Notes under the pieces: model-generated
What the model saw: only the letters and a program-made list of their open reading frames with translations
The model's database searches: none
Told to the model about the DNA's origin: nothing
Shown here: positions 1 to 64,000 of the stretch, piece by piece
Layout: every line of letters begins with the position of its first letter
Numbering within the stretch: position 1 is the first letter of the stretch
Source: a phage
Direction: 5' to 3' (one strand)
DNA length: 64,000 nucleotides
Sequence record: PZ583741.1
Program-made: the position numbers and the translations under genes

Positions 1-1302
<1,302 letters not shown>

Positions 1303-1385
1303 GGGCTTGGTTTTATCTTATTAGCATGCACAGAACAAATATTATTATCGCATAGCACAATATCTCTACGATGCTGAATATTGTT

Positions 1386-1970
1386 TTAATCATCCAGTTT
1401 CACGCCGGGAATCTTGCCTGCTGCGATGGCTTCATAAATTAGCTTGGCCTCACCCTCGCGCTTGTAATCTTGAGCTACCATTTCTAATACCGCGCAGATA
1501 GATTCAAGTACAGCCTCATGCTTCCTTTCTGATTCTGTGCGGAGTGGGCGGAACTGCGGTTTGTCGATGATGATATCCTTTGCTATTTCCGTGCCCTGCT
1601 CTACGCCGAGTATTTTAGTTATTCCATAAATAACAACCAGTTGGTCTGACGCATATTTAATTGTTACCGGATACCACTCACCGTTGTTGTCGCGATACTC
1701 ACACTCACACCCCACTGGCGGTAGGCCCTCTCCGTTCCATGCGGGCTTTTGCGATGCTGCTAGTGCGGATTCGTATTGGTCCTTGCTAATTTCAATGTCA
1801 TTATCTTCCACTTCAGAATCCATCTCAATGCACCATTCTGACAGACAATCACCATTGGCATCAATGAAGTACAGCGTGGTGTTGCTGCATAAAAAACCAG
1901 CCTCCACCGCACCATCAGGCCGCCCACCACGCTTAGGCAATTCTTGAACTAACAGGTCGATAAGTTTCAT
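1386..1970 (-). CDS. hypothetical protein
   Basis: 194-aa ORF, ATG with GGAGAA RBS. Confidence 0.55.
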   Translation of the reverse strand: MKLIDLLVQELPKRGGRPDGAVEAGFLCSNTTLYFIDANGDCLSEWCIEMDSEVEDNDIEISKDQYESALAASQKPAWNGEGLPPVGCECEYRDNNGEWYPVTIKYASDQLVVIYGITKILGVEQGTEIAKDIIIDKPQFRPLRTESERKHEAVLESICAVLEMVAQDYKREGEAKLIYEAIAAGKIPGVKLDD

Positions 1971-2191
1971 TTTGTTTCTCCATCAAAAAGGATTTCTTTG
2001 TATTCATCACTAACTTCATATGCTTTATTTAGCTCAAATACCTCATAGTGGTTTTGACCACCTTCTCGCCATGAGTGTTTGTCATTTAGTTTTGCGGCAA
2101 CAGCGTCGGCTTCATGCTTGTGTGGATAAATAGCAACGACATTTGATGAGACGCCGCATTCGATACAACCAACATTAAACACAAGCCACAT
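1967..2191 (-). CDS. hypothetical protein
   Basis: 74-aa ORF, AGGAGAA RBS, overlaps downstream gene start by 4 nt. Confidence 0.5.
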   Translation of the reverse strand: MWLVFNVGCIECGVSSNVVAIYPHKHEADAVAAKLNDKHSWREGGQNHYEVFELNKAYEVSDEYKEILFDGETK

Positions 2192-2201
2192 AATTATTCT
2201 C

Positions 2202-2459
2202 CTAACGCCTTATTAACCGCCGCATGCGCATTATCAAGAGCGCGGCGCTTGCTTGATGTTGTCCAGCCTTGCCGGATTGGTCGTCGTAGATTTCAAGTAG
2301 TTGCTGGAGTGCTGATAGTAGCTCTGGCGATTCTGCGATTAATTTTGCGTTATGCCATTGTTCGGTTTTATCACCGTTATATGTTGGAGTGAACGCAATC
2401 TCAACGCCAATATCCGAGACAACATCTGGCGCGTTATCGTCACCATTAACAACCTCCAC
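2202..2459 (-). CDS. hypothetical protein (GTG start)
   Basis: 85-aa ORF, no ATG near 5' end. Confidence 0.35.
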   Translation of the reverse strand: MEVVNGDDNAPDVVSDIGVEIAFTPTYNGDKTEQWHNAKLIAESPELLSALQQLLEIYDDQSGKAGQHQASAALLIMRMRRLIRR

Positions 2460-2496
2460 ACACCCGGCGTACCTTTAAATTTTCTCATCACCAATC

Positions 2497-2640
2497 TCAC
2501 TTAATATATTCAATGATTTCGCATTCACGTATCTGCACCAGACCAAATGGCGCAACCACTTTACCGCACGGACGGATTTTGATTTGCTCAAGGCAGAACA
2601 CTCCGCAGCGTCCGTTTTCTTTGAATTTGACCATTACCAT
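2497..2640 (-). CDS. small hypothetical protein (47 aa, Cys-rich)
   Basis: ORF below track cutoff found by manual translation. Confidence 0.25.
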   Translation of the reverse strand: MVMVKFKENGRCGVFCLEQIKIRPCGKVVAPFGLVQIRECEIIEYIK

Positions 2641-2649
2641 GATTTAACC

Positions 2650-3033
2650 TTAAAAAATAATTAATGTAGGCTGCAATTCTTCTTCATACCAAGTCCAGCC
2701 AATACACCGCCCTTCCATGGCGTCAATGTAAGGCTTTACCCAATCCAAAAATGCCTGAATCTCACCGCTATAGTTTTTGATATCGCTGCGACTGAAGATG
2801 TATTGCTCGTCGCTGTAGTCAAATTTTGGGCAACTATTAACTACGGATGGGTGATGGTAAAAGCTACAGTAGTTACCAATAGAATCCCAGCGCGGTAGTG
2901 TGAAAAATTCATGCTCAGGAAGCTTTACTGGCCTGTCGGCACCAGCAAACATATACTGGATTACATCCATCACCTCTTTCGGTACACCCCCCTTAATCTG
3001 ACACTTAAGAACCAACTCTGTGTACATTCCCAT
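2650..3033 (-). CDS. hypothetical protein
   Basis: 127-aa ORF, GGTGAGGAA RBS. Confidence 0.5.
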   Translation of the reverse strand: MGMYTELVLKCQIKGGVPKEVMDVIQYMFAGADRPVKLPEHEFFTLPRWDSIGNYCSFYHHPSVVNSCPKFDYSDEQYIFSRSDIKNYSGEIQAFLDWVKPYIDAMEGRCIGWTWYEEELQPTLIIF

Positions 3034-3055
3034 CCTTTATTCCTCACCGTTTGAT

Positions 3056-3112
3056 TGATGTAGATACTATGCACCACCACTCAATCTACGTCAATAGCCA
3101 TTGTGATAGAAT
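3056..3112 (+). promoter_or_regulatory. divergent promoter region: inverted motif pair TGATGTAGAT / ATCTACGTCA plus extended -10 TGaTAGAAT
   Basis: motif copies at 3056..3065 and 3084..3093; TAGAAT at 3107..3112 upstream of lysozyme gene. Confidence 0.4.
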
Positions 3113-3137
3113 TAATCATTATTGAACAGGAGGCAGA

Positions 3138-3578
3138 ATGAAACTATCGCAACGCGGCAAAGAACTCATTAAGTCGTTCGAAGGGCTTGAGCTACGCGCT
3201 TATCCAGACCCAGCCACGGGAGGAGCGCCGTGGACCGCTGGATATGGCCACACTGGCGCAGATGTGAAGCCTGGAATGACAGTGACACAGGAAATAGCTA
3301 ACGCATGGCTGGATAGTGACGTGAAGAAGTTTGAGGATGGCGTGTCAGCACTGTTAACTGCACCAACCACTCAGTCTCAATTCGATGCAATGGTGTCTCT
3401 GGCATACAACATTGGACTTGGCAACTTCCGCAAATCAACCCTACTACGCAAGCATAACGAGAAGTGCTACACCTGCGCCGCGAGTCAGTTCCTTGTGTGG
3501 AATCGCGCTGCTGGTAAGGTTATGAATGGCCTGACGCGGAGGCGTAACGCAGAACGCGCTATGTATATGGGGCAATGA
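3138..3578 (+). CDS. endolysin, GH24 (T4-type) lysozyme
   Basis: ELIKSFEGLELRAYPD...GYGHT motif pattern typical of phage lysozymes. Confidence 0.85.
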   Translation: MKLSQRGKELIKSFEGLELRAYPDPATGGAPWTAGYGHTGADVKPGMTVTQEIANAWLDSDVKKFEDGVSALLTAPTTQSQFDAMVSLAYNIGLGNFRKSTLLRKHNEKCYTCAASQFLVWNRAAGKVMNGLTRRRNAERAMYMGQ

Positions 3579-3814
3579 AAAAGCTAAGTAACTGGCTACT
3601 CGGCGCGTGGATTTCATTCTGTTCGCTGTTGCAGTTATGGCCCGATGCAATGATGCATGTATGGGTAATGATGCCGGATGACCTGAAAGCGGCTCTACCG
3701 CCAATCGTGGTGAAAGGGGTGAGTTATTCAATCATGCTGGTTGGCATACTCGGAAAGATGCACGGCATGAGGAAGGAAAACCGGAGGCTGCGCGATGATG
3801 TCGATTCTCGCTAA
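3575..3814 (+). CDS. putative holin / small membrane protein
   Basis: 79 aa, hydrophobic segments, between endolysin and spanin genes, ATGA overlap. Confidence 0.4.
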   Translation: MKKLSNWLLGAWISFCSLLQLWPDAMMHVWVMMPDDLKAALPPIVVKGVSYSIMLVGILGKMHGMRKENRRLRDDVDSR

Positions 3815-4274
3815 ATACTGGCGACCACTGGCAATTATTATAATTGTTGCTGCTGGCGCGTTGTGGGTTCGTAGTGAAGTCATCAACTACGGCGACCAGC
3901 GATACGCAGAAGGCAAAGCTCAGGCAATCGCAGAACAGAAGGCCGCAGACGAACAAGAGGAGCAACGACGCAATGCAGAACTGCAAAAGATTCAGGCCGA
4001 CGCACAGCAAAGGATTGATGCTGCGCGTAATGATTCTGTCAATGCTGCTGCTAAGTCTGGCAGGTTGCGCGCAGAAACAGAGCGCATCCGTAAGCTCGCA
4101 GAGCGTTATACCGGGACTCAGCCAGCAAGCGTACCAACCAGAAAGGTCATCGTTATGCTCACCCAATTGCTTGACGAGAGCAATGATGCTTATAGACGAA
4201 CAGCGGAGGAAGCTGACAGATATTACAACGCTGGACTGACTTGTCAAAAACAGTACGAATCACTAATTAAATGA
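3795..4274 (+). CDS. i-spanin (Rz-like)
   Basis: N-terminal TM helix then charged coiled-coil region; position after endolysin. Confidence 0.65.
   Translation: MMSILAKYWRPLAIIIIVAAGALWVRSEVINYGDQRYAEGKAQAIAEQKAADEQEEQRRNAELQKIQADAQQRIDAARNDSVNAAAKSGRLRAETERIRKLAERYTGTQPASVPTRKVIVMLTQLLDESNDAYRRTAEEADRYYNAGLTCQKQYESLIK
4018..4239 (+). CDS. o-spanin (Rz1-like lipoprotein) embedded in +1 frame of i-spanin
   Basis: signal peptide ending in lipobox LSLAGC; wholly inside 3795..4274. Confidence 0.6.
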   Translation: MLRVMILSMLLLSLAGCAQKQSASVSSQSVIPGLSQQAYQPERSSLCSPNCLTRAMMLIDEQRRKLTDITTLD

Positions 4275-4279
4275 TATAA

Positions 4280-4370
4280 TCACAAGTGCAGCTAGTCCGG
4301 CCAGACGAAAAGCAACTCATCACTGCCTGCTGCATCCCGCCAAAAGATGACCCTGATGAGGAATCCAATA
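4280..4370 (+). promoter_or_regulatory. conserved 5' leader element, copy 1 (hairpin CUCAUCA / UGAUGAG overlapping the SD GAGGAA)
   Basis: ~85 bp with high identity to 42207..42290. Confidence 0.5.
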
Positions 4371-4871
4371 ATGACTCAAGAAGAATTAAAAAGCATCCTT
4401 AATTACAACAGTGAAACGGGAAAATTCCAATGGGTATCAATGAAGTGGAAAAAGTCAAACCGTGTTGGCAGCAAAAAGTCTAACGGCTATATGCAGGTGG
4501 CTATAGGTGGCAAGGTTTATTATCAGCACAGACTGGCTTGGCTTTATATGACTGGTGAGATGCCTGACTCAGAGATTGATCATATAAATGGAATTAGGGA
4601 TGACAACAGGTGGTGTAACTTGAGGTTAGCAACAAGATCACAAAATGAGATGAATACAGTACTCTCATCAGCAAACACCTCTGGTGTAAAAGGGGTTAGT
4701 TGGGATAAGAGGAATAAGAAATGGTGCGCAACAATAGTGATAAATAGAAAAACAGTATGGCTAGGAAGACATTCATCCATCGAGTCAGCAAAAGCGGTGA
4801 TAGAAAGAGCAAGAGCACATATACATGGTGATTTTGCTTGCGATGGAATAAGGCAAGAGAAGCGGGATTGA
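4371..4871 (+). CDS. HNH homing endonuclease with AP2 DNA-binding domain
   Basis: HRLAWLYMTGE...IDHINGIRDDNRWCNLR HNH motif; C-terminal AP2-like region. Confidence 0.85.
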   Translation: MTQEELKSILNYNSETGKFQWVSMKWKKSNRVGSKKSNGYMQVAIGGKVYYQHRLAWLYMTGEMPDSEIDHINGIRDDNRWCNLRLATRSQNEMNTVLSSANTSGVKGVSWDKRNKKWCATIVINRKTVWLGRHSSIESAKAVIERARAHIHGDFACDGIRQEKRD

Positions 4872-4902
4872 TGTGTGAGGCGCAGTATAATTCGCTGCGC
4901 AA

Positions 4903-4933
4903 TAAAAAAGCCCCGTAATGGGGCTTGTGTTTA
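4903..4933. terminator. bidirectional rho-independent terminator
   Basis: hairpin aagccccgtaatggggctt flanked by A-run and T-rich tract. Confidence 0.55.
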
Positions 4934-5149
4934 ATTGGCTTGCTCGGTGTTTTCTCTCTTCTTCCACATCTGTTTTAGCTGGAAATAAGCATAAGCCTCA
5001 TCACCATCTTTCGCATTGCGCTCCATTTGCTCACACCATGCTGATGGTTTTGGTGGCTCACTCTGCTGGCAATGTTGTTGGTTCATCAACAGATTCCTCA
5101 ACCGCAGTTTCGACGATGCGCACCAACGAACACTCAAGGTCCGGTGCAT
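4931..5149 (-). CDS. hypothetical protein (uncertain)
   Basis: 72-aa ORF; overlaps 5058..5366 in another frame. Confidence 0.25.
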   Translation of the reverse strand: MHRTLSVRWCASSKLRLRNLLMNQQHCQQSEPPKPSAWCEQMERNAKDGDEAYAYFQLKQMWKKRENTEQAN

Positions 5150-5366
5150 TGTAATTACCCGCCAGAAACAGAACGCTACCCGTGCTAATCAGCACCTGTT
5201 TTGCGTTTGCCTGCGACAGATTCTGCACGATGAATTGCGCCGTTTCTGTGCCGATTTTCAGCACTGCGCTGCCGTCGCTGTTCAGTGATACCAGTTGCGC
5301 GGAAGTGTCAGCAATATTGGTGAAGTTCGCGTTTCGTTGCGCGATTGTGATGTCGCAGAATGACAT
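5058..5366 (-). CDS. hypothetical protein (uncertain)
   Basis: 102-aa ORF abutting upstream gene. Confidence 0.3.
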   Translation of the reverse strand: MSFCDITIAQRNANFTNIADTSAQLVSLNSDGSAVLKIGTETAQFIVQNLSQANAKQVLISTGSVLFLAGNYNAPDLECSLVRIVETAVEESVDEPTTLPAE

Positions 5367-5635
5367 TATTTAATCTCTCCATTCAGTTCATTAACAATTA
5401 ACGTTGCATAGCCAGCAATATCTTTCCAGCTATCATCATAGGTCGGATCGCCATTCAGAATGCGCCCAATTTTGTGCTGAATCATGTCGAGTGCCTCGCG
5501 CTGGCTTGGCGTCAGGTTATGCCAACCATCCACTTCACGCATCACATCTTTCAGTTCCTGCATGATTTCAGCACCGTCTTTGAATTTGCCATATCTACTG
5601 CCGCGTTCGGTGATGAGTTGCTCTGTATCTTTCAT
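5366..5635 (-). CDS. hypothetical protein
   Basis: 89-aa ORF tightly packed with HNH gene. Confidence 0.5.
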   Translation of the reverse strand: MKDTEQLITERGSRYGKFKDGAEIMQELKDVMREVDGWHNLTPSQREALDMIQHKIGRILNGDPTYDDSWKDIAGYATLIVNELNGEIK

Positions 5636-6121
5636 TTACTTTAATGCTCCGTGATTTTTATGGAAACAATATTTTCCCTCAGCTGCCTTTCTGCATTCCG
5701 CAGCCATTGACAAGTTTGAGAATCTGCCAAGCGCAATCTGCTTTCCGTTCACGGCAATCTTTGCATACCATTTCTTACTCTTGTTATCCCAACTAACTCC
5801 GACAACATTACTCGTGTTATCAGATCGCATAGAAAGATTCTTAGCGTTCTGCTTTCTGCTTACCAATCTGAGATTCTCAATCCTATTATCATCACGAATG
5901 TGGTTTATATGATCGATCTCCATCCCCTCTGGTATCTCACCATTGTGCATTTCCCAAATTATTCTATGCATCAGTCGCACTTTTCCAAAGCAATGAACCT
6001 GCATGTACCCATTACCTGCCATGCTTCCTGCCAGCCTCCCTATTTTCATGTTTCTGTTTGTTTTTATCTTCCAATATAGCAACCCATCACGGTATTCGAA
6101 CACATCATTCCAATCCATCAT
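5636..6121 (-). CDS. HNH homing endonuclease with AP2 domain
   Basis: HRIIWEMHNGEIPEGMEIDHINH...DNRIENLRLV and C-terminal GxHKNHG; paralog of 45718 and 51801 genes. Confidence 0.85.
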   Translation of the reverse strand: MMDWNDVFEYRDGLLYWKIKTNRNMKIGRLAGSMAGNGYMQVHCFGKVRLMHRIIWEMHNGEIPEGMEIDHINHIRDDNRIENLRLVSRKQNAKNLSMRSDNTSNVVGVSWDNKSKKWYAKIAVNGKQIALGRFSNLSMAAECRKAAEGKYCFHKNHGALK

Positions 6122-6320
6122 CACTCTCCTTTATTGTGACTTTGTTATTCTCGTCAACACTGAAGTTGGCGCGAATTAAATCATACATGTCATTTTTAGA
6201 CATATCAGCCAGCGCCACATAGCAACGGGCAAAGTAGCGAACATCACGGAGAGTCAGCGGCTGCCGCTTCTCCACAATGCTGGTGATAATGTCCATCGGC
6301 TCGCGTCGTGGTCTTGGCAT
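6105..6320 (-). CDS. hypothetical protein
   Basis: 71-aa ORF with AAGGAG RBS. Confidence 0.5.
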   Translation of the reverse strand: MPRPRREPMDIITSIVEKRQPLTLRDVRYFARCYVALADMSKNDMYDLIRANFSVDENNKVTIKESDDGLE

Positions 6321-6347
6321 ATTTGCTACTCCTTCTCGAAAAACATC

Positions 6348-6392
6348 TTGACGTTTCTACATCACCTAGTCAATACTTATTGACGTAGATTG
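6348..6392. promoter_or_regulatory. divergent promoter/operator region with motif pair TCTACATCA (6356..6364) and TGACGTAGATTG (6381..6392)
   Basis: strand-switch intergenic region; motif in both orientations. Confidence 0.4.
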
Positions 6393-6419
6393 TACCACAA
6401 CGGAAAAGGTGATGTGGAA

Positions 6420-6617
6420 ATGCAATACAAAGAAATAGCAGCGAGATACCAGAAAGAGGTGCGCGAGGTTATGGAAATCCTTAACGTTCGCGAAGATACC
6501 ATTAAGTATGTGGAAACTGCCATGTGTTCACTGGCGCTTGAGGCGGAGGTTGCTGGTCGTGAAAAGGCTGACGAACTTATATCTGCGGTGGTTTATAGTT
6601 CAGCCAGTAACGGTTGA
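6420..6617 (+). CDS. hypothetical protein
   Basis: ATG at 6420 in ORF 6390..6617. Confidence 0.45.
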   Translation: MQYKEIAARYQKEVREVMEILNVREDTIKYVETAMCSLALEAEVAGREKADELISAVVYSSASNG

Positions 6618-6677
6618 GGATGAAGGTTATCTGTGCGTTGAGCACGTTGTTATCAAATTCTATGGGAGAAATTACAA

Positions 6678-6872
6678 ATGGCGCATGACGAACTGTACGA
6701 AGAATCGTTAATCCAGCGACTGAATGAAGTTGAGCGCACACGCGAATGGCTGGAATGCGAACTGCGAGAAGTGCGCAATCGCCTGCAACGCAAACGCAGT
6801 CAGCAGAAGGACGTTATCGACTGGTCTGGTGATACGCCTAAATTTAATAACCTTGGAGAATGGGTAAAATGA
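6678..6872 (+). CDS. hypothetical protein
   Basis: 64-aa ORF, GGAGAA RBS. Confidence 0.5.
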   Translation: MAHDELYEESLIQRLNEVERTREWLECELREVRNRLQRKRSQQKDVIDWSGDTPKFNNLGEWVK

Positions 6873-7117
6873 GCGCACCACATATGCCGATGATGAACGA
6901 TGAAATGCTATTACAATGCCCGTTTTGTGGTTGTGATGACGTAAGGGTTATTGATGACGGAGAAGGTTTGCACGTTGAGTGTGGAGATTGTTTTTGCCGC
7001 ACTGACTCGTATTGCTGTGCATCCACGGCAATGAAGAAATGGAACACCAGCAACGGACACCAATACACCGCTGACGACTTCAATCAGGCAGCAGCGGAGC
7101 GTGAGCATGGACTATAA
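6869..7117 (+). CDS. zinc-ribbon protein, Lar-like (restriction-alleviation family candidate)
   Basis: CPFCG...C..C zinc ribbon; ATGA overlap with upstream gene. Confidence 0.45.
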   Translation: MSAPHMPMMNDEMLLQCPFCGCDDVRVIDDGEGLHVECGDCFCRTDSYCCASTAMKKWNTSNGHQYTADDFNQAAAEREHGL

Positions 7118-7595
7118 ATCACAAATCATGCGCGTGATTGTCAATCATCCGGGAGCAACGCGTGCATATATTGAAAAGCATTGCGGAGGAAAACATTCAA
7201 GCACCACAACACATCGCCTGCATGAGATGCTTGCGCTTGGATTCATTCGTCGAGAGAAGTCCGTGATTCGTGGTGGTAAGTGGCAGTATAAGTATTTCAT
7301 CTCTGATGATGCAGCAGGAATTGATGATGCGATTAAGTGCCATTTGCTTGATAACGCTGGCGCAGAGGTTAAAGAAATCAGCGCCACAACCGGCATTGAT
7401 TATCGCATCGTAAAAAGCCGCATTCGCATCATGTTTCATAATGGCGATGTGACGCGAAGCTATGACCACCACAAGAAGCTATGGCGTTATTCTTGGCATG
7501 AGCAGGAAGTTAACGTCAGCAACCTGTTCAATTCACTTCTTCGCAACGTAAGAGGTCAGCGTGGGGAAAGCAAAACGCAAGAAGCAAGAGTATGA
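7107..7595 (+). CDS. hypothetical protein (possible winged-helix DNA-binding)
   Basis: ORF 7101..7595, ATG at 7107 with GGAG RBS. Confidence 0.45.
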   Translation: MDYKSQIMRVIVNHPGATRAYIEKHCGGKHSSTTTHRLHEMLALGFIRREKSVIRGGKWQYKYFISDDAAGIDDAIKCHLLDNAGAEVKEISATTGIDYRIVKSRIRIMFHNGDVTRSYDHHKKLWRYSWHEQEVNVSNLFNSLLRNVRGQRGESKTQEARV

Positions 7596-7720
7596 GCCGC
7601 TGCCGCCATGCGAAATGTCAGGAATGCCACAACAGGAGGATGTGATTCTCACCGAAGCTGAGTGGCGCAAGGTGGCAAGAGTGCAAATCATGTTCCGCAA
7701 ACTTGCTGAGGATGTACTAA

Positions 7721-8074
7721 ATGAGATGGGCTATTAAGCATAAATCAGGCATGACTCTGTTTGTTACATCGGATGAGTTTATTGCCAATAACCGTAGAAA
7801 GATGGGATGGATAGTGGAGGAAGTGAAGATGACTAGTAGAGAGCAGTTTGAGCTCCAATGCAGAAATGGGTTGATCAATGGCGGATTAGCAGTGTTTGAA
7901 AATGGTGTTTACGCTTCCGAATTAACAAGAGCTGTCTGGGCTGGATGGAAAGCATCGCGCGCAGCAATTGAAATTGAATTGCCAGAGGAAGAAAGTTTGG
8001 GATGCTACGCTATTTACTATGCAGAAGATGTTATTGAGGCAATTGAACAATCAGGCTTAAAGGTGAAAAAATGA
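7721..8074 (+). CDS. hypothetical protein
   Basis: 117-aa ORF. Confidence 0.5.
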   Translation: MRWAIKHKSGMTLFVTSDEFIANNRRKMGWIVEEVKMTSREQFELQCRNGLINGGLAVFENGVYASELTRAVWAGWKASRAAIEIELPEEESLGCYAIYYAEDVIEAIEQSGLKVKK

Positions 8075-8397
8075 TTATCCAACTAAACGACATTATGAAA
8101 GCAGACATCATTAAGCTTGAAGATTATGACATGCAACTAGCATTTGAAATCGAAACTGTTGAACGCCAACTGCAATATGCGGATAAGAAGAATGATCGCA
8201 TCTGGCATGAGAAAGCACTTAAGGCACGCGATCACATGAAGCGCACGCGAGCACTCATTAAAACGCGACTGGATAAGCTGTATTACGGCGAGGAGCGCAT
8301 GCTGCATGGAGCGATTCTGGCGCAAATCCGCAAGGAAATGCCGATTGGAAAATTCATGTCATACGTTCACCGGGCAAAGCAGGAGGCTGGGTTATGA
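8071..8397 (+). CDS. hypothetical protein
   Basis: 108-aa ORF, AAGGTGA RBS. Confidence 0.5.
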   Translation: MIIQLNDIMKADIIKLEDYDMQLAFEIETVERQLQYADKKNDRIWHEKALKARDHMKRTRALIKTRLDKLYYGEERMLHGAILAQIRKEMPIGKFMSYVHRAKQEAGL

Positions 8398-8582
8398 GCG
8401 AGCCAAAATTTCCAGAACTGCCTGTTGAGGTTCAGGTTGCATTGATTAATGCAGCAAGCGCAATGGCGACAAAGAAGATTGAGGCAATAGGCAGTGATTA
8501 CAACAGGAACATAGACTGGTTTCAGAGGGAGTATCAAAAAATCTGCGACGCACTCTACAAAGAAAACAGGGGTAGACCATGA
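8394..8582 (+). CDS. hypothetical protein
   Basis: 62-aa ORF, AGGAGG RBS. Confidence 0.45.
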   Translation: MSEPKFPELPVEVQVALINAASAMATKKIEAIGSDYNRNIDWFQREYQKICDALYKENRGRP

Positions 8583-8725
8583 TTCCATTGCTGTGGATAT
8601 TATCAGCCTACGCATTCGCGAGGGTATTTGAGGCTGACACTCTGTACCAGATGATTTGCTATGGCGCTCTGTTTTGTCTTTCAGGTGCTGCGCTTGCATT
8701 TATGGATGATGTGATCTCAGACTAA
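8579..8725 (+). CDS. small membrane protein (48 aa)
   Basis: ATGA overlap with upstream gene; hydrophobic. Confidence 0.3.
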   Translation: MIPLLWILSAYAFARVFEADTLYQMICYGALFCLSGAALAFMDDVISD

Positions 8726-8919
8726 CACCGTATATCTTTTGTTCATCATGGGCTGCTATCATTTAATCAGGAGGTAGCCCATGAACATAATCCCTATCAC
8801 TTACTTTCTCACGCTCTACGCACTCACTGATTCGCCATTGTTTGCACTGGCTACCGCCTCATGGTGCTATATCTCCCTGTGTTATAATTCGACCACAAAC
8901 TAACCGTGGAGAGTTAACC

Positions 8920-10332
8920 ATGATTGTCAAGATTGGCGATAAGTGGGTGGTCAAGTCGAAAGACGGCTCACAGCAATTTGGCGAATACGACACAGAAGAA
9001 GCCGCCAAAAAACGCCTCGCAGAAGTGGAGGCATTCAAGCATATGAATAATAAATTGCAGGTTAACGTCCTGACGACCATCAACTCCGCAAGCAATATCA
9101 GTGAGCAAATCATTGATGGCGACCCGCACTACGTGATTAAAAACGTCGTGCCAGTAGTTGATGATGTCGTGATGAACAACGGCCTGTATCCGGGCGAGGA
9201 AATCCGCAAGAGCTATCACGGCCTTGATGGTAAGCCTGCACCATACAATCACCCGATGATTGATGGCAAATACGTTTCCGCAAGCATGACCCGCGCCGCT
9301 AACCAGTTCAGCGTTGGCGCATGGATTGAAAACTCATCCCATGACGGCAGCAAGGTGCTTGTTGACCTGAAGGTAAACAAAGTCATCGCCGAACGCGCAG
9401 AGAAAGGTCAGGAGTTGCTTGGTCGCATTGAGGCGCTGATGAACTCCGCAGACGGCGCTGAGCCAATCCACGTATCCACTGGCTTGTTGCTCAACCGCGA
9501 AGCTGCGGAAGGCACAAGCAAAGGCAAAAAATACTCATGGATTGCACGCAATATGGAATGGGACCACCTCGCCATCCTGCCGCTGGGAGTGCCGGGAGCC
9601 GGAACGCCAGAAGATGGTGTTGGCATCTTTGCCACCAATGGCGAGCAAATCGAACGCATCACCGTAAACCTTGAGGATTCAACCGTGCCGGACGAAAGCG
9701 CTAACAAGATTAATTATAAATCGTGGCTGCATAAAGCCATCAACTACATCACCAATAAATCAGATCTGTCTTTTGAGAATATCAGTGAGCAGATTCGCCA
9801 GATTCTTAAGGCTGAAGTCGGTGAAGATGTCTGGCCTTATATCGTGGCCGTGTACGACGACCGCGTCGGATTTGAAATCAAAGGCCAGATTTTCCAGCAG
9901 TTCTACATCGTTGAAGATGATGTGGTAAAATTGGTCGGTGAGCGGGTCAAGGCTGTTTATAAGACTGAACTTGAGCCGGTAAAATCAACTGAAGGGGAAA
10001 TCTCAATGACTAACGAGGAATTACAGGCGGCATTCGCTGAAGCCCTCAAGCCGGTTCAGGAATCGTTGACAGCTGTCAACCAGAAGCTGACCGACATCGA
10101 AGCTGAAAACGTTAAGCTGAAAGAGCAATTGCAGGCGAATACCGAGCAGGAAGAAACCGCGATGCGTGCTGCTATCATCGCTGAACTGAAACTGCCAGAA
10201 TCAGCTGTGAATGCGCTGAAAGGCGAAGCACTGCGTGAAACCTATGCGCTGACCAGCAAGCCTGCCGCGCTGAAGGGTGGCTTCCAGCCGAACCACGCCG
10301 ATGACGATTTTGATATGGAGGCACCTGAATAA
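8920..10332 (+). CDS. putative scaffolding protein / prohead protease
   Basis: GGAGAG RBS; coiled-coil E/K/L-rich C-terminus; directly upstream of decoration-like and major capsid genes. Confidence 0.6.
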
Positions 10333-10802
10333 TGGCTACTATCCGTTATGGCACCATCATCGGCGGCCCGGCCCGCAAAAATGACCCGCAGATTCGTGAA
10401 GGCATCATGAAGGCAGCGTTGAAGCCGGGTGCACTGGTTGATTTCAATAATAATGACGAAATCATCGGACATGCTACCACTGACGGTCAGGGTTTCCCTT
10501 ACGTGCTTCAGCACAACTACATCGGCGGCGGTGATGTCTCTGAAGCAGTTCCGGCTAATGCCACTGGTATGGCTGTGCAGTGCGAATTTGGCGTAACTTA
10601 TCATGCGCTGGTTGCTGCATCTTCCCAGCTGAAGAAAGGTACTCCGCTGGCAAGTGATGGCACTGGTGCGCTGAAAGTTGCCGCTAATCAGGAAAATATC
10701 CTGTTCTATTCCGATGAAACTTATACCGTTGCCTCTGATGGCGCTGAGCTGGTTGCAGTTCGTCTCGCTGGCAATGCTTCCATTCCTGCTGGAGAAATGT
10801 AA
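10332..10802 (+). CDS. putative head decoration / structural protein
   Basis: 156-aa ORF between scaffold and major capsid genes. Confidence 0.45.
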
Positions 10803-11875
10803 TGGAAAAGATTATTTTTACCAAAGGCTTGGTAGCCAACTCCGCAGTAGTGGCTGACCAGTGGAAACATCTGACCATCGACCGCAAGATGTTCTGCAAT
10901 GCAGAGGCTGAGCTGGCGAAAACCTACGGTGTGAACGCCACCGCGCTGGTAACGAAAGATTACTGGCGCGACGTGGATAACGTCACCACCCGCGTTTTCC
11001 GCAACGAAGCTGGTCAGGATATGATGGCTGACCTGATGGGTATCGCGGCAAACATCAATATCGGTAAGACTGTGGCAATCAGCCGCATTGCTTCCGATGC
11101 TGGTAAGGTTGTCCGCACTCTGTCCGGTCAGGAACCGGAAGATCTGGATAAAACTCGCTACGATTACACTGGCGATGTGATTCCAATCTTCAAAACTGGC
11201 TACAGCCGCGAATGGCGTGAACTGCTGGGTATGCAATCTGAAGGCTTCGACCCGCTGCTGGACGATCAGGCTAACGTCACCTTCAACCTGCGTTCCGATA
11301 TGGCGCAGTACCTGCTGACTGGCGACCAGACTCTGAACGTGAACGGCGTGTACACTGGTTACGGTATCACCAACCACCCGAACACCATTCAGGTTAACCT
11401 GAACACCGATTCCACCGGCCTGAATATCGACCTGCAAACCGCAACGCCAGATAAAATCGTGACCTTCTTCAATCAAGATTTCCAGGCCATTCTGGATGCG
11501 CAGAACGTATTTGAGCAGGTGACTCTGTGGGTTTCCCCGGCAGTGCGCCGCAGCTTCATGCGTCCGTATTCTGATGCTGCTGGCTTTAAAGGTGGCACCG
11601 TTGAGCAGTACATCACTCAGTTCGGCAATGGTCGCATCGGTAAGATTGGCACCAACTTCCTGCTGACTGGCAACCATTTCGTTGGTTACGTTCGCAACGA
11701 CATGTACATCCGTCCGCGTGTTGCTCAACCTGTTTCCACCTACGCAGCAGCCCGTACCAACCCGCACGATAACTTTAACTTTATGGTATGGGCTGCTATG
11801 GGTCTTCAGGTGCGTAAGGATGCTACCGGCAAGTCCAGAGTGTTCAACGGCTACGGCACACAAACTCCGCTGTAA
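10802..11875 (+). CDS. major capsid protein
   Basis: 357 aa, last gene of head triad, followed by strong terminator. Confidence 0.7.
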   Translation: MEKIIFTKGLVANSAVVADQWKHLTIDRKMFCNAEAELAKTYGVNATALVTKDYWRDVDNVTTRVFRNEAGQDMMADLMGIAANINIGKTVAISRIASDAGKVVRTLSGQEPEDLDKTRYDYTGDVIPIFKTGYSREWRELLGMQSEGFDPLLDDQANVTFNLRSDMAQYLLTGDQTLNVNGVYTGYGITNHPNTIQVNLNTDSTGLNIDLQTATPDKIVTFFNQDFQAILDAQNVFEQVTLWVSPAVRRSFMRPYSDAAGFKGGTVEQYITQFGNGRIGKIGTNFLLTGNHFVGYVRNDMYIRPRVAQPVSTYAAARTNPHDNFNFMVWAAMGLQVRKDATGKSRVFNGYGTQTPL

Positions 11876-11877
11876 TA

Positions 11878-11905
11878 GAAAGGGGCGAAAGCCCCTTTGT
11901 GAATT
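11878..11905 (+). terminator. rho-independent terminator
   Basis: hairpin aaaggggcgaaagcccctttg. Confidence 0.6.
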
Positions 11906-11916
11906 TGAGGTGAATA

Positions 11917-12138
11917 ATGGCTAAGTACGAAGTCATCGCACGCGGAATCTTTGTTAAAGAGAAAGGCAAGATTCGTGAATTGCAGCTTGGCGAGGTTATC
12001 ACAGAACCTGCTGAGCATCTGATATCAAAGCTGCGCGTCATGCCTGAGCTGCCAAAGACGTTTGAGGTTGCCACGCCCGCAAAAGAAGGTGACAGCAAAC
12101 AAAAACGCCGTCGTCGCGCAGGTAGCGAAGATGAATAA
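11917..12138 (+). CDS. hypothetical protein
   Basis: 73-aa ORF, GAGGTGA RBS. Confidence 0.5.
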   Translation: MAKYEVIARGIFVKEKGKIRELQLGEVITEPAEHLISKLRVMPELPKTFEVATPAKEGDSKQKRRRRAGSEDE

Positions 12139-12140
12139 AT

Positions 12141-12166
12141 AAAGCCCCTAGTCAGGGGCTTTTGAT
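12141..12166. terminator. bidirectional terminator
   Basis: hairpin agcccctagtcaggggct plus T-tract. Confidence 0.6.
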
Positions 12167-12168
12167 TG

Positions 12169-12705
12169 CTACAGACGCATAGGCATAACAACAATTTTCG
12201 CAGTCTCGCCAGATAGCGCACTAAGACAGCAAACTGCGGCATTTGTGTTTCCATTTAGTTCAAATTTGACACCACAGAATTTATGATTAAACAGCTTCGC
12301 CACTTTCTCAATATCAACAAGGTATCCAGCATTAAAGCCAATTTCCTCTGCTGCTTTCTTCTCCTTTGGTATCACGCGATCAATATCTGGGAATCGACCA
12401 TCAATCTCTTCACAGATACCAGCGCCAACCATCGTGCCAGCTTCATCATGATACGTTGCAATTTTCGACTTAGTATCAATGATGGCGTACTCATAACGTT
12501 TTGTTGGTGACTTTCCAATCTTGATAATCACATTTTCTGTCAGCTTATTGTCATGACTGCCACCAATGAATGCGCGATGACCGTCAGTTGACGCAATGCG
12601 ACCATCATTCATAAAGCAGATTCCATTCAGGTAATATCGAACGTCGTTTCGAGCCTGAAAGATTAATGCTGATTCAAGTAATAATTTGCTGATTTTTAGT
12701 TTCAT
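12169..12705 (-). CDS. truncated DNA polymerase III beta sliding clamp homologue (mini-clamp, 178 aa)
   Basis: VRYYLNG, TDGHR, DGRFPDxxRVIP, EIGFNxxY and C-terminal VVMPMRL match DnaN pocket-forming motifs (DnaN sequence recalled from memory). Confidence 0.8.
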   Translation of the reverse strand: MKLKISKLLLESALIFQARNDVRYYLNGICFMNDGRIASTDGHRAFIGGSHDNKLTENVIIKIGKSPTKRYEYAIIDTKSKIATYHDEAGTMVGAGICEEIDGRFPDIDRVIPKEKKAAEEIGFNAGYLVDIEKVAKLFNHKFCGVKFELNGNTNAAVCCLSALSGETAKIVVMPMRL

Positions 12706-12878
12706 CACTTCACCTTAATCATGTGTTGTTTTGCAACTTTCAGGCATTCTTCAAAAATGCCACCTTTCTTAGCGCTCTGATTGCGCTTGTAATACTGAAT
12801 CGCCGCATCAACTGCCATCTGGTCGATGTCTGGCAGCTTGGCGCGAAGTTGTTTTTCTATGAATGATTCTGGAGACAT
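12705..12878 (-). CDS. small hypothetical protein (57 aa)
   Basis: manual translation; stop overlaps mini-clamp start. Confidence 0.35.
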   Translation of the reverse strand: MSPESFIEKQLRAKLPDIDQMAVDAAIQYYKRNQSAKKGGIFEECLKVAKQHMIKVK

Positions 12879-13060
12879 TTAATATCCTCATCATCGAAGT
12901 GGCGTTCATTCCATCTTTCTGCCGCATCTTCGGCACCGTACTCGCTTCTCTTTTCAGTGCCACAATAACCGCATTCAACAACAAACCTGTCCTGCCAGTT
13001 ATTATCAATGAATGCCGATGGTGTATTTCCGCAAAACGGGCATATTTTTAATTTAATCAT
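12857..13060 (-). CDS. zinc-ribbon protein, Lar-like (second copy)
   Basis: CPFCG...CGYCG zinc ribbon. Confidence 0.45.
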   Translation of the reverse strand: MIKLKICPFCGNTPSAFIDNNWQDRFVVECGYCGTEKRSEYGAEDAAERWNERHFDDEDIKCLQNHS

Positions 13061-13869
13061 CACATCTTCTCCAGAATTGCCATAACCTCGTGAATGTCAG
13101 CAACAGGGATCTGAATAAATTCCTCGTCCTCAGCAACCACATGACCAGCAGGAAGAATCACGTGATCCGCTGGCTTCAATAACTCAATCAGGCGGTCTAC
13201 TGGCTTAATCTTTTTCGACTTCAGAACCTTCGCCGTGACCTTATCCTTTCCTTGTGCTTTGGCCTCTTCGACGGCCTCGTCGATAACTTTAACCGCATCA
13301 TCGCCATGCTCACGCGTTACTGCTACGGCGTTTGCATAGCTGATTTTCCCAGCACTAATGCGAGCTTTTACTTCAGCAGGCACATCACCAAGCGACAGGT
13401 GCATTTGCACGTCAGATACTGAGCGACCTACCTTCTTGGCGATTTCTTCATTCGTCCAGCCAAAGCCTTTCAGTCTCGTGTAAGCCTTTGCGCGTTCAAA
13501 CGGGTCAAGCTGCTTACCCTGACTTGATGACACCATAAAGGCGATTTTATCCGCCTCATCGCCAGTGAAATCTTTGCACTCAATACGAACGATTGGTGCG
13601 CCTCGCTCAATGGCACGCAACGCGCCGAGATAGCGATGCTGACCATCAAGAATGCGGATTCCCTTCTCGTCTGGAATAACTGTTAATGCTGGTAATGGCT
13701 GACCTGATTCCCAGCACTGCGCGAAATACTCCACATGCTGCTCGTCTGCTTCGCGGATGTTGTATCCCGGTTCCAGATAGATTTGCCCCACTGGCACGAG
13801 ATAGGTTTTGTTAACAGCGATGCCGTTGCGAGTTTCTTTGTCTGAATAGATTTTGCTTAGTGTCTTCAT
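13060..13869 (-). CDS. ParB-like nuclease domain protein
   Basis: ILDGQHRY ParB N-terminal domain signature. Confidence 0.75.
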   Translation of the reverse strand: MKTLSKIYSDKETRNGIAVNKTYLVPVGQIYLEPGYNIREADEQHVEYFAQCWESGQPLPALTVIPDEKGIRILDGQHRYLGALRAIERGAPIVRIECKDFTGDEADKIAFMVSSSQGKQLDPFERAKAYTRLKGFGWTNEEIAKKVGRSVSDVQMHLSLGDVPAEVKARISAGKISYANAVAVTREHGDDAVKVIDEAVEEAKAQGKDKVTAKVLKSKKIKPVDRLIELLKPADHVILPAGHVVAEDEEFIQIPVADIHEVMAILEKM

Positions 13870-13870
13870 A

Positions 13871-14062
13871 TCATTCACCGCTTTCTTCTAACAATTGCTC
13901 GTAATATGCGACGTATTCATTAGCCAGATGGTACAGGCGCTCAGCAGACTTGCGTTCTGCATTGCTTAAGTCATCAATAGACTCAATGTTGCCAATTGCA
14001 TCAACGCAATCGTTGAAGTCTTGCTCTGTGTTACGAAATCGACAGTAGGACATGTTTGCCAT
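13871..14062 (-). CDS. hypothetical protein
   Basis: 63-aa ORF. Confidence 0.45.
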   Translation of the reverse strand: MANMSYCRFRNTEQDFNDCVDAIGNIESIDDLSNAERKSAERLYHLANEYVAYYEQLLEESGE

Positions 14063-14064
14063 GA

Positions 14065-14325
14065 TTATTTCTCATCACCCTGAAAAATTCCGCCAAACTC
14101 TTCTACCAGTTCATCAATACATTCGTCCGCCTCAGCGCAATTTCCAGCAGCACTAAGCAGAATATCAACCGCCTCATCATCAGGAATGTTAATTGCCGAG
14201 AAAAACTCAACAATGCATATTTTCACAACCTGATATTCACCTTCTGTCTGGCAGGATGCGAAACTGCAAGCGACCGCATCAATCAGCTTGGCTTTGTCAT
14301 CGCTTGGGTTATCAATATCAAACAT
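14065..14325 (-). CDS. small acidic protein (possible DNA mimic)
   Basis: 86 aa, strongly D/E-rich, GAGGTGA RBS. Confidence 0.5.
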   Translation of the reverse strand: MFDIDNPSDDKAKLIDAVACSFASCQTEGEYQVVKICIVEFFSAINIPDDEAVDILLSAAGNCAEADECIDELVEEFGGIFQGDEK

Positions 14326-14441
14326 TCCATCACCTCTAACATTTATTGTTGTTTCTACGTCACTAACTATAAACGCCCCATCAATCTACGTCAACAGGAA
14401 TATGCTAAAATCATGCTAATCAAACAACAGGAGATTTGAGC

Positions 14442-14561
14442 ATGGGTTCAACAAACGGTCCTTCTCGTTCACGCGCTACTGGCAATACCAAAACTGGCGG
14501 CAAAACTGGCGCAGTGAAGCCAAACGGTTCCACCCGTTCACCATCGCGCGGTAAGAAATAA
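14442..14561 (+). CDS. small basic protein (39 aa)
   Basis: manual ORF; ends taATG into next gene. Confidence 0.3.
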   Translation: MGSTNGPSRSRATGNTKTGGKTGAVKPNGSTRSPSRGKK

Positions 14562-15001
14562 TGTTCGGCGCAGACATGGCCATCATGATCATGTATGTGC
14601 TGGGTTTCGCTTGCACTGGCATGGTCGCGTTTCTGGTGTTCATTCCGGCAATGGTGATGTCTGTGTATCTTGGATGGGTGCTTGTTGATTCATTTTCCGC
14701 CGAATATCTGTATTACCTTGCGCAGTCTATGGTCTGGTTGTTCCCGGCTATTGCACTGCGCAAAAGTACAAAGATGGCGCTCTGCGTGCTGACGATGAGC
14801 CTTTACGAATGGCTGGTTGCGATAGAGTCATTCGTATGGGAATTTATCACGCCTGTAGAAACGCCACTTCATGCGCAGTACGCATTTATTATTATCGGCA
14901 TCCATCTGTTCATCCTTTCCATCACTTTTAAATGGGGCGGCGAAATTGGACATTATTCTTGGCGTGGTCGCCATTGTTTTTTCGCTGATTCAAATCTATA
15001 A
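14561..15001 (+). CDS. membrane protein
   Basis: 146 aa with multiple hydrophobic helices. Confidence 0.5.
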   Translation: MFGADMAIMIMYVLGFACTGMVAFLVFIPAMVMSVYLGWVLVDSFSAEYLYYLAQSMVWLFPAIALRKSTKMALCVLTMSLYEWLVAIESFVWEFITPVETPLHAQYAFIIIGIHLFILSITFKWGGEIGHYSWRGRHCFFADSNL

Positions 15002-15033
15002 GTGCTGGAAACATATCATCAGCGAGACGCACA

Positions 15034-15318
15034 ATGAACGGAGCACTAAGGCAGGCCGCAGAGCAGATTATAAACGGAACGGCAGGACAGGTGATTGACA
15101 AGGCTGGATACGCTTCTATTGGCGCAGGCATTAGCCTGAAAGTTGCAGAGCAAACGCCTGTCACACAATCTTATTTTGAGGCTATGATTCCACACAGCCT
15201 GACAGAGTGGGCGGCAGTGGCATCAATACTTGGCGCGCTGTCTCTGGTAATAAAAAACCTCTTTGAAATGTGGTGGACGGTACGGGAGTCGAAGAAAAAT
15301 GGCAGCACCAACACCTGA
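15034..15318 (+). CDS. hypothetical protein
   Basis: 94-aa ORF. Confidence 0.4.
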   Translation: MNGALRQAAEQIINGTAGQVIDKAGYASIGAGISLKVAEQTPVTQSYFEAMIPHSLTEWAAVASILGALSLVIKNLFEMWWTVRESKKNGSTNT

Positions 15319-15694
15319 AGAATTAGTAAGCCAGATGGCATCCCGTGGAATGACTATCACCACAACGGATGCGTCTGGCATTCTGTGTCTTGTGGCATCA
15401 ATCAGTGAATGCCTTGAACTAAACTATCCAAACGATGATTGCCGACAAAATGCGATCATGCTGTGGGCTTCAATCCTGATTGGGGCTAATACCGCAGGCC
15501 GATATGTTACCAGTCAGAGTGCACCATCCGGAGCGTCGCAATCATTCGCTTATGGCAGCAAGCCGTGGGTTGCGCTGCACAATCAGATGAAACTACTGGA
15601 CACAGCCGGATGCACTAGCGATTTAGTGGAAGACCCTGACGGAAGCGGTAAACCGTGGTTTGCGGTTGTGCGTGGGAGTAAATGCAAATGTTAA
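15299..15694 (+). CDS. hypothetical protein
   Basis: ATG at 15299 in ORF 15263..15694. Confidence 0.4.
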   Translation: MAAPTPEELVSQMASRGMTITTTDASGILCLVASISECLELNYPNDDCRQNAIMLWASILIGANTAGRYVTSQSAPSGASQSFAYGSKPWVALHNQMKLLDTAGCTSDLVEDPDGSGKPWFAVVRGSKCKC

Positions 15695-15837
15695 TGACAA
15701 AAGATTTAATTGAACGACTTGGCAAATTAACAAAAGAGCCGTCATTTACCATTCCAGTATGGTGTAAAACTCGTGAGCAGCGAAGAAAATTCATGCTCGA
15801 TTGTGCGAAAGGTTTAGTGGAGCCTGATAAATCATGA
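15688..15837 (+). CDS. small hypothetical protein (49 aa)
   Basis: manual ORF bridging neighbours with overlapping start/stop. Confidence 0.3.
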   Translation: MLMTKDLIERLGKLTKEPSFTIPVWCKTREQRRKFMLDCAKGLVEPDKS

Positions 15838-16175
15838 CCTCAATCTCTCGGTTCTCCTATACGCAACCATGCACAATCTGGCACAAAAGCGGCACTGATA
15901 AATACGGCAAGCCAACATTCGGTGCACCAGTGGGCATCATGTGCGATTATGGCTTTAACGATGATGTATCGACCGATGCGAAAGGTAATGAGATTGTACA
16001 GAAGAATACTTTCTGGACAGAATACGCTGGCGCTAACGCTGGCGATTACATCATGATTGGCACGGTAACAGATGCTGACCCGCTGGCGGCTGGAGCTAAC
16101 CAGATTCTGAATGTGATTAATTATGGCAACACTTTTCAAAGAAGTGAGCCACCTGATTTTGCACTGGTGACATAA
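15834..16175 (+). CDS. putative neck / head-tail joining protein
   Basis: position between capsid and tail tube genes. Confidence 0.4.
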   Translation: MTSISRFSYTQPCTIWHKSGTDKYGKPTFGAPVGIMCDYGFNDDVSTDAKGNEIVQKNTFWTEYAGANAGDYIMIGTVTDADPLAAGANQILNVINYGNTFQRSEPPDFALVT

Positions 16176-16573
16176 TGCCAGCAAAATTAAGAGGTGTCCG
16201 CCAAGCCGTAGAAAGAACATCGCAGATTGTGGATGAGATAATCGCCACGAAAGCGGTGCGTGCTATGAAATCAGCAACATACATCATCCGCACTGAATCA
16301 GCCACGCTAACGCCAATTGATACATCGACGCTAATTAACAGCCAGTTTGATACCGTGGAAATTAGCGGAACGCGAATCACTGGCAAGGTTGGCTATTCTG
16401 CTAAATATGCTCTGTACGTCCATAACGCCAGCGGAAAACTTGCAGGTAAACCGCGCAGCAATGGTAACGGTACATACTGGTCGCCGGGCGGTGAGCCGCA
16501 ATTTTTAACCAAAGGGGCGCGGCGCACAAAAGACCTTGTCGATGGCGCGATTAAGAAGGAGATGACACTCTAA
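16175..16573 (+). CDS. putative head-tail connector (HK97 gp10-like)
   Basis: PIDTSTL motif resembling gp10-family PxDTG block. Confidence 0.45.
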   Translation: MPAKLRGVRQAVERTSQIVDEIIATKAVRAMKSATYIIRTESATLTPIDTSTLINSQFDTVEISGTRITGKVGYSAKYALYVHNASGKLAGKPRSNGNGTYWSPGGEPQFLTKGARRTKDLVDGAIKKEMTL

Positions 16574-16947
16574 TGAATATGCTTGAACTGGTTGATGCAT
16601 ATCTTCAGGATGCTGGATTGTATGATGGCTGGACTTCGCAGTTGCAGTTCTGGAATGACACCGGAGATGGCAAAGAACAATTTATTGTCCTGCAATCCAA
16701 TGGTGGCACGCAGGTAATGGATGGCCTCGGCGGTGATTTCTATTTCTCGTTATACGTTGTTGGCAAACAAGGCCAGTACAACGTTGCTGATGTTGATGCG
16801 AAAGCCAATGAGATTATCGAATACATTAAGACGCATCCGATTGATTCATGCGTTAACTACATCCAGTTGCAGGCTCCGCTCGGTAGGCCAATGCTGACGG
16901 AAGAAAAAAGACCTGTGCATGAGTTGCTTTTGCGGGTTGTTAAATAA
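16573..16947 (+). CDS. putative neck / tail completion protein
   Basis: AAGGAGA RBS; position before tail tube. Confidence 0.4.
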   Translation: MNMLELVDAYLQDAGLYDGWTSQLQFWNDTGDGKEQFIVLQSNGGTQVMDGLGGDFYFSLYVVGKQGQYNVADVDAKANEIIEYIKTHPIDSCVNYIQLQAPLGRPMLTEEKRPVHELLLRVVK

Positions 16948-16975
16948 ATAAAGCCGCACTTGGCGGCCTTATTAC
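16948..16975 (+). terminator. putative terminator
   Basis: hairpin gccgcacttggcggc. Confidence 0.4.
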
Positions 16976-17001
16976 TGGTTTAAGCATTGCCAGCGTGCTT
17001 T

Positions 17002-17067
17002 CTTAATATCCAGCCCCGTAACCCATACATACCCCTACATATGATTGCGATAATGCTGGATATTAAG
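17002..17067. repeat. 13-bp perfect inverted repeat CTTAATATCCAGC / GCTGGATATTAAG separated by 40 bp, in a ~560 bp ORF-free region
   Basis: read directly: 17002..17014 and 17055..17067. Confidence 0.6.
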
Positions 17068-17458
17068 TGTTGTGGTGGCCGGTGCTGATCTCCGGCATAA
17101 GGCGCTTATTCGGCGGCGTCGAGCTTGCTTATTCGCTTGAGCCATCCTCGTGAGTCAGCCACGTCCCACTGCGCATCAGCCTGCGCATTCACCACAACGG
17201 AAAGAGCACTGATGCGCTCACTAGGGACTCCTTAGCCATAACCAACGGGCTTCTGGTACACCAATGCTCTTACCTGTTGTGTGCCCATTATTAATCACAG
17301 CGGGCCACTGCGCCGAATTTGTTTACAAGGAATCGGAAGACCTTGCTGACTTACAGGCTATTACGCCGCTATCAGAACAACATCATCGTTTGCATTTATC
17401 TTTGTGGTCAGTTTCTAAAAAGTCCGCAAAGTCGCTCACGAAAACTATCTGAGATACA

Positions 17459-17501
17459 ATCTACACCACAAAAATAACGCTGTCAACACCTGTGATATAA
17501 T
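17459..17501 (+). promoter_or_regulatory. tail-gene promoter: ATCTACACCA - N12 - TGTCAACACC - TGaTATAAT
   Basis: extended -10 at 17493..17501; same architecture as 19179..19227. Confidence 0.45.
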
Positions 17502-17537
17502 CACCACGTTAGCAGCTAACACAATTCGGAGATCGAA

Positions 17538-18257
17538 ATGGCTATTTGTGTAAATGATAAAGGCGTTCTGGTCGGTCGCATGACCCGACTGTTCCTTGCT
17601 GAAGGATGCGGTGACGCAGTTCCGTCAGCAGAAGACTGGAGGTATTTAGGATCAACCACCAGTAAAGGCGTTGACTACTCGCCGCAGACTACCACGTCGG
17701 AAGCGGATACCGCTGGCGGTTTTGTTTCCACTCTCGTTACCAGCTCTGATATGACCATTAGTGCAGAGGTGGAAATTCGCAAAAATGACCCAAGCGATGA
17801 GTTTGGCTTCCATCGCCTGGTTGAGATTTACACCACTGAACTGAAAGCGCGTCGCCAGCCTTCATTATGGGTGCGCGAGGTGACTGGTGCGACTATCGTC
17901 ACCGCGTACTGCAACATCACCAGCATCAGCTACGAAGGCGGCACTAACGACATCGTTACTGGAAGCCTTGAGTTTAAGGTGTATGATTCTGACAGCGTTA
18001 CCGTCGAAAGCCTTGAGCCTCTGAAGTTCACTACCGACCTGCAATCAACTGGCAGCACTGGCAGCCCGTTAACTGTTGCTGTTGAAGGTGGCGTCAATCC
18101 TTACACTTACGTGTGGCGCAAAGATGGCGTAGTTGTTGGTGGTGAATCAGGCGCATCACTGGCAAGCCCTACCGATGGTGTGTACACCGTAACGGTGACT
18201 GACTCGTCTACCGACCCTGAAATCATCATCAGCAAGGCTTGCACCGTATCCCAATAA
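17538..18257 (+). CDS. major tail (tube) protein with C-terminal Ig-like domain
   Basis: 239 aa; Ig-like C-terminal region; upstream of tape measure. Confidence 0.65.
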   Translation: MAICVNDKGVLVGRMTRLFLAEGCGDAVPSAEDWRYLGSTTSKGVDYSPQTTTSEADTAGGFVSTLVTSSDMTISAEVEIRKNDPSDEFGFHRLVEIYTTELKARRQPSLWVREVTGATIVTAYCNITSISYEGGTNDIVTGSLEFKVYDSDSVTVESLEPLKFTTDLQSTGSTGSPLTVAVEGGVNPYTYVWRKDGVVVGGESGASLASPTDGVYTVTVTDSSTDPEIIISKACTVSQ

Positions 18258-18290
18258 AGAAAAAGCCCCGAAAGGGGCTTTGTTTTATTC
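18258..18290. terminator. bidirectional terminator
   Basis: hairpin agccccgaaaggggct plus T-tract. Confidence 0.6.
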
Positions 18291-18482
18291 TGCTGGTGGT
18301 TCTGGCAGTGGCATCCAGTGGGTTATATCATCAGGACATACTGTTCGATAGCCACCATCCACCCAACTATCCCAATACCCATCACAATCTAACCACATCA
18401 CCTCTACATAAATTCCATCTGTAACAAGGACATCTAGAAAGTCATCCGGCATCCGCTCGCTACACTTAATCCACTGGCTCAT
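18285..18482 (-). CDS. DUF551-like phage protein
   Basis: C-terminal WMPLPEPP motif. Confidence 0.45.
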   Translation of the reverse strand: MSQWIKCSERMPDDFLDVLVTDGIYVEVMWLDCDGYWDSWVDGGYRTVCPDDITHWMPLPEPPAE

Positions 18483-18622
18483 ATCACCTTATCCTCATCA
18501 AAAATCACACCAATCACACGAAGCAAGTCTTTCGCCATGCGTTCAGCTTCTTCGTAATCATAACCTGCATCGACATACAGTTCAGTATAGAAAATCAGGT
18601 CAACTTTTGTTTGCTCGTTCAT
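18479..18622 (-). CDS. small hypothetical protein (47 aa)
   Basis: manual ORF filling gap in minus-strand island. Confidence 0.25.
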   Translation of the reverse strand: MNEQTKVDLIFYTELYVDAGYDYEEAERMAKDLLRVIGVIFDEDKVI

Positions 18623-18813
18623 TTCTTGTCGCCACTATTAACTAATGCCCAAACAAGTGCCGCAACCCATCCAATAAAGCTCCATCCGACAAGAATATTC
18701 AGAACACAGATTGCAGTCGTATTTACGTGCTTGCGTTGCAGAGCCACAAAAGATGGCAGAAGGTACGCAAATATCACCAAACCAACGAAAAACAACAAAA
18801 TAACAACGTCCAT
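18619..18813 (-). CDS. small two-helix membrane protein, superinfection-immunity-like
   Basis: LGWSFIGWVAALVWAL GW-rich TM pattern; GAGGT RBS. Confidence 0.4.
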   Translation of the reverse strand: MDVVILLFFVGLVIFAYLLPSFVALQRKHVNTTAICVLNILVGWSFIGWVAALVWALVNSGDKK

Positions 18814-18845
18814 AGCTAACCTCAATTGTTAATAACTTGTTTATA

Positions 18846-19139
18846 TTACATGCCATTCTTTTCGCACAAAGCAACAGATACATCACGCAACTGCTCTTTG
18901 GTCATATCCTTGCGCGCATAAACCATTTCTACGATAGCAAGTCCGATTATTTCTGCTGATTCGTTGTTTTTTGTGGAACCATTAACTACCACCTCGGCAA
19001 GATTCTTGCTGATACCGTTATCGCGAGCATCGGCAGTGTTTAATGCGATGTCGCCAATGTTCTTGCACACCTCGGAAGTTGCTACAGCAGAGAAAGAGGA
19101 AACCAATAGTGCAGATGCGATCAACATTTTAATTTTCAT
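18846..19139 (-). CDS. secreted protein with signal peptide (exclusion candidate)
   Basis: N-terminal MKIKMLIASALLVSSFSAVA signal-like; GAGGTGAG RBS. Confidence 0.5.
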   Translation of the reverse strand: MKIKMLIASALLVSSFSAVATSEVCKNIGDIALNTADARDNGISKNLAEVVVNGSTKNNESAEIIGLAIVEMVYARKDMTKEQLRDVSVALCEKNGM

Positions 19140-19178
19140 AACTCACCTCATTTATTCATATCTCGTTTCGATGACTTG

Positions 19179-19227
19179 AATCTACATCACCACCTCGCAG
19201 GTGTCAACACCACTGAGATGATATAAT
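19179..19227 (+). promoter_or_regulatory. tail-gene promoter: ATCTACATCA - N12 - GTCAACACC - TGaTATAAT
   Basis: extended -10 at 19219..19227. Confidence 0.45.
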
Positions 19228-19256
19228 CAACATCAGTCAAATTCAGGATGCAAAAC

Positions 19257-19964
19257 ATGAGCAATCGCACGCCACTAACAGAAATCGGGGAGATGCGCAT
19301 CTCGCTTTCTGACAGGAGTTTTTTCTTCAAGCCATCATTCCGCGCCATGAATGAAATCGGCACACCAAAAGAAATCGTCGAGGTGTATGCTAAGCTCAAC
19401 GGCATTGATTATGTTGCGCCATTGCAGCACGTGGAATACCTGCCATTTGGCGCGCAGATGCAGGTCATGAAAACCATCAGTAAGCCTGTGTATGGTCGCC
19501 ATGTACTGAGCGCGGCCTATATTGTCATGCAGTCATGCAGTGAAGATGATATTTCTGTGCTGATTGGTGGATGGAAACCAACACCACGCGGCGTGCGATA
19601 TGTCCCCAGCATCATGCCAGTGAGCGACATTATTATTATTGCGCGCAACCTGATGCAGCACGGCATCATTGGTAAGTCCCCACTCAAAGTACCTGAGCGT
19701 CTGGAAGAGCATGGCAAGAAAACAACAAACGAGTTTCATGCGTCGCAATACATCATCTCAGCACGCACGCATTTCGACATGACGCGCGATGAGGCTGAAA
19801 ACCTGTCCATGACAGAGTTTCAGATGATGATTAAGAATAAATATCCAGAGCCGAAAGGGTTAACGAAAGAAGAGCGCGCGGCAGAGTATAATCAGGCCAA
19901 AGCAGACCGTGAGCGCATGAAGGCACTGGCTGAACGCAAAGCGAAAAAAGCGAGGAATACATAA
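19257..19964 (+). CDS. putative tail assembly chaperone
   Basis: immediately upstream of tape measure gene. Confidence 0.45.
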   Translation: MSNRTPLTEIGEMRISLSDRSFFFKPSFRAMNEIGTPKEIVEVYAKLNGIDYVAPLQHVEYLPFGAQMQVMKTISKPVYGRHVLSAAYIVMQSCSEDDISVLIGGWKPTPRGVRYVPSIMPVSDIIIIARNLMQHGIIGKSPLKVPERLEEHGKKTTNEFHASQYIISARTHFDMTRDEAENLSMTEFQMMIKNKYPEPKGLTKEERAAEYNQAKADRERMKALAERKAKKARNT

Positions 19965-22339
19965 TGGCTGAAGAAGTCGGCGGAATTGTCTATGAAGTCG
20001 GGATGGATGTTAAAGGCCTGAAGGCTGGCGCGACAACAGCCAACAAGACTTTAGATGACCTTGAATCATCAACCAACAAAACCACAAGCGCGCTTGGCAG
20101 GCTGGATAAAAATGCCAGAAATGCTGGCAGCGGAATGAAGAATGCTGGCGGCGCAGCTTCAGGGCTAAAAACCAGTATGTCGATGCTGGCTAGCGCAATA
20201 TCCGTGTCACTGATTATCGAATGGGGTAAGCGATTCCTTGAGGTTGCTGATAACATGACGCAGCTTCAGGCAAGGATTGCTCGCCTGTCAACTGATGCGA
20301 AAACCGCGAACGAAACATTCAGTTCACTGGCAAATATCGCCTCAACCACTGGTGCAAGCCTGAGTGACACTACGAAGTTGTGGGAGACATTGACGTCATC
20401 ACTGAAAGAGGCTGGAGCGACAAATGCGCAGGTTCTGAACCTTACCGATACCCTGCAAAAAATAGGACGAATCGGCGGGTCATCAACCGAAGAAATGGCG
20501 AACGCATTACGTCAGTTCGGTCAGTCAATCGCATCTGGCACAATCCGTGCAGAAGAGTTCAACTCCATCCTTGAGCAGATGCCTGAGCTTGCTCGCCAGA
20601 TAGCTGCTGGTCTTGGTATTTCAATGGGTGAACTTCGAGCCAGAATGCTCGACGGAAAACTGACGGCGGAAGATGCACTGAACGCCATTCAGGACAGAAC
20701 AAGAGTCGTCAATGCTGAGTTTGAAAAACTTCCTCGCACAATGGATCAGGCTGTTGGTTCTCTTGAGATTTCATTCTCCAAACTTGTGGTTGCCGTTAAC
20801 GATGCTACTGACGCATCAAAAACAGCAGTTGAGATTATCGACCAGCTGGCAAAATACATTGATTTCCTCGGTGACAAGTCAACCAGCACGAGCGATAAAA
20901 TTCTGTCTCTCGCCACGGTTATATCGAAGTTAAACCCGGGCGCGTGGGCGCAAATGGGAGTTGATGCGCTTTTTGGTGATGACGATATTGAGAAGCAAAA
21001 ACAATATAACGATCAGGTTGAGCGATTCGTTAAGGCATCGGCGGAAGGCTACGAACAGACAAAAAAACAGGCTGAAGCAACAAAACACCTGAAGATTGCG
21101 CAAGCACCAACAAAAGATAAAAAAGGCAAAGGAAAGGGTAAGAGCGCAGAGGAACGTCAGGCTGAATCAGTCGCTGAAAAGCTGGAGAAATTACGCCAGC
21201 AGACCATGCTTAATGCCACATCTACCAGCGAATTATCCCGCGAGCAAGCCATTCTCAATGCTCAGCAATCACTTGGAAAGGCGGCGACTCAGGAGCAAAT
21301 AAAACTGGCTGGTGAATATGCCGCTAAGATTTGGGACCAGAAGAATGCGTTGAAGGAGCAGGCAGAAGCGGAGAAGGAAAGGCAGCGTGTAGAAAAATCA
21401 TATCAGGGACTACGCGCCATTGCGTCACCAACGACTGGCATTGACAGTGAATACCAGCAACGCATGGCTGACCTTGATGCTTATGCTGCTGCGTACCCGC
21501 AGAAAATTACGGAGATTGAACAGACTCGCGCAGCAATTGAAGCGCAATATCGCCAGCAGCGAATGGATGCCATGTGGGCAGAATGGCAGCAACAAAGCCT
21601 CGGAGCGCAACTTTTCGGTACGGCGCTTGATTCGGCAATGAGTACGGCATCAAACAGCATAACCGGATTACTGACAGGTACAATGAGTGTACAGGATGCA
21701 ATGCGCAGCCTCGGCTCTACTGTACTGAACTCTCTGGTAAATAGTTTCGTCGAAATGGGTGTGCAGTGGGTTAAATCTGCGGTTATGGGGCAGACTGCGC
21801 AGGTTGCAGCAACCGCTACCACAACAGCGGCGCAAACAGCAGGACTGGCAACTACCACAGCCGCCTCAACTGCGGCGGCAGCCACCACTACGGCGGCATG
21901 GACCCCAGCTGCAATTGTTGCTTCAATCGGTTCATTCGGCGGTGCGGCTGCAATTGGTGTAGGTGCTGTACTTGGGGCGTTGGCGATGGGGATAGCTGGC
22001 AAGCGCAAGAATGGCGGTCCTGTTAGCGCCGGAAGCATGTACGAAGTGGGCGAAAATGGCTTGCCTGAAATATTCCAGGCGTCCAACGGTCGCCAGTACA
22101 TGATTCCCGGTAACGATGGCTCAGTTATCAGCAACAAAGACCTGACAGGCGGTGGTAGTGGCGTTGTGGTTTATAATAACGTGATAAATAACAGCTCAGC
22201 GCAGGTTAGCAGCAGCGCCAGAGATAACGGTGACGGCAGCGTGACGATTGAGACGATTGTGAGTGATATTTCTGAAAATGGCCCGATAGGGCAAGCCATC
22301 TCAAGAAACTACAACACCAACAGACGAGCAACAGAGTAA
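19964..22339 (+). CDS. tail tape measure protein
   Basis: 791 aa, coiled-coil, Ala/Thr/Gly-rich hydrophobic segment. Confidence 0.85.
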   Translation: MAEEVGGIVYEVGMDVKGLKAGATTANKTLDDLESSTNKTTSALGRLDKNARNAGSGMKNAGGAASGLKTSMSMLASAISVSLIIEWGKRFLEVADNMTQLQARIARLSTDAKTANETFSSLANIASTTGASLSDTTKLWETLTSSLKEAGATNAQVLNLTDTLQKIGRIGGSSTEEMANALRQFGQSIASGTIRAEEFNSILEQMPELARQIAAGLGISMGELRARMLDGKLTAEDALNAIQDRTRVVNAEFEKLPRTMDQAVGSLEISFSKLVVAVNDATDASKTAVEIIDQLAKYIDFLGDKSTSTSDKILSLATVISKLNPGAWAQMGVDALFGDDDIEKQKQYNDQVERFVKASAEGYEQTKKQAEATKHLKIAQAPTKDKKGKGKGKSAEERQAESVAEKLEKLRQQTMLNATSTSELSREQAILNAQQSLGKAATQEQIKLAGEYAAKIWDQKNALKEQAEAEKERQRVEKSYQGLRAIASPTTGIDSEYQQRMADLDAYAAAYPQKITEIEQTRAAIEAQYRQQRMDAMWAEWQQQSLGAQLFGTALDSAMSTASNSITGLLTGTMSVQDAMRSLGSTVLNSLVNSFVEMGVQWVKSAVMGQTAQVAATATTTAAQTAGLATTTAASTAAAATTTAAWTPAAIVASIGSFGGAAAIGVGAVLGALAMGIAGKRKNGGPVSAGSMYEVGENGLPEIFQASNGRQYMIPGNDGSVISNKDLTGGGSGVVVYNNVINNSSAQVSSSARDNGDGSVTIETIVSDISENGPIGQAISRNYNTNRRATE

Positions 22340-22370
22340 AAAGAAGCCCCTCACGGGGCTTTGTTCATTA
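22340..22370 (+). terminator. rho-independent terminator
   Basis: hairpin agcccctcacggggct. Confidence 0.55.
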
Positions 22371-23430
22371 TCTCGCTCATTAATTCAGGTGAGTATTTCA
22401 GCCATTCTGTTGCCCCATCAAAACCCGTCAGTCCTGCGCTTTCATATTTCTTATGGTAATACTTTTCAATGCGCATGGCTTCGGCTCCGGTCGTTTTTAT
22501 TTTATGTATGAGGTTGAAGTCGAATGGTGTTCCTGATTTAAGTTGCGATAATCTTTTTCTGATTTTATTAGTTATTCCAACCTTAATAATTCCATCGGCC
22601 ATCAAGAAATACACATATCCGGTCAATGATGGATTATATCCACCTTTTGCACAAGAAGGGCAGCCACTACCTTTCATATGTGTATTTGGTGATTGCATGA
22701 ATATCCCATGAATAGGGCAAACTATTTTTACCTTACTCATCACATTTCTATAATCAACAAGATGATAGTCATATCTTGAATCGTGAATTTTATTTGACCT
22801 GATGATGAACTCACCTACCTTTAAAGTTCTTCCTTCAACTCTAGACTGAATGCCGCATGACGGACACCCTTTGCCGTTTACATGTGATATGGCTCTCTGA
22901 GTAAATAACCCGTGTATGTTGCATTTAATATTAACATCGGCATCCATGCCATTAAAATTAGCAGCAGAGTAATCATATCTCAATCCATGCCTAGCAACAG
23001 CCCTAGAAATAAAACTATCAATAGAATGCGTTTTCTTTTCGGATATCCTTTTATATCCGCACAATCTACACCCTAAACCTTCAAGGTGTTTATAAGGAAG
23101 CTGTTCGAAATCCCCATGGGTTGCGCATGTTATTGTTATTTTCGTGTGTGAGTTTATATATTCAACTTTAGAATAGTCATAAGAGTCACCATGCTTTGCA
23201 ATCGCATCAGTCACAAACTCACGCGTTGTTTTCCTCTTACCTCCAGAGCATGATTGGCACCCGGCCCCATTCAAATGAGCGTCTGGAGTTTGCTCAAAAT
23301 CACCGTGATAATGGCACGTTATAATTATCTTCATCTTTGAACGGATGTACACTGATTTATCATAAACGTACTTATCGCCATGAACCGATTTAGCTTTGGC
23401 AATGAATTCTTCGGTAGTTAGCTTGCGCAT
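22351..23430 (-). CDS. GIY-YIG (T5orf172-type) nuclease with four N-terminal tandem zinc-binding repeats
   Basis: four ~65-aa repeats of C..HG.F.Q.P..H..G.GC..C; C-terminal GYVYFL...KVGIT GIY-YIG-like domain. Confidence 0.7.
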   Translation of the reverse strand: MRKLTTEEFIAKAKSVHGDKYVYDKSVYIRSKMKIIITCHYHGDFEQTPDAHLNGAGCQSCSGGKRKTTREFVTDAIAKHGDSYDYSKVEYINSHTKITITCATHGDFEQLPYKHLEGLGCRLCGYKRISEKKTHSIDSFISRAVARHGLRYDYSAANFNGMDADVNIKCNIHGLFTQRAISHVNGKGCPSCGIQSRVEGRTLKVGEFIIRSNKIHDSRYDYHLVDYRNVMSKVKIVCPIHGIFMQSPNTHMKGSGCPSCAKGGYNPSLTGYVYFLMADGIIKVGITNKIRKRLSQLKSGTPFDFNLIHKIKTTGAEAMRIEKYYHKKYESAGLTGFDGATEWLKYSPELMSEIMNKAP

Positions 23431-23564
23431 TTTGAACCCTCGGTTAAAGGTGGTTTGAAGTGATGCAGCAGGCGATAACCAATCGCTTTTCGGACGCCTC
23501 CTAGCTGCACTTATTATTGTACCATCAGCGTGCTAAAATACAACAATACGAGATGGAGACTATC

Positions 23565-27366
<3,802 letters not shown>

Positions 27367-27405
27367 TACAATATACATCAAATTCACAAAGGAGCATTTA
27401 TTATA

Positions 27406-29673
27406 ATGGCTACCACACCAACCAATAAACCAATTCCGTCAGAAGACCCGCGCGACCTGAAGTTTAATGCTGGTAAAATTGACGAAGTTGTCAACTCTGA
27501 CAATCACTACTACACCGATCGCTTTGGTCATCGCCGCTTTACAATTGCAGGATTCCAACACACCGCAGAAGAAGCAATTCGTAACTATGGCTACATCACA
27601 ATGGATAGCTTCGAGGATGGCGCGACGCTGACGTTACCGAATCAGGTTTTGCGCTATGAAGTTACTGGAGAATATTACCGCTGGGATGGTGAATTCCCTA
27701 AAACAGTCGCTTCTGGTTCAGCTCCTGCATCCGCTGGCGGTGTTGGAATTGGGAAATGGCTGAGCGTCGGTGATGCAGTCCTGCGCAGCCAGATTTCAGA
27801 CCCGGATGGTGCGTCCAATTACCCGGAATTGCAGATGGCAAGATGGCGTGATGAGGGTGATGTTCGAGGCTGGGGTGCTAAAGGGGATGGTGTAACGGAT
27901 AGTACGGAGAATATAGCTGCTTCACTAAATTCTCAAAAAGCTGTCGTAGCATCAGACGGTGTATTCTCTAGTTCTGGTATTAATAGTAATTACTGTAACT
28001 TAGACGGTAGAGGCAGTGGTGTACTAAGTCACCGTTCAAGTACAGGTAACTACTTAGTATTTAACAATCTACGCTCAGGTCGCTTAAGTAATATTACGGT
28101 AGAAAGTAATAAGGCGACCGATACCACTCATGGGCAGCAGGTATCTCTTGCTGGTGGCAATGATGTTACTATAAGTGATGTTAATTTCTCAAACGTTAAG
28201 GGCACTGGTTTCAGTTTAATCACATACCCTAATGATGCACCCTCTGATGGGCTTATGATTAAAGGCATTCGAGGTAGCTACTCCGGCTATGCTACTAATA
28301 AGGCGGCTGGATGCATACTTGCTGATTCCTCGGTTAACTCCCTCATAAATAACGTCATTGCTAAGAACTACCCTCAGTTCGGAGCCGTAGAGTTGAAAGG
28401 TACAGCCAGTTACAACATAGTCAGTAATGTTATAGGGACAGATTGCCAGCATGTAACTTACAACGGTACTGAGGGACCAATGGCTCCCTCTAATAACCTT
28501 ATCAATGGGGTAGTGGCTAATAATCCTAAGTATGCAGCGGTTGTTGCAGGCAAAGGTAGTACGAACTTAATATCAGACGTGCTCGTAGATTACTCAACCT
28601 CTGATGCTAGGCAGGCTCATGGTGCTACCGTAGAAGGTTCTGATAACGTCATAAATAATGTGCTTATGTCAGGATGTGATGGTACTAACTCTTTAGGGCA
28701 AACTCAGACTGCTACAATTGCGCGCTTTATAGGTACAGCTAATAACAACTATGCGTCTGTATTTCCTAGCTACAGTGCTACAGGTGTTATTGCTTTCGAA
28801 TCAGGTTCTACCCGTAACTTCGTAGAGGTAAAGCATCCGGGAAGGAGAAACGACCTTCTCAGTAAGGCTGGTACTATTGAAGGTGCAGTTACTATTGACG
28901 GCACTAGTAATAGCAACGTAGTGCACGCTCCTGCATTAGGACAGTACATAGGCAGTATGTCCGGTAGGTTCGAATGGCGGATTAAGTCCATATCACTTCC
29001 GTCAGGCGTTCTTACCTCGGCTGATAAGTACAGAATGCTTGGGGATGGTGATGTGTCATTAGCTGTAGGTGGGGGTACTTCTTCTCAAGTTCGCCTATTT
29101 ACTTCTGATGGTACTTATCGGGCAGTATCACTCACCAAGGGTAACGTGCGTCTTCCTACCAGTAGCACTGGTTATTTGCAGTTAGGTTCTGATGCAATAA
29201 CCCCAGATCGTACTGGTACATACGCATTAGGTTCCGCAAGTCTAGCATGGTCTGGCGGTTTTACTCAATCAGAATTCATTGTTGTCTCAGATGCTAGGGA
29301 TAAAACAGAGCCTCTTATTATCTCAGATGCTTTACTGGATGCTTGGTCTGAAGTTGACTTTGTGCAGTTTCAGTACTTGGACCGAATTGAGGAGAAGGGC
29401 GCAGACTCAGCTAGGTGGCACTTCGGCATCATCGCTCAGCGAGCTAAGGAGGCATTCGAACGTCACGGTATAGATGCACATCGTTATGGCTTCCTGTGCT
29501 TCGACAGTTGGGATGCTGTATACGAGGAAGATGCCAATGGCTCTCGTAAACTGATTACACCAGCAGGTTCCCGCTACGGTATACGTTACGATGAAGTACT
29601 GATATTAGAGGCTGCGTTGATGCGGCGTACTATTAAGCGTATGCAGGAAGCATTAGCTGTTATGTCTAAGTGA
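27406..29673 (+). CDS. tail fibre / tailspike with C-terminal S74 intramolecular chaperone domain
   Basis: SDARDK autoproteolysis motif at codon ~628 (nt 29287); central repetitive beta-helix-like region. Confidence 0.8.
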   Translation: MATTPTNKPIPSEDPRDLKFNAGKIDEVVNSDNHYYTDRFGHRRFTIAGFQHTAEEAIRNYGYITMDSFEDGATLTLPNQVLRYEVTGEYYRWDGEFPKTVASGSAPASAGGVGIGKWLSVGDAVLRSQISDPDGASNYPELQMARWRDEGDVRGWGAKGDGVTDSTENIAASLNSQKAVVASDGVFSSSGINSNYCNLDGRGSGVLSHRSSTGNYLVFNNLRSGRLSNITVESNKATDTTHGQQVSLAGGNDVTISDVNFSNVKGTGFSLITYPNDAPSDGLMIKGIRGSYSGYATNKAAGCILADSSVNSLINNVIAKNYPQFGAVELKGTASYNIVSNVIGTDCQHVTYNGTEGPMAPSNNLINGVVANNPKYAAVVAGKGSTNLISDVLVDYSTSDARQAHGATVEGSDNVINNVLMSGCDGTNSLGQTQTATIARFIGTANNNYASVFPSYSATGVIAFESGSTRNFVEVKHPGRRNDLLSKAGTIEGAVTIDGTSNSNVVHAPALGQYIGSMSGRFEWRIKSISLPSGVLTSADKYRMLGDGDVSLAVGGGTSSQVRLFTSDGTYRAVSLTKGNVRLPTSSTGYLQLGSDAITPDRTGTYALGSASLAWSGGFTQSEFIVVSDARDKTEPLIISDALLDAWSEVDFVQFQYLDRIEEKGADSARWHFGIIAQRAKEAFERHGIDAHRYGFLCFDSWDAVYEEDANGSRKLITPAGSRYGIRYDEVLILEAALMRRTIKRMQEALAVMSK

Positions 29674-29749
29674 GTAATACTAGTACGGTTAGATCAGTAG
29701 AGTTGGTTAACAGTAGCCTACGTACTACCAGGCTATTATTTATCAAGGT

Positions 29750-29782
29750 ATAAAACCCCGCCCAGGCGGGGTTTGTTTTATC
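29750..29782. terminator. bidirectional terminator
   Basis: hairpin aaaccccgcccaggcggggttt. Confidence 0.6.
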
Positions 29783-29783
29783 A

Positions 29784-30293
29784 TCAGAACGGAATGTCGT
29801 CGTCGAAGTCAATCGGCGGCTCATTGCCTCCTTGTGGGCTTTGTTGTTTTTGTGGCTGTTGTTGTTGCGGATTTGTCCCCCATCCACCTTGAGGTTGCTG
29901 TCCTGATTGCTGGCGTGGTTGTTGCTGATCAGAATCATCACGTCTACCACCAAGCATCTGCATAACACCACCCATCTGCGGAATGACAATCTCAGTGGTG
30001 TATTTTTCAACGCCGCTCTGGTCTGTCCATTTGCGAGTGAGTAATTTACCTTCCACGTACACCTGAGAGCCTTTCCGCAGGTATTCACCAGCAACTTCTG
30101 CCAGCTTCCCGAAGATAACCACGCGATGCCATTCAGTTTGCTCTTTCTTTTCACCTGTGGCCTTGTCATTCCACTGTTCTGATGTTGCAACGGAAAGATT
30201 GGCAATTGCAGAACCTGATGCTGAATATCTAATTTCCGGGTCATTACCAACTCGACCAAGGATTATGCACTTATTAATACCAATCGAAGACAT
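29784..30293 (-). CDS. ssb: single-stranded DNA-binding protein
   Basis: OB-fold region, Gln/Gly-rich linker, C-terminal DFDDDIPF tail. Confidence 0.9.
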
Positions 30294-30793
30294 TACTTGA
30301 ATCTCCCGTTTTTATCTCTTAATCTGCCATTATGATTCTCTGTGGCGTGTAATGATGCGTGCTCTGACTTCGTCATAAGCATTAGGTTACTTGGATGGTT
30401 GTTTGTTTTATCATGGTCTATATGATGAACGCATTCATTGTGAAACAACCTCCTCCCAATAATGCCTTCCATAACTACAACATGCTCTCCTCTTCCTTTG
30501 TTTTCACCCATAGTTATCTCGACATAACCGTTCGGTTTTACAGAGCGCCCCTTGCCAACTCCTTTCTTTGATTTTGATATATTTTGCTTCCATTCTTCAG
30601 TAAACTCTCGTTTTTTACCCCTAAGTCCTGAGCCAAGCCTTCCCTCTGCGGCAGCAATTCTTATTGCATCCCCTCTGCTTCTCAATATTCCGGCTTTCTT
30701 AAATCTAAACCTCAATGTTGACATGGCTATTCCTGTTTCATTGGAGATTTGAGGGATGCTCATGCCAGACAAATACATATCAAACTCATTCAT
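30293..30793 (-). CDS. HNH endonuclease
   Basis: [18 protein letters not shown] motif; GGAGG RBS before ATG at 30793. Confidence 0.75.
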
Positions 30794-30873
30794 ATGCACC
30801 TCCTTGTGCAATATAGTAATTTACAACCATCAAGTCAACTTTTAATTACTTTATTTACGCCGCGTGCCATTTA

Positions 30874-31533
30874 TTAAAATCCTTCAATTGGAGTTGGTTT
30901 ATGTTCGGTTTTTTCTTCCTGCGGTTCTGGCTGCTGTGGTTGCTGTTTGGCCAGTTTTGCAGGGTTAAATGATTCACCTGATACCATGAATTTAGCCTTC
31001 ATCTCCTGATAAGCGCCAACAATAACGCGAGTTGCTGCATCATCACCACGAAACGCCTTGTATTCTTCGCCATAGATTGAAGTTAATTCTTCCATGCTCG
31101 CTGCGTTTCGAATTAATGCGACTGCGTCTTTTGGTGATTTGCGAGCGGCATTACCGTCATCATCAGCCTGAGCAATACCAAACATTGCCGCGATGGAATA
31201 TCTGCGTGCGTACGTCATTGCGGAACCATACCCTTGCGCATCCTTCTTGGCTACTGGCATTGGCATCACTGATGACATGTACTCGCCAGACTCATGCATT
31301 ATCGTTGTTTCAAGTTTAAGCACATCCATTGAGTCGCCATCAATGGCATTCTGGATGATTATAAGACCATTAGCCTCAAGCGCTGGACGTATCGCATCAA
31401 GGAATGACTCAAGGTTTGCGTAATTGCTTTTCAGGTGTGGGTTTTTGGCGTTTTTCTTTGCGCCGCTACTCATCACCTTGCGAGCCTCAACCAGAGCCTT
31501 AATCAGATTTGCTTTCTGTTCCGAGAAAATCAT
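30874..31533 (-). CDS. ERF-family single-strand annealing protein
   Basis: GSAMTYARRY and surrounding ERF-like pattern. Confidence 0.8.
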   Translation of the reverse strand: MIFSEQKANLIKALVEARKVMSSGAKKNAKNPHLKSNYANLESFLDAIRPALEANGLIIIQNAIDGDSMDVLKLETTIMHESGEYMSSVMPMPVAKKDAQGYGSAMTYARRYSIAAMFGIAQADDDGNAARKSPKDAVALIRNAASMEELTSIYGEEYKAFRGDDAATRVIVGAYQEMKAKFMVSGESFNPAKLAKQQPQQPEPQEEKTEHKPTPIEGF

Positions 31534-31550
31534 TTACATCACCTCACTAA

Positions 31551-32489
31551 TTATAAATTAAATTGTTTTTTGAACCATTCTGGCGTTTCCATTTCTATTA
31601 CAGGATTACCCATTGAATAACCCGGCCACGAATTGGCCTTTTTGCACGCCTTGTAAATTTCCATTGCACCATTTAACTGGATGCGACCGATTCGTAATTG
31701 CTCCTCTGTCAATCGAATCAACGCAGGAATAAACGGCGCTTTCTTTTCCTGCACGAGAAGATTCACAGAGCGTGGCGCATGACCATATGCCGCAACAAAC
31801 ATGTCGTGCTGCATCGCCATTTTCATAAAGTAGCCAAGTCGCGCAGCATGGCGGAAAAACTCATCAGGCTTGGCGCTAACTGCCGTCTTGTAGTCAATGA
31901 TTTCGCCACCTTTTGTCAGGCAGTCAAAGCGAACTTTTGCTTTTTCTCCATTAAGTTCACCGAGGATTGACACTTCCGCATAAGCACCAGAAAGAAGGCT
32001 GCTGTAATAGCTGTTTGCGTGAATTACAGCACGCATTTGCTGAATAGCATCATAATAATGCCCTTCTAACAAAATGCGACCATTGGAGTTAATTTCAGCA
32101 ATAAGACGCTCTTCGTCGTAAATCTTCACTGGCTCGCCAGTTGCACGAATGATTTTGATCACATCAGCTTTCGACTTCCCTGAGAGTCCTTTGATGCCTC
32201 GCTCTTTCGCCCATGAGTTCATGTCACTGACAGTAACTAGCAGATCATCACCAAAATCTTCTTTGGTTGGCATGCGAGCATATTCAGCATCGAAACGCTC
32301 AGGTTCAAGCAGAGCTGTATGACTTCCGGTTCCGAAGATAAGTGCTTTTGATTGCTCATCTTCTTCGTCTTTGTAGCGCCAAGCTGCTGGGCATCTGTCA
32401 AGTATATTCCATAACCCAGAACCATTAATATGCTCGGTGTCAGCGTGGTATTGCTCATTAGTTAATTCATTATTGAAATAGACCTTCAT
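31551..32489 (-). CDS. PD-(D/E)XK family exonuclease (recombination partner of ERF)
   Basis: D...E.K-type motif; adjacency to ERF. Confidence 0.55.
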   Translation of the reverse strand: MKVYFNNELTNEQYHADTEHINGSGLWNILDRCPAAWRYKDEEDEQSKALIFGTGSHTALLEPERFDAEYARMPTKEDFGDDLLVTVSDMNSWAKERGIKGLSGKSKADVIKIIRATGEPVKIYDEERLIAEINSNGRILLEGHYYDAIQQMRAVIHANSYYSSLLSGAYAEVSILGELNGEKAKVRFDCLTKGGEIIDYKTAVSAKPDEFFRHAARLGYFMKMAMQHDMFVAAYGHAPRSVNLLVQEKKAPFIPALIRLTEEQLRIGRIQLNGAMEIYKACKKANSWPGYSMGNPVIEMETPEWFKKQFNL

Positions 32490-32526
32490 TGTTAACCTCA
32501 CTCATCATCACGTAAATGAATCTACA

Positions 32527-32967
32527 TCAATCCACATCAAAAGGCAAGCCAAAATAGGTCAACACTGCAATCTTTATCTGGTCGAGTCCACACGCCACCG
32601 CAGAGAATGCACCAGCGCTGGCGCTATCGTTGAGAAACGGTATCTGTCCTGGTTGCCATTTGCTAAGCGTTGAATCATGGCGCTTCAACTCTATCGTCGC
32701 TTTATGCCACCCACCCCCGGGCGTCAGGATTATCACATCAGACACCCCTGACCTGACACCTTTCCTTGCGCGCGATGCAAGATGCTGCACTGAGTTGCTT
32801 TTGGTCTCCTGAGACGGATGGAACCACAGCACATCAGGAAACCGGTAATCCATCCACCACTTGAACGCTATCAATTCGGAATCCTCAAGCGGACACTCGC
32901 CGCGGTAACCATCATCAAAAATTAATACCTTGTCACTCAGCTCATGCTGCTTGAATCGCTTTTTCAC
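32527..32967 (-). CDS. VRR-NUC domain nuclease
   Basis: DVIILTPGGGWHKATIELKRHD...Q pattern; GTG start with AGGAGAG RBS. Confidence 0.55.
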   Translation of the reverse strand: MKKRFKQHELSDKVLIFDDGYRGECPLEDSELIAFKWWMDYRFPDVLWFHPSQETKSNSVQHLASRARKGVRSGVSDVIILTPGGGWHKATIELKRHDSTLSKWQPGQIPFLNDSASAGAFSAVACGLDQIKIAVLTYFGLPFDVD

Positions 32968-34876
32968 TATTCTCTCCTGTAAAATCTTTTCTGTGGATTA
33001 TGTCGCGACCTTTATCATTAATACGATGCGTGATGCGTTTTGGCGCTTTAATCAATCCCGCATACATCATGAACTGCTTGGCGTTCTGGCATTTCAGGAT
33101 TTTTCCAGCCATTGACTTATCATCAAGGTGAGGAAATACTGCCTTTGCCTTGAACATATTTTTCATGTGAGTTGCGCCGCCATAAGGGTAGAAAACTTCG
33201 TTAGCCCAGCCTTCTTTGCCATCACAACGATTAATCCAGTAGCGATATAAAATACCATCTCCATCCTTCGTTAACTGGACTTTGAAATCCATAACATCAG
33301 CCCACTCATTATCCGTATACGCACGCTCATTCAGTGCCGCATTCGGGTCACGCAAAACATGATCACAATGCCGGCAATAGCGCGCTGTCGGGTCGTTTTT
33401 AGTACCGCATCCATCATCAAAAATACGGATTCCATGCTTATCGAAGCCGCAACGGATGTAACTGAAAAACTCCTCGCAGCGACCATCTTGCGACAATGCA
33501 TCTTTGCCAATGCAGCGGCGCGCAGATGGGCTGTTCATTGTTCCGCATTTCGGACACGGAACTTGTTCGCCGCTGCGTTTTGAACGTTGCGCTTCAGCCT
33601 CTTCCAGAATAGGGTCTTCATACAGCTGACCAAGCTCAAACATCGTTCCTGAGAAATCAAGAACCAGATGGTCTTCTTTATGATACCCGGCATCAATTTG
33701 CTCTTTCTTCAGCAGGCGCATTCCGCGACCAAGCAGCTGAACAAGAAGAGTGAGTGACATTATTTTTCGTAATATGCAGCTCGTATCCCATAACGGTATA
33801 TTTACGCCAGTGGTAAGGGCTGCTATCTGGAATGTGAATTTTTTACGCCCGGTGTATGCATCTTTTAGAGCCTTCCTTCTGGCTTTTGACCCAATATCTT
33901 CTGTAACTATTGAATAACTTCCTTCAGGCAAATATTTTGCCGCCTCCTGGCAATGCTTTTTACCAGCACATGTAATTAGCACTCCGTTCCTGTTTTTAGT
34001 CAACTCCATAACCTTGAGCATGATTTTCTGCGTCAACGTACCTTGCTCAAGAATTTCTTTCTGCATCTGCTTGAGCTGCTCGGCGGTAAAGTCCTGAGTG
34101 CCATCAACATCTGAACCATGAAAATCCGAAAGGTCATAATGCAGACTATCAACATCATGAAGACCAAAAATTGTTGGCACAAGAAAACCGTTTTCAACCA
34201 TGTACTTGGTGTCTATGTTGATAATCTCTTTCTTCCAGAAAGCGCCTTTTATTGATGTAGTTCCGCGAAACGGTGAGCCTGTATAACCTATTATTCTTAA
34301 CTCATGGCCGTGCTTATCTTTGCACCTTTTCATTAGCTCATTAATTATCACTGCATACTGCGTATCACCATCATTAACAACGTCAATGTCATTAACCATA
34401 TGATTTTCATCGATCAGCAGAAATCTTGGGCAAAAGTCAGAAAGCGCGCCTTTTGCAATAACATTCCCTGACTCATCCTTTTTGTCAAACAAAGCATTTG
34501 CAACAGTACCCTCAGAGCCACAGATTATTGGGTACGTAGAACTTTTCCTACCCAACGAAGCACTGAATAGTGAGTTTCTAACACCAAGCGCCCATAGCTC
34601 TTCCGCATCTTGCTCCACTATTTCGCCCTGTCTTGATAAAATCATCCCTGAATAGCCCATTTCCTGAAAACGCTTTGCTATCATGGCAATCATTAGTGAC
34701 TTTCCGCTACCGACGCTTGCTGTTACATAGCTCGGGCCAACATAATGACGAATAACATCGCCAGTTAACTTATATATCAACCACTGATAAGGTCTTGGCT
34801 CGATATCACCAGTATCCAAGCAGGATTTCAGCAAGTTAATGTCAATCTCTGAAATCATCTTGTCTATTTTGTGCAT
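32942..34876 (-). CDS. superfamily-2 DNA helicase with C-terminal zinc ribbons
   Basis: Walker A SVGSGKS, Walker B LLIDENH, Cys clusters. Confidence 0.75.
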   Translation of the reverse strand: MHKIDKMISEIDINLLKSCLDTGDIEPRPYQWLIYKLTGDVIRHYVGPSYVTASVGSGKSLMIAMIAKRFQEMGYSGMILSRQGEIVEQDAEELWALGVRNSLFSASLGRKSSTYPIICGSEGTVANALFDKKDESGNVIAKGALSDFCPRFLLIDENHMVNDIDVVNDGDTQYAVIINELMKRCKDKHGHELRIIGYTGSPFRGTTSIKGAFWKKEIINIDTKYMVENGFLVPTIFGLHDVDSLHYDLSDFHGSDVDGTQDFTAEQLKQMQKEILEQGTLTQKIMLKVMELTKNRNGVLITCAGKKHCQEAAKYLPEGSYSIVTEDIGSKARRKALKDAYTGRKKFTFQIAALTTGVNIPLWDTSCILRKIMSLTLLVQLLGRGMRLLKKEQIDAGYHKEDHLVLDFSGTMFELGQLYEDPILEEAEAQRSKRSGEQVPCPKCGTMNSPSARRCIGKDALSQDGRCEEFFSYIRCGFDKHGIRIFDDGCGTKNDPTARYCRHCDHVLRDPNAALNERAYTDNEWADVMDFKVQLTKDGDGILYRYWINRCDGKEGWANEVFYPYGGATHMKNMFKAKAVFPHLDDKSMAGKILKCQNAKQFMMYAGLIKAPKRITHRINDKGRDIIHRKDFTGENSEKAIQAA

Positions 34877-35397
34877 TATTTTACCCTACCAAATTCACCA
34901 TGATACTTTTTTGATGCTTCCGCATAAACTTTTGCTGCTTCTTCTTTTGTATCATATCTGCCGAGCCATATTTTTTTATTATTTACATGTATAGAGCAAG
35001 TCCATTTTTTTGTTTGCTTGCAAAAACCAACCCCCTTTACACCGGATGTGTTATGGCTTGGAATCCTCATGTTTCTTAAATTTCCATTAAAGTTTGTTTC
35101 TCTTAGATTTTCTATCCTGTTATTCAATCTATTACCATCTTTATGGTCTATTATTAACTCAGGCCAATAACCATGCACTAAAGCCCAAATTATTCTATGA
35201 ACCTTTATATCAACACCTAAAAAGCCAACCTGAAGATATCCACTTACAGTCTTAGAACCTGCAATAGCGCCACGTTTAACCCTGTTTGTTGTTGTTCTTT
35301 TCCATATGAGATTTATTCCGTCATATGAAAAATACTCCCGCAACGTGGATACTGGTATTGACTTCTCTTTTAACTTCATCAATTCGAAATCATTCAC
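34876..35397 (-). CDS. HNH homing endonuclease with AP2 domain
   Basis: HRIIWALVHG...IDHKDGNRLNNRIENLR; AP2-like C-terminus. Confidence 0.8.
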   Translation of the reverse strand: MNDFELMKLKEKSIPVSTLREYFSYDGINLIWKRTTTNRVKRGAIAGSKTVSGYLQVGFLGVDIKVHRIIWALVHGYWPELIIDHKDGNRLNNRIENLRETNFNGNLRNMRIPSHNTSGVKGVGFCKQTKKWTCSIHVNNKKIWLGRYDTKEEAAKVYAEASKKYHGEFGRVK

Positions 35398-35459
35398 TTT
35401 ACGTTACCCTCATTCAGTGTTACGCTTAAAGCATACAAACAGTAACAGATGGAGTCAAC

Positions 35460-36410
35460 ATGTTTTCTTGGGAAGAGATACAACAAAAGATGATTGGAAA
35501 TTGGGAGGCGGCACTACTGTCAATAGTCAACATAGACAGGAAAATTTTTTCTGGAAAACATCAACCATGCCCTCATTGCATGGGGGTTGACCGGTTCCGT
35601 TGGGATAATCACTTCGAAACAAAAGGCGACGGCGGAGCAATCTGCAATCAGTGCGGTTCCGGTAGTGGCATGAACTGGCTGATGAAACTCTCCGGCATGA
35701 GCTTTCCCGAAGCACTGGAGGCGCTGGGTGGATTCCTGAACATGCACCCGCGTGAAAAGCTGGAGGCAATCAGGAAGGAGCTGCCGAAGATAAATCACAA
35801 CGATGACTTCATCACAGAGCAGGAAGTCGCAGCAATCATGGCTAAAACGACGCGTGTCTCGATGAATGAGTGGACTTTGATAAACGGTATTGGTTGCGAC
35901 GTTAATGTCGCCAGAGGTAAATCTGGAGAGCTTATTGTGGTTGAGATGGTGCGTGCTGACACAATGAAGCCGTGCAACGTGGCATTCATTGGCATGGATG
36001 GTGATGCATTCAAAACATTTTATAAAGCAGGATACAACAAAGACTCAGCCATAAACGGAAAACTCACGCGAGGCTCGATAAGCCCAATCGGAGAAGACAA
36101 CGGAAAGTTCATTTATCTGGTATCTGATTATGCCGATGCATGGAAATGCCATTACTTCACTGGCGCTCATGTCTGGTGTTGCTGGTCGCCGGAAAACATG
36201 TGGGAAGTGGTGCGTTCTGTTAGCGATGAGACGAAGGCGAGATTGCGCTGCATAGTTAATTATAAATTTGACGAACTTTGCGCTGCGGAAAATTCAGGGC
36301 TTCCGGTGATGTTGCCTGATGATGCTGACACTATCAGGATGGCGAAGAGAATCAGAAGAAAGATTTATGATGCTGGCGAGTTGATAGAGAAAATGTCAGT
36401 CAGCAGATAA
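35460..36410 (+). CDS. DNA primase (P4-alpha-type zinc-ribbon primase domain)
   Basis: CPHCMGVDRFRWD...GAICNQCGSG zinc-ribbon motif. Confidence 0.65.
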   Translation: MFSWEEIQQKMIGNWEAALLSIVNIDRKIFSGKHQPCPHCMGVDRFRWDNHFETKGDGGAICNQCGSGSGMNWLMKLSGMSFPEALEALGGFLNMHPREKLEAIRKELPKINHNDDFITEQEVAAIMAKTTRVSMNEWTLINGIGCDVNVARGKSGELIVVEMVRADTMKPCNVAFIGMDGDAFKTFYKAGYNKDSAINGKLTRGSISPIGEDNGKFIYLVSDYADAWKCHYFTGAHVWCCWSPENMWEVVRSVSDETKARLRCIVNYKFDELCAAENSGLPVMLPDDADTIRMAKRIRRKIYDAGELIEKMSVSR

Positions 36411-36440
36411 AAGAAACCCTCCAATCGGAGGGTTTTTGTT
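36411..36440. terminator. bidirectional terminator
   Basis: hairpin aaaccctccaatcggagggttt plus T-tract. Confidence 0.55.
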
Positions 36441-36441
36441 A

Positions 36442-36843
36442 TCAGCGTTTCATCTTGTCAATTTCATCGTCAATAATCTTTATTATCTCTCGCTTTGCAT
36501 TCCTCCATGCATAAATGGCATCAAGCGAAGCTCTGTCTTTTGAATCACCGGTAGCTGTTGAATACAGGATTATGTCTCCCATCTTACAAAATGTATCTAT
36601 GTAAACAGCCCTAAAAAGACCATCGCCGCAACTCCAGCACAAGCAATTATTTATTTTCTTGCAATCATTACCAATGATTCCGGTGCTAAACAACTGAATC
36701 CAGCCAATAGGTTCACCAATGGAAATGTCATACTCATCACTATGACCACTAACAGAGCACTCAAGACGGAACGTTCGATATTCATGCAGATTGAGACATA
36801 ATGATCTGTAAATAAGGAATTTAGATCTTTTCTTAACGCTCAT
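36442..36843 (-). CDS. hypothetical protein
   Basis: 133-aa ORF, GAGGGGG RBS. Confidence 0.5.
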   Translation of the reverse strand: MSVKKRSKFLIYRSLCLNLHEYRTFRLECSVSGHSDEYDISIGEPIGWIQLFSTGIIGNDCKKINNCLCWSCGDGLFRAVYIDTFCKMGDIILYSTATGDSKDRASLDAIYAWRNAKREIIKIIDDEIDKMKR

Positions 36844-38435
36844 CACAACCCCCTCATAAATCTCATGCGCTTAACGGCAGCAGAAAGATAATTTCTAACC
36901 GTTGAGTTCATCCGCAGACCATCCCATGAACCATCACTGCACATCTTAATTGCTCTTGGATTATCCCTGTCCAGCATTAGTGGTGAATGTTTGTTCTCCT
37001 CAATAGCAAGAAGAACTTCATAAACAAATTTATCAGGCGTTAACGTGATGTTGTTCGAGTCAGCAGAATTGATTATCTTTTCGACTCTGTCACGGCACAG
37101 CTTGTTCTTTATAACAGACAAATAAGGCGTTTTAATGAATGCTTGTGATTCACAAATTCGCTTTATTTTTTCAACAATGTTCGACCACTCAGTATTCTCA
37201 AGTCCATCAAATGCCTGTTCACCCTCAAGGAATCTTTTCAGCCCCGCGAGGTGTTCAAGAACAGTGAGATAACCCCACTCGATATGCTCCGTCGTAACTG
37301 ATGGTGTCATTCCCTGACGACTTGACAGATCGGTATACGCCGCCAGAGTTGCAAGATCGACAATCATTAGACCCATGCGAGGGATAACATCACCAACAAC
37401 ACCATCGCAATCACCAAGCTCACTTTCCAGTTTCATAGACAGAGATCTGTGCAGTTTTTTCGCATTATCATCAGCCCATACAACGTGAGTTTTCGCGGTA
37501 AGAACCCTACCTTTCCACTCATTGATTATTTTTCTTGAAAGCGTACCACTCACTTCCACATCCTTCATCGCTGGCATTTCCTCACCAGCAAGATGTCCAA
37601 GCTGGAACAGAACGCGACCCATACCGCCATCTTTCTGCCATGAACGCGCAGCATCTATTCCCTGCTCTGGTGTGACAGTAATCAGCGGAACAAATTTTGC
37701 GTTTTCAATTCCACCGTCTTTTGTTGCAATTTCGTACTCATTCATTGCCGACTTTAGCGCGCGCCCAACGCTGTGATCCATCATCGCAAGTCGCTTATAA
37801 TCTATAACTCCTTTTCCATCATCGCCACCAGTAAGTGGCACTATCCATCCCTCAGCGCTTGCTGCCGCCATGATGCGTTTTGGGTTTTGTTCCCAAGTAA
37901 GGTTTTCAAGCAACTCCTTGATTATTGGTCTGTTAGGAACCCACACGCCGCCATCAGTGAGGCCTCTATACCACGCCATAGTACCGCCAAGATATGCATT
38001 ACGCGGGTTATTCCAGTCTTCAAGATGTTGCTTGTCATCATTCACAACGTAGAGCAAAGACCCACCTCCGGCAATCAGGTCTAACTGCATCTGTTTCGTA
38101 GATGTTGATTTAGACGCGCAAACTCTGGACCCTATTCCCAGCGCATTGGCATATGCCCTGACGAAACTCACCGGGGCACCCTTACCTGCACCAGAGCGAG
38201 CTACCAGAAATATGCCAGTATTGCAGATACTACCTGTTGGACCAATCAAGTATCGTCCAGCCATCGCCTGAGCAAGACCCAAAGCGCCAGTTAAACGATA
38301 TCTTCCACCTCCATCACGGCGCTCAAACCCCCTTGCGATCTCATCCATAAACTCACCAAGTGCCCCGGGAGCATCCCGCTTTATGCCCATAGCCAGAGAC
38401 TCAAAATCAATCGAACTCATCAATACACCATCCAT
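36843..38435 (-). CDS. P-loop NTPase, putative replication helicase/ATPase
   Basis: Walker A ARSGAGKG, Walker B-like LLYVVNDD. Confidence 0.55.
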   Translation of the reverse strand: MDGVLMSSIDFESLAMGIKRDAPGALGEFMDEIARGFERRDGGGRYRLTGALGLAQAMAGRYLIGPTGSICNTGIFLVARSGAGKGAPVSFVRAYANALGIGSRVCASKSTSTKQMQLDLIAGGGSLLYVVNDDKQHLEDWNNPRNAYLGGTMAWYRGLTDGGVWVPNRPIIKELLENLTWEQNPKRIMAAASAEGWIVPLTGGDDGKGVIDYKRLAMMDHSVGRALKSAMNEYEIATKDGGIENAKFVPLITVTPEQGIDAARSWQKDGGMGRVLFQLGHLAGEEMPAMKDVEVSGTLSRKIINEWKGRVLTAKTHVVWADDNAKKLHRSLSMKLESELGDCDGVVGDVIPRMGLMIVDLATLAAYTDLSSRQGMTPSVTTEHIEWGYLTVLEHLAGLKRFLEGEQAFDGLENTEWSNIVEKIKRICESQAFIKTPYLSVIKNKLCRDRVEKIINSADSNNITLTPDKFVYEVLLAIEENKHSPLMLDRDNPRAIKMCSDGSWDGLRMNSTVRNYLSAAVKRMRFMRGL

Positions 38436-38710
38436 ACGCGCAAGAATTTACCATGGATAACACCATGTTTCACCGTTAACACAGCACCCACCCTGTCAGC
38501 CTCAATTTTTAGCGCCCTCTGAAGTGACGCCATTGTCATCTGAAAACCTCGCTCTATGTCGTATGCGTAGCACCCATCTCTGCCACCAATCAAAATTGAA
38601 GTTGAATACCCGTTCTCAAAGTAAAACTGACACCCATCAGGAGCGGTAAGATTATTTATCACGTCGTGAGCAAGCGATGTCGTAACAGGGAATATCGGAG
38701 CGCAACTCAT
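38420..38710 (-). CDS. hypothetical protein
   Basis: ATG at 38710 with GAGGTGAG RBS. Confidence 0.45.
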   Translation of the reverse strand: MSCAPIFPVTTSLAHDVINNLTAPDGCQFYFENGYSTSILIGGRDGCYAYDIERGFQMTMASLQRALKIEADRVGAVLTVKHGVIHGKFLRVWMVY

Positions 38711-38717
38711 ACTCACC

Positions 38718-38948
38718 TCACTCAACTCGCTTAATGTGCAAAACTTCATCGAAATATGAGCACGTTCTGAATTTCATCCCAAAATCCTCACCAACCCTTC
38801 CGAGACACGCGCGAAATCTTTCAACAGAAAGCCCTTTATCTGCAATATCCTCATAAGCAATTGAATTAACCTGGCCAACATCCATATGTTTTGCAACGCG
38901 ATACACGAATTCCATCTTTGAACCATCACGATACATTTTGTTTCTCAT
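38718..38948 (-). CDS. hypothetical protein
   Basis: ATG at 38948 with GAGGTGA RBS. Confidence 0.45.
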   Translation of the reverse strand: MRNKMYRDGSKMEFVYRVAKHMDVGQVNSIAYEDIADKGLSVERFRACLGRVGEDFGMKFRTCSYFDEVLHIKRVE

Positions 38949-39126
38949 AGTCACCTCAATCCGCATTCCAACAGTAACTATAGATAAAAAATAAAATTAA
39001 CGCAACGCAAAACAGGTCTAACCAGCAACAACAGCTACCACACTTAACAACTAGTCTGACCACCATCTCGTATCAGATATATGTGGATGGTGCCCGTCGT
39101 TTAATTTGTGCTCGATTTTTACCTAA

Positions 39127-39470
39127 TTTACCGTATATTTATTGGTCAGTTTTTGCATAACTAATTGATTTATATGATTTACCGGTTTTACCGGAACTCT
39201 AAGGAGTATTTTCATCATTGAGAGTAGTAGTATATTAATTGGTCTAATTTTTAAATAACTCTAATAAAATCAATATATTAATATAAGAAAGTAACTTGCT
39301 TACTTATATAGGATTTACCGGGTAAAACCGGTAACTCCTCCGCATCCCGCGTCATTACTGGATTGATTTTTACCACCTGTAGGTAAATACAGTAGTTTTT
39401 AAGTCAGGATTGTTTTTGTAAGATGTTGATTACCGGTACTTTATTTGAAAAACCGGGATTTACCGGGTTT
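39127..39470. repeat. iteron-like array: at least 8 copies of TTTACCGG in direct and inverted orientation inside a ~640 bp AT-rich ORF-free region (candidate replication origin or genome terminus)
   Basis: copies near 39127, 39178, 39187, 39314, 39322(inv), 39430(palindromic TACCGGTA), 39452(inv), 39460. Confidence 0.55.
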
Positions 39471-39544
39471 TTGTTGTGTGATTAATAATTGCGCAATTGG
39501 TCATGTTTCAACAGAACACACTGATGCGACATCTGAAAATCATA

Positions 39545-39574
39545 TTGACGTAGAATTACAACTGATGTAGATTG
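39545..39574. promoter_or_regulatory. early promoter/operator with motif copies TTGACGTAGAAT and TGATGTAGATTG
   Basis: A-module motif at strand-switch region. Confidence 0.35.
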
Positions 39575-39603
39575 AACTCATCGAAACAAACGAGGGTGAA
39601 GAG

Positions 39604-39789
39604 ATGAAAGAAGAAAGCACGTACAGCATTGACCAGATGAAGTTATTCAGCGATATATGCATGGCATTGTCACAACAGGTTCCAAGCCTGCCTGCTGATA
39701 TGCGCTCAAATGCCATCATTGATGCGGCAAACATGATTTGCGAGGCATATGCGATGACTGAAGATGAATATAAGGATTCGAAGAAATGA
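39604..39789 (+). CDS. small acidic early protein
   Basis: 61 aa, GAGGGTGAAG RBS. Confidence 0.5.
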   Translation: MKEESTYSIDQMKLFSDICMALSQQVPSLPADMRSNAIIDAANMICEAYAMTEDEYKDSKK

Positions 39790-40188
39790 CAGGCGCAGCA
39801 TTCGAGCTTATCGCCAGTCTGGTTATCGCGGCATTCATTATCATCGCAGTGGCAGTTTATAAATCAGGATATAAGGAGTGACAGAATGAGCAGCTGGCAT
39901 AATGAACACATCATGCAATGGTATCGTCGCCGCATTAAGACAATCATTAACTCTCACGAGGTGCAATAAATGGCAAAGACTATCTATCGTCGCGAGAAGC
40001 TGGAATAAGAACTCGGTCACGTTGGCGCGCAGAACTTCATGAGCAAGCAGGCACGCAATGCAATGGAATCTATCCGCGTAAATCGCGTTGTGCGCGTGTT
40101 CAATGGCGAGGGTAAACGAAGAGTAATGGATGAGCTGATTATCGTATTTTGACCTCGATTCAGCGCTCTTATTTTTAATGGTGATGAT

Positions 40189-40422
40189 ATGGCAAAAGTA
40201 AAAACATATGAGTTCTGGTTTGTGCAGAACAAAATTCATGCAAGCAAGATAATCAAGCGAGCGCACTGGTGGAATAAGTGGCTAATCCTGTCAGGATGCA
40301 TTGTGCTGGCAAAGTGCAAATTCAAAGCGATTGACATCACAGATGAGGATTCACTCAAAATCGCAAAGATTGAGTTTGAAGAAGATGGCTATTACGAAGA
40401 AATTATGGGGGTTAGGGTATGA
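40189..40422 (+). CDS. hypothetical early protein
   Basis: 77-aa ORF. Confidence 0.45.
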   Translation: MAKVKTYEFWFVQNKIHASKIIKRAHWWNKWLILSGCIVLAKCKFKAIDITDEDSLKIAKIEFEEDGYYEEIMGVRV

Positions 40423-40820
40423 GTGAAGTTAAAACATACGCAGTGAATTGCAATGACGCATGGCTAAACACCGAAGGTGATAACATCTCCGGGTCATACG
40501 TTAAGTACAAAGACCATCAGGAAGTGGTTGCCGCTATTGAGGCCAAGTGCGCGGCGCTAGCAGCGGAGAATGCGGCGCTTAAACAGTCGGAGAAGGAATT
40601 TAATAACTTCTGTCGTCAGGAGTACTACGGTTGGGAGGACAACTTCACGGAAACCCCAGCCACCGATGATTTTCTGGTTGAAATTGAACGCAAAGCAATC
40701 CGCAAGTTCATTAACAGTATTGAACACATTCTTCGCGACAAGTTGTCACCGTATGACACAGAAGAGATGCTTGAGGATATGCGTATTTTCCTGGAAGAGC
40801 AGAGTGGTGAGCAAAAATGA
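40419..40820 (+). CDS. hypothetical early protein
   Basis: 133-aa ORF, overlapping stop/start. Confidence 0.5.
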   Translation: MSEVKTYAVNCNDAWLNTEGDNISGSYVKYKDHQEVVAAIEAKCAALAAENAALKQSEKEFNNFCRQEYYGWEDNFTETPATDDFLVEIERKAIRKFINSIEHILRDKLSPYDTEEMLEDMRIFLEEQSGEQK

Positions 40821-41119
40821 CAATCACAAAACAACGTGTAGAAGAAATAATATCGCGCATTGAAATGTATGGGCATGGTGCCGGGTATACCGCAGAAGAG
40901 GTTTATGACCTTGCTATACTGGCGCTGAATTTATCAAATATCGCAAACCTGAAGCGATACGAACTTGATATGGATGGTTGCGACTCGTGCGGTCAGGATT
41001 GTGGCGCTGACATGAGCGAAGACCCTGAAGGCGAATTTGTCATGTTCGACGATGTTGTCAAGATGGTTCAGTTCGACACTACCAACCTGCAATTCGAAAG
41101 CCTGGCTAAAAGTGAATAG
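40817..41119 (+). CDS. hypothetical early protein
   Basis: 100-aa ORF. Confidence 0.5.
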   Translation: MTITKQRVEEIISRIEMYGHGAGYTAEEVYDLAILALNLSNIANLKRYELDMDGCDSCGQDCGADMSEDPEGEFVMFDDVVKMVQFDTTNLQFESLAKSE

Positions 41120-41182
41120 CTACCCGTTCATATTAATTATCAGTGCGCTCTATGTGTCGCACGCTTTAGTGGAGGCATACCA

Positions 41183-41290
41183 ATGAACAACCACAAACGA
41201 CGCCGATACACCACTGGCGCTAAAATCTTCCTTGCTGTTTATGTGCTGGCACTTGTAGCAGCTGTTGCAGGAGTTGTGCATTATGTTTAA
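41183..41290 (+). CDS. small membrane peptide (35 aa)
   Basis: strong GGAGG RBS; basic N-terminus then TM helix. Confidence 0.35.
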   Translation: MNNHKRRRYTTGAKIFLAVYVLALVAAVAGVVHYV

Positions 41291-41462
41291 CGATATCAGT
41301 GACGCAATGCAAAACATGTGGGAACGCTACTGGGACGGTATGATGACGTGTCATTACATGATGGTGCAGCTCGGCAATCGCATTGAGGTTGTACCTGACA
41401 ATGGTGTGCATGACATCAAGTACATGTGCTCTACGAGGGATTATGCTAATGCAAACAACTAA
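41283..41462 (+). CDS. hypothetical protein
   Basis: ATG at 41283 in ORF 41265..41462. Confidence 0.4.
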   Translation: MFNDISDAMQNMWERYWDGMMTCHYMMVQLGNRIEVVPDNGVHDIKYMCSTRDYANANN

Positions 41463-41622
41463 AGCCAAGGTTTGGCAACTCGCCAAGCAGCACGAATTGG
41501 ACGATTTTATAGCGAAGGTTGCCAAAACATTCCCAGATGCGCTTGAAATCGTTCATGTGCAGACGCAAACAGAAAATGCATGGTGCTATGCTGGCAAGCG
41601 TGGTAATGATAGTGTACAATAA
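41443..41622 (+). CDS. hypothetical protein
   Basis: internal ATG of ORF 41383..41622. Confidence 0.35.
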   Translation: MLMQTTKAKVWQLAKQHELDDFIAKVAKTFPDALEIVHVQTQTENAWCYAGKRGNDSVQ

Positions 41623-41665
41623 ACGCATAACCACCATTGCTTTCACTCATATCATCACCCAACCT

Positions 41666-41695
41666 TTGACCCGCCTTGTGCGGGTTCTTTTTTGT
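41666..41695 (+). terminator. rho-independent terminator
   Basis: hairpin gacccgccttgtgcgggtt plus T-run. Confidence 0.55.
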
Positions 41696-41770
41696 CATTA
41701 ACAGCATGGCGTAGAATCTGTTACAATATCGAATAACGGGAAAAAAGCGGAATATTGATAGGGTTTATAT

Positions 41771-42187
41771 ATGGCTAAAAAGCTATTCAGTAAAGAAAAT
41801 CAACCACAAAATAAACGTGGGAAAGACAAGCGTAAGTTGCTCGTTGAAGCTCTTGAGAGAAAGGGGTTTAGTGAGGAAAAGCTCTATGACGCCATCGTTG
41901 AGATGGCGATGATTGAGCGTGATACTGCAATGATGAAAGAGCTTATCGTTCGATTCAGTCCGTTACCTAAGCCTGTCGCCCCTGTTTTTGAAGTTGATTT
42001 CCCTGATGACGGAACTCCGGTAGAGAAGATTGATGCTGTTATTCGTGGCATAGCTGCTGGTGTTATACCTGTGGACATTGGAAAGACATTTGCGGAGGTT
42101 ATCAGGACTGGGCTTGATATTGCTGAAGTTACCGAACTCGCCGCGCGCCTTGAGCGACTGGAGAAATTACTGGCGCAGCAACAGTAA
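41771..42187 (+). CDS. putative terminase small subunit
   Basis: 138 aa, immediately upstream of large terminase; coiled-coil C-terminus. Confidence 0.45.
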   Translation: MAKKLFSKENQPQNKRGKDKRKLLVEALERKGFSEEKLYDAIVEMAMIERDTAMMKELIVRFSPLPKPVAPVFEVDFPDDGTPVEKIDAVIRGIAAGVIPVDIGKTFAEVIRTGLDIAEVTELAARLERLEKLLAQQQ

Positions 42188-42206
42188 CTGATTTATAATA
42201 ATTAAT

Positions 42207-42290
42207 GCGGCTAGGGGGCACCCGAAAAGCGACTCATCACCGCCTGCCGCATTCACTTCAATGATGCCCTGATGAGGAATCTATATATGG
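42207..42290 (+). promoter_or_regulatory. conserved 5' leader element, copy 2 (same hairpin/SD arrangement as 4280..4370)
   Basis: aligned by eye to copy 1. Confidence 0.5.
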
Positions 42291-44806
42291 CACGCAAAAG
42301 ACTGTCAGCACCAGCAATTGAAAAACTCGAAGAGATTATTGGCGATGGCGTGATTGATACGCCTGAATCCGCGGTGTTCGGTGTTGTTAATACAGATAAG
42401 CAGATTGTTCGCAAACTAAAAATGACGCAAAGCGGAGTTGATGACGTTAGCGACTCTGATATTAACGTTGATCACCTGATACCAGAAAAGCTGGAAAAGC
42501 TACTTTACCCCAAGCGAAATAAGATTGTGTTTGGCGGGCGCGGATGCTTAGCCATCGGCACAATGGTTAGGATGTTTGATGGTAGCCTAAAACGCGTAGA
42601 GGATATCGCTGTTGGCGATAAGGTTATGGGTCCAGACAGTAAACCACGAAATGTTTTAAGCATCTGCCGTGGGTTTGATGACATGTATACGGTTCATCAA
42701 AAATATGCTGAGGACTACACTGTCAACTCAAGTCACATACTGTCATTACGAAAGATTCCATCTGCTATCAGTGACGAGACAAAAACACCGGATGGTAAAA
42801 GAATTTATCGTTATTACCCAAATGACCCTGAAATACTTAATATCGGTGTTTCAGAATATTTGTCGCGCGCAACTTCCACGAAGTTCCGTCATGTCTTTAA
42901 AGGGTGGCGAACAGGATGGGATTTTCAGGAACAAAGCGTTCCAATTGACCCGTACTTTCTTGGTTTATGGTTAGGTGATGGCTCATCTCGTAGTGTTGAA
43001 GTATGCACGCCTGATCCAGAGATAGTTGACTACCTTCACGGTGTGGCAAGCCAATATGGGATGCAGGTAAAGGTTCGCGACGATGATAGATGCCCTGTCT
43101 ATGCGATAACTAATGGTCGAGCTGCTGGCATGGGGAAAAACACCAACCCTTTACTAACTAAAATGCAGCAGCTTGGGGTGATTAATAATAAACACATACC
43201 TGACTGCTATATTAAAAACAGCAGACAGGTAAGACTTCAGATTCTGGCTGGGCTATTGGATACTGATTCGCATTACCACAAAGAAAAGAAAAGCTATTGT
43301 TTTACATCAATAAATAAAGATATAGCCTTCTCTTTGATGGATGTGGCAAGATCACTTGGCTTCAAGTCAAGCATAATCAAAAAGACCGATGTCACCTTTG
43401 AGTATAAAGGTGAGAAAAGAATATACGAAAAGGATGTGTGGGAGGTGTTCGTTAGTGGTGAACTTCATACAATCCCATGCCGAGTAAAAAGGAAGATAGC
43501 AGAGAAAACCAAGTCAACCCGTGGAAAGATGACTGAGGTGTCATTGTCTTATGCCGGGCATGGTGTATACGCTGGATTCACTCTTGATGGCGATCATCTT
43601 TTCTTGCTTGCTGATGGCACAGTTACACACAACAGCGGAAAAACAAGAACAGTAACTACAATACTTACGGAGCGTGCACGCTTTAAGCCTGACAGGATAG
43701 CTTGTTTCCGTGAGATTCAGCAGTCTATTGAGGATAGTTCGTATCAGGAACTGAAAGACGAGATTGACAGGAAGGGCGAGACAAAAGAGTTTCGCGTAAT
43801 CAACAACGAAATAACACACAAGGTAACGAAAGCAAAGTTCCGCTTTAAAGGTCTGTATCGCAACCAGACGACCGTTAAAGGCTTTGCTGGCATTACAGTC
43901 GCTTGGGTTGAGGAGGCTGAAAACGTTAGCCAGACAAGCTGGGAAATCCTCACTCCAACTGTTCGCGCTGATGGCTCTGAGATATGGGTGACATTCAACC
44001 CAAATAAGGAGCATGACCCCACATGGAAGACGTGGGTTGAGCCGTTTTATAGCAAACTGCGCTCAAGTGGCGGTATTTACGAAGACGAAGAAAACCTGAT
44101 TATTGAATGTAACTATTCAGATAATCCGTGGTTTTGGGATACGCCACTACCCAGCCAAATGCAACGAATGAAAGAGACAGACTTCGACCGCTATCAATGG
44201 GTTTGGGGTGGTCGCTTTAACAAGAGGAATGACGAGCAGGTCTTTGGCGGCAAATGGCGCATTGATAACTTTGAGGTTAAACCTGAATGGCACGGCCCAT
44301 ACTTCGGGATGGACTTCGGGTTTTCCACTGATCCTACCGCAATGATTGAAGTTTACATCGAAGAACTACCAGGTGCACGGCGCAACATTTATATTAATCG
44401 CGAATATGGCAAGGTTGGCCTTGAGATTACCGATACACCAGCTGCGATGGAGCAATCATTCCCGATGGCTAAGCGCGCGCGATGGTATGCAGACTGCGCT
44501 CGACCGGAAACCATCAGCCACATCAAGCGTTCTGGCTTTGATATTCATCCATGCACAAAATGGCCGGGAAGCGTTGAGGATGGCGTAACGTGGCTGCGCG
44601 GCTGCGACAGTATCATCATCCATGAGCGATGCAAGGAAATGCAGAATGAAGCGGCAATGTACAGCTATAAGGTTGATAAGCTGACCGGAAATGTACTCAC
44701 GGATATTGTTGATGCATATAACCATTACTGGGATGCCGTTCGCTATGCGCTTAATGACCACATCGTCCAGCGCGGTAGCGGAATGCTAATCCGGCGCAGG
44801 AGATAA
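42287..44806 (+). CDS. terminase large subunit, intein-containing
   Basis: Walker A GRG|SGKT split by intein; C-terminal nuclease region. Confidence 0.9.
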   Translation: MARKRLSAPAIEKLEEIIGDGVIDTPESAVFGVVNTDKQIVRKLKMTQSGVDDVSDSDINVDHLIPEKLEKLLYPKRNKIVFGGRGCLAIGTMVRMFDGSLKRVEDIAVGDKVMGPDSKPRNVLSICRGFDDMYTVHQKYAEDYTVNSSHILSLRKIPSAISDETKTPDGKRIYRYYPNDPEILNIGVSEYLSRATSTKFRHVFKGWRTGWDFQEQSVPIDPYFLGLWLGDGSSRSVEVCTPDPEIVDYLHGVASQYGMQVKVRDDDRCPVYAITNGRAAGMGKNTNPLLTKMQQLGVINNKHIPDCYIKNSRQVRLQILAGLLDTDSHYHKEKKSYCFTSINKDIAFSLMDVARSLGFKSSIIKKTDVTFEYKGEKRIYEKDVWEVFVSGELHTIPCRVKRKIAEKTKSTRGKMTEVSLSYAGHGVYAGFTLDGDHLFLLADGTVTHNSGKTRTVTTILTERARFKPDRIACFREIQQSIEDSSYQELKDEIDRKGETKEFRVINNEITHKVTKAKFRFKGLYRNQTTVKGFAGITVAWVEEAENVSQTSWEILTPTVRADGSEIWVTFNPNKEHDPTWKTWVEPFYSKLRSSGGIYEDEENLIIECNYSDNPWFWDTPLPSQMQRMKETDFDRYQWVWGGRFNKRNDEQVFGGKWRIDNFEVKPEWHGPYFGMDFGFSTDPTAMIEVYIEELPGARRNIYINREYGKVGLEITDTPAAMEQSFPMAKRARWYADCARPETISHIKRSGFDIHPCTKWPGSVEDGVTWLRGCDSIIIHERCKEMQNEAAMYSYKVDKLTGNVLTDIVDAYNHYWDAVRYALNDHIVQRGSGMLIRRRR
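42545..43633 (+). mobile_element. intein (363 aa) with LAGLIDADG homing endonuclease domain inside terminase Walker A motif
   Basis: starts CLAIGT, ends VTHN followed by extein Ser; two LAGLIDADG motifs (LGLWLGDGSS, LAGLLDTDSH). Confidence 0.8.
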
Positions 44807-44807
44807 A

Positions 44808-44840
44808 AATAAAGCCCTCATCTGAGGGCTACTTTCATTT
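44808..44840. terminator. bidirectional terminator
   Basis: hairpin agccctcatctgagggct. Confidence 0.55.
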
Positions 44841-44987
44841 AATCAATGCTCGTCGACCAAGTTCAGCAATCCATTCCGCCGCATCCTCTATTTTGTTGAA
44901 CTCATAAAGATGCTTGCCGTCTTCCATGACATAAAACAGAATGCGACCAAATTTATTTTTCTTTGCGCTAAATTTAACATCTTTCAT
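44835..44987 (-). CDS. small hypothetical protein (50 aa)
   Basis: manual ORF with strong GGAAGGAG RBS, convergent with terminase. Confidence 0.4.
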   Translation of the reverse strand: MKDVKFSAKKNKFGRILFYVMEDGKHLYEFNKIEDAAEWIAELGRRALIK

Positions 44988-45014
44988 ATTTTCACTCCTT
45001 CCGTTTCATGAGTT

Positions 45015-45120
45015 CAATCTACATCACAAGCATATCCACGTCAACATTTATTGTTGTTGATAAATCTGCATCACCACACTTGACCAATCTACACCGAGCG
45101 CATAGTATAATCTACATCAG
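45015..45120. promoter_or_regulatory. cluster of at least four ATCTACATCA-type motif copies with -10-like TATAAT
   Basis: copies at 45015, 45063, 45086 and 45108. Confidence 0.4.
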
Positions 45121-45139
45121 GCTTACCGGAGATATCACT

Positions 45140-45346
45140 ATGCGCAGCTATGCAGGATTTACACAGGAGGAAAAAGAACAGGTTTATTCACTGGCGCGGG
45201 CTGGCGTGCCTGATGAGGTGATTTGCTGTCGGTATGATATCGACGAGGACTTCCTGCTGCGTGTTATTGATGACGTTTTCGTTAACCTGCAAGAGAAGCG
45301 AGGATATAAGGGTATCTGCTGCAAGAATGATTTTTTGAGAGGGTGA
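45140..45346 (+). CDS. hypothetical protein
   Basis: ATG at 45140 with GGAG RBS. Confidence 0.45.
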   Translation: MRSYAGFTQEEKEQVYSLARAGVPDEVICCRYDIDEDFLLRVIDDVFVNLQEKRGYKGICCKNDFLRG

Positions 45347-45508
45347 TGTGGTGATTATTGAAAAAACAAATGAATGCCACAGTCTGTATATAAATACAGA
45401 ACTAGTCATCAATTTAAGGCAATGTGACGACTGGGTTCAGCTTGACAAACACCAAGCCGCGCAACTAATCGAAGTCCTGCAACGCTGGGTTAATGGTGAG
45501 GAGATTGA

Positions 45509-45718
45509 ATGATGAGCGTTTATTTTTATTGCGGTCACATTGAGCGACAAGGAAGCGTAGCGAGCGTTGGTAGTTTCTGCGGATTATCAATTGGACCTGA
45601 TGCTGTTAGCGCATATGAAGATGTCATGAGAGCGCAGGTGAAGGAAATCCAGTCAATCACTGAGAGCGGCGCTTTTAATCTTTCTGTTATTTTTGATAAA
45701 TTCGAAAAGGTGGAGTGA
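45509..45718 (+). CDS. hypothetical protein
   Basis: 69-aa ORF. Confidence 0.45.
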   Translation: MMSVYFYCGHIERQGSVASVGSFCGLSIGPDAVSAYEDVMRAQVKEIQSITESGAFNLSVIFDKFEKVE

Positions 45719-46194
45719 TGATTGATTGGGTATCTTTATTTGATTATGATGGAGCGTCTTTGGTGTGGAAGCATGGAAGGGGAGGTGTTTCCGTTGGCAG
45801 CATTGCGGGAACGGTTAATGCTGGCGGGTACATTCAGCTCAAAGTTAACGGAAGATTTTATTATGCCCACAGAATTATATGGGAAATGCATAACGGTCCT
45901 ATACCGGAAGGTATGGAGATTGACCACATAAATCATAACAAGGCGGACAACAGGATTGAGAATTTGCGTCTTGTTCGACACAAAACTAACACTAAAAACG
46001 CGCCTAAATACAAAAATAACACCAGCGGCGTTACTGGTGTGAGTTGGTATAAGAGAGATAAAAAATGGCTAGCACAAATAATGGTTGATGGCAATTACAT
46101 ACGTCTTGGTCTTTTTGATAATTTCGAAGCAGCAGTCGACGTGAGAAAGGAAGCAGAACTAAGGTATGGATTTCACAAGAACCACGGCGCTTGA
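45718..46194 (+). CDS. HNH homing endonuclease with AP2 domain
   Basis: HRIIWEMHNGPIPEGMEIDHINH...DNRIENLRLV; C-terminal GFHKNHG. Confidence 0.85.
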   Translation: MIDWVSLFDYDGASLVWKHGRGGVSVGSIAGTVNAGGYIQLKVNGRFYYAHRIIWEMHNGPIPEGMEIDHINHNKADNRIENLRLVRHKTNTKNAPKYKNNTSGVTGVSWYKRDKKWLAQIMVDGNYIRLGLFDNFEAAVDVRKEAELRYGFHKNHGA

Positions 46195-46222
46195 TGATAT
46201 AATGACCCTTGCAGAAATGTGA

Positions 46223-47461
<1,239 letters not shown>

Positions 47462-47516
47462 GTTATCTTACAAGGCATCTCGTGGGGTGCCTCAGTAAGA
47501 CAACCGGAGATAGAGC

Positions 47517-47702
47517 ATGAAAACCAAAATGATTCACAAGTCAGAAGTAAAAATTGGCGACACGGTAATTCACTGCGGTGAGATGAAGACGGTTGGCATG
47601 GAAACATTTGGCAAGGATGAGTTTATGGGACTCCTACTGTGGGGTGATAGCTATCGCTGCGGCTACAAGATGGTTGAGGTTGTAACTGAGGTTAAGTTTT
47701 GA
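47517..47702 (+). CDS. hypothetical early protein
   Basis: 61 aa, GGAGA RBS. Confidence 0.5.
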   Translation: MKTKMIHKSEVKIGDTVIHCGEMKTVGMETFGKDEFMGLLLWGDSYRCGYKMVEVVTEVKF

Positions 47703-47746
47703 ATAGCACGAATTGCTAAACCTTCCGCAAGGCCGTTTGATATAGT
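47703..47746 (+). promoter_or_regulatory. B-module promoter cassette 1: ATAGCACGAATTGCTAAA - N20 - TATAGT
   Basis: palindrome TAGCA-N5-TGCTA; -10 hexamer 38 bp after motif start. Confidence 0.5.
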
Positions 47747-47966
47747 GGTCTTGTTGAAGCAAAACAATCAATCATGGGGTTACACAAATGCAAGTTTATA
47801 AATCACCTGGCGGCGCTCGTTACGTTGTTGTTGATGGCATGGTGTACTGCAAGCCGCTAACCGGATTCACATTTCGCTCGTCAATGACGGTGGATCGATA
47901 CCTTTAGTTGATAGGTTGGGGATTTCTTAGGTTTGAAAAGGTAATCAAGCCTATAATGACCGTCAA

Positions 47967-48010
47967 ATAGCACGAATTGTTAAAATGGGATTCATCCTGA
48001 ATGGTATGAT
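47967..48010 (+). promoter_or_regulatory. B-module promoter cassette 2 (variant TTGTTA; -10 TATGAT)
   Basis: same 38-bp spacing. Confidence 0.4.
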
Positions 48011-48162
48011 CCACACATCAACCACAAGAATGGAAGTTAAGTGACGATATACGAACATAAATTCAGCAGTATGGGTATTGATATGCTCCTGCACTATGTA
48101 GACGAAAAATACGCAAATCTCATGCTTAATACGCATGGCGGCACAATAACGAGGATTGAGAT

Positions 48163-48426
48163 ATGAGTAAGTACAACCGTGAGATTATCGGCCTGGATGG
48201 GGAAGTAACCACAGTGGATGTATATCGAGTCCTGGATGCATTCCAGGTAACAGACCAAGCTATACAGCACGCAATCAAGAAGATGCTGTGCACTGGACTT
48301 AGAGGGCATAAGGACTATCTTACTGACATTGAAGACTCCATTGAATCACTGCAAAAAGCCAAGGAACTTTACGATCAGCGCAAGAGTTACGAGCGGCGAT
48401 ACAATTTATCTTTTACAGATAAATAG
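48163..48426 (+). CDS. hypothetical early protein
   Basis: 87 aa, GAGGA RBS; stop TAG lies inside next motif. Confidence 0.5.
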   Translation: MSKYNREIIGLDGEVTTVDVYRVLDAFQVTDQAIQHAIKKMLCTGLRGHKDYLTDIEDSIESLQKAKELYDQRKSYERRYNLSFTDK

Positions 48427-48466
48427 CACGAATTGCTAAACCCGCTCAGAAGGGTTTTGTTATAGT
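48423..48466 (+). promoter_or_regulatory. B-module promoter cassette 3
   Basis: motif plus TGtTATAGT extended -10. Confidence 0.5.
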
Positions 48467-48495
48467 TAGTTCACACCAAACGAGAGGAAATAAAG

Positions 48496-48714
48496 ATGAT
48501 TACTATTAACCTGTCAGATAAACAAGCAGCAGAACTCAAGTCCATGCTTTCAATCTTTGAGAAGCCAAATGACCAGGTAATTGCCAAAGAGGTAGTGGCT
48601 CAGATTAACAACCAGCAATTCGACGTAAGTGACTTCGAGTCATCGCGCCAGTACGAGGCAATGAGTGTTAATGCTGCATACCTGACTAACTGGGATAATG
48701 CGACTAAGAAATGA
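48496..48714 (+). CDS. hypothetical early protein
   Basis: 72 aa, GAGAGGAAA RBS. Confidence 0.5.
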   Translation: MITINLSDKQAAELKSMLSIFEKPNDQVIAKEVVAQINNQQFDVSDFESSRQYEAMSVNAAYLTNWDNATKK

Positions 48715-48860
48715 TTTTATACATACATGAGTACTGGACGGGGAAGTTTAACACAGTTCGACATGTCCGTGTTTACGAAGATTATGTAAATGCATTCAAT
48801 CAGCAGAAGGTTCTTGGTGGCACCATCAAGGTTTGCGATGTTGTGGATGAGATTTACTAA
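48711..48860 (+). CDS. small hypothetical protein (49 aa)
   Basis: manual ORF, ATGA overlap. Confidence 0.35.
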   Translation: MILYIHEYWTGKFNTVRHVRVYEDYVNAFNQQKVLGGTIKVCDVVDEIY

Positions 48861-48904
48861 ATAGCACGAATTGCTAAAGCAGTCTTGGGGTAATTTGTTA
48901 TAGT
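48861..48904 (+). promoter_or_regulatory. B-module promoter cassette 4
   Basis: motif plus TGtTATAGT. Confidence 0.5.
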
Positions 48905-48934
48905 TACCACATCAAAACTAACGAGGTTATAAGA

Positions 48935-49039
48935 ATGAGTGAATTAATTAAAACTATCGCGGACTATCCATTTGCTTCGCTTTTTCTTGCTATTGCAATA
49001 TATGAAATTGTAAAGATTATTGTCAAATGTATTAAATAG
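48935..49039 (+). CDS. small membrane peptide (34 aa)
   Basis: manual ORF, GAGG RBS. Confidence 0.3.
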   Translation: MSELIKTIADYPFASLFLAIAIYEIVKIIVKCIK

Positions 49040-49079
49040 CACGAATTTCTAAAACATTATCGGGGTATCTTACTATAGT
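49036..49079 (+). promoter_or_regulatory. B-module promoter cassette 5 (variant TTTCTA)
   Basis: motif plus TATAGT at fixed spacing. Confidence 0.45.
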
Positions 49080-49109
49080 TACCCCATCAAAACGAAACAG
49101 GAAGCAGAA

Positions 49110-49289
49110 ATGAAATTTCAACAAGGCGAGCCAAAGCTACAAGTCAACCACTTCGATGGTTACGCAACATTCATCATAGCCCAGGCTTGCGGGATGCGAG
49201 ATGAACCTCACGTTCACACCATTCACTTAACAGAAGAACAGGCACGAGAACTGGCTTACGAAATTCTTGAGCAATTGAACCGAATTTAA
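49110..49289 (+). CDS. hypothetical protein (59 aa)
   Basis: GGAAG RBS. Confidence 0.4.
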   Translation: MKFQQGEPKLQVNHFDGYATFIIAQACGMRDEPHVHTIHLTEEQARELAYEILEQLNRI

Positions 49290-49338
49290 CGCGCATAAAA
49301 CGCATTCTAACGAACGATAATTTAAGTAAGGCGATTCT

Positions 49339-49497
49339 ATGATTAAGGTTGTTTTTATTGCTGATGATGGTGTTTATCCATTATTATCTAATGGTGATGT
49401 TATTTACGTGCAAGACATGGGTTGCGCATATATCTATACAGATGAGTTTGGTGACTCTTATTATATTGAGAAATGGGAAGTTGAGGAGATTGCATGA
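49339..49497 (+). CDS. small protein, paralog 1 (52 aa)
   Basis: MIKVVFIADDG...; similar to next ORF. Confidence 0.4.
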   Translation: MIKVVFIADDGVYPLLSNGDVIYVQDMGCAYIYTDEFGDSYYIEKWEVEEIA

Positions 49498-49655
49498 TTA
49501 AGCTTGTTTATGTGGGTGAGAGTGATTATGTGGCGCTCATTCAGAGTGGTGATGTGTTCTTCGCAGAGATGAGTGATGATGGTAGTTTCTACATCGTAAA
49601 GAACAAGAATGGCGAAGATATCTACCTTTCAAAAGATGAGGTCATCATTTACTAA
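49494..49655 (+). CDS. small protein, paralog 2 (53 aa)
   Basis: MIKLVYVGESD...; tandem duplicate. Confidence 0.4.
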   Translation: MIKLVYVGESDYVALIQSGDVFFAEMSDDGSFYIVKNKNGEDIYLSKDEVIIY

Positions 49656-49780
49656 TGGATAACTACGAATCACCAGTAGAGTGGTGTAAGCGAATGCAGG
49701 ACGAAGCTAAAACTGGTGAAGAGGCGATGGCTTACTACGAACTGGCGCAAATTTGGATGGAACGTGAGAAGAAAGAATGA
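49655..49780 (+). CDS. small hypothetical protein (41 aa)
   Basis: manual ORF with overlapping start/stop. Confidence 0.3.
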   Translation: MDNYESPVEWCKRMQDEAKTGEEAMAYYELAQIWMEREKKE

Positions 49781-49920
49781 GCTTCACTGAATACGTTATC
49801 GCATGCGAGAGACTGGTCTTTGACATGAAGACTTTTCACTGGTTCATCATCAAGGATTTAATTAAGCCTTACAAGCAAGGCGTTACGCCAGAGGCTTTTG
49901 TTAAGTCATTCTACAAATAG
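49777..49920 (+). CDS. small hypothetical protein (47 aa)
   Basis: manual ORF; stop TAG inside next motif. Confidence 0.35.
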   Translation: MSFTEYVIACERLVFDMKTFHWFIIKDLIKPYKQGVTPEAFVKSFYK

Positions 49921-49960
49921 CACGAATTGCTAAACGCAGTCGCCATGGATGGCATATAAT
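49917..49960 (+). promoter_or_regulatory. B-module promoter cassette 6 (-10 TATAAT)
   Basis: motif plus consensus -10 at fixed spacing. Confidence 0.5.
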
Positions 49961-49993
49961 TACCACATCAACACAACGAAGAGAGATATAATA

Positions 49994-50140
49994 ATGAAAA
50001 ATGTATTTGGCATCAGCTATGAAGAAGAGTTTGTTGATTGCCTTATTTACCTGAATGAGATCTACGGAGATGAGTTTGAATGTGATGGTGATTCACTTCA
50101 TGCAAAAATAGAACTTGAAACATTTGGGGAGGTTGTCTAA
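49994..50140 (+). CDS. hypothetical protein (48 aa)
   Basis: ATG at 49994 in ORF 49949..50140. Confidence 0.4.
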   Translation: MKNVFGISYEEEFVDCLIYLNEIYGDEFECDGDSLHAKIELETFGEVV

Positions 50141-50382
50141 TGATGTTTGGATTATCAGAAGCACACTTCAACGCAGTTAAACGCCAGGCAGCAAAGTTGA
50201 ACGAAGAGTACAGCAAGTTATCGCCAAAACAGCGCAAGGACGATAAGCAGGTTGCGGCATTGATTTCAAAGATGTGGGAGCCAGTTTTCACAATCATTAG
50301 TCGAGACCGCTTTGTTTGGACCAGTGGGTATCTTAAGGGTAGAGTAGGTCACGACGAGAATGGGAATAGTCTTTATGAGTAA
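50140..50382 (+). CDS. hypothetical protein
   Basis: 80 aa, GGGAGG RBS. Confidence 0.5.
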   Translation: MMFGLSEAHFNAVKRQAAKLNEEYSKLSPKQRKDDKQVAALISKMWEPVFTIISRDRFVWTSGYLKGRVGHDENGNSLYE

Positions 50383-50557
50383 TTGCAATAAGCATAGGTA
50401 TAAGTACGCTTTCAGTTCAAAACTTACAGCCCACGACATAAAACTACTTAATCTAGGTTACTTCAAATCCAGCAAAAATGAAAATCATGTCGGGGATTAT
50501 AGATCATTTTATGAGTGCGTTAATTGCGGCGAGATGATTGCGATGGGGGTATTATGA
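50360..50557 (+). CDS. hypothetical protein (zinc-finger-like)
   Basis: 65-aa ORF; start uncertain (50360 or 50375). Confidence 0.35.
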   Translation: MGIVFMSNCNKHRYKYAFSSKLTAHDIKLLNLGYFKSSKNENHVGDYRSFYECVNCGEMIAMGVL

Positions 50558-50640
50558 GTGAGTTAACAATCTGGTTTATCGCAGGTCTGATTACTTGGGC
50601 TTACTTTTTAATCGTTTAGATTGAGCTTGTTAAAAAGAGC

Positions 50641-50669
50641 TTGCATCACTGACAGGAATTATCTAATAT
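50641..50669 (+). promoter_or_regulatory. sigma70-like promoter (TTGCAT - 17 bp - TAATAT) upstream of tRNA
   Basis: hexamers and spacing read from sequence. Confidence 0.4.
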
Positions 50670-50838
50670 TAACCACGTAGACAAACGAGGCCACCAGGTG
50701 GCAACGGCGCACGGAGCGCACTACACGGCAAGTCCGTAGCTCATTAAGTAGCGTATGCGGCATTAAGACCTAGCGCAAATAGGCAGATTAATCGGCTGTA
50801 TCAGGCAGCCCCGGAGCCGTAACCGGGACTCATTCAAA

Positions 50839-50916
50839 GCTCTGCTAGCTCAATTGGACAGAAGCAACGACCTTCTAAGTCGCAGGTTACTGGTTCGAAT
50901 CCAGTGCGGAGCGCCA
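50839..50916 (+). tRNA. tRNA-Arg (anticodon UCU), CCA encoded
   Basis: 7-bp acceptor stem, GG in D-loop, anticodon loop CUUCUAA, T-loop TTCGAAT, 3' GCCA. Confidence 0.75.
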
Positions 50917-50931
50917 ATAAAGGAGTTCATT

Positions 50932-51114
50932 ATGTGGGATGTGAAGTTGTCAATTCGCTTAATGGGCCGCTCGTGCAAGAATTGCACTCAAGAATACATC
51001 GCGTCAGTTGCCGCAATCAGCGCTGAGGATGCGGTAGCGAAAGTAAAGGAGATGTCAGGCGCTGACCCTGACACCCACAAATTCCTGGTAGCTTACGTTC
51101 GTGAGCAAAAGTAA
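50932..51114 (+). CDS. hypothetical protein (60 aa)
   Basis: AAGGAG RBS; track ORF 50854 overlaps the tRNA so start moved. Confidence 0.45.
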   Translation: MWDVKLSIRLMGRSCKNCTQEYIASVAAISAEDAVAKVKEMSGADPDTHKFLVAYVREQK

Positions 51115-51154
51115 AAAGTGTTATACCCTCGTTAAGTTTCGTTTCTCTCGTTGT

Positions 51155-51184
51155 TTTTAGCCCTCGCTTGAGGGCTTTTTTTCG
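51155..51184 (+). terminator. rho-independent terminator
   Basis: hairpin agccctcgcttgagggct plus T6. Confidence 0.6.
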
Positions 51185-51225
51185 TCTGCAATATGCTATA
51201 ATCTGGAATCAACAAAGGAGGATTT

Positions 51226-51732
51226 ATGAGCAAAGCAGCATTAAAGATGGGTGAGGGAAATTTCAAGGCGCTCTACAACAAGAAGTATGGCGACATTGCT
51301 ATGGTGGCAATCAACCGCAAGTACACGCCTGAGGAAGTTTTCGATTTCGCCGTTAGATACTTCTCCTGGGCTGAGAGCGAGGCAATTAAGGCTATTGAGA
51401 CGGCTGCTTTCCAGGGTGTGGTTAGCGAGAGCCTCGTACACAAGCCTAGAGTATTCACCTTAACTGGGCTGGCGCTCTTTATGGGTGTCAATATCAATAG
51501 ATTCGCTCGCTGGCGTACTGAGGCTGGATACTCTGATGTGATGGAATTCATTGATAACGTTATTTACGAGCAGAAGTACCAGCTTGGTGTCGCAGGCATC
51601 ATCAACTCTACCATCGTTGGTAAAGAGCTAGGAATTGATAAGCCGCAGGAGATTAAGATTAGCAACAACTCCACAGCTAACGATGTTGACAGTATGAAGG
51701 AAGCACTTGAGTCCGTGATCAGTAAGCTATAG
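51226..51732 (+). CDS. terminase small subunit
   Basis: 168 aa, HTH-like TLTGLALFMGVNINRFARW; AAGGAGG RBS; upstream of large terminase. Confidence 0.6.
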   Translation: MSKAALKMGEGNFKALYNKKYGDIAMVAINRKYTPEEVFDFAVRYFSWAESEAIKAIETAAFQGVVSESLVHKPRVFTLTGLALFMGVNINRFARWRTEAGYSDVMEFIDNVIYEQKYQLGVAGIINSTIVGKELGIDKPQEIKISNNSTANDVDSMKEALESVISKL

Positions 51733-51800
51733 CACTTATTGTTAAAAGAATGGGCCCAATCAATGAGATAATTGGGTCACTAACTTAACGAGGTGATGAT

Positions 51801-52313
51801 ATGAATTGGCATGATTATTTTGAATACAAAGATGGGAAGATTTACTGGAAAGATTACGATAGCGAGAAGCTTGGAAGGAGAAGGATACAGCGAAGATTCA
51901 TAGGGAAAGAGGTTGGCGGCATTGATAAAAGCCTAGGGTATGTTAGGGTAAACATGCCTGGTAAAAAATATTGGGTTCATAGAATAATCTGGGAAATGCA
52001 TAACGGAGCAATACCAGAAGGTATGCAAATTGACCATATAAATCATGTTAGAAATGATAACAGGATAGAAAACATTAGGTTAGTTACAATTCAGGAAAAT
52101 AGAAAGAATCAGTCAATAAATTCTAGGAATAAGACCGGGGTTACCGGAGTCTGCATAGTATCTAGGACTGGCAAGTATGTAGCTCAAATAAAAAAGGATG
52201 GAGAGAATATTCACTTGGGATTCTTTGATAATATTCACGACGCATCGATTGTCAGGGCGAGGGCTGAATTTATTCTTGGGTATCATAAAAACCACGGGAG
52301 GAAAGATGAGTGA
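51801..52313 (+). CDS. HNH homing endonuclease with AP2 domain, between terminase subunits
   Basis: HRIIWEMHNGAIPEGMQIDHINH...DNRIENIRLV; C-terminal GYHKNHG. Confidence 0.85.
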   Translation: MNWHDYFEYKDGKIYWKDYDSEKLGRRRIQRRFIGKEVGGIDKSLGYVRVNMPGKKYWVHRIIWEMHNGAIPEGMQIDHINHVRNDNRIENIRLVTIQENRKNQSINSRNKTGVTGVCIVSRTGKYVAQIKKDGENIHLGFFDNIHDASIVRARAEFILGYHKNHGRKDE

Positions 52314-53877
52314 TTTGATAGTTTGGGATGAGTTAAATCATGCGCAGAAGATGGCTATCAAGGCCATCTCTGAGCATAGTTTCGAGGGGTTCTTGCGGTG
52401 TTTCTTCCAGATAACTCAGGGCGAGAGATTCAAAATGAATTGGCATGCGAAGTACCTTTGCCGCGTCATTGATGAGATTCTTGAGGGTAAGAGAAAGGAT
52501 ACCATCATAAACGTATCTCCGGGATCTGCCAAAACCGAACTGTTTAGCATCCACTTCCCTGTATATAGCATGATTAAGATTAAGAAGGTTAGGAATCTTA
52601 GTTTGTCGTTCTCTGACTCATTGGTTAAGCGCAACTCCAAGCGCGTAAGGGATTTGATAAAATCAAAGGAGTTCCAGGAGCTTTGGCCCTGCACCTTTGG
52701 AACGTGCAGGGATGACGAGATTCAGGTTCTTGATGAGAATGGCAAAGTTAGGTTTGAGTCTATATCTAAGGCGATGGCTGGTCAGGTGACAGGAAGCAGG
52801 GGCGGCTACATGACTGACGATTATAGTGGTTGCATAATGCTGGATGACCCACTAAAGCCTGATGACGCGTTAAGTAATGTAAGAAGAGAGGCTGTCAATA
52901 TGCTTCTCAAGAACACAATCCGTTCACGTCGAGCTAGCTCAGTAAAGGGAAAAGAAACGCCAATACTTTCCGTGCAGCAAAGACTTCATGTTCTGGACAC
53001 TAGCCACTTCATGGAGTCAGGGCAAATGGGCATAAAGTTCGACGTAGTGAAAGTTCCAGCCATAGTCACAGAGGATTACGCCGACACGCTTCCTGATTGG
53101 ATCAAACAACAATTTATTGATGATGTTCTTTCATCACCATTTGTAGAGCGGGATGGAGTTAAGTATTACAGCTACTTTCCGGCAAAGGAGTCAATAGAAG
53201 ACCTGATGGCTATGTGGGATGCTGACCCGTACACGTTCCTTAGTCAGTACCAGCAGGAACCTGTAGCTCTGGGCGGCAATCTTATTAATGTGGATTGGTT
53301 CCAGCGCCTTAGTGATACATTCATACCTCCAGCCAAGTATGATTATCGATTCATCACATGCGATACCGCGATGACCACTAAAAGTTACAGCGACTTCTCT
53401 GTTCTTCAGTTGTGGGGCTATAAAGATGCTAAGATTTACCTTATTGATCAGCGCAGGGGTAAATGGGAGGCCCCAGAGTTGGAGGCTGAACTTCTGGACT
53501 TTGAGAAGAAATCAAGGGCAACCAGTCAGTCAGATGGTATCCTCAGAAAGATTATTATCGAGAAGAAAGCGTCTGGTATCGGCCTGATTCAATCAGCTGG
53601 CAGGGTTATGCGAACACCGATAGAGCCATACGTACCGGATAATGACAAGCTAACCAGGGTGATGAGTGCACTACCACAGATTAAGGCTGGTAACGTAGTT
53701 CTTCCAGAGTCATCGCCGTGGCTAAACGGATTGCTCACTGAGGTTGCGGCTTTTACGGCAGATGACTCGCATAAGCACGACGACCAAATTGACTGTCTAA
53801 CAATGGCGGTAAACCTTGTACTTAACATCGCTGATGATCCTAAGGCGAGACTGATGCGCATAGCGGGAATGAAATAG
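52306..53877 (+). CDS. terminase large subunit
   Basis: Walker A-like VSPGSAKTE; C-terminal nuclease Asp residues; overlaps HNH stop by 8 nt. Confidence 0.8.
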   Translation: MSDLIVWDELNHAQKMAIKAISEHSFEGFLRCFFQITQGERFKMNWHAKYLCRVIDEILEGKRKDTIINVSPGSAKTELFSIHFPVYSMIKIKKVRNLSLSFSDSLVKRNSKRVRDLIKSKEFQELWPCTFGTCRDDEIQVLDENGKVRFESISKAMAGQVTGSRGGYMTDDYSGCIMLDDPLKPDDALSNVRREAVNMLLKNTIRSRRASSVKGKETPILSVQQRLHVLDTSHFMESGQMGIKFDVVKVPAIVTEDYADTLPDWIKQQFIDDVLSSPFVERDGVKYYSYFPAKESIEDLMAMWDADPYTFLSQYQQEPVALGGNLINVDWFQRLSDTFIPPAKYDYRFITCDTAMTTKSYSDFSVLQLWGYKDAKIYLIDQRRGKWEAPELEAELLDFEKKSRATSQSDGILRKIIIEKKASGIGLIQSAGRVMRTPIEPYVPDNDKLTRVMSALPQIKAGNVVLPESSPWLNGLLTEVAAFTADDSHKHDDQIDCLTMAVNLVLNIADDPKARLMRIAGMK

Positions 53878-53917
53878 CACAAATTGCTAAACACTAAAGC
53901 CACGGATGGCGTATAGT
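53874..53917 (+). promoter_or_regulatory. B-module promoter cassette 7 (variant ATAGCACAAATTGCTAAA)
   Basis: terminase stop TAG is inside motif; TATAGT at fixed spacing. Confidence 0.45.
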
Positions 53918-53946
53918 TACTTCACACAAAAGAGAGGAGAAGAAAG

Positions 53947-54279
53947 ATGAAGGCAGTATTTAAAGGTTATAAAAAAGCTGGTCGTTTGGAATTTACTATT
54001 GGTAAGATTTATGAGTTATCAGAAACACGCGGAGTGGGTGGATATATGGTGGTGACTGATGACGGTGGCTTTCGGGCAATATTTATCCCAGACAACATCT
54101 ATGATTTCGAGGTGTTGATCCCAGATGAATTTATCGGTAAAGAAAAGCAATTCAAATATTACATCAATGGCGAAGCTGTTTCTAAAGTCAAGTTCGATGA
54201 TACACTGTTATGCGTCAAGGAATTTAAATCTGATGGCATTGATACATCATCAATCAAGTTCGAAGTAAAATTCGAGTAA
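53947..54279 (+). CDS. hypothetical protein
   Basis: 110 aa, GAGAGGAG RBS, own promoter and terminator. Confidence 0.5.
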   Translation: MKAVFKGYKKAGRLEFTIGKIYELSETRGVGGYMVVTDDGGFRAIFIPDNIYDFEVLIPDEFIGKEKQFKYYINGEAVSKVKFDDTLLCVKEFKSDGIDTSSIKFEVKFE

Positions 54280-54298
54280 CCACAAAAGCTATGATAAA

Positions 54299-54325
54299 CT
54301 AGCCCCTAAATGGGGCTTTTTTATT
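54299..54325 (+). terminator. rho-independent terminator
   Basis: hairpin agcccctaaatggggct plus T6. Confidence 0.6.
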
Positions 54326-54335
54326 GGAGAAAAAC

Positions 54336-55562
54336 ATGGTCAAGACAGACAGCTACGCCAATATCTTTCTAGGCGGCAGTGATGGTAGTGAGATTTACGG
54401 GAGCTTGCAGAACCAAGCGCCTACAATTCTGGCTTCGCTTTATGCGGATAATGCACTGGTGCGTCGAATTATCGACACAATCCCGGAGACGGCATTAGCG
54501 GCAGGATTCCACATTGACGGCATTGATGACGAGCCTGCATTCTGGTCTCGCTGGGACTATCTGGAGTTGACAAGGCACATCAACGAAGCGTGGTCGTGGG
54601 CTAGATTGTTCGGTGGAGCGGCAATTGTCGCTATCGTTAAGGACAACAGAGCTCTAACAAGCCCAGTCAGAGAAGGTTCTGAGCTTGAAACTGTTCGCGT
54701 ATACGACCGCACACAAGTAAAAGTCCAAACTCGAGAGGAGAATCCGCGCAACGCACGTTTTGGTAATCCACTAACCTATCGCATCACCACTAATGAGAGC
54801 GATATGTTTTACGATGTGCATTACAGCCGCATTCATATCATCGACGGAGAGCGAATCCCTAACGTAATGCGTCGGCAAAATGATGGCTGGGGCCGCAGCG
54901 TTCTCTCCAGTGATATTCTTGACTCAATCAAGGATTACACCAACTGCGAACGACTAGCGACTCAACTGCTCAAGCGTAAACAGCAAGCGGTCTGGAAAGT
55001 CAAGGACCTGGCATTGCTTTGTGATGATAGTGAAGGAGTTGGCGCGGCTCGTTTACGTCTCGCTCAAGTTGATAACAACAGCGGAGTTGGTCAGGCAATT
55101 GGCATTGATGCGGAATCGGAAGAATACAGCATTCTGAACTCTGATATTGGTGGGATTGATGCGTTCCTGGATAAGAAGTTCGACAGAATCGTTGCTCTGA
55201 GCGGCATCCATGAAATAATCCTGAAGAACAAGAACGTCGGCGGCTTATCATCAAGCCAGAATACAGCGCTTGAGACATTCCATAAGCTAGTCGATCGAAA
55301 GCGTAACGCTGAACTGCTGCCGATTCTCGGGTTCCTGATTCCGTTCATTTCAGACGAGCAAGAATGGTCAGTGGAGTTTAATCCTCTGGCTCAGGAATCA
55401 AGTAAAGATAAAGCGGAGACCCTTGAGAAGAACGTAAACAGTATAGCAACACTAATTGCAGCTGGCGCTATGGATACTAGCGAAGCGCGTGATACACTAC
55501 GAACTATCGCGCCAGAGATTAAGATTGGCGATGGCAATATCGAACCTAAAGAACCAGTCTAG
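54336..55562 (+). CDS. putative portal protein
   Basis: 408 aa; between large terminase and scaffold. Confidence 0.5.
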   Translation: MVKTDSYANIFLGGSDGSEIYGSLQNQAPTILASLYADNALVRRIIDTIPETALAAGFHIDGIDDEPAFWSRWDYLELTRHINEAWSWARLFGGAAIVAIVKDNRALTSPVREGSELETVRVYDRTQVKVQTREENPRNARFGNPLTYRITTNESDMFYDVHYSRIHIIDGERIPNVMRRQNDGWGRSVLSSDILDSIKDYTNCERLATQLLKRKQQAVWKVKDLALLCDDSEGVGAARLRLAQVDNNSGVGQAIGIDAESEEYSILNSDIGGIDAFLDKKFDRIVALSGIHEIILKNKNVGGLSSSQNTALETFHKLVDRKRNAELLPILGFLIPFISDEQEWSVEFNPLAQESSKDKAETLEKNVNSIATLIAAGAMDTSEARDTLRTIAPEIKIGDGNIEPKEPV

Positions 55563-55631
55563 GAAGCAATGGCGACGACAGAGGAACCTAATGAATGATG
55601 AATTTGATGGCTTTTAGTGAGGAGAATTGGG

Positions 55632-56717
55632 ATGTCTAAAGCCCGCTATGACAGTGTAAAGTTTAAAGCAACAATCGACGAGAATGGATTCTTAGTTGAC
55701 ACTCCGGTAGTCGCTCGTCTCGGCGTGCAAGTCTACTACATGGAAGATGGTCGAACGGTTCGAGAGTTTCGCCCGGCAGAGGAGGTTTTCAATGATGAAT
55801 CTCTGGCAAGCTACCAGGGTAAGCCAATGACTCTTGATCATGTTTTCGTTAACTCAGAGAACGCTAAAGAGGTAGTAGTCGGCTCAGTTGCTGGAAAGGC
55901 AGAGCCATTAGGCAGCTCCGTGGTTGCTCCAATTGTTATTTACGATAATGCCGCCATTCAGGAAGCTATGTCAGGTAACGCAAAGGAGTTATCCGTTGGA
56001 TACTCATCAGTCATTGATTACACCCCAGGTTGGGGTGACCCTGTTACTGGTGAGTACTTCCTTAAGTCTGAAAGTGAGCTATTCGACGTACCAGAAGGAT
56101 GGCAGGAGTTCGACGCAATTCAGCGTGACATTAAAGTGAACCATCTCGCAATGGTATATCGCGGTCGCGCAGGTATTGCCAAATTGAATATGGACGGTGA
56201 GCAGGAAAACCCGTATACTACTGACGTTGATATCAATAAAGAGGATAAACAGGAAATGATTAAGATTAAACTAGACGGCGCGCAGGAATTCGAAGTCGCC
56301 CCAGAAATCGCTTCTCACATCGAAGCGCTGAACGCAAAGGCTGACACTGCAATCGCAGAGCGCGACTCGCTGAAAGCTAAGGTAGATGCAATTCCAGCTG
56401 AAATCGAGAAAGCAGTAGCTAAAGCTAAAGCTGATGCCGATGCCCTAGCCGCTCTGGTTGCTGTTGCTGCTGAAGCTGGTGTTAAGGCTGACGGCCTGGA
56501 TGCTAAAGGCATTAAAGTTGCTTACGTTAAAGAAGTCTCCAGTCTTGATGTTTCCGAGAAGTCTGACGCTTACATCGACGCAGCGTTCGACATTGCCAAA
56601 GAATCTGATAAAATGGCTGAAGTACGTAAAGCGACTACCGCTTCCGACAAATCTGACAGCGCCGAAGAGCCTAAGAAATTAGACCCGCGTGCTCGTTTAG
56701 CTAAAATTAAGAAATAA
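55632..56717 (+). CDS. putative scaffolding protein / prohead protease
   Basis: GAGGAG RBS; Ala/Lys/Glu-rich coiled-coil C-terminus. Confidence 0.55.
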   Translation: MSKARYDSVKFKATIDENGFLVDTPVVARLGVQVYYMEDGRTVREFRPAEEVFNDESLASYQGKPMTLDHVFVNSENAKEVVVGSVAGKAEPLGSSVVAPIVIYDNAAIQEAMSGNAKELSVGYSSVIDYTPGWGDPVTGEYFLKSESELFDVPEGWQEFDAIQRDIKVNHLAMVYRGRAGIAKLNMDGEQENPYTTDVDINKEDKQEMIKIKLDGAQEFEVAPEIASHIEALNAKADTAIAERDSLKAKVDAIPAEIEKAVAKAKADADALAALVAVAAEAGVKADGLDAKGIKVAYVKEVSSLDVSEKSDAYIDAAFDIAKESDKMAEVRKATTASDKSDSAEEPKKLDPRARLAKIKK

Positions 56718-56729
56718 GGAGTTATAAAC

Positions 56730-57239
56730 ATGGCAATTCGTTCCGTAGCACTGGCTGGTATGGTTTCTGATACCTCTCTGTATAACATCGACGGCGCTTG
56801 CGTAGTTGGCGGCAGCGATGCAATTCCGGTTGGTACTGTTGTTGGTGTAACAGCCGCTCAGCCTATAGATGGTCACAAAGTTGTTGGCCTTCCAGCTGTA
56901 ACTGGCACGGCAGTTAAACCTTATGGTGTTGTTGTTAAATCTCATTACGAGACTCCAGATGGCACAGCTCGCGTAAATGAAGCAGTTAACGTAATGACTC
57001 ATGGTCGCATCTGGGTTCGCACCACTTTAGCAGCCGCGCCAGTTTTTGGTAGCAAGGTTTTCGTAAACGCAAGTGGTGTAGTTGTTGCTGAAGCGGCTAC
57101 TACTACTTGGGAAACTGGTTTTACATTTGCTGGCGGTTACATCGCAAACACTGGCACAGACCCACAAAACCTGAGCGTTGATGGTGCCCTAGTTGAGGTT
57201 CAGCTTATCCAATCCACGGACTCAACCGTTGCAGCATAA
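56730..57239 (+). CDS. putative head decoration protein
   Basis: 169 aa between scaffold and major capsid genes. Confidence 0.45.
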   Translation: MAIRSVALAGMVSDTSLYNIDGACVVGGSDAIPVGTVVGVTAAQPIDGHKVVGLPAVTGTAVKPYGVVVKSHYETPDGTARVNEAVNVMTHGRIWVRTTLAAAPVFGSKVFVNASGVVVAEAATTTWETGFTFAGGYIANTGTDPQNLSVDGALVEVQLIQSTDSTVAA

Positions 57240-57253
57240 TAGTTAAGACTAAA

Positions 57254-57280
57254 CTAACCCGCTTCGGCGGGTTTTTTATT
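57254..57280 (+). terminator. rho-independent terminator (UUCG loop)
   Basis: aacccgcttcggcgggtt plus T6. Confidence 0.6.
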
Positions 57281-57362
57281 GCCTATCATCTCATCATTGC
57301 GTGGTCTAAAAACTCGTGTATAATGAACACGTAGACACCTAACTGAAAAGGAACAATAAAGA

Positions 57363-58304
57363 ATGGCCATTAAATTTGATGCAGAACAAGCAAAAATCAC
57401 CGCTCATCTCGAGCAAATGGGCGTAGACAAAGCTGATGCCGCTGGTATCTGGACCGTTAAGCAACTGACCGCCAATCTGGCACGTGCTTACGAAAAAGAA
57501 TATCCAGACAACTCCGTTGTTAATATCTTCCCTGTAACCAATGAAATCCCAGGTCATGCGAAATATTTCGAATATCCAGAATTTGACGGCGTTGGCATTG
57601 CTCAGATTATCGCTGATTACTCTGACGACTTGCCGCTGGTTGATGCGTTTATGACAGAGAAACAAGGTAAAGTGTTCCGCTTCGGTAACGCGTTCCTGAT
57701 CTCTACTGATGAAATCAAAGCTGGCGCTGCTACTGGTCAATCGCTGTCATCTCGTAAGCAGGCGTTGGCATTCGAAGCGCACGATAACCTGTTGGATAAA
57801 CTGGTATGGTCCGGCTCTACACCGCACGGCATTCCTAGCGTATTCGACCATCCGAACATCAACAACGTTGTTGCTGGTACGTGGAACTCCGCAGCTGCCG
57901 CCATGACTGATATTACCGCACTTATTGATGCAATCGAGACTTCGACTAATGGCACTCACACCGCAACTGATATTCTGCTGCCTGCTTCCGCTCGCCGCTT
58001 GATGCAAGAGCTGGTTCCTAACACCTCTATCAGTTACGCGCAGCTGTTCGCCACCAACAACTCGGGTATCAATCTGCGTTACCTTCAGTTCCTGGATAAC
58101 TACGATGGCGCAGGCGGCAAAGCTGCTCTGGCTTTTGAGAAGGATGCATTAAATATGTCTATCGAGATCCCGGAGGCCACTAACGTACTTCCTGGTCAAA
58201 TGAAGGATTTACATATCAAGTACCCCGTAACCTCTAAGGCTACAGGTTTGATTTTATATCGTCCTCTGACGATGGCGGTAATGAAAGGCATTACCTACGA
58301 GTAA
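57363..58304 (+). CDS. major capsid protein
   Basis: 313 aa; own promoter and strong terminator. Confidence 0.65.
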   Translation: MAIKFDAEQAKITAHLEQMGVDKADAAGIWTVKQLTANLARAYEKEYPDNSVVNIFPVTNEIPGHAKYFEYPEFDGVGIAQIIADYSDDLPLVDAFMTEKQGKVFRFGNAFLISTDEIKAGAATGQSLSSRKQALAFEAHDNLLDKLVWSGSTPHGIPSVFDHPNINNVVAGTWNSAAAAMTDITALIDAIETSTNGTHTATDILLPASARRLMQELVPNTSISYAQLFATNNSGINLRYLQFLDNYDGAGGKAALAFEKDALNMSIEIPEATNVLPGQMKDLHIKYPVTSKATGLILYRPLTMAVMKGITYE

Positions 58305-58307
58305 TAA

Positions 58308-58333
58308 ATGGCCCTCTTCGGAGGGCTTTTTTA
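58308..58333 (+). terminator. rho-independent terminator (UUCG loop)
   Basis: gccctcttcggagggc plus T6. Confidence 0.6.
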
Positions 58334-58396
58334 CGTCTGTACCAAATGGAATTGTTGGGTTATAATCACTCAATCAGATAAACAAAGGAGACAAAA

Positions 58397-58642
58397 ATGA
58401 TTCGTTTAGAACACACTGGCGCTTGCCTTATCGTTTACAGTGGCGAGAAATATCTACCTGGTGACACTTTCGAGGTTGATGTAATTTGCGACGGACTAAA
58501 GCGTTTAATCGCAGAGGGCAAACTCACCATTGATGGTGATGCCAAAGCAACCAAACAGATTGCGCAGGAAGTTGTTAGCAAGAAAAAGCGCAAGGAACCG
58601 AAAACCATCTCCGAAGCTGAGACTGGCAACGAGTACAAATAA
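58397..58642 (+). CDS. hypothetical structural protein
   Basis: 81 aa, AAGGAG RBS. Confidence 0.45.
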   Translation: MIRLEHTGACLIVYSGEKYLPGDTFEVDVICDGLKRLIAEGKLTIDGDAKATKQIAQEVVSKKKRKEPKTISEAETGNEYK

Positions 58643-58683
58643 CAAACAGGGGGCTTAGGCCTCCTTTATTGTATGGAGCTAAT

Positions 58684-59085
58684 ATGAATGATGCAATTTT
58701 GGCGTTTATGCGCTCACTCGTTCCTGCGCTCAAGGCAGTGGATGACGAATCAATTAATGTATGGATTGATTTGGCACGTCTATACGTATGCGAAAGCAAG
58801 TTTGGCGCAGACAAAGATAAGGCAGTAGGACTTTACGCATTACACTTGATGCTTGCTGATGGCGCATTTAAGGGTGAGAATGAAGGATTGGAAACATACA
58901 GCCGTAGAATGGCAAGTTATGCACTGAGCGGTGAATTCTCTATCACCTACGATAACCAATCAGCAATCCAGGGTGATTTATCATCTTCCTCCTGGGGTCG
59001 TATGTACAAAGCACTGCTCCGCAAGAAAGGTGGCGGCTTTGGATTGATTACTTCCGCTGGTGGCGGTGGGTGCGGTTGCCGATGA
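58684..59085 (+). CDS. putative head-tail connector
   Basis: gene order. Confidence 0.4.
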   Translation: MNDAILAFMRSLVPALKAVDDESINVWIDLARLYVCESKFGADKDKAVGLYALHLMLADGAFKGENEGLETYSRRMASYALSGEFSITYDNQSAIQGDLSSSSWGRMYKALLRKKGGGFGLITSAGGGGCGCR

Positions 59086-59453
59086 ACTACAGCGAAATCG
59101 AATCAATCACTCGCTCTGGAATTAACTTCTTTAGTGATGCTAATGGTGTTTACGAGATGAGCACTGGCGCTGGATATGTTGAAATCGTTAACGGAGTTGA
59201 AGTAGAAGTGCCAGCGCAAACATTCCAGCTAAAAGGCTTAGTGCGAGAAATCAAGACGCGCGATATTGATGGTGAGTTTATCCAGTTTGGCGATAAGCGC
59301 GGAATCTTCACGGCTCAGGTGGAAATTAAGCAGGGTTATCAGATTAAAGTTGATGGTGAGACTTTTGTTGTCGTTGACCCGCGCCCAGTTAAACCGACTG
59401 GCACAGTTGTTGGGTATAGACCGATTCTTCGTAGGGTGGCTACTTATGGCTAG
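59082..59453 (+). CDS. putative head-tail joining protein
   Basis: ATGA overlap with upstream gene. Confidence 0.4.
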   Translation: MNYSEIESITRSGINFFSDANGVYEMSTGAGYVEIVNGVEVEVPAQTFQLKGLVREIKTRDIDGEFIQFGDKRGIFTAQVEIKQGYQIKVDGETFVVVDPRPVKPTGTVVGYRPILRRVATYG

Positions 59454-59883
59454 AAATATTGGAAGCGTTGCTACGTTTGAGAAATCTATTGCTGACTGGA
59501 TTGACAGAGCAGATAATGGATTTGAAATTGTAGTAGCTAATACAGTTACCAAGACAGCTAATGCAATTGTTGACCTTTCTCCTGTCGACACTGGTAGGTT
59601 CAAAGCTAACTGGCAAATCACCGCAAACTCACCAGCTCAGCAATCACTGAATGAGTACGATCAGACTGGTGGGCAGACAAAAACATATCTCGCCAGACAG
59701 GCTAGAGCTGTCGCCAACTCAAAAGCTACGAGTGTTATTTATATAACCAACCGACTTGATTACGCTGCTGGGCTTGAGTATGGGGCATCAAATCAGGCTC
59801 CAGCTGGCGTTTTGGGTGTTGTGCAAGCAAGGTTGGGCAGGTACTTCCAGGAAGCGGTAGAGGAGGCTCGTCGTGCAATATGA
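59446..59883 (+). CDS. putative HK97 gp10-like head-tail connector
   Basis: SPVDTGRFKANW motif. Confidence 0.45.
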   Translation: MARNIGSVATFEKSIADWIDRADNGFEIVVANTVTKTANAIVDLSPVDTGRFKANWQITANSPAQQSLNEYDQTGGQTKTYLARQARAVANSKATSVIYITNRLDYAAGLEYGASNQAPAGVLGVVQARLGRYFQEAVEEARRAI

Positions 59884-60274
59884 ATTATCATTAGCAGCAA
59901 GGAAATTCGTCAACGATTTGTTGGTAAATGAATTTCCGGTCAGGTATCCAGTTGCGTGGGAGAACGCTAAGTTTACTCCTCCTGTCGATGGCTCAATCTG
60001 GCTTAAGTACGACTACACGGAAGTTGACACCGTAACTTACGGATTAAGCAGGAAGTGCAAATACTACGTAGGCATGGTGCAGATTTCAGTATTCTTCAGT
60101 CCTGGTACTGGAATTGATAAGCCGAGACGTATTGCTAATCAATTGGCAGAATCTATCGTTGATGGTACAATGCTTGACAGCGGGACCATTTATGAGTCTG
60201 GAGTTGTTAACCCCGTTATCAAATCCAAGTCTGGGTGGTTTATCCCGGTTCGTTTTTATGTTCGTCTAGACTAA
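59873..60274 (+). CDS. putative tail completion protein (GTG start)
   Basis: AGGAGG RBS 6 nt before GTG. Confidence 0.4.
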   Translation: MQYELSLAARKFVNDLLVNEFPVRYPVAWENAKFTPPVDGSIWLKYDYTEVDTVTYGLSRKCKYYVGMVQISVFFSPGTGIDKPRRIANQLAESIVDGTMLDSGTIYESGVVNPVIKSKSGWFIPVRFYVRLD

Positions 60275-60289
60275 CAAAAGGAAAAATAC

Positions 60290-60946
60290 ATGGCTCATTT
60301 ATCAAACGGCACCCAGGTGTTCGTAGAAGGCTCTCGCGGAACTGCAATTGACGTAACAGCAATTTCTAACGCAGTTACACCTGTTTTAACTGTATCTGAC
60401 GCATCAGGCTTGGTTGTTGGTGATTACCTGCTTTTCACCTCCTCTGCTTCGACGCTTCTGGCTGACAAGCAGGTTCGCGTAACTGCAATCTCTGGCACGT
60501 CAGTAACTGTTGAAGGTATTGATACATCCAGCACTACCAAGTTCCCAGCTGGTTTAACTGGTGAAGTTGTTAAGATCACTTCATGGTTCGAAGTTCCTTG
60601 TGTTCAGGATGTATCTACTGATGGTGGCGAACAGCAATTCGTTAACTTCCAGTGTCTTTCTGATGACCGTGAACAGCAGATTCCTACTTATAAGTCTGCG
60701 GTAACGAACACCTTCACCTTCGCTCACGAGTACACCAACCCGGTCTATCCGGTTCTGCGTAACTACGATGAGTCAGGTCAGGTTGTTGCAATTCGCCTGT
60801 TCGTACCTCGCGCTCAGGAAATGCGCTTGCAGTCCGGCACTATCGCTTTCAACGACACCCCTACCATTGGTGTTAACGAAATCGAAACGGTATCCATCGC
60901 AGTATCCATTCGTGGTCGCCTGTCCTCTGTGGCAGCTGAAGTTTAA
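60290..60946 (+). CDS. major tail (tube) protein
   Basis: 218 aa, AAGGAA RBS, upstream of chaperone pair and tape measure. Confidence 0.6.
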   Translation: MAHLSNGTQVFVEGSRGTAIDVTAISNAVTPVLTVSDASGLVVGDYLLFTSSASTLLADKQVRVTAISGTSVTVEGIDTSSTTKFPAGLTGEVVKITSWFEVPCVQDVSTDGGEQQFVNFQCLSDDREQQIPTYKSAVTNTFTFAHEYTNPVYPVLRNYDESGQVVAIRLFVPRAQEMRLQSGTIAFNDTPTIGVNEIETVSIAVSIRGRLSSVAAEV

Positions 60947-60949
60947 AGC

Positions 60950-60977
60950 ATAAACCCTCTTCGGAGGGTTTTTTATT
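60950..60977 (+). terminator. rho-independent terminator (UUCG loop)
   Basis: aaccctcttcggagggtt plus T5. Confidence 0.6.
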
Positions 60978-61029
60978 GCTACCAACCTGCTATAATGCAA
61001 TCTCACAAACAATAAGAGGATTAACTAAG

Positions 61030-61344
61030 ATGGCAAAGTTCAAACTTTCACTGGCGGCACTCCCAGACTTTAAGCTACCAGTAAAATTTAAGCTGGCTAA
61101 CGACCAGGATGTAGAGGTTATCTTTACAGTCAAGCACAAGAAAACATCAGAGCTTCAGGTGTTACTACAGAAAGAAGACCTGAGTACTAAAGAATTGATT
61201 ATGGCAATCGCCTCTGATTGGGACTTGGAAGAGGAATATAACGAGGATAACGTTAATGAGTTCTCTGACCTGTTCCCAGCTTCAACCGTTGCCCTTACTA
61301 CCGCTTATATGCAAGCGCTTGCTGGTCAGCGAGTAAAAAACTAA
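61030..61344 (+). CDS. tail assembly chaperone (G-like)
   Basis: 104 aa directly before tape measure; AGAGGA RBS. Confidence 0.55.
   Translation: MAKFKLSLAALPDFKLPVKFKLANDQDVEVIFTVKHKKTSELQVLLQKEDLSTKELIMAIASDWDLEEEYNEDNVNEFSDLFPASTVALTTAYMQALAGQRVKN
61335..61341 (+). promoter_or_regulatory. -1 programmed frameshift slippery heptamer A_AAA_AAC
   Basis: X_XXY_YYZ in zero frame, 1 codon before the stop. Confidence 0.5.
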
Positions 61345-61664
61345 AACGAGCGGTGTATCTACAGTACCAGTCAGAGCCAACTGATGCCGAACTGGAAGCT
61401 ATTGGGATGCGCCGCTCTGATTACGAAGACGAAGAGCCTGAGGTTTTGCACTTTGACGACAACATGATGAAGGCGTGGGACATTTATTGCTCAATGGCTA
61501 CGCAGTGGAGAGTCGGAGCTAACGGAGCTACAGGCCTAGATTACAACGTGCTAAACTTCCTCTTTAGAGTGTATAATGTTTCTGAAGAAGAATTGGTACT
61601 CAGCGATTTACGCATCCTTGAAGCTAAGGCTCTTGAGATGATGGATAACCTGAGAAAAAAATAA
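61338..61664 (+). CDS. tail assembly chaperone extension (GT-like, reached by -1 frameshift)
   Basis: -1 frame ORF open from slip site to 61664, no ATG of its own. Confidence 0.45.
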   Translation, partial: KLKRAVYLQYQSEPTDAELEAIGMRRSDYEDEEPEVLHFDDNMMKAWDIYCSMATQWRVGANGATGLDYNVLNFLFRVYNVSEEELVLSDLRILEAKALEMMDNLRKK

Positions 61665-61688
61665 CCCGCTTCGGCGGGTTTTCTATTA
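61661..61688 (+). terminator. terminator/attenuator hairpin (same sequence as 57256..57273)
   Basis: aacccgcttcggcgggtt followed by ttctatt. Confidence 0.4.
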
Positions 61689-61699
61689 TGGAGGCTTAG

Positions 61700-64000
61700 A
61701 TGGCAACAAATGAATTAGCCGGAATCACACTAGCCGTAGACGTCTCGCAGGTAGACAGGGGAACGCAATCCCTACAAAAGTTCAGACAGGCCAACCAACA
61801 GGCTGCATCTGGGATTAGTGAGTTCGTCAATGCTGAGCAGGTTGCTAAAAACCAGGCTAGAGATACCGCTCGCGCACTTGCTGAGCAACAGGCATCTTTA
61901 GCTAAATTGCAAACAGCTATTGACCCAACTGCGGCAAAATTCCGCAAGCTGCAGGAGGCTGCTGTAGGTCTTGATAAGGCGTTCGCTGCTGGAGTGGTTC
62001 CCGATGAGGAGTTTTTCCGCTTAGGCGAGGCACTTGAAACGCAGAATGCAAAACTTGCTCGTTCACGTGCGGCGCTAACTGAAGAGGGTAGAGCAGCTGC
62101 TCAGGCTGCAAAAGATAAAGCAAAAGCAAAGGCTGAAGCGGATAGATTTATCGCATCACTTGAGCGTCAGGCTCAGGCGGCAACATTGACGCGTGAGGAG
62201 TACCTAAAGTTACAAGCGGCCCAGCTTGGAGTAAGTTCTCAGGCAGCGCCTATTATTGACAGAATCGCCGATGCATCACAGAAGGCAAACACCCAGCTAA
62301 TTGCTCAGAGCAAGGCTTTTCAACGATCTGGCTTAAGCGCTGGTCAATACAAGAACGCAATTTCTCAGCTGCCAGCGCAGATTACTGATATTGGCACGTC
62401 GCTTGCTGGCGGCATTCCTATTTGGCTTATTGCAATTCAGCAAGGTGGGCAGATCAAGGATTCATTTGGCGGTATTGGTAACACCTTTAGATTCGCGCTT
62501 GCAGCCTTAAACCCATTTAATGTAGCTGTTGGTGTTTTGGGTGGCGCACTTATTGCTCTTGGTGTTGGTGCAGCTCAGGCTGAAAGTGAATTCAGAGCAT
62601 TAAACTCCGCAATTGCTTTCTCCAACAACTCTACAATCGCATCAATCTCACAGGTTAGAGAGTTGGTTAGCTCTGTTTATGATGCAACAGGTGCTACCAG
62701 AGGACTTGTGACTAGCATCGCAACAAGCCTTATTGAGCAAGGGAACCTTACGCTGACGCAGATTGACAAGATTACTAAATCGACCGCAAGATGGGCGCAG
62801 TTGACAGGTAAGGATGCGAAGGAGATTACTGGTTACTATAACCAGATTGCAAGCGACCCAATCCAGGGTTTAGTTGATTTGGATAAGCGCTTTAACTTCC
62901 TCACACAGGGGCAGTTGACGACAATCGAAAACCTGAGAAAGACAAAGGGAGAAGTTGAGGCCGTTACTGCTGCGATTGATATTTTCAGCAAGTCTCAGGA
63001 AGCCAACCTTAACGACATAGCTGCGCAGTTAACTCCGCTTGAGCTAGCCTGGAATGATTTCAGAAAGTACATCTCTGATATCTGGGATGCAATTAGTCGT
63101 AGAACTGTCGGGGCGCTGAACCTATTTGTTGACGTAATCGCCGGAACGATTGAACAGATCAGGGTATTCATTAACCAGGGTGATGTTCTGATTGGTGAAT
63201 TCGTAATTAGCGCAACTCAGGCATTGCAGAACATTCCTGGTCTTGATGGCGTTGGTGATGATGTTATCAAGGGGCAGCAGAAGATTATCGATGCCGCCAA
63301 GAAGCAAAACCTTGAGCTAGAGAAGTCTATCAAGGAGCGAGATGCCAGAATCAGAGAGGGAGAGCTTGGTTACGTTACTCGCAGAGAAAATCAGAATACA
63401 AATGAGCAATCAGGGACAGATGAGGAATTTGCAAAAAGGAAGAAGGCGCTTCAGGATGAGCTTGATGCGATCAAGAAGAACAGGAAAGAAGAAAATAGTA
63501 GGGTTAAGGAGCAAAGAGATTTAACAATTGGTTATGAATCTGGCGTTCTGGCGCTTCAGGCTCAACTCAAGGTGCTTCAGGAAAACAGGGATATTGGCGC
63601 AGTAATAAGCAATGAGCGCAAGCAGTATCTTCATGAGGAGGCCAAATTCAGGATTCTTGAGCAGAGACAACTTGATGGCTCAATTACCAAAGAGCAAGCA
63701 AGACTTCTCATTGAAAAGGATAAAGTTCTTGAGTTAGCCAGACAGAAGGCTGAGCTAGGTGATCAGATTGCTTTGCAGGAGCGAGCTAATAAGTTAGCTG
63801 AAGATAACCGCAAGAAGATTCTTCAGATTAACAATGAGGCAAGTAACATTGATTTGGGTGCTGGTTTATCATCTCGCGAGCAGCAGAGAGCCAAAGAGAT
63901 TCAGGCTCTTCAATCCAATCAGGTTAATGCTGGTGGTTCTGTTGATGATGTTGATTTTCAGCAACTTCTCGAAGCAAGACGTAACTTTTATGCTCAGGAG
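61700..64000 (+). CDS. tail tape measure protein (3' end beyond window)
   Basis: open frame from ATG 61700 to window end; coiled-coil; hydrophobic Gly/Ala-rich segment. Confidence 0.8.
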   Translation, partial: MATNELAGITLAVDVSQVDRGTQSLQKFRQANQQAASGISEFVNAEQVAKNQARDTARALAEQQASLAKLQTAIDPTAAKFRKLQEAAVGLDKAFAAGVVPDEEFFRLGEALETQNAKLARSRAALTEEGRAAAQAAKDKAKAKAEADRFIASLERQAQAATLTREEYLKLQAAQLGVSSQAAPIIDRIADASQKANTQLIAQSKAFQRSGLSAGQYKNAISQLPAQITDIGTSLAGGIPIWLIAIQQGGQIKDSFGGIGNTFRFALAALNPFNVAVGVLGGALIALGVGAAQAESEFRALNSAIAFSNNSTIASISQVRELVSSVYDATGATRGLVTSIATSLIEQGNLTLTQIDKITKSTARWAQLTGKDAKEITGYYNQIASDPIQGLVDLDKRFNFLTQGQLTTIENLRKTKGEVEAVTAAIDIFSKSQEANLNDIAAQLTPLELAWNDFRKYISDIWDAISRRTVGALNLFVDVIAGTIEQIRVFINQGDVLIGEFVISATQALQNIPGLDGVGDDVIKGQQKIIDAAKKQNLELEKSIKERDARIREGELGYVTRRENQNTNEQSGTDEEFAKRKKALQDELDAIKKNRKEENSRVKEQRDLTIGYESGVLALQAQLKVLQENRDIGAVISNERKQYLHEEAKFRILEQRQLDGSITKEQARLLIEKDKVLELARQKAELGDQIALQERANKLAEDNRKKILQINNEASNIDLGAGLSSREQQRAKEIQALQSNQVNAGGSVDDVDFQQLLEARRNFYAQE

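Follow-up and report, generated by a model that had tools for sequence, protein, structure and literature searches.

The window analyzed here is the 64,000-nucleotide stretch of phage sequence record PZ583741.1, and the locus of interest within it is a 655-bp non-coding gap (38949..39603; 35% GC) that holds a candidate origin of replication. The gap was delimited from the ORF list, and the same gene boundaries are annotated in relatives. An earlier sequence-only reading had described an ORF-free region of about 640 bp, interspersed with AT-rich tracts and lying between a minus-strand helicase/primase block and plus-strand early genes. That description held: no ORF of 60 aa or more is found in the gap, where the sole ORF is a 41-aa TTG ORF at 39445-39570, the AT-rich tracts are present, and the position between the two gene blocks was confirmed. 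To the left, a minus-strand operon begins with gp76 (38718..38948) and continues through gp96 (38420..38710) to a 530-aa P-loop protein (36843..38435), with gp96 directly upstream of the 530-aa gene and overlapping it. Further along the replication block are a plus-strand gene for a DnaG-type primase (35460..36410), HNH endonuclease genes, and genes for an SF2 helicase, a VRR-NUC protein, an exonuclease, ERF, and SSB. To the right, a plus-strand operon of small early genes leads into terS and terL.

The window does not represent one molecule, since its bases 1-127 are an exact copy of 47277-47403 and the sequence from 47404 onward belongs to a different, Dhillonvirus-like phage. The 127-bp repeat is the signature of an assembly overlap in a circular contig of ~47,276 bp, and the gap with its repeat array sits in this first phage. 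The first phage is Skatevirus-like, and its nearest relatives are Escherichia phages TanjaMuster_Bas81, vB_EcoS_ASO78B, and ZCEC08 (88-95% identity over the region) together with Bas80 and Bas77 (82%). In the BASEL paper, Bas77-81 are assigned to the Skatevirus cluster of small siphoviruses.

We then determined how often the repeat occurs and in which form. The exact sequence TTTACCGG is present in four copies in the gap, all on the plus strand, with one further copy elsewhere at 9976. The shorter TTACCGG occurs six times in the gap (five plus, one minus), and as only five copies are found in the remaining 46.6 kb, this density amounts to a 78-fold enrichment. The core TTACC occurs 11 times (eight plus, three minus) between about 39119 and 39466. 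Across 5000 dinucleotide-preserving shuffles of the gap, TTACC averaged 2.1 copies with a maximum of 9, and none reached the 11 observed; the same shuffles gave means of 0.7 for TTTACC (9 observed) and 0.09 for TTACCGG (6 observed), again with none reaching the observed count. Eleven TTACC and six TTACCGG copies are thus clustered beyond chance within 350 bp of non-coding DNA. The sequence-only reading had located the array correctly, and both the tandem TTTACCGGTTTTACCGG (39178-39194) and the palindromic TACCGGTA (39431-39438) that it had reported were found. Its count of at least eight copies was too high for the exact repeat and is reached only with the degenerate core.

Read from left to right, the array opens with iteron pair A (GATTTTTACCTAATTTACCGTAT, 39114..39136, plus strand), in which two TTACC cores, invariant in five relatives, stand 9 bp apart and point at an AT-rich core. 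Pair B (GATTTACCGGTTTTACCGGAA, 39176..39196, plus strand) is a tandem of the 9-bp unit, and its reverse complement recurs at 39321-39337, forming inverted repeat I1 (17 nt, 94% complementary). The AT-rich core itself, a candidate DNA-unwinding element at 39218..39317, emerged from a nearest-neighbor scan of duplex stability along the entire phage. No 100-mer of the 47.3-kb genome is less stable than this one (81% AT), and the least stable 60-mer (39228-39287, 87% AT) lies within it; both fall between the left repeats (39114-39196) and the right repeats (39312-39476). Right of the core, triple C (GATTTACCGGGTAAAACCGGTAACTCC, 39312..39338) consists of one plus copy and then two minus copies, which stand 9 bp apart and are directed at the core. 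It is fully invariant in the five relatives, and its plus-minus-minus arrangement is also seen in the lineage carrying AGTTACCGG. Pair D (GATTTTTACCACCTGTAGGTAAATAC, 39365..39390), with two convergent TTACC cores, is nearly invariant in relatives, and iteron E (GATTACCGGTAC, 39428..39439), which includes the palindrome TACCGGTA, is invariant. Finally, iteron F (AAAAACCGGGATTTACCGGGTTTTTGTTG, 39448..39476, plus strand) is a full copy set between ACCGG half-copies and followed by a T-tract, where a weak hairpin is possible (inverted repeat I24) that was not called by the terminator scan. All four left copies are thus on the plus strand, and the right copies comprise four plus and three minus (39325, 39334, and 39386), so that the right-side orientation in this phage is mixed and not strictly opposed. 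Three tandem pairs are spaced at exactly 9 bp (39119/39128, 39179/39188, and, on the minus strand, 39334/39325).

Conservation sets the core of the repeat apart from its surroundings. Among five relatives of 82-95% identity, 54 of 55 TTACC core columns are invariant, versus 71% of the other array columns (Fisher p ~1e-6), and the CGG tail of the unit is variable. We define the iteron core as TTACC, within a full unit of ~9 bp, (A/T)TTTACCGG. The shuffle counts together with the invariance of the core in relatives show that the array is real, non-random, and under constraint.

Next, we examined the equivalent gap in relatives at increasing distance, taking as homologous the interval that runs from the conserved rightward promoter to the gene heading the helicase operon (the 530-aa protein being a helicase, as described below). 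We obtained ten such gaps, representing about seven helicase lineages. They share one layout but use a different short repeat, and in 10 of 10 an AT core (82-92% AT) lies between two repeat clusters. The phage in the window shares TTTACCGG, with 11 copies of core TTACC, with Bas81, ASO78B, ZCEC08, and Bas80. Three IMG/VR loci (L017-L019) carry 11-14 copies of AGTTACCGG with a period of 9, and a further set (L012-L016 and L020) carries 7-11 copies of GAGTTCCC. Phages seszw, sal3, and INT55 have GGGATAA / TTATCC (8-10 copies), SB28 has GGGCATA / GTGCCC (12 copies), and the loci L041 and L042 have TTACCA(A/G) and TTACCAT / TTACTA, respectively (11 copies each). When the repeat types were cross-tabulated against the gaps, every type was exclusive to its own gap. 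Tandem copies stand 7-11 bp apart across the homologous gaps, and the left and right clusters are strictly opposite in orientation in four gaps from three lineages (L012, L013, L041, and L042).

These comparisons also bear on whether the repeats could be sites for host factors such as DnaA, IHF, Fis, or a host regulator, or else a chance or low-complexity feature of AT-rich DNA. The gap is indeed AT-rich, and the TTATCC repeat of one related lineage resembles the start of a DnaA box. However, phages with shared hosts have unrelated repeats at this position, which argues against host factors as their readers, and DnaA-box-like sites are at chance level in the window (73 observed versus 70 expected), with no perfect box in the gap. 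Chance is excluded by the shuffles and neutral drift by the conservation of the core. We regard this explanation as highly improbable.

Some further information comes from Skatevirus seszw, whose genome was shortened with CRISPR by up to ~17% (PMC9825161). We compared three mutants from among the smallest that were deposited. They carry the helicase gene, the small gene, the first rightward gene, and all of the gap fully intact (100%), and the deletions start directly right of that first rightward gene. This retention fits an essential module, though it is weak evidence, since the deletions may not have been aimed at the gap.

To define which proteins change with the repeats, we compared identities across these lineages. 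Repeat type follows the 530-aa helicase, which is 95-99% identical among phages with the same repeats, 51% identical in the AGTTACCGG lineage and 57-58% in the GAGTTCCC lineage, where repeats differ (51-58% overall), and <25% identical where the repeats are unrelated, as in the TTATCC and GGGCATA lineages, where identity is ~22% and tblastn did not find it. Repeat type does not follow TerS, which is 97%, 91%, and 98% identical in the AGTTACCGG, GAGTTCCC, and TTATCC lineages, respectively. Nor, in most lineages, does it follow the primase, which is 87-88% identical among same-repeat phages, 89-91% in the AGTTACCGG lineage, and 87% and 90% in the TTATCC and GGGCATA lineages; the exception is the GAGTTCCC lineage, at 55-59%. 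Because the repeats change with the helicase while TerS and mostly the primase stay constant, the gap and the helicase operon evidently move as one cassette within otherwise near-identical genomes.

The constancy of TerS also argues against a packaging (pac) or terminal site recognized by the small terminase, which the sequence-only reading had offered beside an origin. Short repeats grouped about a zone of cleavage make up some pac sites, that of P1 among them, and the array does lie in an operon-free gap ~2.3 kb upstream of terS. Yet the repeats are unrelated between lineages whose TerS proteins are 91-98% identical and co-vary with the helicase cassette instead, so a pac site is disfavored. 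The start of the INT55 record near the gap, which might have been taken to mark a terminus, is an assembly overlap and is uninformative on termini. Altogether, we find a packaging role barely credible.

The gap also contains signals for transcription. A rightward early promoter candidate, TTGACG-17-TAGATT (39545..39573, plus strand), was returned by the promoter scan, and it lies within a 65-bp block (39539-39603) that is 89-98% conserved in ~150 related phages, the rest of whose upstream gap is unrelated. A leftward candidate, TTGCGT-17-TATAGT (38977..39005, minus strand), was read by eye; we infer it only from its letters, as it falls below the scan threshold with three of six matches in the -35 element. 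Since the promoter and terminator scan returned sites no more commonly than in shuffles, it is the conservation of the rightward promoter in relatives that makes this one alone credible. We found no tRNA in the region and no Rfam match at 38700-39900 with E up to 1, and a structured-RNA reading was dropped on these empty searches. The cumulative GC-skew minimum falls at 38-39 kb. GC skew had been put forward as a check on the locus, and a minimum is indeed found there, but it coincides with the switch in gene strand and so was not used as independent evidence.

With an array placed between two divergent promoter candidates, the repeats might be operators, at which a phage transcription regulator (for instance from the gp76/gp96 family) controls the divergent early promoters, with no origin involved. 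The small protein family is always encoded beside the array and co-varies with the repeats within the cassette, in keeping with such a role. Against it, neither promoter candidate is overlapped by any repeat, the nearest copies being ~80 bp from the rightward and ~110 bp from the leftward candidate, and with 11 copies distributed across 350 bp that surround the least stable genomic DNA, the layout is that of an origin and not of operators. The small proteins have no recognizable DNA-binding domain, and gp76 is only 31% identical between the first phage and Bas80, whose repeats are the same. We therefore consider operators in place of an origin decidedly unlikely, though as origins and autoregulatory operators often coincide, this account may be partly true alongside an origin.

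We then asked what the proteins of the cassette are. The 530-aa protein, our proposed initiator, has a Walker A motif at residues 82-86 (GAGKG) and a Walker-B-like motif at 127-134 (LLYVVNDD). Its AF2 model, built from a 22-sequence alignment that came from an exhaustive search (a 7-sequence version, with a pLDDT of 45, was discarded), reached a pLDDT of 87 and shows an MCM-like AAA+ fold of the DUF3987 type (SF6). In the literature, DUF3987 proteins are described as replicative helicases of SF6 that are related to MCM, have a winged helix at the C terminus, and associate with primases (PMC4889955), and helicase activity has been demonstrated for one member (PMC11724360). The Pfam match of our helicase to DUF3987 (PF13148) scored 14.4 bits (E 0.023), below the gathering cut-off of 27. 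The exhaustive profile search returned 49 representatives only, of which the remote ones carry PF13148, one of them (P0024) above the cut-off at 35.3 bits, and some remote homologues also contain, in fusion, primase domains of the AEP/NrS-1 type or the N-terminal domain of DnaB. In PHROGs, the helicase aligns with the C-terminal half of fusion proteins named “DNA primase” (PHROG 3022, E 2e-11), and Foldseek against BFVD returned several “DUF3987 domain-containing” proteins (E 1e-9 to 1e-5) as well as primase/polymerase-helicase fusions (E 1e-17 to 1e-13). Searches of all PDB chains, by phmmer and with a 19-sequence profile, gave P-loop matches only, with no match to SaPI Rep or Cch.

The last ~90 residues of the helicase are predicted to form three helices (439-446, 449-460, and 467-479) and two strands (486-488 and 495-498). 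This helix-helix-helix-beta-beta order fits a winged-helix-like domain, on the basis of the order of secondary structure in the model only. Residues 400-500 are 68% and 56% identical to the lineage sharing TTACCGG, versus ~42% for the remainder of the protein, and 52% and 36% identical to the GTTCCC lineage, versus ~60% for the remainder. Seen in three lineages only, this trend fits a C-terminal specificity domain.

The small proteins of the operon were also considered as readers of the repeats. A partner family of 67-96 aa, represented here by gp96, is encoded in every lineage and follows the repeats no less closely than the helicase, making gp96 an alternative candidate reader on this co-variation. 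Between the first phage and Bas80, gp96 is 90% and the helicase 95% identical. The first gene of the operon, gp76 (phrog_28700), is a paralogue in the gp96 family and appears unlikely to set repeat specificity, given how far it diverges from its Bas80 counterpart despite shared repeats. Neither gp96 nor gp76 has a Pfam match, and their small-protein profile had no meaningful PDB match. The DnaG-type primase has a zinc ribbon (PF08273, E 4e-10; phrog_510, E 7e-77) and is probably the partner of the helicase; its gene lies ~430 bp from the helicase gene. The array is 514 bp from the helicase start, a distance taken up by the two small genes, and is upstream of the operon in the same cassette.

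Taking these data together, we consider it likely that the array is the replication origin of the phage (oriLyt). The iteron-type origin first suggested from sequence was borne out insofar as the repeats flank the least stable segment of the genome, face each other, lie near the gene of an MCM-like helicase, and change with the helicase cassette. The label “iteron” is apt for an origin of this kind but not in the sense of a plasmid-style iteron of 17-22 bp, the unit here being 5-9 nt. In the model we propose, ~11 short iterons would flank an AT-rich unwinding element of ~100 bp, with the four left copies pointing to the core and three of the seven right copies pointing back. The 530-aa helicase would recognize the iterons, through its winged-helix-like C-terminal domain or with the help of gp96, assemble to the left and right of the AT-rich core, and melt it. 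It would then load itself as the replicative helicase and recruit the neighboring DnaG-type primase. That a protein binds the repeats, which protein it is, that the core melts, and that replication starts at the array are all inferred here by analogy. That the helicase itself reads the iterons we put at roughly even chances. A literature search returned no origin, replication-initiation, or binding data described for this phage group; the type of origin is itself already known.

Such an assignment, if true, would narrow the origin to ~360 bp and name a probable initiator for small siphoviruses of Salmonella and E. coli, a widespread group to which the Skatevirus cluster, Bas77-81, and several phage-therapy candidates belong. 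It would account for the mosaic replacement of replication modules between genomes that are otherwise 90-98% identical, and would supply about seven natural helicase/iteron specificity pairs in tractable coliphages for studies of recognition by MCM-like self-loading helicases, as well as orthogonal origin/initiator parts for phage engineering. The ORFs annotated as “hypothetical protein” and “membrane protein” inside the gap in public records would then probably be spurious. A more far-reaching proposal is that origin, MCM-like helicase, and small partner form an exchangeable cassette with at least seven exclusive specificity classes, swapped by recombination, in which the 67-96-aa partner (gp96), and not the helicase, is the iteron reader or loader. 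We think this unlikely on present evidence. If true, the partner would add a new kind of origin-recognition factor, one serving MCM-like helicases in bacterial viruses, and would give a natural recognition code for orthogonal replicons.

Finally, we compared the array with characterized origins. Iteron origins of plasmids (pSC101, R6K, RK2, P1, and F) and the lambda ori/O system likewise place initiator-specific repeats beside an AT-rich unwinding region. However, their iterons are 17-22 bp long, mostly in one orientation, and phased at ~22 bp, whereas the units here are 8-9 bp and in both orientations. In those systems, a dedicated winged-helix Rep or O protein recruits host DnaB, usually with DnaA boxes, which are not enriched in our phage, and Pfam searches of the neighboring proteins returned no Rep_3 or lambda-O-like protein and no Rep-family domain. 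The size and orientation of the units, the lack of a Rep domain, and the chance-level DnaA boxes rule against a plasmid-type (Rep_3/RepA/pi) iteron origin.

In the system of the phage P4 alpha protein, with its ori and crr sites, the octamer iteron TGTTCACC occurs in direct and inverted orientation, as the repeat does here, and is bound by the C-terminal domain of the primase-helicase initiator. P4 alpha joins a primase to a helicase of the SF3 type in one protein and depends on crr as a second site. By contrast, the helicase here is MCM-like and the primase a separate protein, and we found no second TTACCGG cluster in the phage genome. The DUF3987 helicases AgaPH (PMC11724360) and Cch of SCCmec share with our helicase an association with a primase. 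They differ from it in that the 530-aa protein falls below the Pfam family threshold and is without a PriCT or AEP domain. No cognate origin for any DUF3987-type helicase was found in our literature search.

The origin of Staphylococcus aureus pathogenicity islands (SaPIs), which has 6-12 penta- or hexanucleotide iterons split around an AT-rich center, at least two per side and in opposite orientation, is the closest of these systems (PMC9371898). Rep, an MCM-like self-loading helicase that is encoded next to the origin with a primase beside it, binds these iterons through its C-terminal winged helix in the absence of ATP, and specificity is particular to each element (PMC9371898). There are clear differences. 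The searches detected no similarity in sequence between the 530-aa helicase and SaPI Rep chains, and our phage is a virulent enterobacterial siphovirus, whereas a SaPI is a satellite island. The candidate origin lies upstream of the helicase operon with two small genes between, whereas the SaPI origin is immediately downstream of rep, and a conserved small partner protein is present here, with none reported for SaPIs. The likenesses are those of layout and association: short multicopy iterons (5-6 nt in 6-12 copies in SaPIs; a 5-nt core within a 9-nt unit in 11 copies here), an AT-rich center with iterons on both sides and at least two per side in opposite directions, an origin near the gene for an MCM-like AAA+ helicase, whose winged helix is here predicted, with a primase nearby, and an iteron sequence that co-varies with the helicase between elements. 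By this analogy, the SaPI origin appears to be the closest characterized counterpart of the array, in the sense of an origin that would work like it and not of membership in the Rep family.

The rightward operon that borders the non-coding gap at 38949-39603, which contains the candidate replication origin, is preceded by a 65-bp block at 39539-39603 comprising a candidate promoter (TTGACG-17-TAGATT), a leader, and a ribosome-binding site. This block is 89-98% conserved in ~150 phages of Salmonella, Escherichia, Shigella, and Klebsiella, in which the gap sequence upstream of it is otherwise unrelated. It resembles a constant border at which origin cassettes are exchanged. Public records place small "hypothetical" or "putative membrane" proteins within the gap, over the repeats and the AT-rich core, and small open reading frames were annotated or called there in the window (39445-39570, plus strand), in the close relative Bas81 (Bas81_0088), and in phage seszw (gene 51; 2265-2504 in mutant locus L044). 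Because of the repeat architecture at these positions, such calls are probably spurious.

On the leftward side, a family of 67-96-aa proteins is encoded by a gene always directly upstream of, and often overlapping, the gene for the MCM-like helicase, the proposed initiator. The family is duplicated in the window phage, as gp96 (38420-38710) and gp76 (38718-38948), both on the minus strand, and further members were found at L012 2618-2896, L017 2657-2935, L041 795-998, L009 6371-6592, and L010 6586-6807. Pfam and PDB searches with this family returned no match; its members could be loaders, adaptors, or origin-binding factors. We also compared the seszw locus (L043 609-3371) with those of three genome-reduced seszw mutants (L044, L045, and L046). 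Although up to ~17% of the genome is missing from these mutants, the gap was unchanged over its full length, as were the genes for the helicase and its partner and the first gene of the rightward operon; the deletions begin directly to the right.

The window itself joins two unrelated phage contigs at 47403/47404. Positions 1-127 recur at 47277-47403 as a 127-bp assembly overlap, and 1-47403 is a circular Skatevirus-like contig of ~47,276 bp written with that overlap. The remainder, 47404-64000, belongs to a Dhillonvirus-like phage and carries a tRNA-Arg gene at 50839-50916. In the phage carrying the gap, the large terminase gene (42272-44806, plus strand) is split by an intein. Its Hint domain spans residues 92-176 and its LAGLIDADG homing endonuclease ~residues 309-375, and the Terminase_3 and RNaseH-like domains lie C-terminal of the intein. 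Three HNH (HNH_3) homing-endonuclease genes, two with an AP2 domain, sit as insertions among core genes (30293-30811 and 34876-35397 on the minus strand; 45715-46194 on the plus strand), two of them within the replication block.

The repeat of the seszw and sal3 lineage, found at L043 2702-3162 in seszw and L005 1556-2065 in sal3, is (G)GGATAA, which reads TTATCC(C) on the other strand. In this latter form it matches the E. coli DnaA box (TTATCCACA) over the box's first six bases, and a few of the copies differ from the complete box by no more than one mismatch.

Follow-up and report, generated by a model that had tools for sequence, protein, structure and literature searches.

A three-way-junction leader of the int-alpA RNA family before a phage large terminase gene: a candidate mobile regulator of translation

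Why should a phage carry, directly in front of its large terminase gene, a leader that recurs elsewhere in the same genome? The DNA analysed here, called the window below, is a stretch of 64,000 nucleotides of phage sequence (record PZ583741.1). An initial annotation had placed the second copy of a conserved leader at 42207-42290, coordinates that cover the element referred to here as copy 2, and had proposed that the start codon and Shine-Dalgarno (SD) sequence of the terminase gene lie inside the 3' arm of a hairpin. The repeat proved genuine. The segment 42204-42289 repeats 4285-4373 (copy 1), with 82% column identity over ~130 nt in a pairwise alignment of 42180-42305 with 4255-4385, a common core of 30 nt and a match to an Rfam family. 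This core, CGAAAAGCRACTCATCACYGCCTGCYGCAT, occurs exactly twice in the 64 kb, once in each of the two copies, and gave no match in 100 dinucleotide shuffles. The 15-mer CCCTGATGAGGAATC, which precedes both start codons, is also exact in copies 1 and 2, with two occurrences in all; its near-matches with at most three mismatches number 7 against 1.5 expected. As none of the 100 shuffles held two matches and the element is recognised by Rfam, a chance repeat was ruled out. A third copy, overlooked in the initial annotation, was found on the minus strand at 23511..23428 by a self-BLAST of the window, in which the match spans 23511..23448. With R1, a covariance model of 67 family members, exactly three copies were detected in the window, at 56.0 (copy 2), 49.6 and 48.2 bits, and the next best score was 11.6 bits; because the three copies are in the seed of R1, these scores show the absence of a fourth copy and nothing more.

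Bases 1-127 of the window recur exactly at 47277-47403. The window is thus a composite of a closed phage genome of ~47.3 kb, followed by unrelated DNA. All three leader copies lie within the first genome, which is ~92% identical to Salmonella phage Segz_1 and ST44-like phages, and none lies in 47404-64000. A tRNA of its own (50839-50913) and another ORF of terminase size (52198-53877) are found in this second part. Other short repeats of 74-86% identity are also present in the window: 45868-45936 resembles 51978-52046, linking the first genome and the second part; 5874-5968, inverted, resembles 51978-52072 and 45868-45963; 48852-48921 resembles 49027-49096; and 48421-48499 resembles 53872-53950 and 49915-49963.

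Copy 2 stands directly 5' of the large terminase gene (TerL), as had been claimed; the product matches Pfam Terminase_3 at aa 449-643 and Terminase_3C at aa 676-824, and its intein matches Hom_end_hint (aa 87-171), Hom_end (aa 304-367) and LAGLIDADG_3 (aa 316-370). The parts of the locus are as follows.

42194-42199, plus strand: -10 box TATAAT, 4 nt 5' of P1, with neither a good -35 nor a TGn
42204-42253, plus strand: core, the int-alpA three-way junction (Rfam RF02996, own model R1, covariation)
42204-42211 / 42246-42253, plus strand: stem P1 (sequence reading)
42214-42216 / 42221-42223, plus strand: stem P2 (sequence reading)
42229-42231 / 42241-42243, plus strand: stem P3 (sequence reading)
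UA, GAAAA and CU, plus strand: junction segments (sequence reading)
42232-42240, plus strand: loop L3, ACUCAUCAC, with the core CUCAUCA (42233-42239) complementary to sites A and B
42262-42266, plus strand: site A, UGAUG, 9 nt after P1 (L3 complementarity)
42270-42276, plus strand: site B, UGAUGAG, overlapping the SD by 3 nt (L3 complementarity)
42274-42278, plus strand: SD of TerL, GAGGA (sequence reading)
42287-42289, plus strand: ATG of TerL (sequence reading)
42287..44806, plus strand: large terminase gene, 839 aa, with an intein carrying a LAGLIDADG homing endonuclease at ~aa 87-450 (Pfam, PHROG terminase families)

The core belongs to a known family of candidate structured RNAs. Against Rfam RF02996 (int-alpA RNA), copy 2 scores 42.6 bits, above the gathering score of 35.8 (E 1.9e-5, model positions 1-71 of 71). 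Copies 1 and 3 reach 28.4 and 30.1 bits, under the gathering score but at full length, with E values of 3.4e-4 and 1.2e-4 in searches of 251 nt. Being a member of a catalogued family, the element itself is not new. RF02996 is named after a position between an integrase gene and alpA, and no copy in the window has this context: the neighbours are spanin and HNH genes (copy 1), tape-measure and endonuclease genes (copy 3), and a hypothetical gene and TerL (copy 2). The int-alpA context is a naming convention and not a structural criterion. The window copies share with the family its three helices and the nucleotides of the junction, CUAG, CGAAAAGC and GCCUG; the latter are present in all three copies and stand in uppercase in the Rfam consensus. 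They differ in their setting, a siphovirus of Segzyvirus/Macdonaldcampvirus type that has three of them, not one by int or alpA, and in their cargo, which consists of two homing endonucleases and an intein-bearing terminase. The Rfam structure line, moreover, has no pseudoknot; the two-site complementarity and SD overlap described below are new here. A search of the literature for int-alpA returned a single full-text match, a table listing, and the main text of the motif discovery paper does not contain the name.

The fold is that of an outer stem P1 of ~8 bp around P2 (3-4 bp) and P3 (4-5 bp, with a loop of 7-9 nt). Relatives were collected by a fixed-pattern scan of viral contigs, in which 120 loci gave 79 non-redundant instances with intact helices. 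Over 67 distinct cores and 15 pairs, 94% of the cells are paired against 63% in shuffled alignments; 336 cells are changed on both sides against 103, and double-sided changes are found in 11 of the 15 pairs. Covariation scores 0.775, compared with 0.174 after shuffling and 0.06-0.14 for partners slid out of register. Four pairs are fixed by the retrieval pattern, and instances with a P1 shorter than 5 bp had been filtered out, so that the percentage of pairing is in part a product of construction; the filter does not account for the different kinds of pair found at positions left free. The invariance of the junction nucleotides in this pattern-selected sample also follows by construction and adds nothing.

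The plain hairpin of the initial annotation had to be given up. It is not predicted by single-sequence folding, where the full leaders have z-scores between -0.3 and +0.4, none of them significant, and the cores have -0.7 to -2.3; such thermodynamic folds recover P1 and neither P2 nor P3. The comparative data give instead the RF02996 junction, with a P3 loop able to pair with either of two downstream repeats. What survives of the proposal is the complementarity between an upstream segment and one that overlaps the SD; in copy 3 and family-wide, the two covary. As to the claim that SD and start codon are inside the paired arm, only the GAG of GAGGA is paired, and the ATG lies outside, 11 nt downstream. 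A hammerhead ribozyme was also considered, prompted by CUGAUGAG together with CGAAA in copies 1 and 2. There is no Rfam hammerhead match, and CUGAUGAG is outside the junction, where it is site B itself; copy 3 and most family members have unrelated sequence there.

The corresponding parts of copies 1 and 3 are these.

4275..4373, plus strand: copy 1 with extended -10 (RF02996 in a local search, own model R1)
4272-4280, plus strand: extended -10 of copy 1, TGaTATAAT (sequence reading)
4285-4292 / 4329-4336, plus strand: P1 of copy 1 (sequence reading)
4316-4322, plus strand: L3 core of copy 1, CUCAUCA (sequence reading)
4346-4350, plus strand: site A of copy 1, GAUGA; 4354-4360: site B, UGAUGAG (L3 complementarity)
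4358-4362, plus strand: SD of copy 1, GAGGA; ATG at 4371 (sequence reading)
23428..23524, minus strand: copy 3 with extended -10 (RF02996, own model R1)
23524..23516, minus strand: extended -10 of copy 3, TGgTACAAT (sequence reading)
23511..23504 / 23469..23462, minus strand: P1 of copy 3 (sequence reading)
23482..23476, minus strand: L3 of copy 3, UUGGUUA (sequence reading)
23455..23451, minus strand: site A of copy 3, AACCA; 23446..23440: site B, UAACCGA, with one G.U pair (L3 complementarity)
23441..23437, minus strand: SD of copy 3, GAGGG; ATG at 23430 (sequence reading)

In copies 1 and 2, the loop core CUCAUCA faces GAUGA or UGAUG at site A and UGAUGAG at site B. In copy 3, the loop and both sites have changed together, to UUGGUUA, AACCA and UAACCGA. 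The same rule is followed in the family at large. A loop forms with its own tail a duplex of -8.6 kcal/mol on average, and with swapped tails one of -5.4; both sites are present in 52 of 78 members, compared with 11.6% in swaps without a common 5-mer. The 78 members have 49 distinct loops. With one representative for each loop, the longest complementary run is 5.27 nt in zone A and 5.49 nt in zone B, against 3.71 and 4.26 when shuffled (p ~1e-8 each). Complementarity is retained at site A in 36 and at site B in 41 of the 49 loop types. By the family medians, site A starts 9 nt after P1 and site B ends 7 nt before the start codon; in 36 of the 49 loop types, site B covers at least 2 nt of the SD or lies over the AUG. 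The coverage of the SD is 3 nt in copies 1 and 2 and 2 nt in copy 3, and in the group that precedes Rha-type regulators the start codon itself is site B. Even in the Rfam consensus, the loop CCuU is complementary to the tail ...AgGG, though the structure line leaves this tail unpaired. This two-site design appears not to have been annotated for the int-alpA family.

Which of the two sites is the stronger partner differs from member to member. In copy 2, L3 would form a duplex of -4.2 kcal/mol with site A and -9.9 kcal/mol with site B; for copies 1 and 2, the predicted duplex is the stronger one with site B (-9.9 against -4.2 and -5.6 kcal/mol with site A), and site A is the nearer. Across the family there is no asymmetry in strength, B being stronger in 27 members, A in 28, and the two equal in 19 (p = 0.59). 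A kinetic timer based on a systematic difference between A and B is therefore unsupported family-wide. In copies 1 and 2, in-frame AUGs also occur within sites A and B (42272-42274, 4347-4349 and 4356-4358), all upstream of the real starts and none preceded by an SD. For this reason, TerL starts at 42272 in the program-made list of ORFs, and the HNH gene behind copy 1 at 4347.

The position of the element relative to transcription and to tRNA genes is also regular. It lies on the coding strand in every case, with a median of 35 nt (range 27-67 nt) from P1 to the start codon. Every copy in the window has a -10 box 4 nt before P1 and none has a good -35, and because of the latter a two-hexamer promoter scan misses the three boxes. 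Of the 79 family members, 18 have a -10-like hexamer, agreeing at 5 or more of the 6 positions, whose end lies 3-9 nt 5' of P1; at random positions the rate is 2.8%. Another 12 of the 79 begin after a tRNA 3' end, eleven of them at 1-4 nt and one at 14 nt. From the -10 boxes and this adjacency to tRNA 3' ends, the element seems to be built for the 5' end of an RNA. The initial annotation would have had to be abandoned if the TerL transcript started 3' of the structure. Such a start is unlikely as far as the sequence can tell, because the gap of 34 nt between P1 and the ATG is too small for a promoter, and because a read-through transcript from the promoter-like site at 41698-41727 would also carry copy 2. 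The -10 box is the only promoter-like signal at copy 2. The eleven tRNA-adjacent loci (L003, L005, L015, L024, L032, L047, L078, L091, L094, L095 and L119) are viral contigs, mostly of 50-95 kb, several of them from IMG sample 3300045988. ARAGORN calls several of the adjoining tRNAs suppressors (tRNA-Stop or SeC). There are hints here of 5'-end formation by tRNA processing, and of phages with recoded stop codons.

5'-terminal stems are known stabilisers of mRNAs. The leader might be mainly a device of the mRNA 5' end, that is, a stabiliser, a processing signal or an insulator, in which L3:A is a structural pseudoknot and site B an inert duplicate. Such a reading would suit a P1 that begins at the predicted transcript start or 1-4 nt past a tRNA 3' end, and an Rfam model that stops at site A, whose tail pairs with the loop. 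However, site B has been kept complementary as often as site A, and it sits on the SD or AUG, unlike an inert duplicate. We regard this reading as very improbable.

The question of whether the leader belongs to the terminase gene can be answered by comparison with relatives. The genes behind copies 1 and 3, and the ends of their cassettes, are as follows.

4371..4871, plus strand: HNH homing endonuclease gene, 166 aa, behind copy 1 (phrog_99, E 3e-66)
4908-4926, plus strand: terminator-like hairpin after the copy-1 HNH gene (terminator scan)
22351..23430, minus strand: endonuclease gene, 359 aa, behind copy 3 (phrog_681 and phrog_559)
22361..22344, minus strand: terminator-like hairpin after the copy-3 endonuclease gene (terminator scan)

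In Shigella phage Sf11 and in IME207, a leader 99-100% identical to that of copy 2 is followed by an HNH gene and then by an intein-less TerL, which starts at the end of the HNH gene. The HNH protein of Sf11 type is 46% identical to that of copy 1 (E 2e-43), and leader and ORF form one continuous stretch of homology. The window lacks this HNH ORF, the gap reaching from one ATG to the next, and the leader is joined directly to the intein-bearing TerL. Segz_1 and ST44 have the same fusion with a TerL of 839 aa. C1 and SeSz-2, which have neither HNH gene nor intein, have no leader before TerL. At the slot of copy 3, where the endonuclease gene lies antisense between the tape-measure gene and tail genes, the relatives without the cassette have an amidase gene (Segz_1) or a small ORF (SeSz-2) and no leader, and the homology breaks off immediately 5' of the -10 box that belongs to the cassette. 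From these comparisons it follows that the leader is part of a mobile unit, which consists of the -10 box, the junction, sites A and B with the SD, a cargo gene and a terminator. The idea of a leader specific to the essential terminase gene is thus refuted by the leaderless TerL of C1 and SeSz-2 and by the identical leader before the HNH gene of Sf11 and IME207; it was inherited from an HNH homing-endonuclease cassette, and the TerL copy is a remnant of this cassette now serving an essential gene. Among the relatives, the locus holds either the TerL intein or, just before a TerL without intein, a free-standing HNH gene, and in some it holds neither insertion; the TerL locus looks like a place of competing selfish elements. 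Near-identical terminator hairpins end both endonuclease cassettes, AAGCCCCGTAATGGGGCTT at 4908-4926 and AAGCCCCGTGAGGGGCTT at 22344-22361, which suggests that the copy-1 and copy-3 cassettes share both ends.

A reading at the level of DNA was also considered. PeSLs, mobile promoter/stem-loop cassettes of T4-type phages that flank variable cargo genes, are a precedent for regulatory cassettes that move (PMC2839356, PMC4122927). The leader might then be an operator, or a recombination or homing boundary of mobile cassettes. It is true that the homology between phages with and without a cassette breaks exactly at the boundary of -10 and leader, and that across genera the leader (98.6-100%) is better conserved than the flanking genes (88-93%). 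Like PeSLs, the leader is a short regulatory module that travels with variable cargo. PeSLs are, however, promoter-plus-terminator motifs of another sequence family, which are thought to mediate recombination, and no loop-to-SD complementarity has been described for them. The stems covary without conservation of sequence, orientation and distance to the start codon are fixed, and the joint changes of loop and target include G.U pairs, copy 3 being an example; for these reasons an RNA is to be preferred to a protein-binding DNA site. In a strand check, 13 G.U against 8 A.C were counted adjoining the pairings, counts that are no proof by themselves. A DNA-level role seems extremely improbable.

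The genes downstream of the leader offer little to a sensor. Among 64 proteins encoded downstream in the family, about one quarter are nucleases or HEG-like; others are replication initiators, Rha/antirepressors, integrase, Dam methylase and structural genes. As a sensor, the junction would bind a small ligand or a phage or host protein that shifts L3 between A and B, in the manner of a riboswitch or a protein-dependent switch. There is no metabolic theme among the nucleases, replication initiators, Rha/antirepressors, tail and terminase genes, and no result points to a candidate ligand or protein. The junction nucleotides, uppercase in the Rfam consensus while the surrounding stems are free, are typical of a binding pocket or tertiary core, and a spread over several phyla would suit a universal ligand or factor. 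A sensor is nonetheless quite improbable, and all three of these readings, sensor, stabiliser and DNA element, are less likely than control of translation.

Most likely, to judge from the positions of the sites, the leader throttles translation of the gene that follows it. Our main reading, to which we give a probability of about 60%, is that the int-alpA leader is a self-contained, cis-acting governor of translation that is mobile together with its cargo. A junction of ~50 nt would form at the transcript's 5' end or close to it, followed by the repeats A and B, each complementary to the P3 loop. With L3 on site B, the SD would be occluded and initiation low; with L3 on the nearer site A, the SD would be free. 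As the same loop bases are used, L3:A and L3:B are mutually exclusive, and the partition between the two pseudoknots would set the amount of protein per transcript and probably also the duration of its synthesis. Since A and B are equal on average family-wide, the sequence gives neither a dominant state nor a balance-setter. The module would move as a unit, typically with costly genes and above all with free-standing homing endonucleases, and the TerL copy would be the leftover of an endonuclease cassette that now governs TerL.

Site A would act as a competitor, and the leader would act in cis. Pairing of a loop near the ribosome-binding site, in the form of a pseudoknot, can activate translation elsewhere, for instance in IncI-alpha repZ. 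Here L3:B probably represses rather than activates, because site B sits on the SD or AUG and because there is a precedent in T4, where RNA structures that sequester the ribosome-binding site limit translation of homing endonuclease genes (I-TevI/II/III, segB, mobE) (PMC2988022). The likeness is in an RNA structure that limits translation of a phage homing endonuclease, as proposed for the window leaders. The T4 structures are simple local hairpins, relieved by a late promoter that starts inside them, whereas in the window the promoter-like -10 is upstream of the whole structure, and the partner of the SD is the loop of a conserved junction that has a second, competing site. No stable local SD hairpin of the T4 type common to the three copies was found in minimum-free-energy folds.

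The main competitor of cis action is an antisense RNA. Rfam files RF02996 as a gene (sRNA) and not as cis-regulatory, and an RNA of similar layout exists in the C4 RNA of phages P1/P7 (RF01695, in clan CL00128 with c4-a1b1); in P1, its target b2 lies over the SD of the next ORF on the same transcript, and sites a1 and b1 are duplicates. C4 RNA is processed by RNase P, and the CI RNA of P4 is a comparable system. By analogy, the junction might be released as an RNA of ~50-70 nt, by termination at a U-run after P1 in some members and by processing in others, and L3 would then bind A or B on other transcripts, giving copy-number-dependent feedback or an element-specific 'immunity'. Such trans action would be compatible with the cis model. 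C4 and the leader have in common that they are encoded in the leader of the operon they control (or would control), that an outer stem encloses a small hairpin and a large-loop hairpin with the antisense sequence, and that this loop is complementary to a site over the SD of the next ORF, ~30-40 nt downstream, with duplicated target sites. They differ in that C4 is longer (77-87 nt) with two antisense segments, a' in the junction and b' in the loop; that its duplicate sites are upstream of the RNA, those of int-alpA being between RNA and SD; and that it serves the immunity/antirepressor operon of temperate phages. Searched with the C4 model, the surroundings of copies 1 and 3 gave no match at E <=10 and the window as a whole gave none at gathering level, nor did our own family model match P1 c4. 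A common family is thereby ruled out, and the functional analogy alone is kept.

The diversity of the loops fits release in trans to some extent. The 49 specificities among 78 members, each matched twice, look like the outcome of selection for orthogonality, and two specificities are found together both in this genome and on locus L024. A T-rich run directly follows P1 in 9 of 79 members, and members that adjoin a tRNA would be excised by tRNA processing. On the other side, there is no U-run after P1 in the three window copies and hence no obvious 3' end, neither Rfam C4 nor our own model connects the two families, and the element is always 27-67 nt from a start codon on the same strand, which would be needless for a free-standing sRNA gene. 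Trans action thus appears rather unlikely, and cis control of the following gene is preferred.

If cis control is correct, an orphan Rfam motif gains a concrete and testable mechanism, made of a loop, a decoy site and an SD site, and RF02996 would be reclassified from a stand-alone sRNA to a cis-acting leader. Free-standing homing endonucleases of siphoviruses would then carry their own expression control along, and such control could stay behind on an essential host gene such as TerL. For the engineering of translation control, the family would also be a small scaffold of natural origin, in which dozens of loop/target pairs are apparently orthogonal. In annotation, promoter-plus-leader units could serve to mark mobile cassettes in phage genomes. 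Also apparently unannotated for int-alpA are the placement at the 5' end, the link to cassettes of homing endonucleases, the origin of the TerL copy as a relic and the wide spread of the family.

A wider and more speculative proposal, which we consider doubtful as a whole, is that RF02996 is not an sRNA of enterobacterial islands but a programmable riboregulator module that spans phyla, in which a constant junction scaffold presents a freely evolvable 'address' loop matched to a decoy and to the ribosome-binding site of the cargo. Homing endonucleases, antirepressors and replication genes would be its companions in horizontal transfer. Besides acting in cis, it would be set free as an antisense RNA like C4, perhaps excised by the enzymes of tRNA processing. 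Each selfish cassette would thereby own a private, orthogonal limiter of expression, and one leftover copy would have been co-opted to control an essential packaging gene. In bacterial genome contigs, 16 of 120 loci from the pattern scan passed the helix filters, most matches being chance; the 16, which show the two-site loop complementarity as well, come from Burkholderia, Pseudomonas, Acinetobacter, Planctomycetota, Acidobacteriota and others. The E. coli copies of the int...alpA islands score 51-55 bits with our own family model and have the same L3/A/B design. There the motif comes directly after the int stop codon and immediately 5' of an ORF of the DUF6387 family, which is followed by an AlpA-like gene, and a similar copy is present in ~200 of 5426 complete genomes. 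Two of these E. coli copies (L250, 3513-3600; L251, 3494-3584) are in a P4-like island by yicC, together with antA/B, ash and icd-like genes.

Follow-up and report, generated by a model that had tools for sequence, protein, structure and literature searches.

A predicted class 1 intein with a LAGLIDADG homing endonuclease domain in the Walker A motif of an enterobacterial phage large terminase

Inteins that interrupt the P-loop of phage large terminases (TerL) have been described in mycobacteriophages, where they occupy the sites TerL1-a and TerL1-b (Kelley et al. 2016, PMC5050341). Representative members, TerL1-b among them, spliced, the ones tested doing so rapidly and constitutively, and the endonucleases of TerL1-b and TerL1-c cleaved intein-less alleles (PMC5050341). 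A clustering of inteins in P-loops has been reported for bacteria and archaea (PMC4760082), and spread from one P-loop to another for Anaeramoeba cluster 1 (PMC10710043). Here we characterize an intein on a 64,000-nucleotide stretch of phage DNA (sequence record PZ583741.1; subsequently named the window, whose numbering is used throughout). It is a further, previously unannotated case among the terminase P-loop inteins already documented (PMC5050341, PMC4760082). Like the mycobacteriophage inteins it interrupts Walker A of a phage TerL, contains a LAGLIDADG-type nuclease and would have to be spliced out for packaging (PMC5050341). The mycobacteriophage proteins are of the Terminase_1 and Terminase_6 types and come from actinobacterial hosts, whereas the present one is of the Terminase_3/PBSX type and belongs to Enterobacteria; TerL1-a lies between Lys and Thr, whereas this intein is inserted three residues upstream (G/SGKT, the slash marking the insertion point), and the sequences show only ∼25–28% similarity over part of their length. 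The studies of P-loop clustering and spread (PMC10710043, PMC4760082) likewise find one intein family in Walker A motifs of non-homologous NTPases, but they deal either with eukaryotic class 3 inteins or with census data.

The closest solved relative is PI-SceI, the yeast VMA1 intein (PDB 1VDE, 1LWS), which was matched end to end by phmmer in the PDB (1.3e-19) with ∼50% identity across the first 56 residues. By fold, the AlphaFold model of our intein matched the whole of PI-SceI with a Foldseek value of 2.4e-28 and a TM score of 0.77. In both, a double-motif LAGLIDADG nuclease interrupts a Hint domain, and both have a catalytic Asp/Asp/Lys set and the termini C1...HN. In contrast to PI-SceI, which is 91 aa longer, the present intein has a smaller DNA-recognition region and is followed by a +1 Ser instead of Cys; moreover the VMA1 host protein is unrelated and its insertion site is not the Walker A motif. 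We had considered a shared P-loop site, with VMA1 split as GAFG/CGKT, and rejected it: PDB junction queries showed the VMA1 Walker A motif GAFGCGKT intact at residues 255–262 and the VMA1 intein 22 residues downstream of it, at IIYVG283/C738GERGNE. The closest cultured-phage relatives outside the intein's own allele (36–38% identity over the full length) are the helicase intein of Jerseyvirus (SETP3-like) Salmonella phages and an intein in a protein of Klebsiella phage RCIP0054. Like our intein they are members of the PI-SceI-like family and lie at Walker A sites, GMGGGK/T and ATGGGK/T, but differ in the host protein (helicase) and in the register, which is after Lys. The Jerseyvirus copy bears the annotation 'intein containing helicase precursor', and the RCIP0054 protein is listed as hypothetical.

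Anatomy of the interrupted terminase gene

An earlier note on this DNA had proposed an intein of 363 aa at 42545–43633, with canonical termini and a homing endonuclease core, inside the Walker A motif of the large terminase. Direct reading of the DNA bears this out: the insert comprises exactly 1089 nt or 363 codons, splits GGRG/SGKT between G and S, begins with Cys1 (tgc), ends with His362-Asn363 (cac aac), is followed by Ser (agc) and contains both LAGLIDADG motifs. The ORF at 42272..44806 (+) translates as ...KIVFGGRG-CLAIGT...GTVTHN-SGKTRT..., and the region is organized as follows:

41771..42187, + strand: upstream ORF of 138 aa in the position of a small terminase subunit (ORF list)
42287..44806, + strand: probable coding sequence of the TerL precursor, 839 aa plus stop (ORF list; Pfam Terminase_3 and Terminase_3C; NCBIfam TIGR01547)
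42287..42544, + strand: N-extein, 86 aa, ending in ...KIVFGGRG, the first half of Walker A (alignment with intein-free TerLs)
42545..43633, + strand: intein, 363 aa, a double-motif LAGLIDADG endonuclease within a predicted class 1 Hint splicing domain, PI-SceI-like (Pfam PF05203, PF05204, PF14528)
43634..44806, + strand: C-extein, 390 aa plus stop, the remaining ATPase domain and an RNaseH-like nuclease domain

The listed ORF starts at ATG 42272. An alternative ATG at 42287 has GAGG at 42274–42277, 9 nt upstream, and the annotated TerL relatives all begin with MARKRL, matching this second start. ATG 42287 rather than 42272 is most likely the true start, giving a precursor of 839 aa and a spliced product of 476 aa; the earlier note had given ∼480 aa for the latter, which is slightly too long. 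The upstream ORF had no Pfam match, and its assignment to the small subunit is therefore a tentative one by position. The host protein is a Terminase_3/PBSX-type large terminase (PF04466 and PF17288; Pfam 2.7e-31), with Terminase_3 at residues 454–648 and Terminase_3C at 681–829 of the 844-aa ORF and a TIGR01547 score of 134.9 bits against an equivalog cut-off of 105.05. Splicing in silico yielded one continuous Terminase_3 match (profile positions 3–201, 126.1 bits) compared to positions 12–201 and 109.1 bits for the precursor. The insertion is clean: in the alignment the intein-free TerLs of Shigella phage DS8 and Klebsiella phage VLCpiS13c have a single gap of 363 columns and read GGRG/SGKT or GGRG/SSKT, and the gap is likewise clean in the TerLs of swi2, SeSz-2, KP591P1 and HC6. 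With DS8 and VLCpiS13c lacking the insert, the 363 aa are not a conserved domain of homologous terminases. No second TerL and no second intein copy were found in this phage.

The elements predicted to carry out splicing and DNA cleavage were located within and next to the insert:

42545..42547, + strand: Cys1 (tgc), nucleophile of block A
42725..42736, + strand: block B, N61-S-S-H64, an NxxH variant of TxxH
42953..42982, + strand: LAGLIDADG motif 1, YFLGLWLGDG (intein aa 137–146), with Asp145 at 42977–42979; aligns with LGLWIGDG of PI-SceI (D218)
43190..43192, + strand: Lys216, counterpart of the active-site Lys301 of PI-SceI in the alignment
43244..43270, + strand: LAGLIDADG motif 2, LAGLLDTDS (aa 234–242), with Asp241 at 43265–43267; aligns with LAGLIDSDG of PI-SceI (D326)
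43568..43633, + strand: blocks F and G, YAGFTLDGDHLFLLADGTVTHN, ending in His362-Asn363 (43628–43633); aligns with YYGITLSDDSDHQFLLANQVVVHN of PI-SceI
43634..43636, + strand: +1 Ser (AGC), first C-extein residue and presumed trans-esterification nucleophile, residue 5 of GGRGSGKT after splicing

Across an alignment of 72 family members (A2) C1, H64, D145, D239 and N363 are invariant, and conservation is 90% or more for N61, K216, D241 and H362. Block B of PI-SceI, which we take to be of the NxxH form as well (N-A-T-H), lies outside the span of the printed phmmer alignment. Pfam searches gave intein and homing endonuclease matches above the gathering scores: Hom_end_hint PF05203 (E 5e-21; 76.1 bits, cut-off 32.1), Hom_end PF05204 (E 1.7e-9; 38.2 bits, cut-off 21.1) and LAGLIDADG_3 PF14528 (5e-7). 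Of the NCBIfam models, the C-terminal intein_Cterm TIGR01443 scored just above its cut-off (16.1 versus 15.6 bits), and the N-terminal TIGR01445 did not match this intein. The AlphaFold model of the intein (pLDDT 93.9, pTM 0.91) has the horseshoe-shaped beta fold of Hint domains, with Foldseek matches to the inteins PI-SceI, TliVMA, PhoVMA, PI-PfuI and Prp8. Termini, blocks B and G, the clean insertion and the modelled Hint fold confirm the insert as a class 1 intein by sequence and model, the splicing itself being predicted. We put the probability that a class 1 intein with a LAGLIDADG homing endonuclease separates Gly4 from Ser5 of Walker A in the only TerL of this phage at roughly 0.9; its splicing, its nuclease activity and the target are part of that prediction.

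The endonuclease domain and an identity island centred on the intein

The modelled nuclease domain displays the order alpha-beta-beta-alpha-beta-beta-alpha and was matched by Foldseek to I-DmoI (1e-5) and also to domain II of PI-SceI. LAGLIDADG motif 2 closes with Ser242, a position at which Gly is found in more than 90% of the family, and the nuclease could be weakened by this replacement. Over six intein-bearing phages we determined dN/dS values of 0.10–0.27 for the intein and 0.10–0.40 for its endonuclease part, and the six endonuclease alleles contain neither frameshifts nor stops: the intein, including the endonuclease part, is under purifying selection.

The same intein allele was found in 11 GenBank/RefSeq records of cultured phages. 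None of the 11 carries an intein annotation, the gene being labelled only 'terminase large subunit', and the publications on these phages that we found make no mention of an intein; the TerL is 839 aa long in the intein-bearing records versus 474–476 aa in relatives. Members of the allele are 92–97% identical and the next relatives at most 49%, in searches of 5.8 billion proteins and 1.8 billion cluster representatives that identified no donor lineage. The GC content of the intein (42.5% versus 45.9% for the genome) falls at the 11th percentile of equal-sized windows; it is no outlier, and a foreign origin was not supported by base composition. A comparison of the intein-bearing phages delimited one further feature:

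42187..∼43686, + strand: identity island of 1.5 kb, a putative co-conversion tract, extending from ∼100 nt upstream through the N-extein and the intein ∼50 nt into the C-extein

The island is 95–99% identical at the nucleotide level among intein-bearing phages (sliding-window identity), whereas identity in the remainder of TerL is down to 80%. Intein and N-extein are 95–98% identical between phages whose C-exteins are only 80% identical, and the N-extein is 97.7–98.4% identical among all intein-bearing phages versus ∼60% to intein-free alleles. Compared with KpV2811 and pYD38-A, dS amounts to 0.05–0.19 in the island versus 1.5–1.9 in the C-extein. This recombination island is centred on the intein: its left edge is sharp and coincides with the stop codon of the upstream gene, in which (41771..42187) identity to the intein-bearing relatives falls to 45–80%, and its right side decays gradually. 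Ordinary modular recombination would likewise give a sharp left edge. HC6 is the nearest relative genome-wide, yet its TerL is intein-free and very different. Because the island is near-identical while the remaining TerL has diverged, the dS contrast indicates that the intein cassette has spread recently and horizontally between phages, with probable co-conversion of the flanking DNA.

The sampled intein-free alleles are identical at 44–51 of 72 positions around the site and use a TCN codon for the +1 Ser, not AGC; no recently emptied target allele was found among them. A search of IMG/VR for an empty junction of the AGY type with the degenerate pattern GGNGGNCGNGGNAGYGGNAARACNAGRACNGT gave 0 matches, and blastn with the N-extein retrieved the intein-type N-extein only from intein-bearing records and one broken record. 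Salmonella phage 64795_sal3 had been a candidate for an intein-free allele with the same N-extein and was rejected: its sequence breaks off within TerL and resumes there (window-equivalent positions 42384 and 44330) and because of this break cannot be scored for the intein.

For the homing of the element we propose that the freed intein or the precursor would cleave DNA site-specifically, D145, D241 and K216 forming its active site. During mixed infection it would cut intein-less terminase alleles near the GGRG/SGKT codons, and repair off the intein-bearing allele would copy the intein together with flanking extein DNA. A possible though rather unlikely alternative is that the intein splices while its endonuclease is inactive or decaying, that it is inherited vertically or moved by ordinary recombination of terminase modules, and that the island reflects generic mosaic exchange at the small/large-terminase junction instead of homing. 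The Gly-to-Ser change at the final position of motif 2 would fit such a decay, as would the missing susceptible empty allele among the sampled alleles and in the IMG/VR pattern search; the sharp left boundary falls precisely where the upstream gene ends, and the 100-nt junction, also common to phages with an HNH gene in place of the intein, suggests a general recombination hot spot. However, D145, D241 and K216 are intact, and the low dN/dS values with uninterrupted reading frames in the six alleles argue against this alternative, since a dead nuclease should drift or shrink to a mini-intein. The position of the intein at the centre of the island and the gradual decay on the right are as in co-conversion tracts.

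Predicted splicing and its consequence for packaging

Translation would yield an 839-aa precursor with an interrupted ATP-binding loop. According to the class 1 scheme, Cys1 would undergo an N-S acyl shift, the +1 Ser would attack the thioester, and Asn363, helped by His362, would cyclise and release the 363-aa intein. An O-N shift would then join Gly86 to Ser, rebuilding GGRGSGKT and giving an active terminase of 476 aa, with ...IVFGGRGSGKTR... as the junction peptide of the ligated exteins. If GGRGSGKT and an active terminase are rebuilt only by splicing, DNA packaging would require splicing. We infer this dependence strongly, because the phage has a sole TerL copy and isolates carrying this allele form plaques.

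The intein could also be more than a neutral parasite and serve as a post-translational switch, responding to redox conditions, metal ions or DNA, that times terminase activation and packaging. The catalytic P-loop position makes the precursor necessarily inactive, and conditional splicing has precedent in other P-loop inteins, RadA and DnaB (discussed in PMC5050341 and PMC4760082). The cysteines present besides Cys1 (C41, C155, C184, C222, C253 and C313) could in principle form regulatory disulfides. We nevertheless regard such a role as improbable: close relatives live with an intein-free TerL, so the intein is dispensable for this type of phage, and the mycobacteriophage TerL inteins spliced fast and constitutively (PMC5050341). 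That the 363 aa are a non-splicing domain retained in the mature terminase is extremely improbable. With 363 extra residues between positions 4 and 5 of GxxxxGK[ST] a P-loop could not function, the splicing residues are all conserved, and the insert is wholly missing from homologous terminases. Moreover, members of the family occupy the same position in at least 17 unrelated NTPase families, a placement tolerable only for an element that removes itself.

Walker A registers in the PI-SceI-like family

The intein belongs to a very large PI-SceI-like family with ∼3,500 representatives, nearly all members of which interrupt the Walker A motif of one or another of many NTPase families. Walker A was the site in 100 of the 120 nearest relatives and in at least 136 of 152 full-length copies from the 50%-identity cluster representatives, the host proteins belonging to at least 17 Pfam families. 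Most copies are inserted after the Walker A Lys, while the present intein represents a minority register three residues upstream: it follows Gly4 and does not use the 'classic' P-loop site (Lys/Ser or Thr; for example TerL1-a and the P-loop DnaB site). The GGRG/SGKT-type register occurs in 23 of the 120 nearest relatives, mostly in PhoH, and, in addition to these, in a distant Terminase_3 (P0233). A neighbour-joining tree groups our intein with Terminase_3 inteins of the after-Lys register, which would imply that the register shifted within a single gene family, but the bootstrap value is only 35%. The papers on P-loop inteins that we consulted contain no specific description of a PI-SceI-like clade with two registers three residues apart. 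As a tentative reading, which we consider somewhat doubtful, the clade may target Walker A as such, hop between unrelated NTPases and shift its register by three codons, from after Lys to G/[STC]GK, where Ser, Thr or Cys is available; the TerL copy, passing between phage genera together with its entire N-extein, would be a live example. If this were true, the endonucleases of the family would have to accept targets of very degenerate sequence or leave ectopic insertion to another route, and enterobacterial phages would be a tractable system for watching non-allelic intein invasion.

For phylogenies of terminases and predictions of packaging type in therapeutic-candidate Salmonella, Klebsiella and E. 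coli phages, the intein should be stripped first. The easily grown enterobacterial phages and their intein-free sisters offer a handy system for studying homing, co-conversion and the cost and timing of packaging, and the dS values of the intein cassette and of the remaining gene, which differ ∼ten-fold, are an unusually clear record of recent spread between genera. Current understanding is not overturned by this intein; the family-wide preference for Walker A in two registers extends the existing picture of P-loop targeting by inteins.

Anatomy of the insert in the large terminase

The open reading frame at 42272..44806 (+) translates as ...PKRNKIVFGGRG-CLAIGTMVRMFDGS...LFLLADGTVTHN-SGKTRTVTT..., and reading the DNA codon by codon placed the splice-site residues as follows:

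42545-42547, + strand, tgc: Cys1 of the insert
43628-43633, + strand, cac-aac: terminal His-Asn
43634-43636, + strand, agc: +1 Ser

The insert measures 1089 nt (363 codons), and the intein coordinates given in an earlier note on this DNA, 42545-43633, were exact. Translation of the large terminase (TerL) probably starts at ATG 42287 rather than at 42272, because GAGG is located 9 nt 5′ of this ATG and MARKRL is the N-terminus in all annotated relatives. Counted from 42287, the precursor would therefore comprise 839 aa and the spliced product 476 aa, which refines the earlier estimate of ~480 aa. Judged by profile matches, the exteins form a Terminase_3/PBSX-type large terminase (Pfam Terminase_3 2.7e-31, Terminase_3C 8e-12), and TerL matches the NCBIfam equivalog TIGR01547 with 134.9 bits (cut-off 105). 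In the precursor the Terminase_3 match begins only at profile position 12, past the insert (109.1 bits); splicing in silico yields an unbroken match from profile position 3 to 201 (126.1 bits). Intein-free homologues read through the site as GGRGSGKT, GGRGSSKT or GGRGSAKT. The insertion is thus clean and separates residue 4 of the Walker A motif (G-x-x-x-x-G-K-T) from residue 5, in agreement with the site proposed earlier.

The intein termini and homing endonuclease core recognized in the earlier note were borne out by domain searches, catalytic residues and fold. Three Pfam models match the insert above their gathering scores: Hom_end_hint (5e-21), Hom_end (1.7e-9) and LAGLIDADG_3 (5e-7). Yeast PI-SceI is the closest solved protein (aligned over intein residues 1 to 363, 1.3e-19, with ~50% identity in the first 56 residues), followed by fungal Prp8 inteins. 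In the PI-SceI alignment D145, D241 and K216 pair with the nuclease residues D218, D326 and K301, and the intein block F/G YAGFTLDGDHLFLLADGTVTHN pairs with YYGITLSDDSDHQFLLANQVVVHN. We aligned the intein with 71 homologues: C1, H64, D145, D239 and N363 are invariant, and conservation reaches 90% or more at N61, K216, D241 and H362. The sole deviation is Ser242, where >90% of the family has Gly, the last residue of LAGLIDADG-2. An AlphaFold2 model built on this alignment was confident (pLDDT 93.9, pTM 0.91), and Foldseek retrieved whole PI-SceI first (2.4e-28, TM 0.77), with archaeal VMA inteins, PI-PfuI, Prp8 inteins and, for the nuclease domain, I-DmoI as further matches. By every sequence-level criterion the insert is a class-1 intein with a double-motif LAGLIDADG endonuclease. 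We put the probability that it is a functional splicing intein at about 90%, and its endonuclease is rather likely to be still active.

The idea that the yeast VMA1 intein splits Walker A at the equivalent position was rejected on the sequence of the unspliced V-ATPase subunit in the PDB. There the VMA1 Walker A motif GAFGCGKT is intact at residues 255-262; the intein follows 22 residues further on, flanked by IIYVG283 and C738GERGNE. The kinship to PI-SceI therefore concerns the intein family, not the insertion site.

Phages carrying the intein allele

The window consists of two phage genomes, end to end, with the boundary at ~47406/47407:

1-47406: phage A, with a 131-bp direct terminal repeat (1-131 and 47277-47406, copies 99.2% identical)
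47407-64000: second phage, a siphovirus unrelated to phage A, 95.8% identical to Escherichia phage vB_Ec-G8

Most of phage A is ~90% identical to E. coli/Salmonella siphoviruses such as HC6, swi2 and VSt472. The TerL gene of HC6 shows only ~62% nt identity, lacks the intein and is preceded by a free-standing HNH endonuclease gene. In a collection of 50,697 phage records only 11 hold the intein-bearing allele, among them the Salmonella phages Segz_1, ST44, ST46 and ST65, Klebsiella virus KpV2811, 'Vibrio' phage pYD38-A and 'Aeromonas' phage pIS4-A. All of these records are annotated as terminase only, and among the papers searched, those naming pYD38-A, pIS4-A, KpV2811 or Roufvirus make no mention of an intein.

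The TerL genes of pYD38-A (reported from a South China Sea Vibrio; L005) and pIS4-A (from a German lake Aeromonas; L006) are 100% nt identical to each other and share ~97% identity with the KpV2811 gene, which casts doubt on the recorded hosts. The 'complete genome' of Salmonella phage 64795_sal3 (KX017520.1; regions L011 and L012) breaks off at window-equivalent 42384 and resumes at 44330. The missing ~1.9 kb of TerL would hold the intein, and the record is either truncated or mis-assembled within the gene. For several relatives of the second phage (CEB_EC3a, BEK1-1), the annotation 'terminase large subunit (x2)' hints that the terminase gene is split or interrupted in that lineage too.

Selection and the identity island

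Six intein-bearing alleles, all full length and ungapped, were compared by Nei-Gojobori estimates. Across all pairs, dN/dS was 0.10-0.27 for the intein, 0.10-0.40 for its endonuclease part and 0.01-0.06 for the C-extein, revealing purifying selection.

Nucleotide identity and dS, window versus KpV2811 and pYD38-A
N-extein: 97.7% identity, dS 0.05
Intein: 95-96% identity, dS 0.11-0.15
C-extein: 80% identity, dS 1.5-1.7

In a 100-nt sliding window, identity stays at 95-99% between 42187 and ~43686; this island comprises the end of the upstream gene, a spacer of ~100 nt, the N-extein, the intein and ~50 nt of the C-extein; its left edge is abrupt and its right edge decays gradually. This is the pattern expected for a recent move of the intein cassette between diverged terminase genes with co-conversion of the flanks. 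For the left boundary, generic recombination at the upstream junction is a live alternative, since phages with an HNH gene there share the same 100-nt junction. Protein-level constraint is ruled out as the cause of the island because the conserved sites are synonymous ones. The N-extein type travelling with the intein is only ~60% identical to the N-extein of sampled intein-free alleles, which match 44-51 of 72 nt at the target and have TCN, not AGC, as +1 Ser codon. An N-extein blastn search and a degenerate junction pattern in IMG/VR found no recently emptied intein site.

The ~100 nt before TerL (42187-42289) are 98-100% identical in Bas81, IME207, Sf11, SEzh_1 and EcoIv28_Lewi. In the inspected Bas81 region (L013, 441-1056) they are followed by an HNH endonuclease gene, which separates the upstream gene from a TerL that lacks the intein, and HC6 (L017, 24-536) shows the same order of HNH gene and TerL; the IME207 and Sf11 records have an HNH or homing endonuclease annotated under the match. 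Different selfish endonucleases seem to use the boundary of the two terminase genes as an insertion hot spot. A further open reading frame lies between TerL and the portal gene:

45715-46194, + strand: free-standing HNH_3 + AP2 endonuclease

It matches HNH_3 at 4e-23 and AP2 at 1.6e-5 (25.5 bits, under the gathering score of 33.3). Segz_1, ST65, KpV2811 and pYD38-A all lack the stretch around it, 45387-46286, and the frame is a second insertion of homing-endonuclease type adjoining the terminase.

Intein family, proposed function and known systems

A word-indexed search of 5.8 billion proteins yielded two fragments that belong to this allele (92-96% identical) and beyond those at most 46% identity; when 1.84 billion cluster representatives were scanned exhaustively with HMMER, 3,493 relatives reached E ≤ 1e-30, with 49% as the highest identity. 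We read the register of each copy from its extracted flanking residues. Among the 120 nearest matches, 77 are inserted after the Walker A Lys (GK|[ST], deviant xK included) and 23 in the register of the window intein, G|[STC]GK; for full-length copies among the cluster representatives the counts are 130 and at least 6 of 152. Hosts of the 120 fall into at least 17 Pfam families, including DnaB, Terminase_3, PhoH, thymidine kinase, ABC transporters, RecA, RuvB, dTMP kinase and AAA_24. The nearest relatives from cultured phages, 36-38% identical, are a Jerseyvirus helicase intein and one that Klebsiella phage RCIP0054 carries in a hypothetical protein; both are inserted at GGGK|T, unlike the G|SGK of the window. 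In other Terminase_3 genes family members sit after Lys (GGRGSGK|S), and a distant Terminase_3 large terminase (P0233, 1113 aa) carries one at G|SGK (TGGRG|C...HN|SGKS), 39% identical. The window intein may or may not descend from after-Lys Terminase_3 inteins: a neighbour-joining tree groups them, with only 35% bootstrap support. P0233 holds a second, unrelated intein near its C-terminus.

Five stand-alone homologues of ~360-400 aa (P0087, P0111, P0020, P0116, P0118) have neither exteins nor Cys1, several also lack the terminal Asn, and two bear an AP2 domain. Like yeast HO, such proteins may have arisen from inteins as free-standing endonucleases.

Following established intein chemistry, splicing would begin with an N-S acyl shift at Cys1, continue with trans-esterification by the +1 Ser and His362-assisted cyclisation of Asn363, and end with an O-N shift that rebuilds GGRGSGKT. 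DNA packaging would require this reaction, because Walker A is essential in terminase ATPases and TerL is single-copy: phage A has no second TerL and no second intein copy. Given the behaviour of the family and the identity island, the LAGLIDADG domain would cut intein-less alleles in co-infection and so drive homing.

Phage terminase inteins have been known for two decades. In mycobacteriophages, P-loop insertions have been mapped to the TerL sites TerL1-a and TerL1-b; splicing was observed for representative TerL inteins including TerL1-b, and the endonucleases of TerL1-b and TerL1-c cleaved alleles that lack the intein (PMC5050341). A census found that inteins cluster in P-loops and that PBSX-type (XtmB) prophage terminases carry them (PMC4760082), and in Anaeramoeba inteins are reported to have spread among P-loops of non-homologous proteins (PMC10710043). 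Intein-bearing terminase families matching the insert are already present in PHROGs. What sets the present case apart is an unannotated allele, in enterobacterial siphoviruses, whose host protein is a Terminase_3. The intein uses the minority G|SGK register, belongs to a very large family of PI-SceI-like inteins that centres on Walker A motifs, and bears an unusually clear signature of co-conversion across phage genera. The TerL intein, a moderate-to-low surprise, is useful chiefly for annotation and as a tractable experimental system.

Follow-up and report, generated by a model that had tools for sequence, protein, structure and literature searches.

A 21-nt direct repeat, aaATAGCACnnnTTGnTAAAA, was described in 21 copies in phage TLS in a 2024 paper, which also noted it for T1, Rtp and Rogue1. 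This repeat runs in the direction of transcription, lies between genes about 76 nt before the start codon, and was left with an open function for which a stoperator, an enhancer site and an UP element were offered as options. As published, it comes without mention of the marbox or of a fixed 18-bp link to a -10 element, and our search of the literature found no paper linking the T1-like repeat to the marbox. The marbox has been defined as gcannwwntgnnaaa (PMC12052159) and as CACG-N7-AAA (PMC8811837), and the ChIP-derived consensus for MarA is gcactaattgctaaa (PMC5684230). At published class II marbox promoters the box is centred at about -41 and the match to a -35 element never exceeds three of six positions.

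The window analyzed here, the whole 64-kb stretch of sequence record PZ583741.1, consists of two joined contigs. Since bases 1-127 are identical to 47277-47403, positions 1-47403 (module A) represent the contig of a separate circular phage, akin to phage HC6 and Bas77-81, while positions 47404-64000 are part of an Rtp/T1-like (Drexlerviridae) phage. Scanning the window with ATAGCACGAATTGCTAAA gave seven sites with at most one mismatch. These are the seven positions of the original prediction, but only four of them, 47703, 48423, 48861 and 49917, are exact copies; those at 47967, 49036 and 53874 carry one mismatch each. An eighth, degenerate copy with three mismatches is added at 51729, directly 3′ of the small terminase gene. 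All eight copies are on the + strand; 0.1 copies are expected by chance and none of 100 shuffles reached eight. The earlier statement that module A holds no copies is true but trivial, because module A belongs to another phage. The window cassettes agree with the TLS direct repeat in consensus, in direction and in distance to the start codon. The element is the published T1/TLS/Rtp repeat and not a new one, to which the window adds members from an Rtp-like phage. What is new is its likeness to the E. coli marbox, of which the box is, judged by its sequence, a near-perfect example.

The phage box has no mismatch at the specified positions of either published marbox definition, and seven of the eight window boxes fit the 15-bp definition without any mismatch. 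It is identical to gcactaattgctaaa at 14 of 15 positions, and the variant GCACTAATTGCTAAA found in relatives at all 15. The 33 E. coli MarA ChIP-seq sites in Table 1 of PMC5684230 were the sole source of a scoring matrix with a maximum of 19.8 bits. On it, all but one of the eight window boxes reach 18.3-18.7 bits, which would rank them 4th-6th among genuine MarA sites; the probability of such a score for a random 15-mer is 7e-8. Position by position, conservation in the phage boxes follows that in the MarA sites (Spearman 0.73, p = 0.002); the reversed phage profile gives a correlation of 0.36, which is not significant. From 13 Drexlerviridae genomes or loci, a family set of 162 unique boxes with high scores was compiled. 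A 20-bp marbox consensus, AYnGCACnnWnnRYYAAAYn, was reportedly given by Martin et al. in 1999. Flanking positions 1 and 2, which were not used for the selection of boxes, fit its AYnGCAC beginning, with A at position 1 in 145 and a pyrimidine at position 2 in 154 of the 162 family boxes. The sole departure is position 19, which is not the pyrimidine of the 20-bp consensus and counts against the marbox reading. The original prediction had suggested a comparison with host activator consensus sequences, and it is the MarA/SoxS/Rob marbox that the box matches.

The box has a 20-bp asymmetric consensus, ATAGCAC-nnW-TTGYTAAA-nn, and is followed by an 18-bp spacer of free sequence. In each of the eight window copies a -10-like hexamer (TATAGT in five cassettes; TATGAT, TATAAT and GATAAT in one each) begins exactly 38 bp from the start of the motif, which upholds the rigid spacing first noticed for seven. 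Family-wide, the best -10-like hexamer lies at box position 39 in 113/162 and at position 40 in 10/162 (123/162 together). A conserved C-A (C50/A51) six to seven bases 3′ of the -10 is likely to be the transcription start site. If transcription starts at A51, the 20-bp box would be centred at -40.5 and the palindrome at -42, as had been predicted for a class II activator site, and the box would span about -50 to -31, in place of a -35 element. At spacings of 16-18 bp, TTGACA is matched at best at 2-3/6 positions in seven window cassettes and at 4/6 in one, leaving no usable -35, and a canonical sigma-70 scan of the cassette region found no excess of promoters. The predicted leader of 22-27 nt contains a ribosome-binding site, and where a start codon is near, as in seven of the cassettes, it lies 72-77 nt from the start of the box.

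A box centre near -41, as predicted for the phage cassettes, is common to them and the class II MarA-SoxS-Rob(-RamA) promoters of E. coli and Salmonella, as is the lack of a recognizable -35 (no better than 3/6 in seven of the eight cassettes). At micF of E. coli K-12 (box 134-153 of L207, TAGAAT 172-177, +1 at 185) the box is likewise in forward orientation with an 18-bp gap to the -10, and its sequence, ACAGCACTGAATGTCAAAAC, matches the phage box ATAGCACGAATTGCTAAACC; at the class I mar promoter, unlike micF and the phage cassettes, the box is reversed. All eight window boxes are forward, with GCA...AAA reading towards the -10 and the gene; so are almost all of the 18 sites initially located in G8, and this orientation is fixed in all copies but one per genome. 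The phage sites differ from host marboxes in number and quality: host marboxes are scattered and mostly degenerate, whereas about 20 near-consensus copies serve most transcription units of a virulent phage genome of 45-50 kb. Unlike at host class II marbox promoters, the upstream phage genes end inside the box.

In the following, each cassette is given from its box start to its predicted start site. Cassette 1 (47703-47753) consists of box ATAGCACGAATTGCTAAACC at 47703-47722 (18.7 bits), an 18-bp gap and TGa + TATAGT at 47741-47746, and is 91% identical to T1 3535-3603. Cassette 2 (47967-48017; ATAGCACGAATTGTTAAAAT, 18.5 bits; TGg + TATGAT at 48005-48010) is followed by a stretch of ~150 nt and then a truncated ORF of 87 aa, 48163-48426. 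This ORF stops at the TAG of cassette 3 (48423-48473; ATAGCACGAATTGCTAAACC, 18.7 bits; TGt + TATAGT at 48461-48466), whose gene starts at 48496. The box of cassette 4 (48861-48911; ATAGCACGAATTGCTAAAGC, 18.7 bits; TGt + TATAGT at 48899-48904; gene start 48935) lies immediately 3′ of the TAA ending ORF 48711-48860. A 34-aa ORF, 48935-49039, ends in the TAG of cassette 5 (49036-49086; ATAGCACGAATTTCTAAAAC, carrying G13T; TATAGT at 49074-49079; gene start 49110), which has the weakest of the eight boxes at 12.6 bits. Cassette 6 (49917-49967; ATAGCACGAATTGCTAAACG, 18.7 bits; TATAAT at 49955-49960; probable gene start 49994) provides the stop of the 47-aa ORF 49777-49920. Cassette 7 (51729-51779; ATAGCACTTATTGTTAAAAG, 18.3 bits; TGa + GATAAT at 51767-51772), the one absent from the earlier list, stands between the small terminase gene (51226-51732), which its TAG terminates, and the HNH endonuclease gene (start 51801) that it is placed to drive. 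At 53877, the large terminase gene terminates in the TAG of cassette 8 (53874-53924; ATAGCACAAATTGCTAAACA, 18.7 bits; TATAGT at 53912-53917), which precedes a virion structural protein gene (53947-54279) and is the only cassette also passing the canonical sigma-70 scan.

Genes can end inside the box because the box supplies TAG and TAA stops. The motif TAG ends the upstream ORF at 48423, 49036, 49917, 51729 and 53874; a TGA or TAA stop ends immediately 5′ of the motif at 47703 and 48861, and at 47967 the TAG is used only by a 20-codon TTG-start frame. The earlier count of five copies with the stop in the motif was thus roughly right, being solid in four of the seven original copies or five of all eight, and the sequence supports the description of the cassettes as compact, modular stop-box-promoter-RBS-gene units.

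The motif recurs in related genomes, with about 14-26 copies in each of the complete relatives Rtp, G8, T1 and TLS. Enrichment is confined to Drexlerviridae of enterobacterial hosts, where matches of at least 15 bits occur at 4.2-4.7 per 10 kb, versus 0.21 per 10 kb in module A; boxes are absent from the more distant terminase relatives examined. Besides early genes, cassettes in the complete relatives precede late ones, including tail and lysis-region genes. With cassette 8 placed to drive a virion protein gene, the cassettes do not appear to be the early device that they were first taken for.

On balance, we think that the cassettes are probably, though by no means surely, class II marbox promoters served by host MarA/SoxS/Rob. 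Each unit would be a class II marbox promoter used by sigma-70 RNA polymerase, its box read by a monomeric activator of the host MarA/SoxS/Rob family with two helix-turn-helix motifs, one helix reading GCAC and the other AAA about one helical turn on. The bound activator would contact RNA polymerase and compensate for the missing -35, as at micF, and transcription could begin without any activator encoded by the phage. In unstressed cells, the constitutive Rob would be the likeliest factor. No AraC-family homologue of MarA/SoxS/Rob was detected in the window, G8, T1, TLS or Rtp (tblastn E > 1; best E of 0.13 in a profile search). If this reading is true, the roughly 20 promoters of the phage are tied to host regulators of the responses to antibiotic, oxidative and bile stress, and this virulent phage may express its genes by way of a stress regulator of the host. 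Several points count against the marbox reading. Unstressed cells contain little MarA and SoxS, and Rob has been described as largely sequestered. In addition, LPS genes, tolC, secB and ppiB were the only genes reported by a Keio single-gene knockout screen with the T1-like phage LL5 (>90% identical to TLS), and rob, marA and soxS were not among them (PMC7229145); therefore no single one of these three is essential for plating. Redundancy among them, together with extended -10 motifs, could hide the effect of a knockout.

The main rival, which we regard as possible but rather unlikely, is that the box is the operator of a phage helix-turn-helix regulator, the P22-Cro-like Rtp52/T1 gp23 family. 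A dimer of this regulator on TAGCA-N5-TGCTA at about -42 would activate all cassettes in class II fashion, and the marbox match would be due to convergence or mimicry; the 2006 Rtp genome paper is said to have proposed a phage regulator as the reader of the box. All Drexlerviridae genomes examined have conserved this regulator, which carries a Cro-type helix-turn-helix motif, and the half-sites lie 10 bp apart, centre to centre. A helix-turn-helix dimer would likewise fit such 5-bp arms at a spacing of one helical turn, which counts against the marbox reading. So does the promoter of the Rtp regulator itself, TTGTCT-17-TACAAT, a canonical -35/-10 pair that stands face to face with the box-bearing helicase promoter and fits an 'immediate-early activator' scheme; the leader of this gene crosses a reversed box, a geometry suited to autoregulation. 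T1, G8 and Rtp moreover share a conserved, operator-like reversed box lacking a -10, just 3′ of an extended -10 before the tail-fibre gene.

The base-contacting part of the regulator's recognition helix, however, differs between genera in at least four variants (TPQAVEEW, TRQAVEEW, SNQTVQGW and NLKTVWGW), whereas all loci share one box consensus. Outside the 5-bp arms, the conserved positions lack symmetry (A1, C7/T11, A17, A18); G4 never varies, while position 14, its counterpart in the dyad, can be C or T; and the orientation is fixed relative to the -10. A phage regulator also leaves unexplained that the box is an optimal host marbox in sequence, orientation and spacing. Furthermore, cassettes precede small genes at both genome ends which, if they are expressed first as we assume, would be transcribed before any phage protein is present. 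A symmetric dimeric operator of the CRP/FNR type was rejected since only five pairs are complementary (A1/A17, A0/A18 and C7/T11 are not) and the orientation is fixed. The symmetric dimer on a palindrome of the original prediction is for these reasons not the best fit; the whole pattern, partial dyad included, appears best fitted by an asymmetric marbox read by monomeric MarA/SoxS/Rob.

It is improbable, in our judgment, that no activator is involved and that the cassettes are extended -10 promoters used by sigma-70 polymerase alone, with the box as an UP-like element or a surrogate -35. Five of the eight window cassettes have a TGn extended -10 (TG at -15/-14), 114 of the 162 family boxes have G37, a box-less cTGcTATAAT promoter occupies 60978-61000 of the window where G8 has a cassette, and the LL5 knockout screen yielded no host activator. 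Yet G4, C5 and G13 are invariant and C7 is found in 143/162, which rules out an UP element, an A/T-rich tract at -40 to -60 without invariant G/C. As a surrogate -35, TTGCTA is too far from the -10 at 22 bp. Because an element of 18-20 bp is strongly conserved across genera with ~50% protein identity, a sequence-specific reader is needed. The T4 MotA box is TGCTT centred at -30, 11-13 bp from the -10; with TTGCTA ending 22 bp before it, a MotA-dependent middle promoter was ruled out.

That the box is a negative or non-promoter element, whether a stoperator-like roadblock for a phage repressor, part of a terminator or mainly a recombination linker, is highly improbable: boxes do occupy intergenic positions and follow the direction of transcription, some spacers hold terminator hairpins and relatives diverge at cassettes, but a roadblock or linker would need no rigid link to a good -10 exactly 18 bp downstream, as found in ~70% of the 162, and TAGCA-CGAAT-TGCTA + AAA would not be a terminator because it is too weak and lacks a U tract. 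The stoperators of mycobacteriophages L5 and Bxb1 resemble the boxes in being numerous, intergenic, asymmetric and of one orientation, and in often abutting stop codons; they are repressor sites that lie within transcription units and are not tied to promoter elements. A mycobacteriophage-type stoperator was ruled out by the locking of the box to the -10 at 18 bp and by the virulent nature of these phages, with no repressor annotated in the examined records.

In T4-type phages, PeSL elements are short conserved promoter cassettes that flank many small early genes and sit at gene-shuffling junctions; T4 early sigma-70 promoters have a -35, and the PeSL stem-loop precedes the promoter. These promoter-early stem-loop cassettes were reportedly described by Arbiol et al. 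in 2010. The phage cassettes are similar in that conserved promoter cassettes flank many small early genes and coincide with gene-shuffling junctions, and they differ in promoter type and in a stem-loop that brackets the -10. Upstream of the terminase genes, where the small genes lie, DNA-level similarity to T1 is limited to the cassettes, and homology breakpoints between relatives coincide with them. Homology to G8 and Rtp stops at cassette 6, and at the box of cassette 7 homology to G8, from which the HNH insert is absent, breaks off. Conserved cassettes would act as junctions for the exchange of gene modules between related phages.

There is room in the free spacer for a terminator or another hairpin. 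A terminator-like hairpin at 48438-48457 occupies the gap between box and -10 in cassette 3; positions 27-32 pair with 45-50 in cassette 1 (5/6 bases), and GGGGTA...TACCCC flanks the -10 of cassette 5 on both sides with 6/6 pairs. A compensatory inverted repeat is present in ~30% of cassettes.

The repeat observed in the window is real and is a family-wide feature. We refer to the 20-bp motif as the box, and to the box with its 18-bp spacer, -10 hexamer (positions 39–44, counted from the box start) and inferred start site (A51) as the cassette. The 18-mer ATAGCACGAATTGCTAAA is found exactly on the plus strand at 47703, 48423, 48861 and 49917, with one mismatch at 47967, 49036 and 53874 and with three at 51729, that is, eight sites where 0.1 would be expected by chance. 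Seven copies had been claimed in the original prediction, and these sites are genuine, but only four are exact and the copy at 51729 had been missed. The rigid spacing described there extends to all eight copies, with a -10-like hexamer (TATAGT in five; TATGAT, TATAAT and GATAAT once each) beginning exactly 38 bp past the motif start. A TGn extended -10 is present in five of the eight cassettes, and in seven a ribosome-binding site and start codon follow 22–27 nt past the inferred start site. The upstream ORF ends with the TAG inside the motif in the copies at 48423, 49036, 49917, 53874 (large terminase) and 51729 (small terminase); the earlier count of five such stops is roughly right, with four among the seven copies first noted and a fifth at the missed one. 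At 47703 and 48861 an upstream TGA or TAA ends right before the motif.

The window consists of two contigs joined end to end, with the junction at 47403/47404. Self-comparison revealed that bases 1–127 are identical to 47277–47403, and because of this exact 127-nt terminal overlap 1–47403 can be read as a 47,276-bp phage genome assembled as a circle. This phage is related to the E. coli phages HC6 and Bas77-81. The sequence from 47404 onward is a fragment of an Rtp-like T1-family (Drexlerviridae) phage with 95% identity to vB_Ec-G8 (hereafter G8) and 89% to Rtp, in mosaic pieces. The motif is indeed absent from 1–47403 as first noticed, but since this part is a separate phage contig, its absence is trivial and merely means a different phage without the motif.

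Among complete relatives the motif occurs genome-wide and on both strands, with 14 sites in Rtp and 18 in G8 (≤3 mismatches), about 20 in T1 and 22 in TLS (≥14 bits). The G8 sites are co-oriented with the downstream gene with one exception and stand before tail and replication genes and before small genes at the genome ends. Of the window cassettes, the last serves a gene for a virion structural protein, and one other serves an HNH endonuclease gene. Because cassettes lie upstream of all of these gene classes, the cassette is a general promoter of the T1 phage family and not the early-gene device it had been taken for.

The repeat element was already known, and the window contributes further copies. 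According to its abstract, the 2006 Rtp genome paper reportedly proposed that the putative regulator Rtp52 acts at ten conserved inverted repeats. In the searchable literature we found no link of the marbox (the binding site of the E. coli activators MarA, SoxS and Rob), AraC, MarA, SoxS or Rob to T1-like phages. The 2024 re-annotation of TLS described 21 copies of a direct repeat of 21 nt, aaATAGCACnnnTTGnTAAAA, with similar repeats noted for T1, Rtp and Rogue1. It identified no more than three conventional sigma-70 promoters and left the function of the repeat undecided between a stoperator, an enhancer-binding site and an UP element (PMC11447400). What is new here is that the repeat has the sequence, orientation and spacing of an optimal host marbox promoter.

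Comparison with host activator site consensus sequences, as suggested in the original prediction, gave a match to the MarA/SoxS/Rob marbox, and judged by sequence the box is such a site position by position. The window core GCACGAATTGCTAAA has zero mismatches to the definition gcannwwntgnnaaa, called non-palindromic and oriented (PMC12052159), and to CACG-N7-AAA, which the two MarA recognition helices read (PMC8811837). It agrees at 14 of 15 positions with the MarA ChIP-seq consensus gcactaattgctaaa (PMC5684230), the odd position being free in the degenerate definition, and the variant GCACTAATTGCTAAA of G8, Rtp and T1 agrees at all 15. On a weight matrix built solely from 33 MarA ChIP-seq sites (Table 1 of PMC5684230), seven of the eight window boxes score 18.3–18.7 of 19.8 possible bits, which would rank 4th–6th among genuine E. 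coli MarA sites; the probability that a random 15-mer reaches at least 18.3 bits is 7e-8. Matches of at least 15 bits number 4.2–4.7 per 10 kb in T1-like sequences versus 0.21 in the 1–47403 contig.

A family alignment was also made of 162 unique boxes, drawn from 13 Drexlerviridae genomes or loci. Its conservation profile correlates with that of the MarA sites (Spearman 0.73, p = 0.002, equal-weight site selection), and reversing the phage profile lowers this to a non-significant 0.36. A longer 20-bp marbox consensus, beginning AYnGCAC, is said to have been given by Martin et al. in 1999; position 1 is A in 145 of the boxes and position 2 a pyrimidine in 154, both in agreement with it and neither used in box selection, and position 19 departs from it. 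The palindrome first noticed is real and is the partial dyad GCA...TGC contained in the consensus marbox itself. Conserved positions beyond the dyad (A1, C7/T11, A17, A18) are asymmetric, and G4 is invariant with C or T at its dyad partner, position 14.

In the same 162 boxes TG is conserved at 36–37, T-A-T-A-A/G-T at 39–44, and C50-A51 as the expected pyrimidine-purine of a start site; 113 boxes have their best -10 starting at position 39, and a further 10 have it one base later, at position 40. With A51 as the start site, the box would span -50 to -31 with its centre at -40.5. The position assigned earlier to a class II activator dimer is therefore right, but a dimer binding a palindrome is probably wrong, as the box is asymmetric. 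In published genome-wide data, forward-oriented marbox sites lie near -41. At micF of E. coli K-12, the archetypal class II marbox promoter, the box ACAGCACTGAATGTCAAAAC is followed by exactly 18 bp and then TAGAAT, a spacing like that of the phage, and the 15-bp core lies at -48 from the annotated RNA start compared with -47 from the inferred phage start. In the class I mar promoter, by contrast, the box is reversed and upstream of the -35 as expected, whereas in the phage cassettes it is forward. The best -35 match is 2–3 of 6 in seven window cassettes and 4 of 6 in one; a canonical -35/-10 sigma-70 scan returned 16 promoters with 16.6 expected from shuffled sequence, no enrichment, and only one cassette passed it. 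All sequence-level features of a class II marbox promoter are present. A -35 role for TTGCTA within the box was ruled out, as the spacer would be 22 bp, as was an RNA hairpin or terminator formed by the palindrome (stem of 5 bp, then AAA); an Rfam search of 47404–55000 returned nothing besides tRNA.

We lean towards the reading that the cassettes are class II marbox promoters read by host MarA, SoxS or Rob. One of these would bind the box as a monomer and, once bound, would recruit sigma-70 RNA polymerase to a promoter without a -35, as at micF; in unstressed cells constitutive Rob would be the most likely factor. No AraC/XylS-type protein was detected in the window, G8, T1, TLS, Rtp or related loci, where tblastn with MarA gave only E > 1 and a MarA+SoxS+Rob profile against all six-frame ORFs gave a best E of 0.13. 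A Keio screen with LL5, a TLS-like phage, speaks against a strict dependence on these activators, as the genes it reported were limited to LPS genes, tolC, secB and ppiB (PMC7229145); no single one of the three is therefore essential for plating. Any effect could be masked in that screen by redundancy among the three and by how often an extended -10 is present.

The family also encodes a conserved regulator (Rtp52/T1 gp23) with a P22 Cro-type helix-turn-helix, located outside the window, and its binding to the box is the main alternative, although we consider it unlikely. In Rtp (35281–35383) the regulator gene is served by a canonical promoter of its own, TTGTCT-17-TACAAT, which faces the box-bearing promoter of the helicase gene, and the regulator leader crosses the reversed box, which may be a switch or autoregulatory arrangement; T1 (36431–36525) has a minus-strand TATAAT at the matching place. 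Likewise, one reversed box per genome is conserved in the gap between the primase and tail-fibre genes (G8 11725–11742, T1 34902–34919, Rtp 33762–33779) and lacks a -10 at the 18-bp distance. In T1 and G8 an extended -10 lies just upstream on the gene strand, so that the box would fall at about +1 to +20, a geometry of repression type. Both arrangements count against a strict dependence on the host activators and would fit binding of the box by the regulator as well. Against binding by the regulator, the base-contacting part of its recognition helix varies by genus (TPQAVEEW, TRQAVEEW, SNQTVQGW, NLKTVWGW), whereas the box consensus is unchanged across all loci, and cassettes stand before small genes at both genome ends, which we assume to be expressed first, before any phage protein exists. 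These observations favor a conserved host reader. Regulator homologues were found only in Drexlerviridae-sized contigs, all box-bearing, a phyletic pattern that does not tell the host factor from the phage regulator. Direct recognition of the box by polymerase seems to us improbable, and a negative or non-promoter role highly improbable.

T1-like phages, classic laboratory contaminants, are also common in the gut and are candidates for phage therapy, and their transcription program has so far been unexplained. If the box is a marbox, the promoters of the family become readable at once as box, 18 bp and -10, and an unexplained repeat becomes a specific, cheaply testable hypothesis on T1-like transcription, a question some twenty years old. 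We suggest tentatively, and with slightly less confidence than we have in the host reader, that these virulent phages possess no promoter specificity themselves but have converted almost all of their promoters into optimal class II marboxes driven and tuned by MarA/SoxS/Rob, and that ~20 high-affinity boxes per replicating copy may soak up these regulators and blunt the host multidrug-resistance response. MarA, SoxS and Rob are stress regulators that respond to antibiotics, oxidants and bile salts. A marbox would also tie phage growth to the regulon that sets intrinsic antibiotic resistance, with a bearing on phage-antibiotic combinations and on phage behavior in the bile-rich gut. Should the marbox link fail, what remains is a set of additional copies of a repeat already known from phages.

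The 18-bp spacer has no fixed sequence and is put to other uses. Some spacers hold a terminator-like hairpin with the T tract overlapping the -10, as at window 48438–48457 and at the annotated T1 terminators 39998–40024 and 41980–42007. In 29 of 97 family cassettes, compared with 4.3 expected after shuffling, positions 27–32 pair with 50–45 around the -10 (6-bp arms, 12-nt loop), and the pairing is compensatory because arm sequences differ among cassettes. Window cassettes 47703, 48861 and 49036 carry this inverted repeat and 51729 carries it in another register. It is not a terminator, and if A51 is the start its 3′ arm would lie outside the RNA from its own promoter. Where the window is homologous to G8, Rtp or T1, the matching stretch often begins or ends at a cassette, and upstream of the terminase genes cassettes are the sole DNA-level matches to T1. 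Since homology starts and stops there, they look like junctions for gene-module exchange. Downstream of the major tail gene, where G8 carries a cassette, the window (60943–61000) shows a terminator and then a perfect extended -10 (cTGcTATAAT) with no box, so that a cassette and a plain extended -10 promoter seem able to replace each other at one and the same site.

Two T1 cassettes (15067–15086 and 18831–18850) are directed against late genes. With its extended -10, the 18850 copy reads directly into the bidirectional terminator that follows the major tail gene, and would give a very short antisense RNA. Class I geometry was rejected for these reverse boxes (15086, 18850), as no promoter fits downstream and a terminator or ribosome-binding site adjoins. 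In the window, terminators of GC stem and T tract (e.g., AACCCGCTTCGGCGGGTTTTTTATT) punctuate the late structural genes at 54291–54325, 57246–57280, 60943–60977 and 61653–61687. The minus strand at 49026–48997 carries the region's best match to a canonical sigma-70 promoter (TTGACA-18-TATATT, 11/12), antisense to the 34-aa ORF between the cassettes at 48861 and 49036. Within 47967–48426, the ~150 nt past the cassette at 47967 hold no convincing gene, and the 87-aa ORF at 48163–48426, which matches only the C-terminal third of a ~235-aa PHROG family annotated as ATPase, looks like a truncated gene. An HNH insert with its own cassette (51735–52347, ORF 51801–52313) lies between the small and large terminase genes, where G8 has no HNH gene and Rtp has one. 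The large-terminase ORF is listed as starting at 52198, within the HNH gene, and its homologues align only beyond about residue 37, which puts the true start probably near 52306. A 78-nt HNH segment (51969–52046) is 82% identical to 45859–45936 of the unrelated phage in the first contig. A tRNA-Arg gene (anticodon TCT, plus strand, 50839–50916) is situated in the small-gene region before the terminase genes, a place where relatives have tRNA-Arg or tRNA-Ile.
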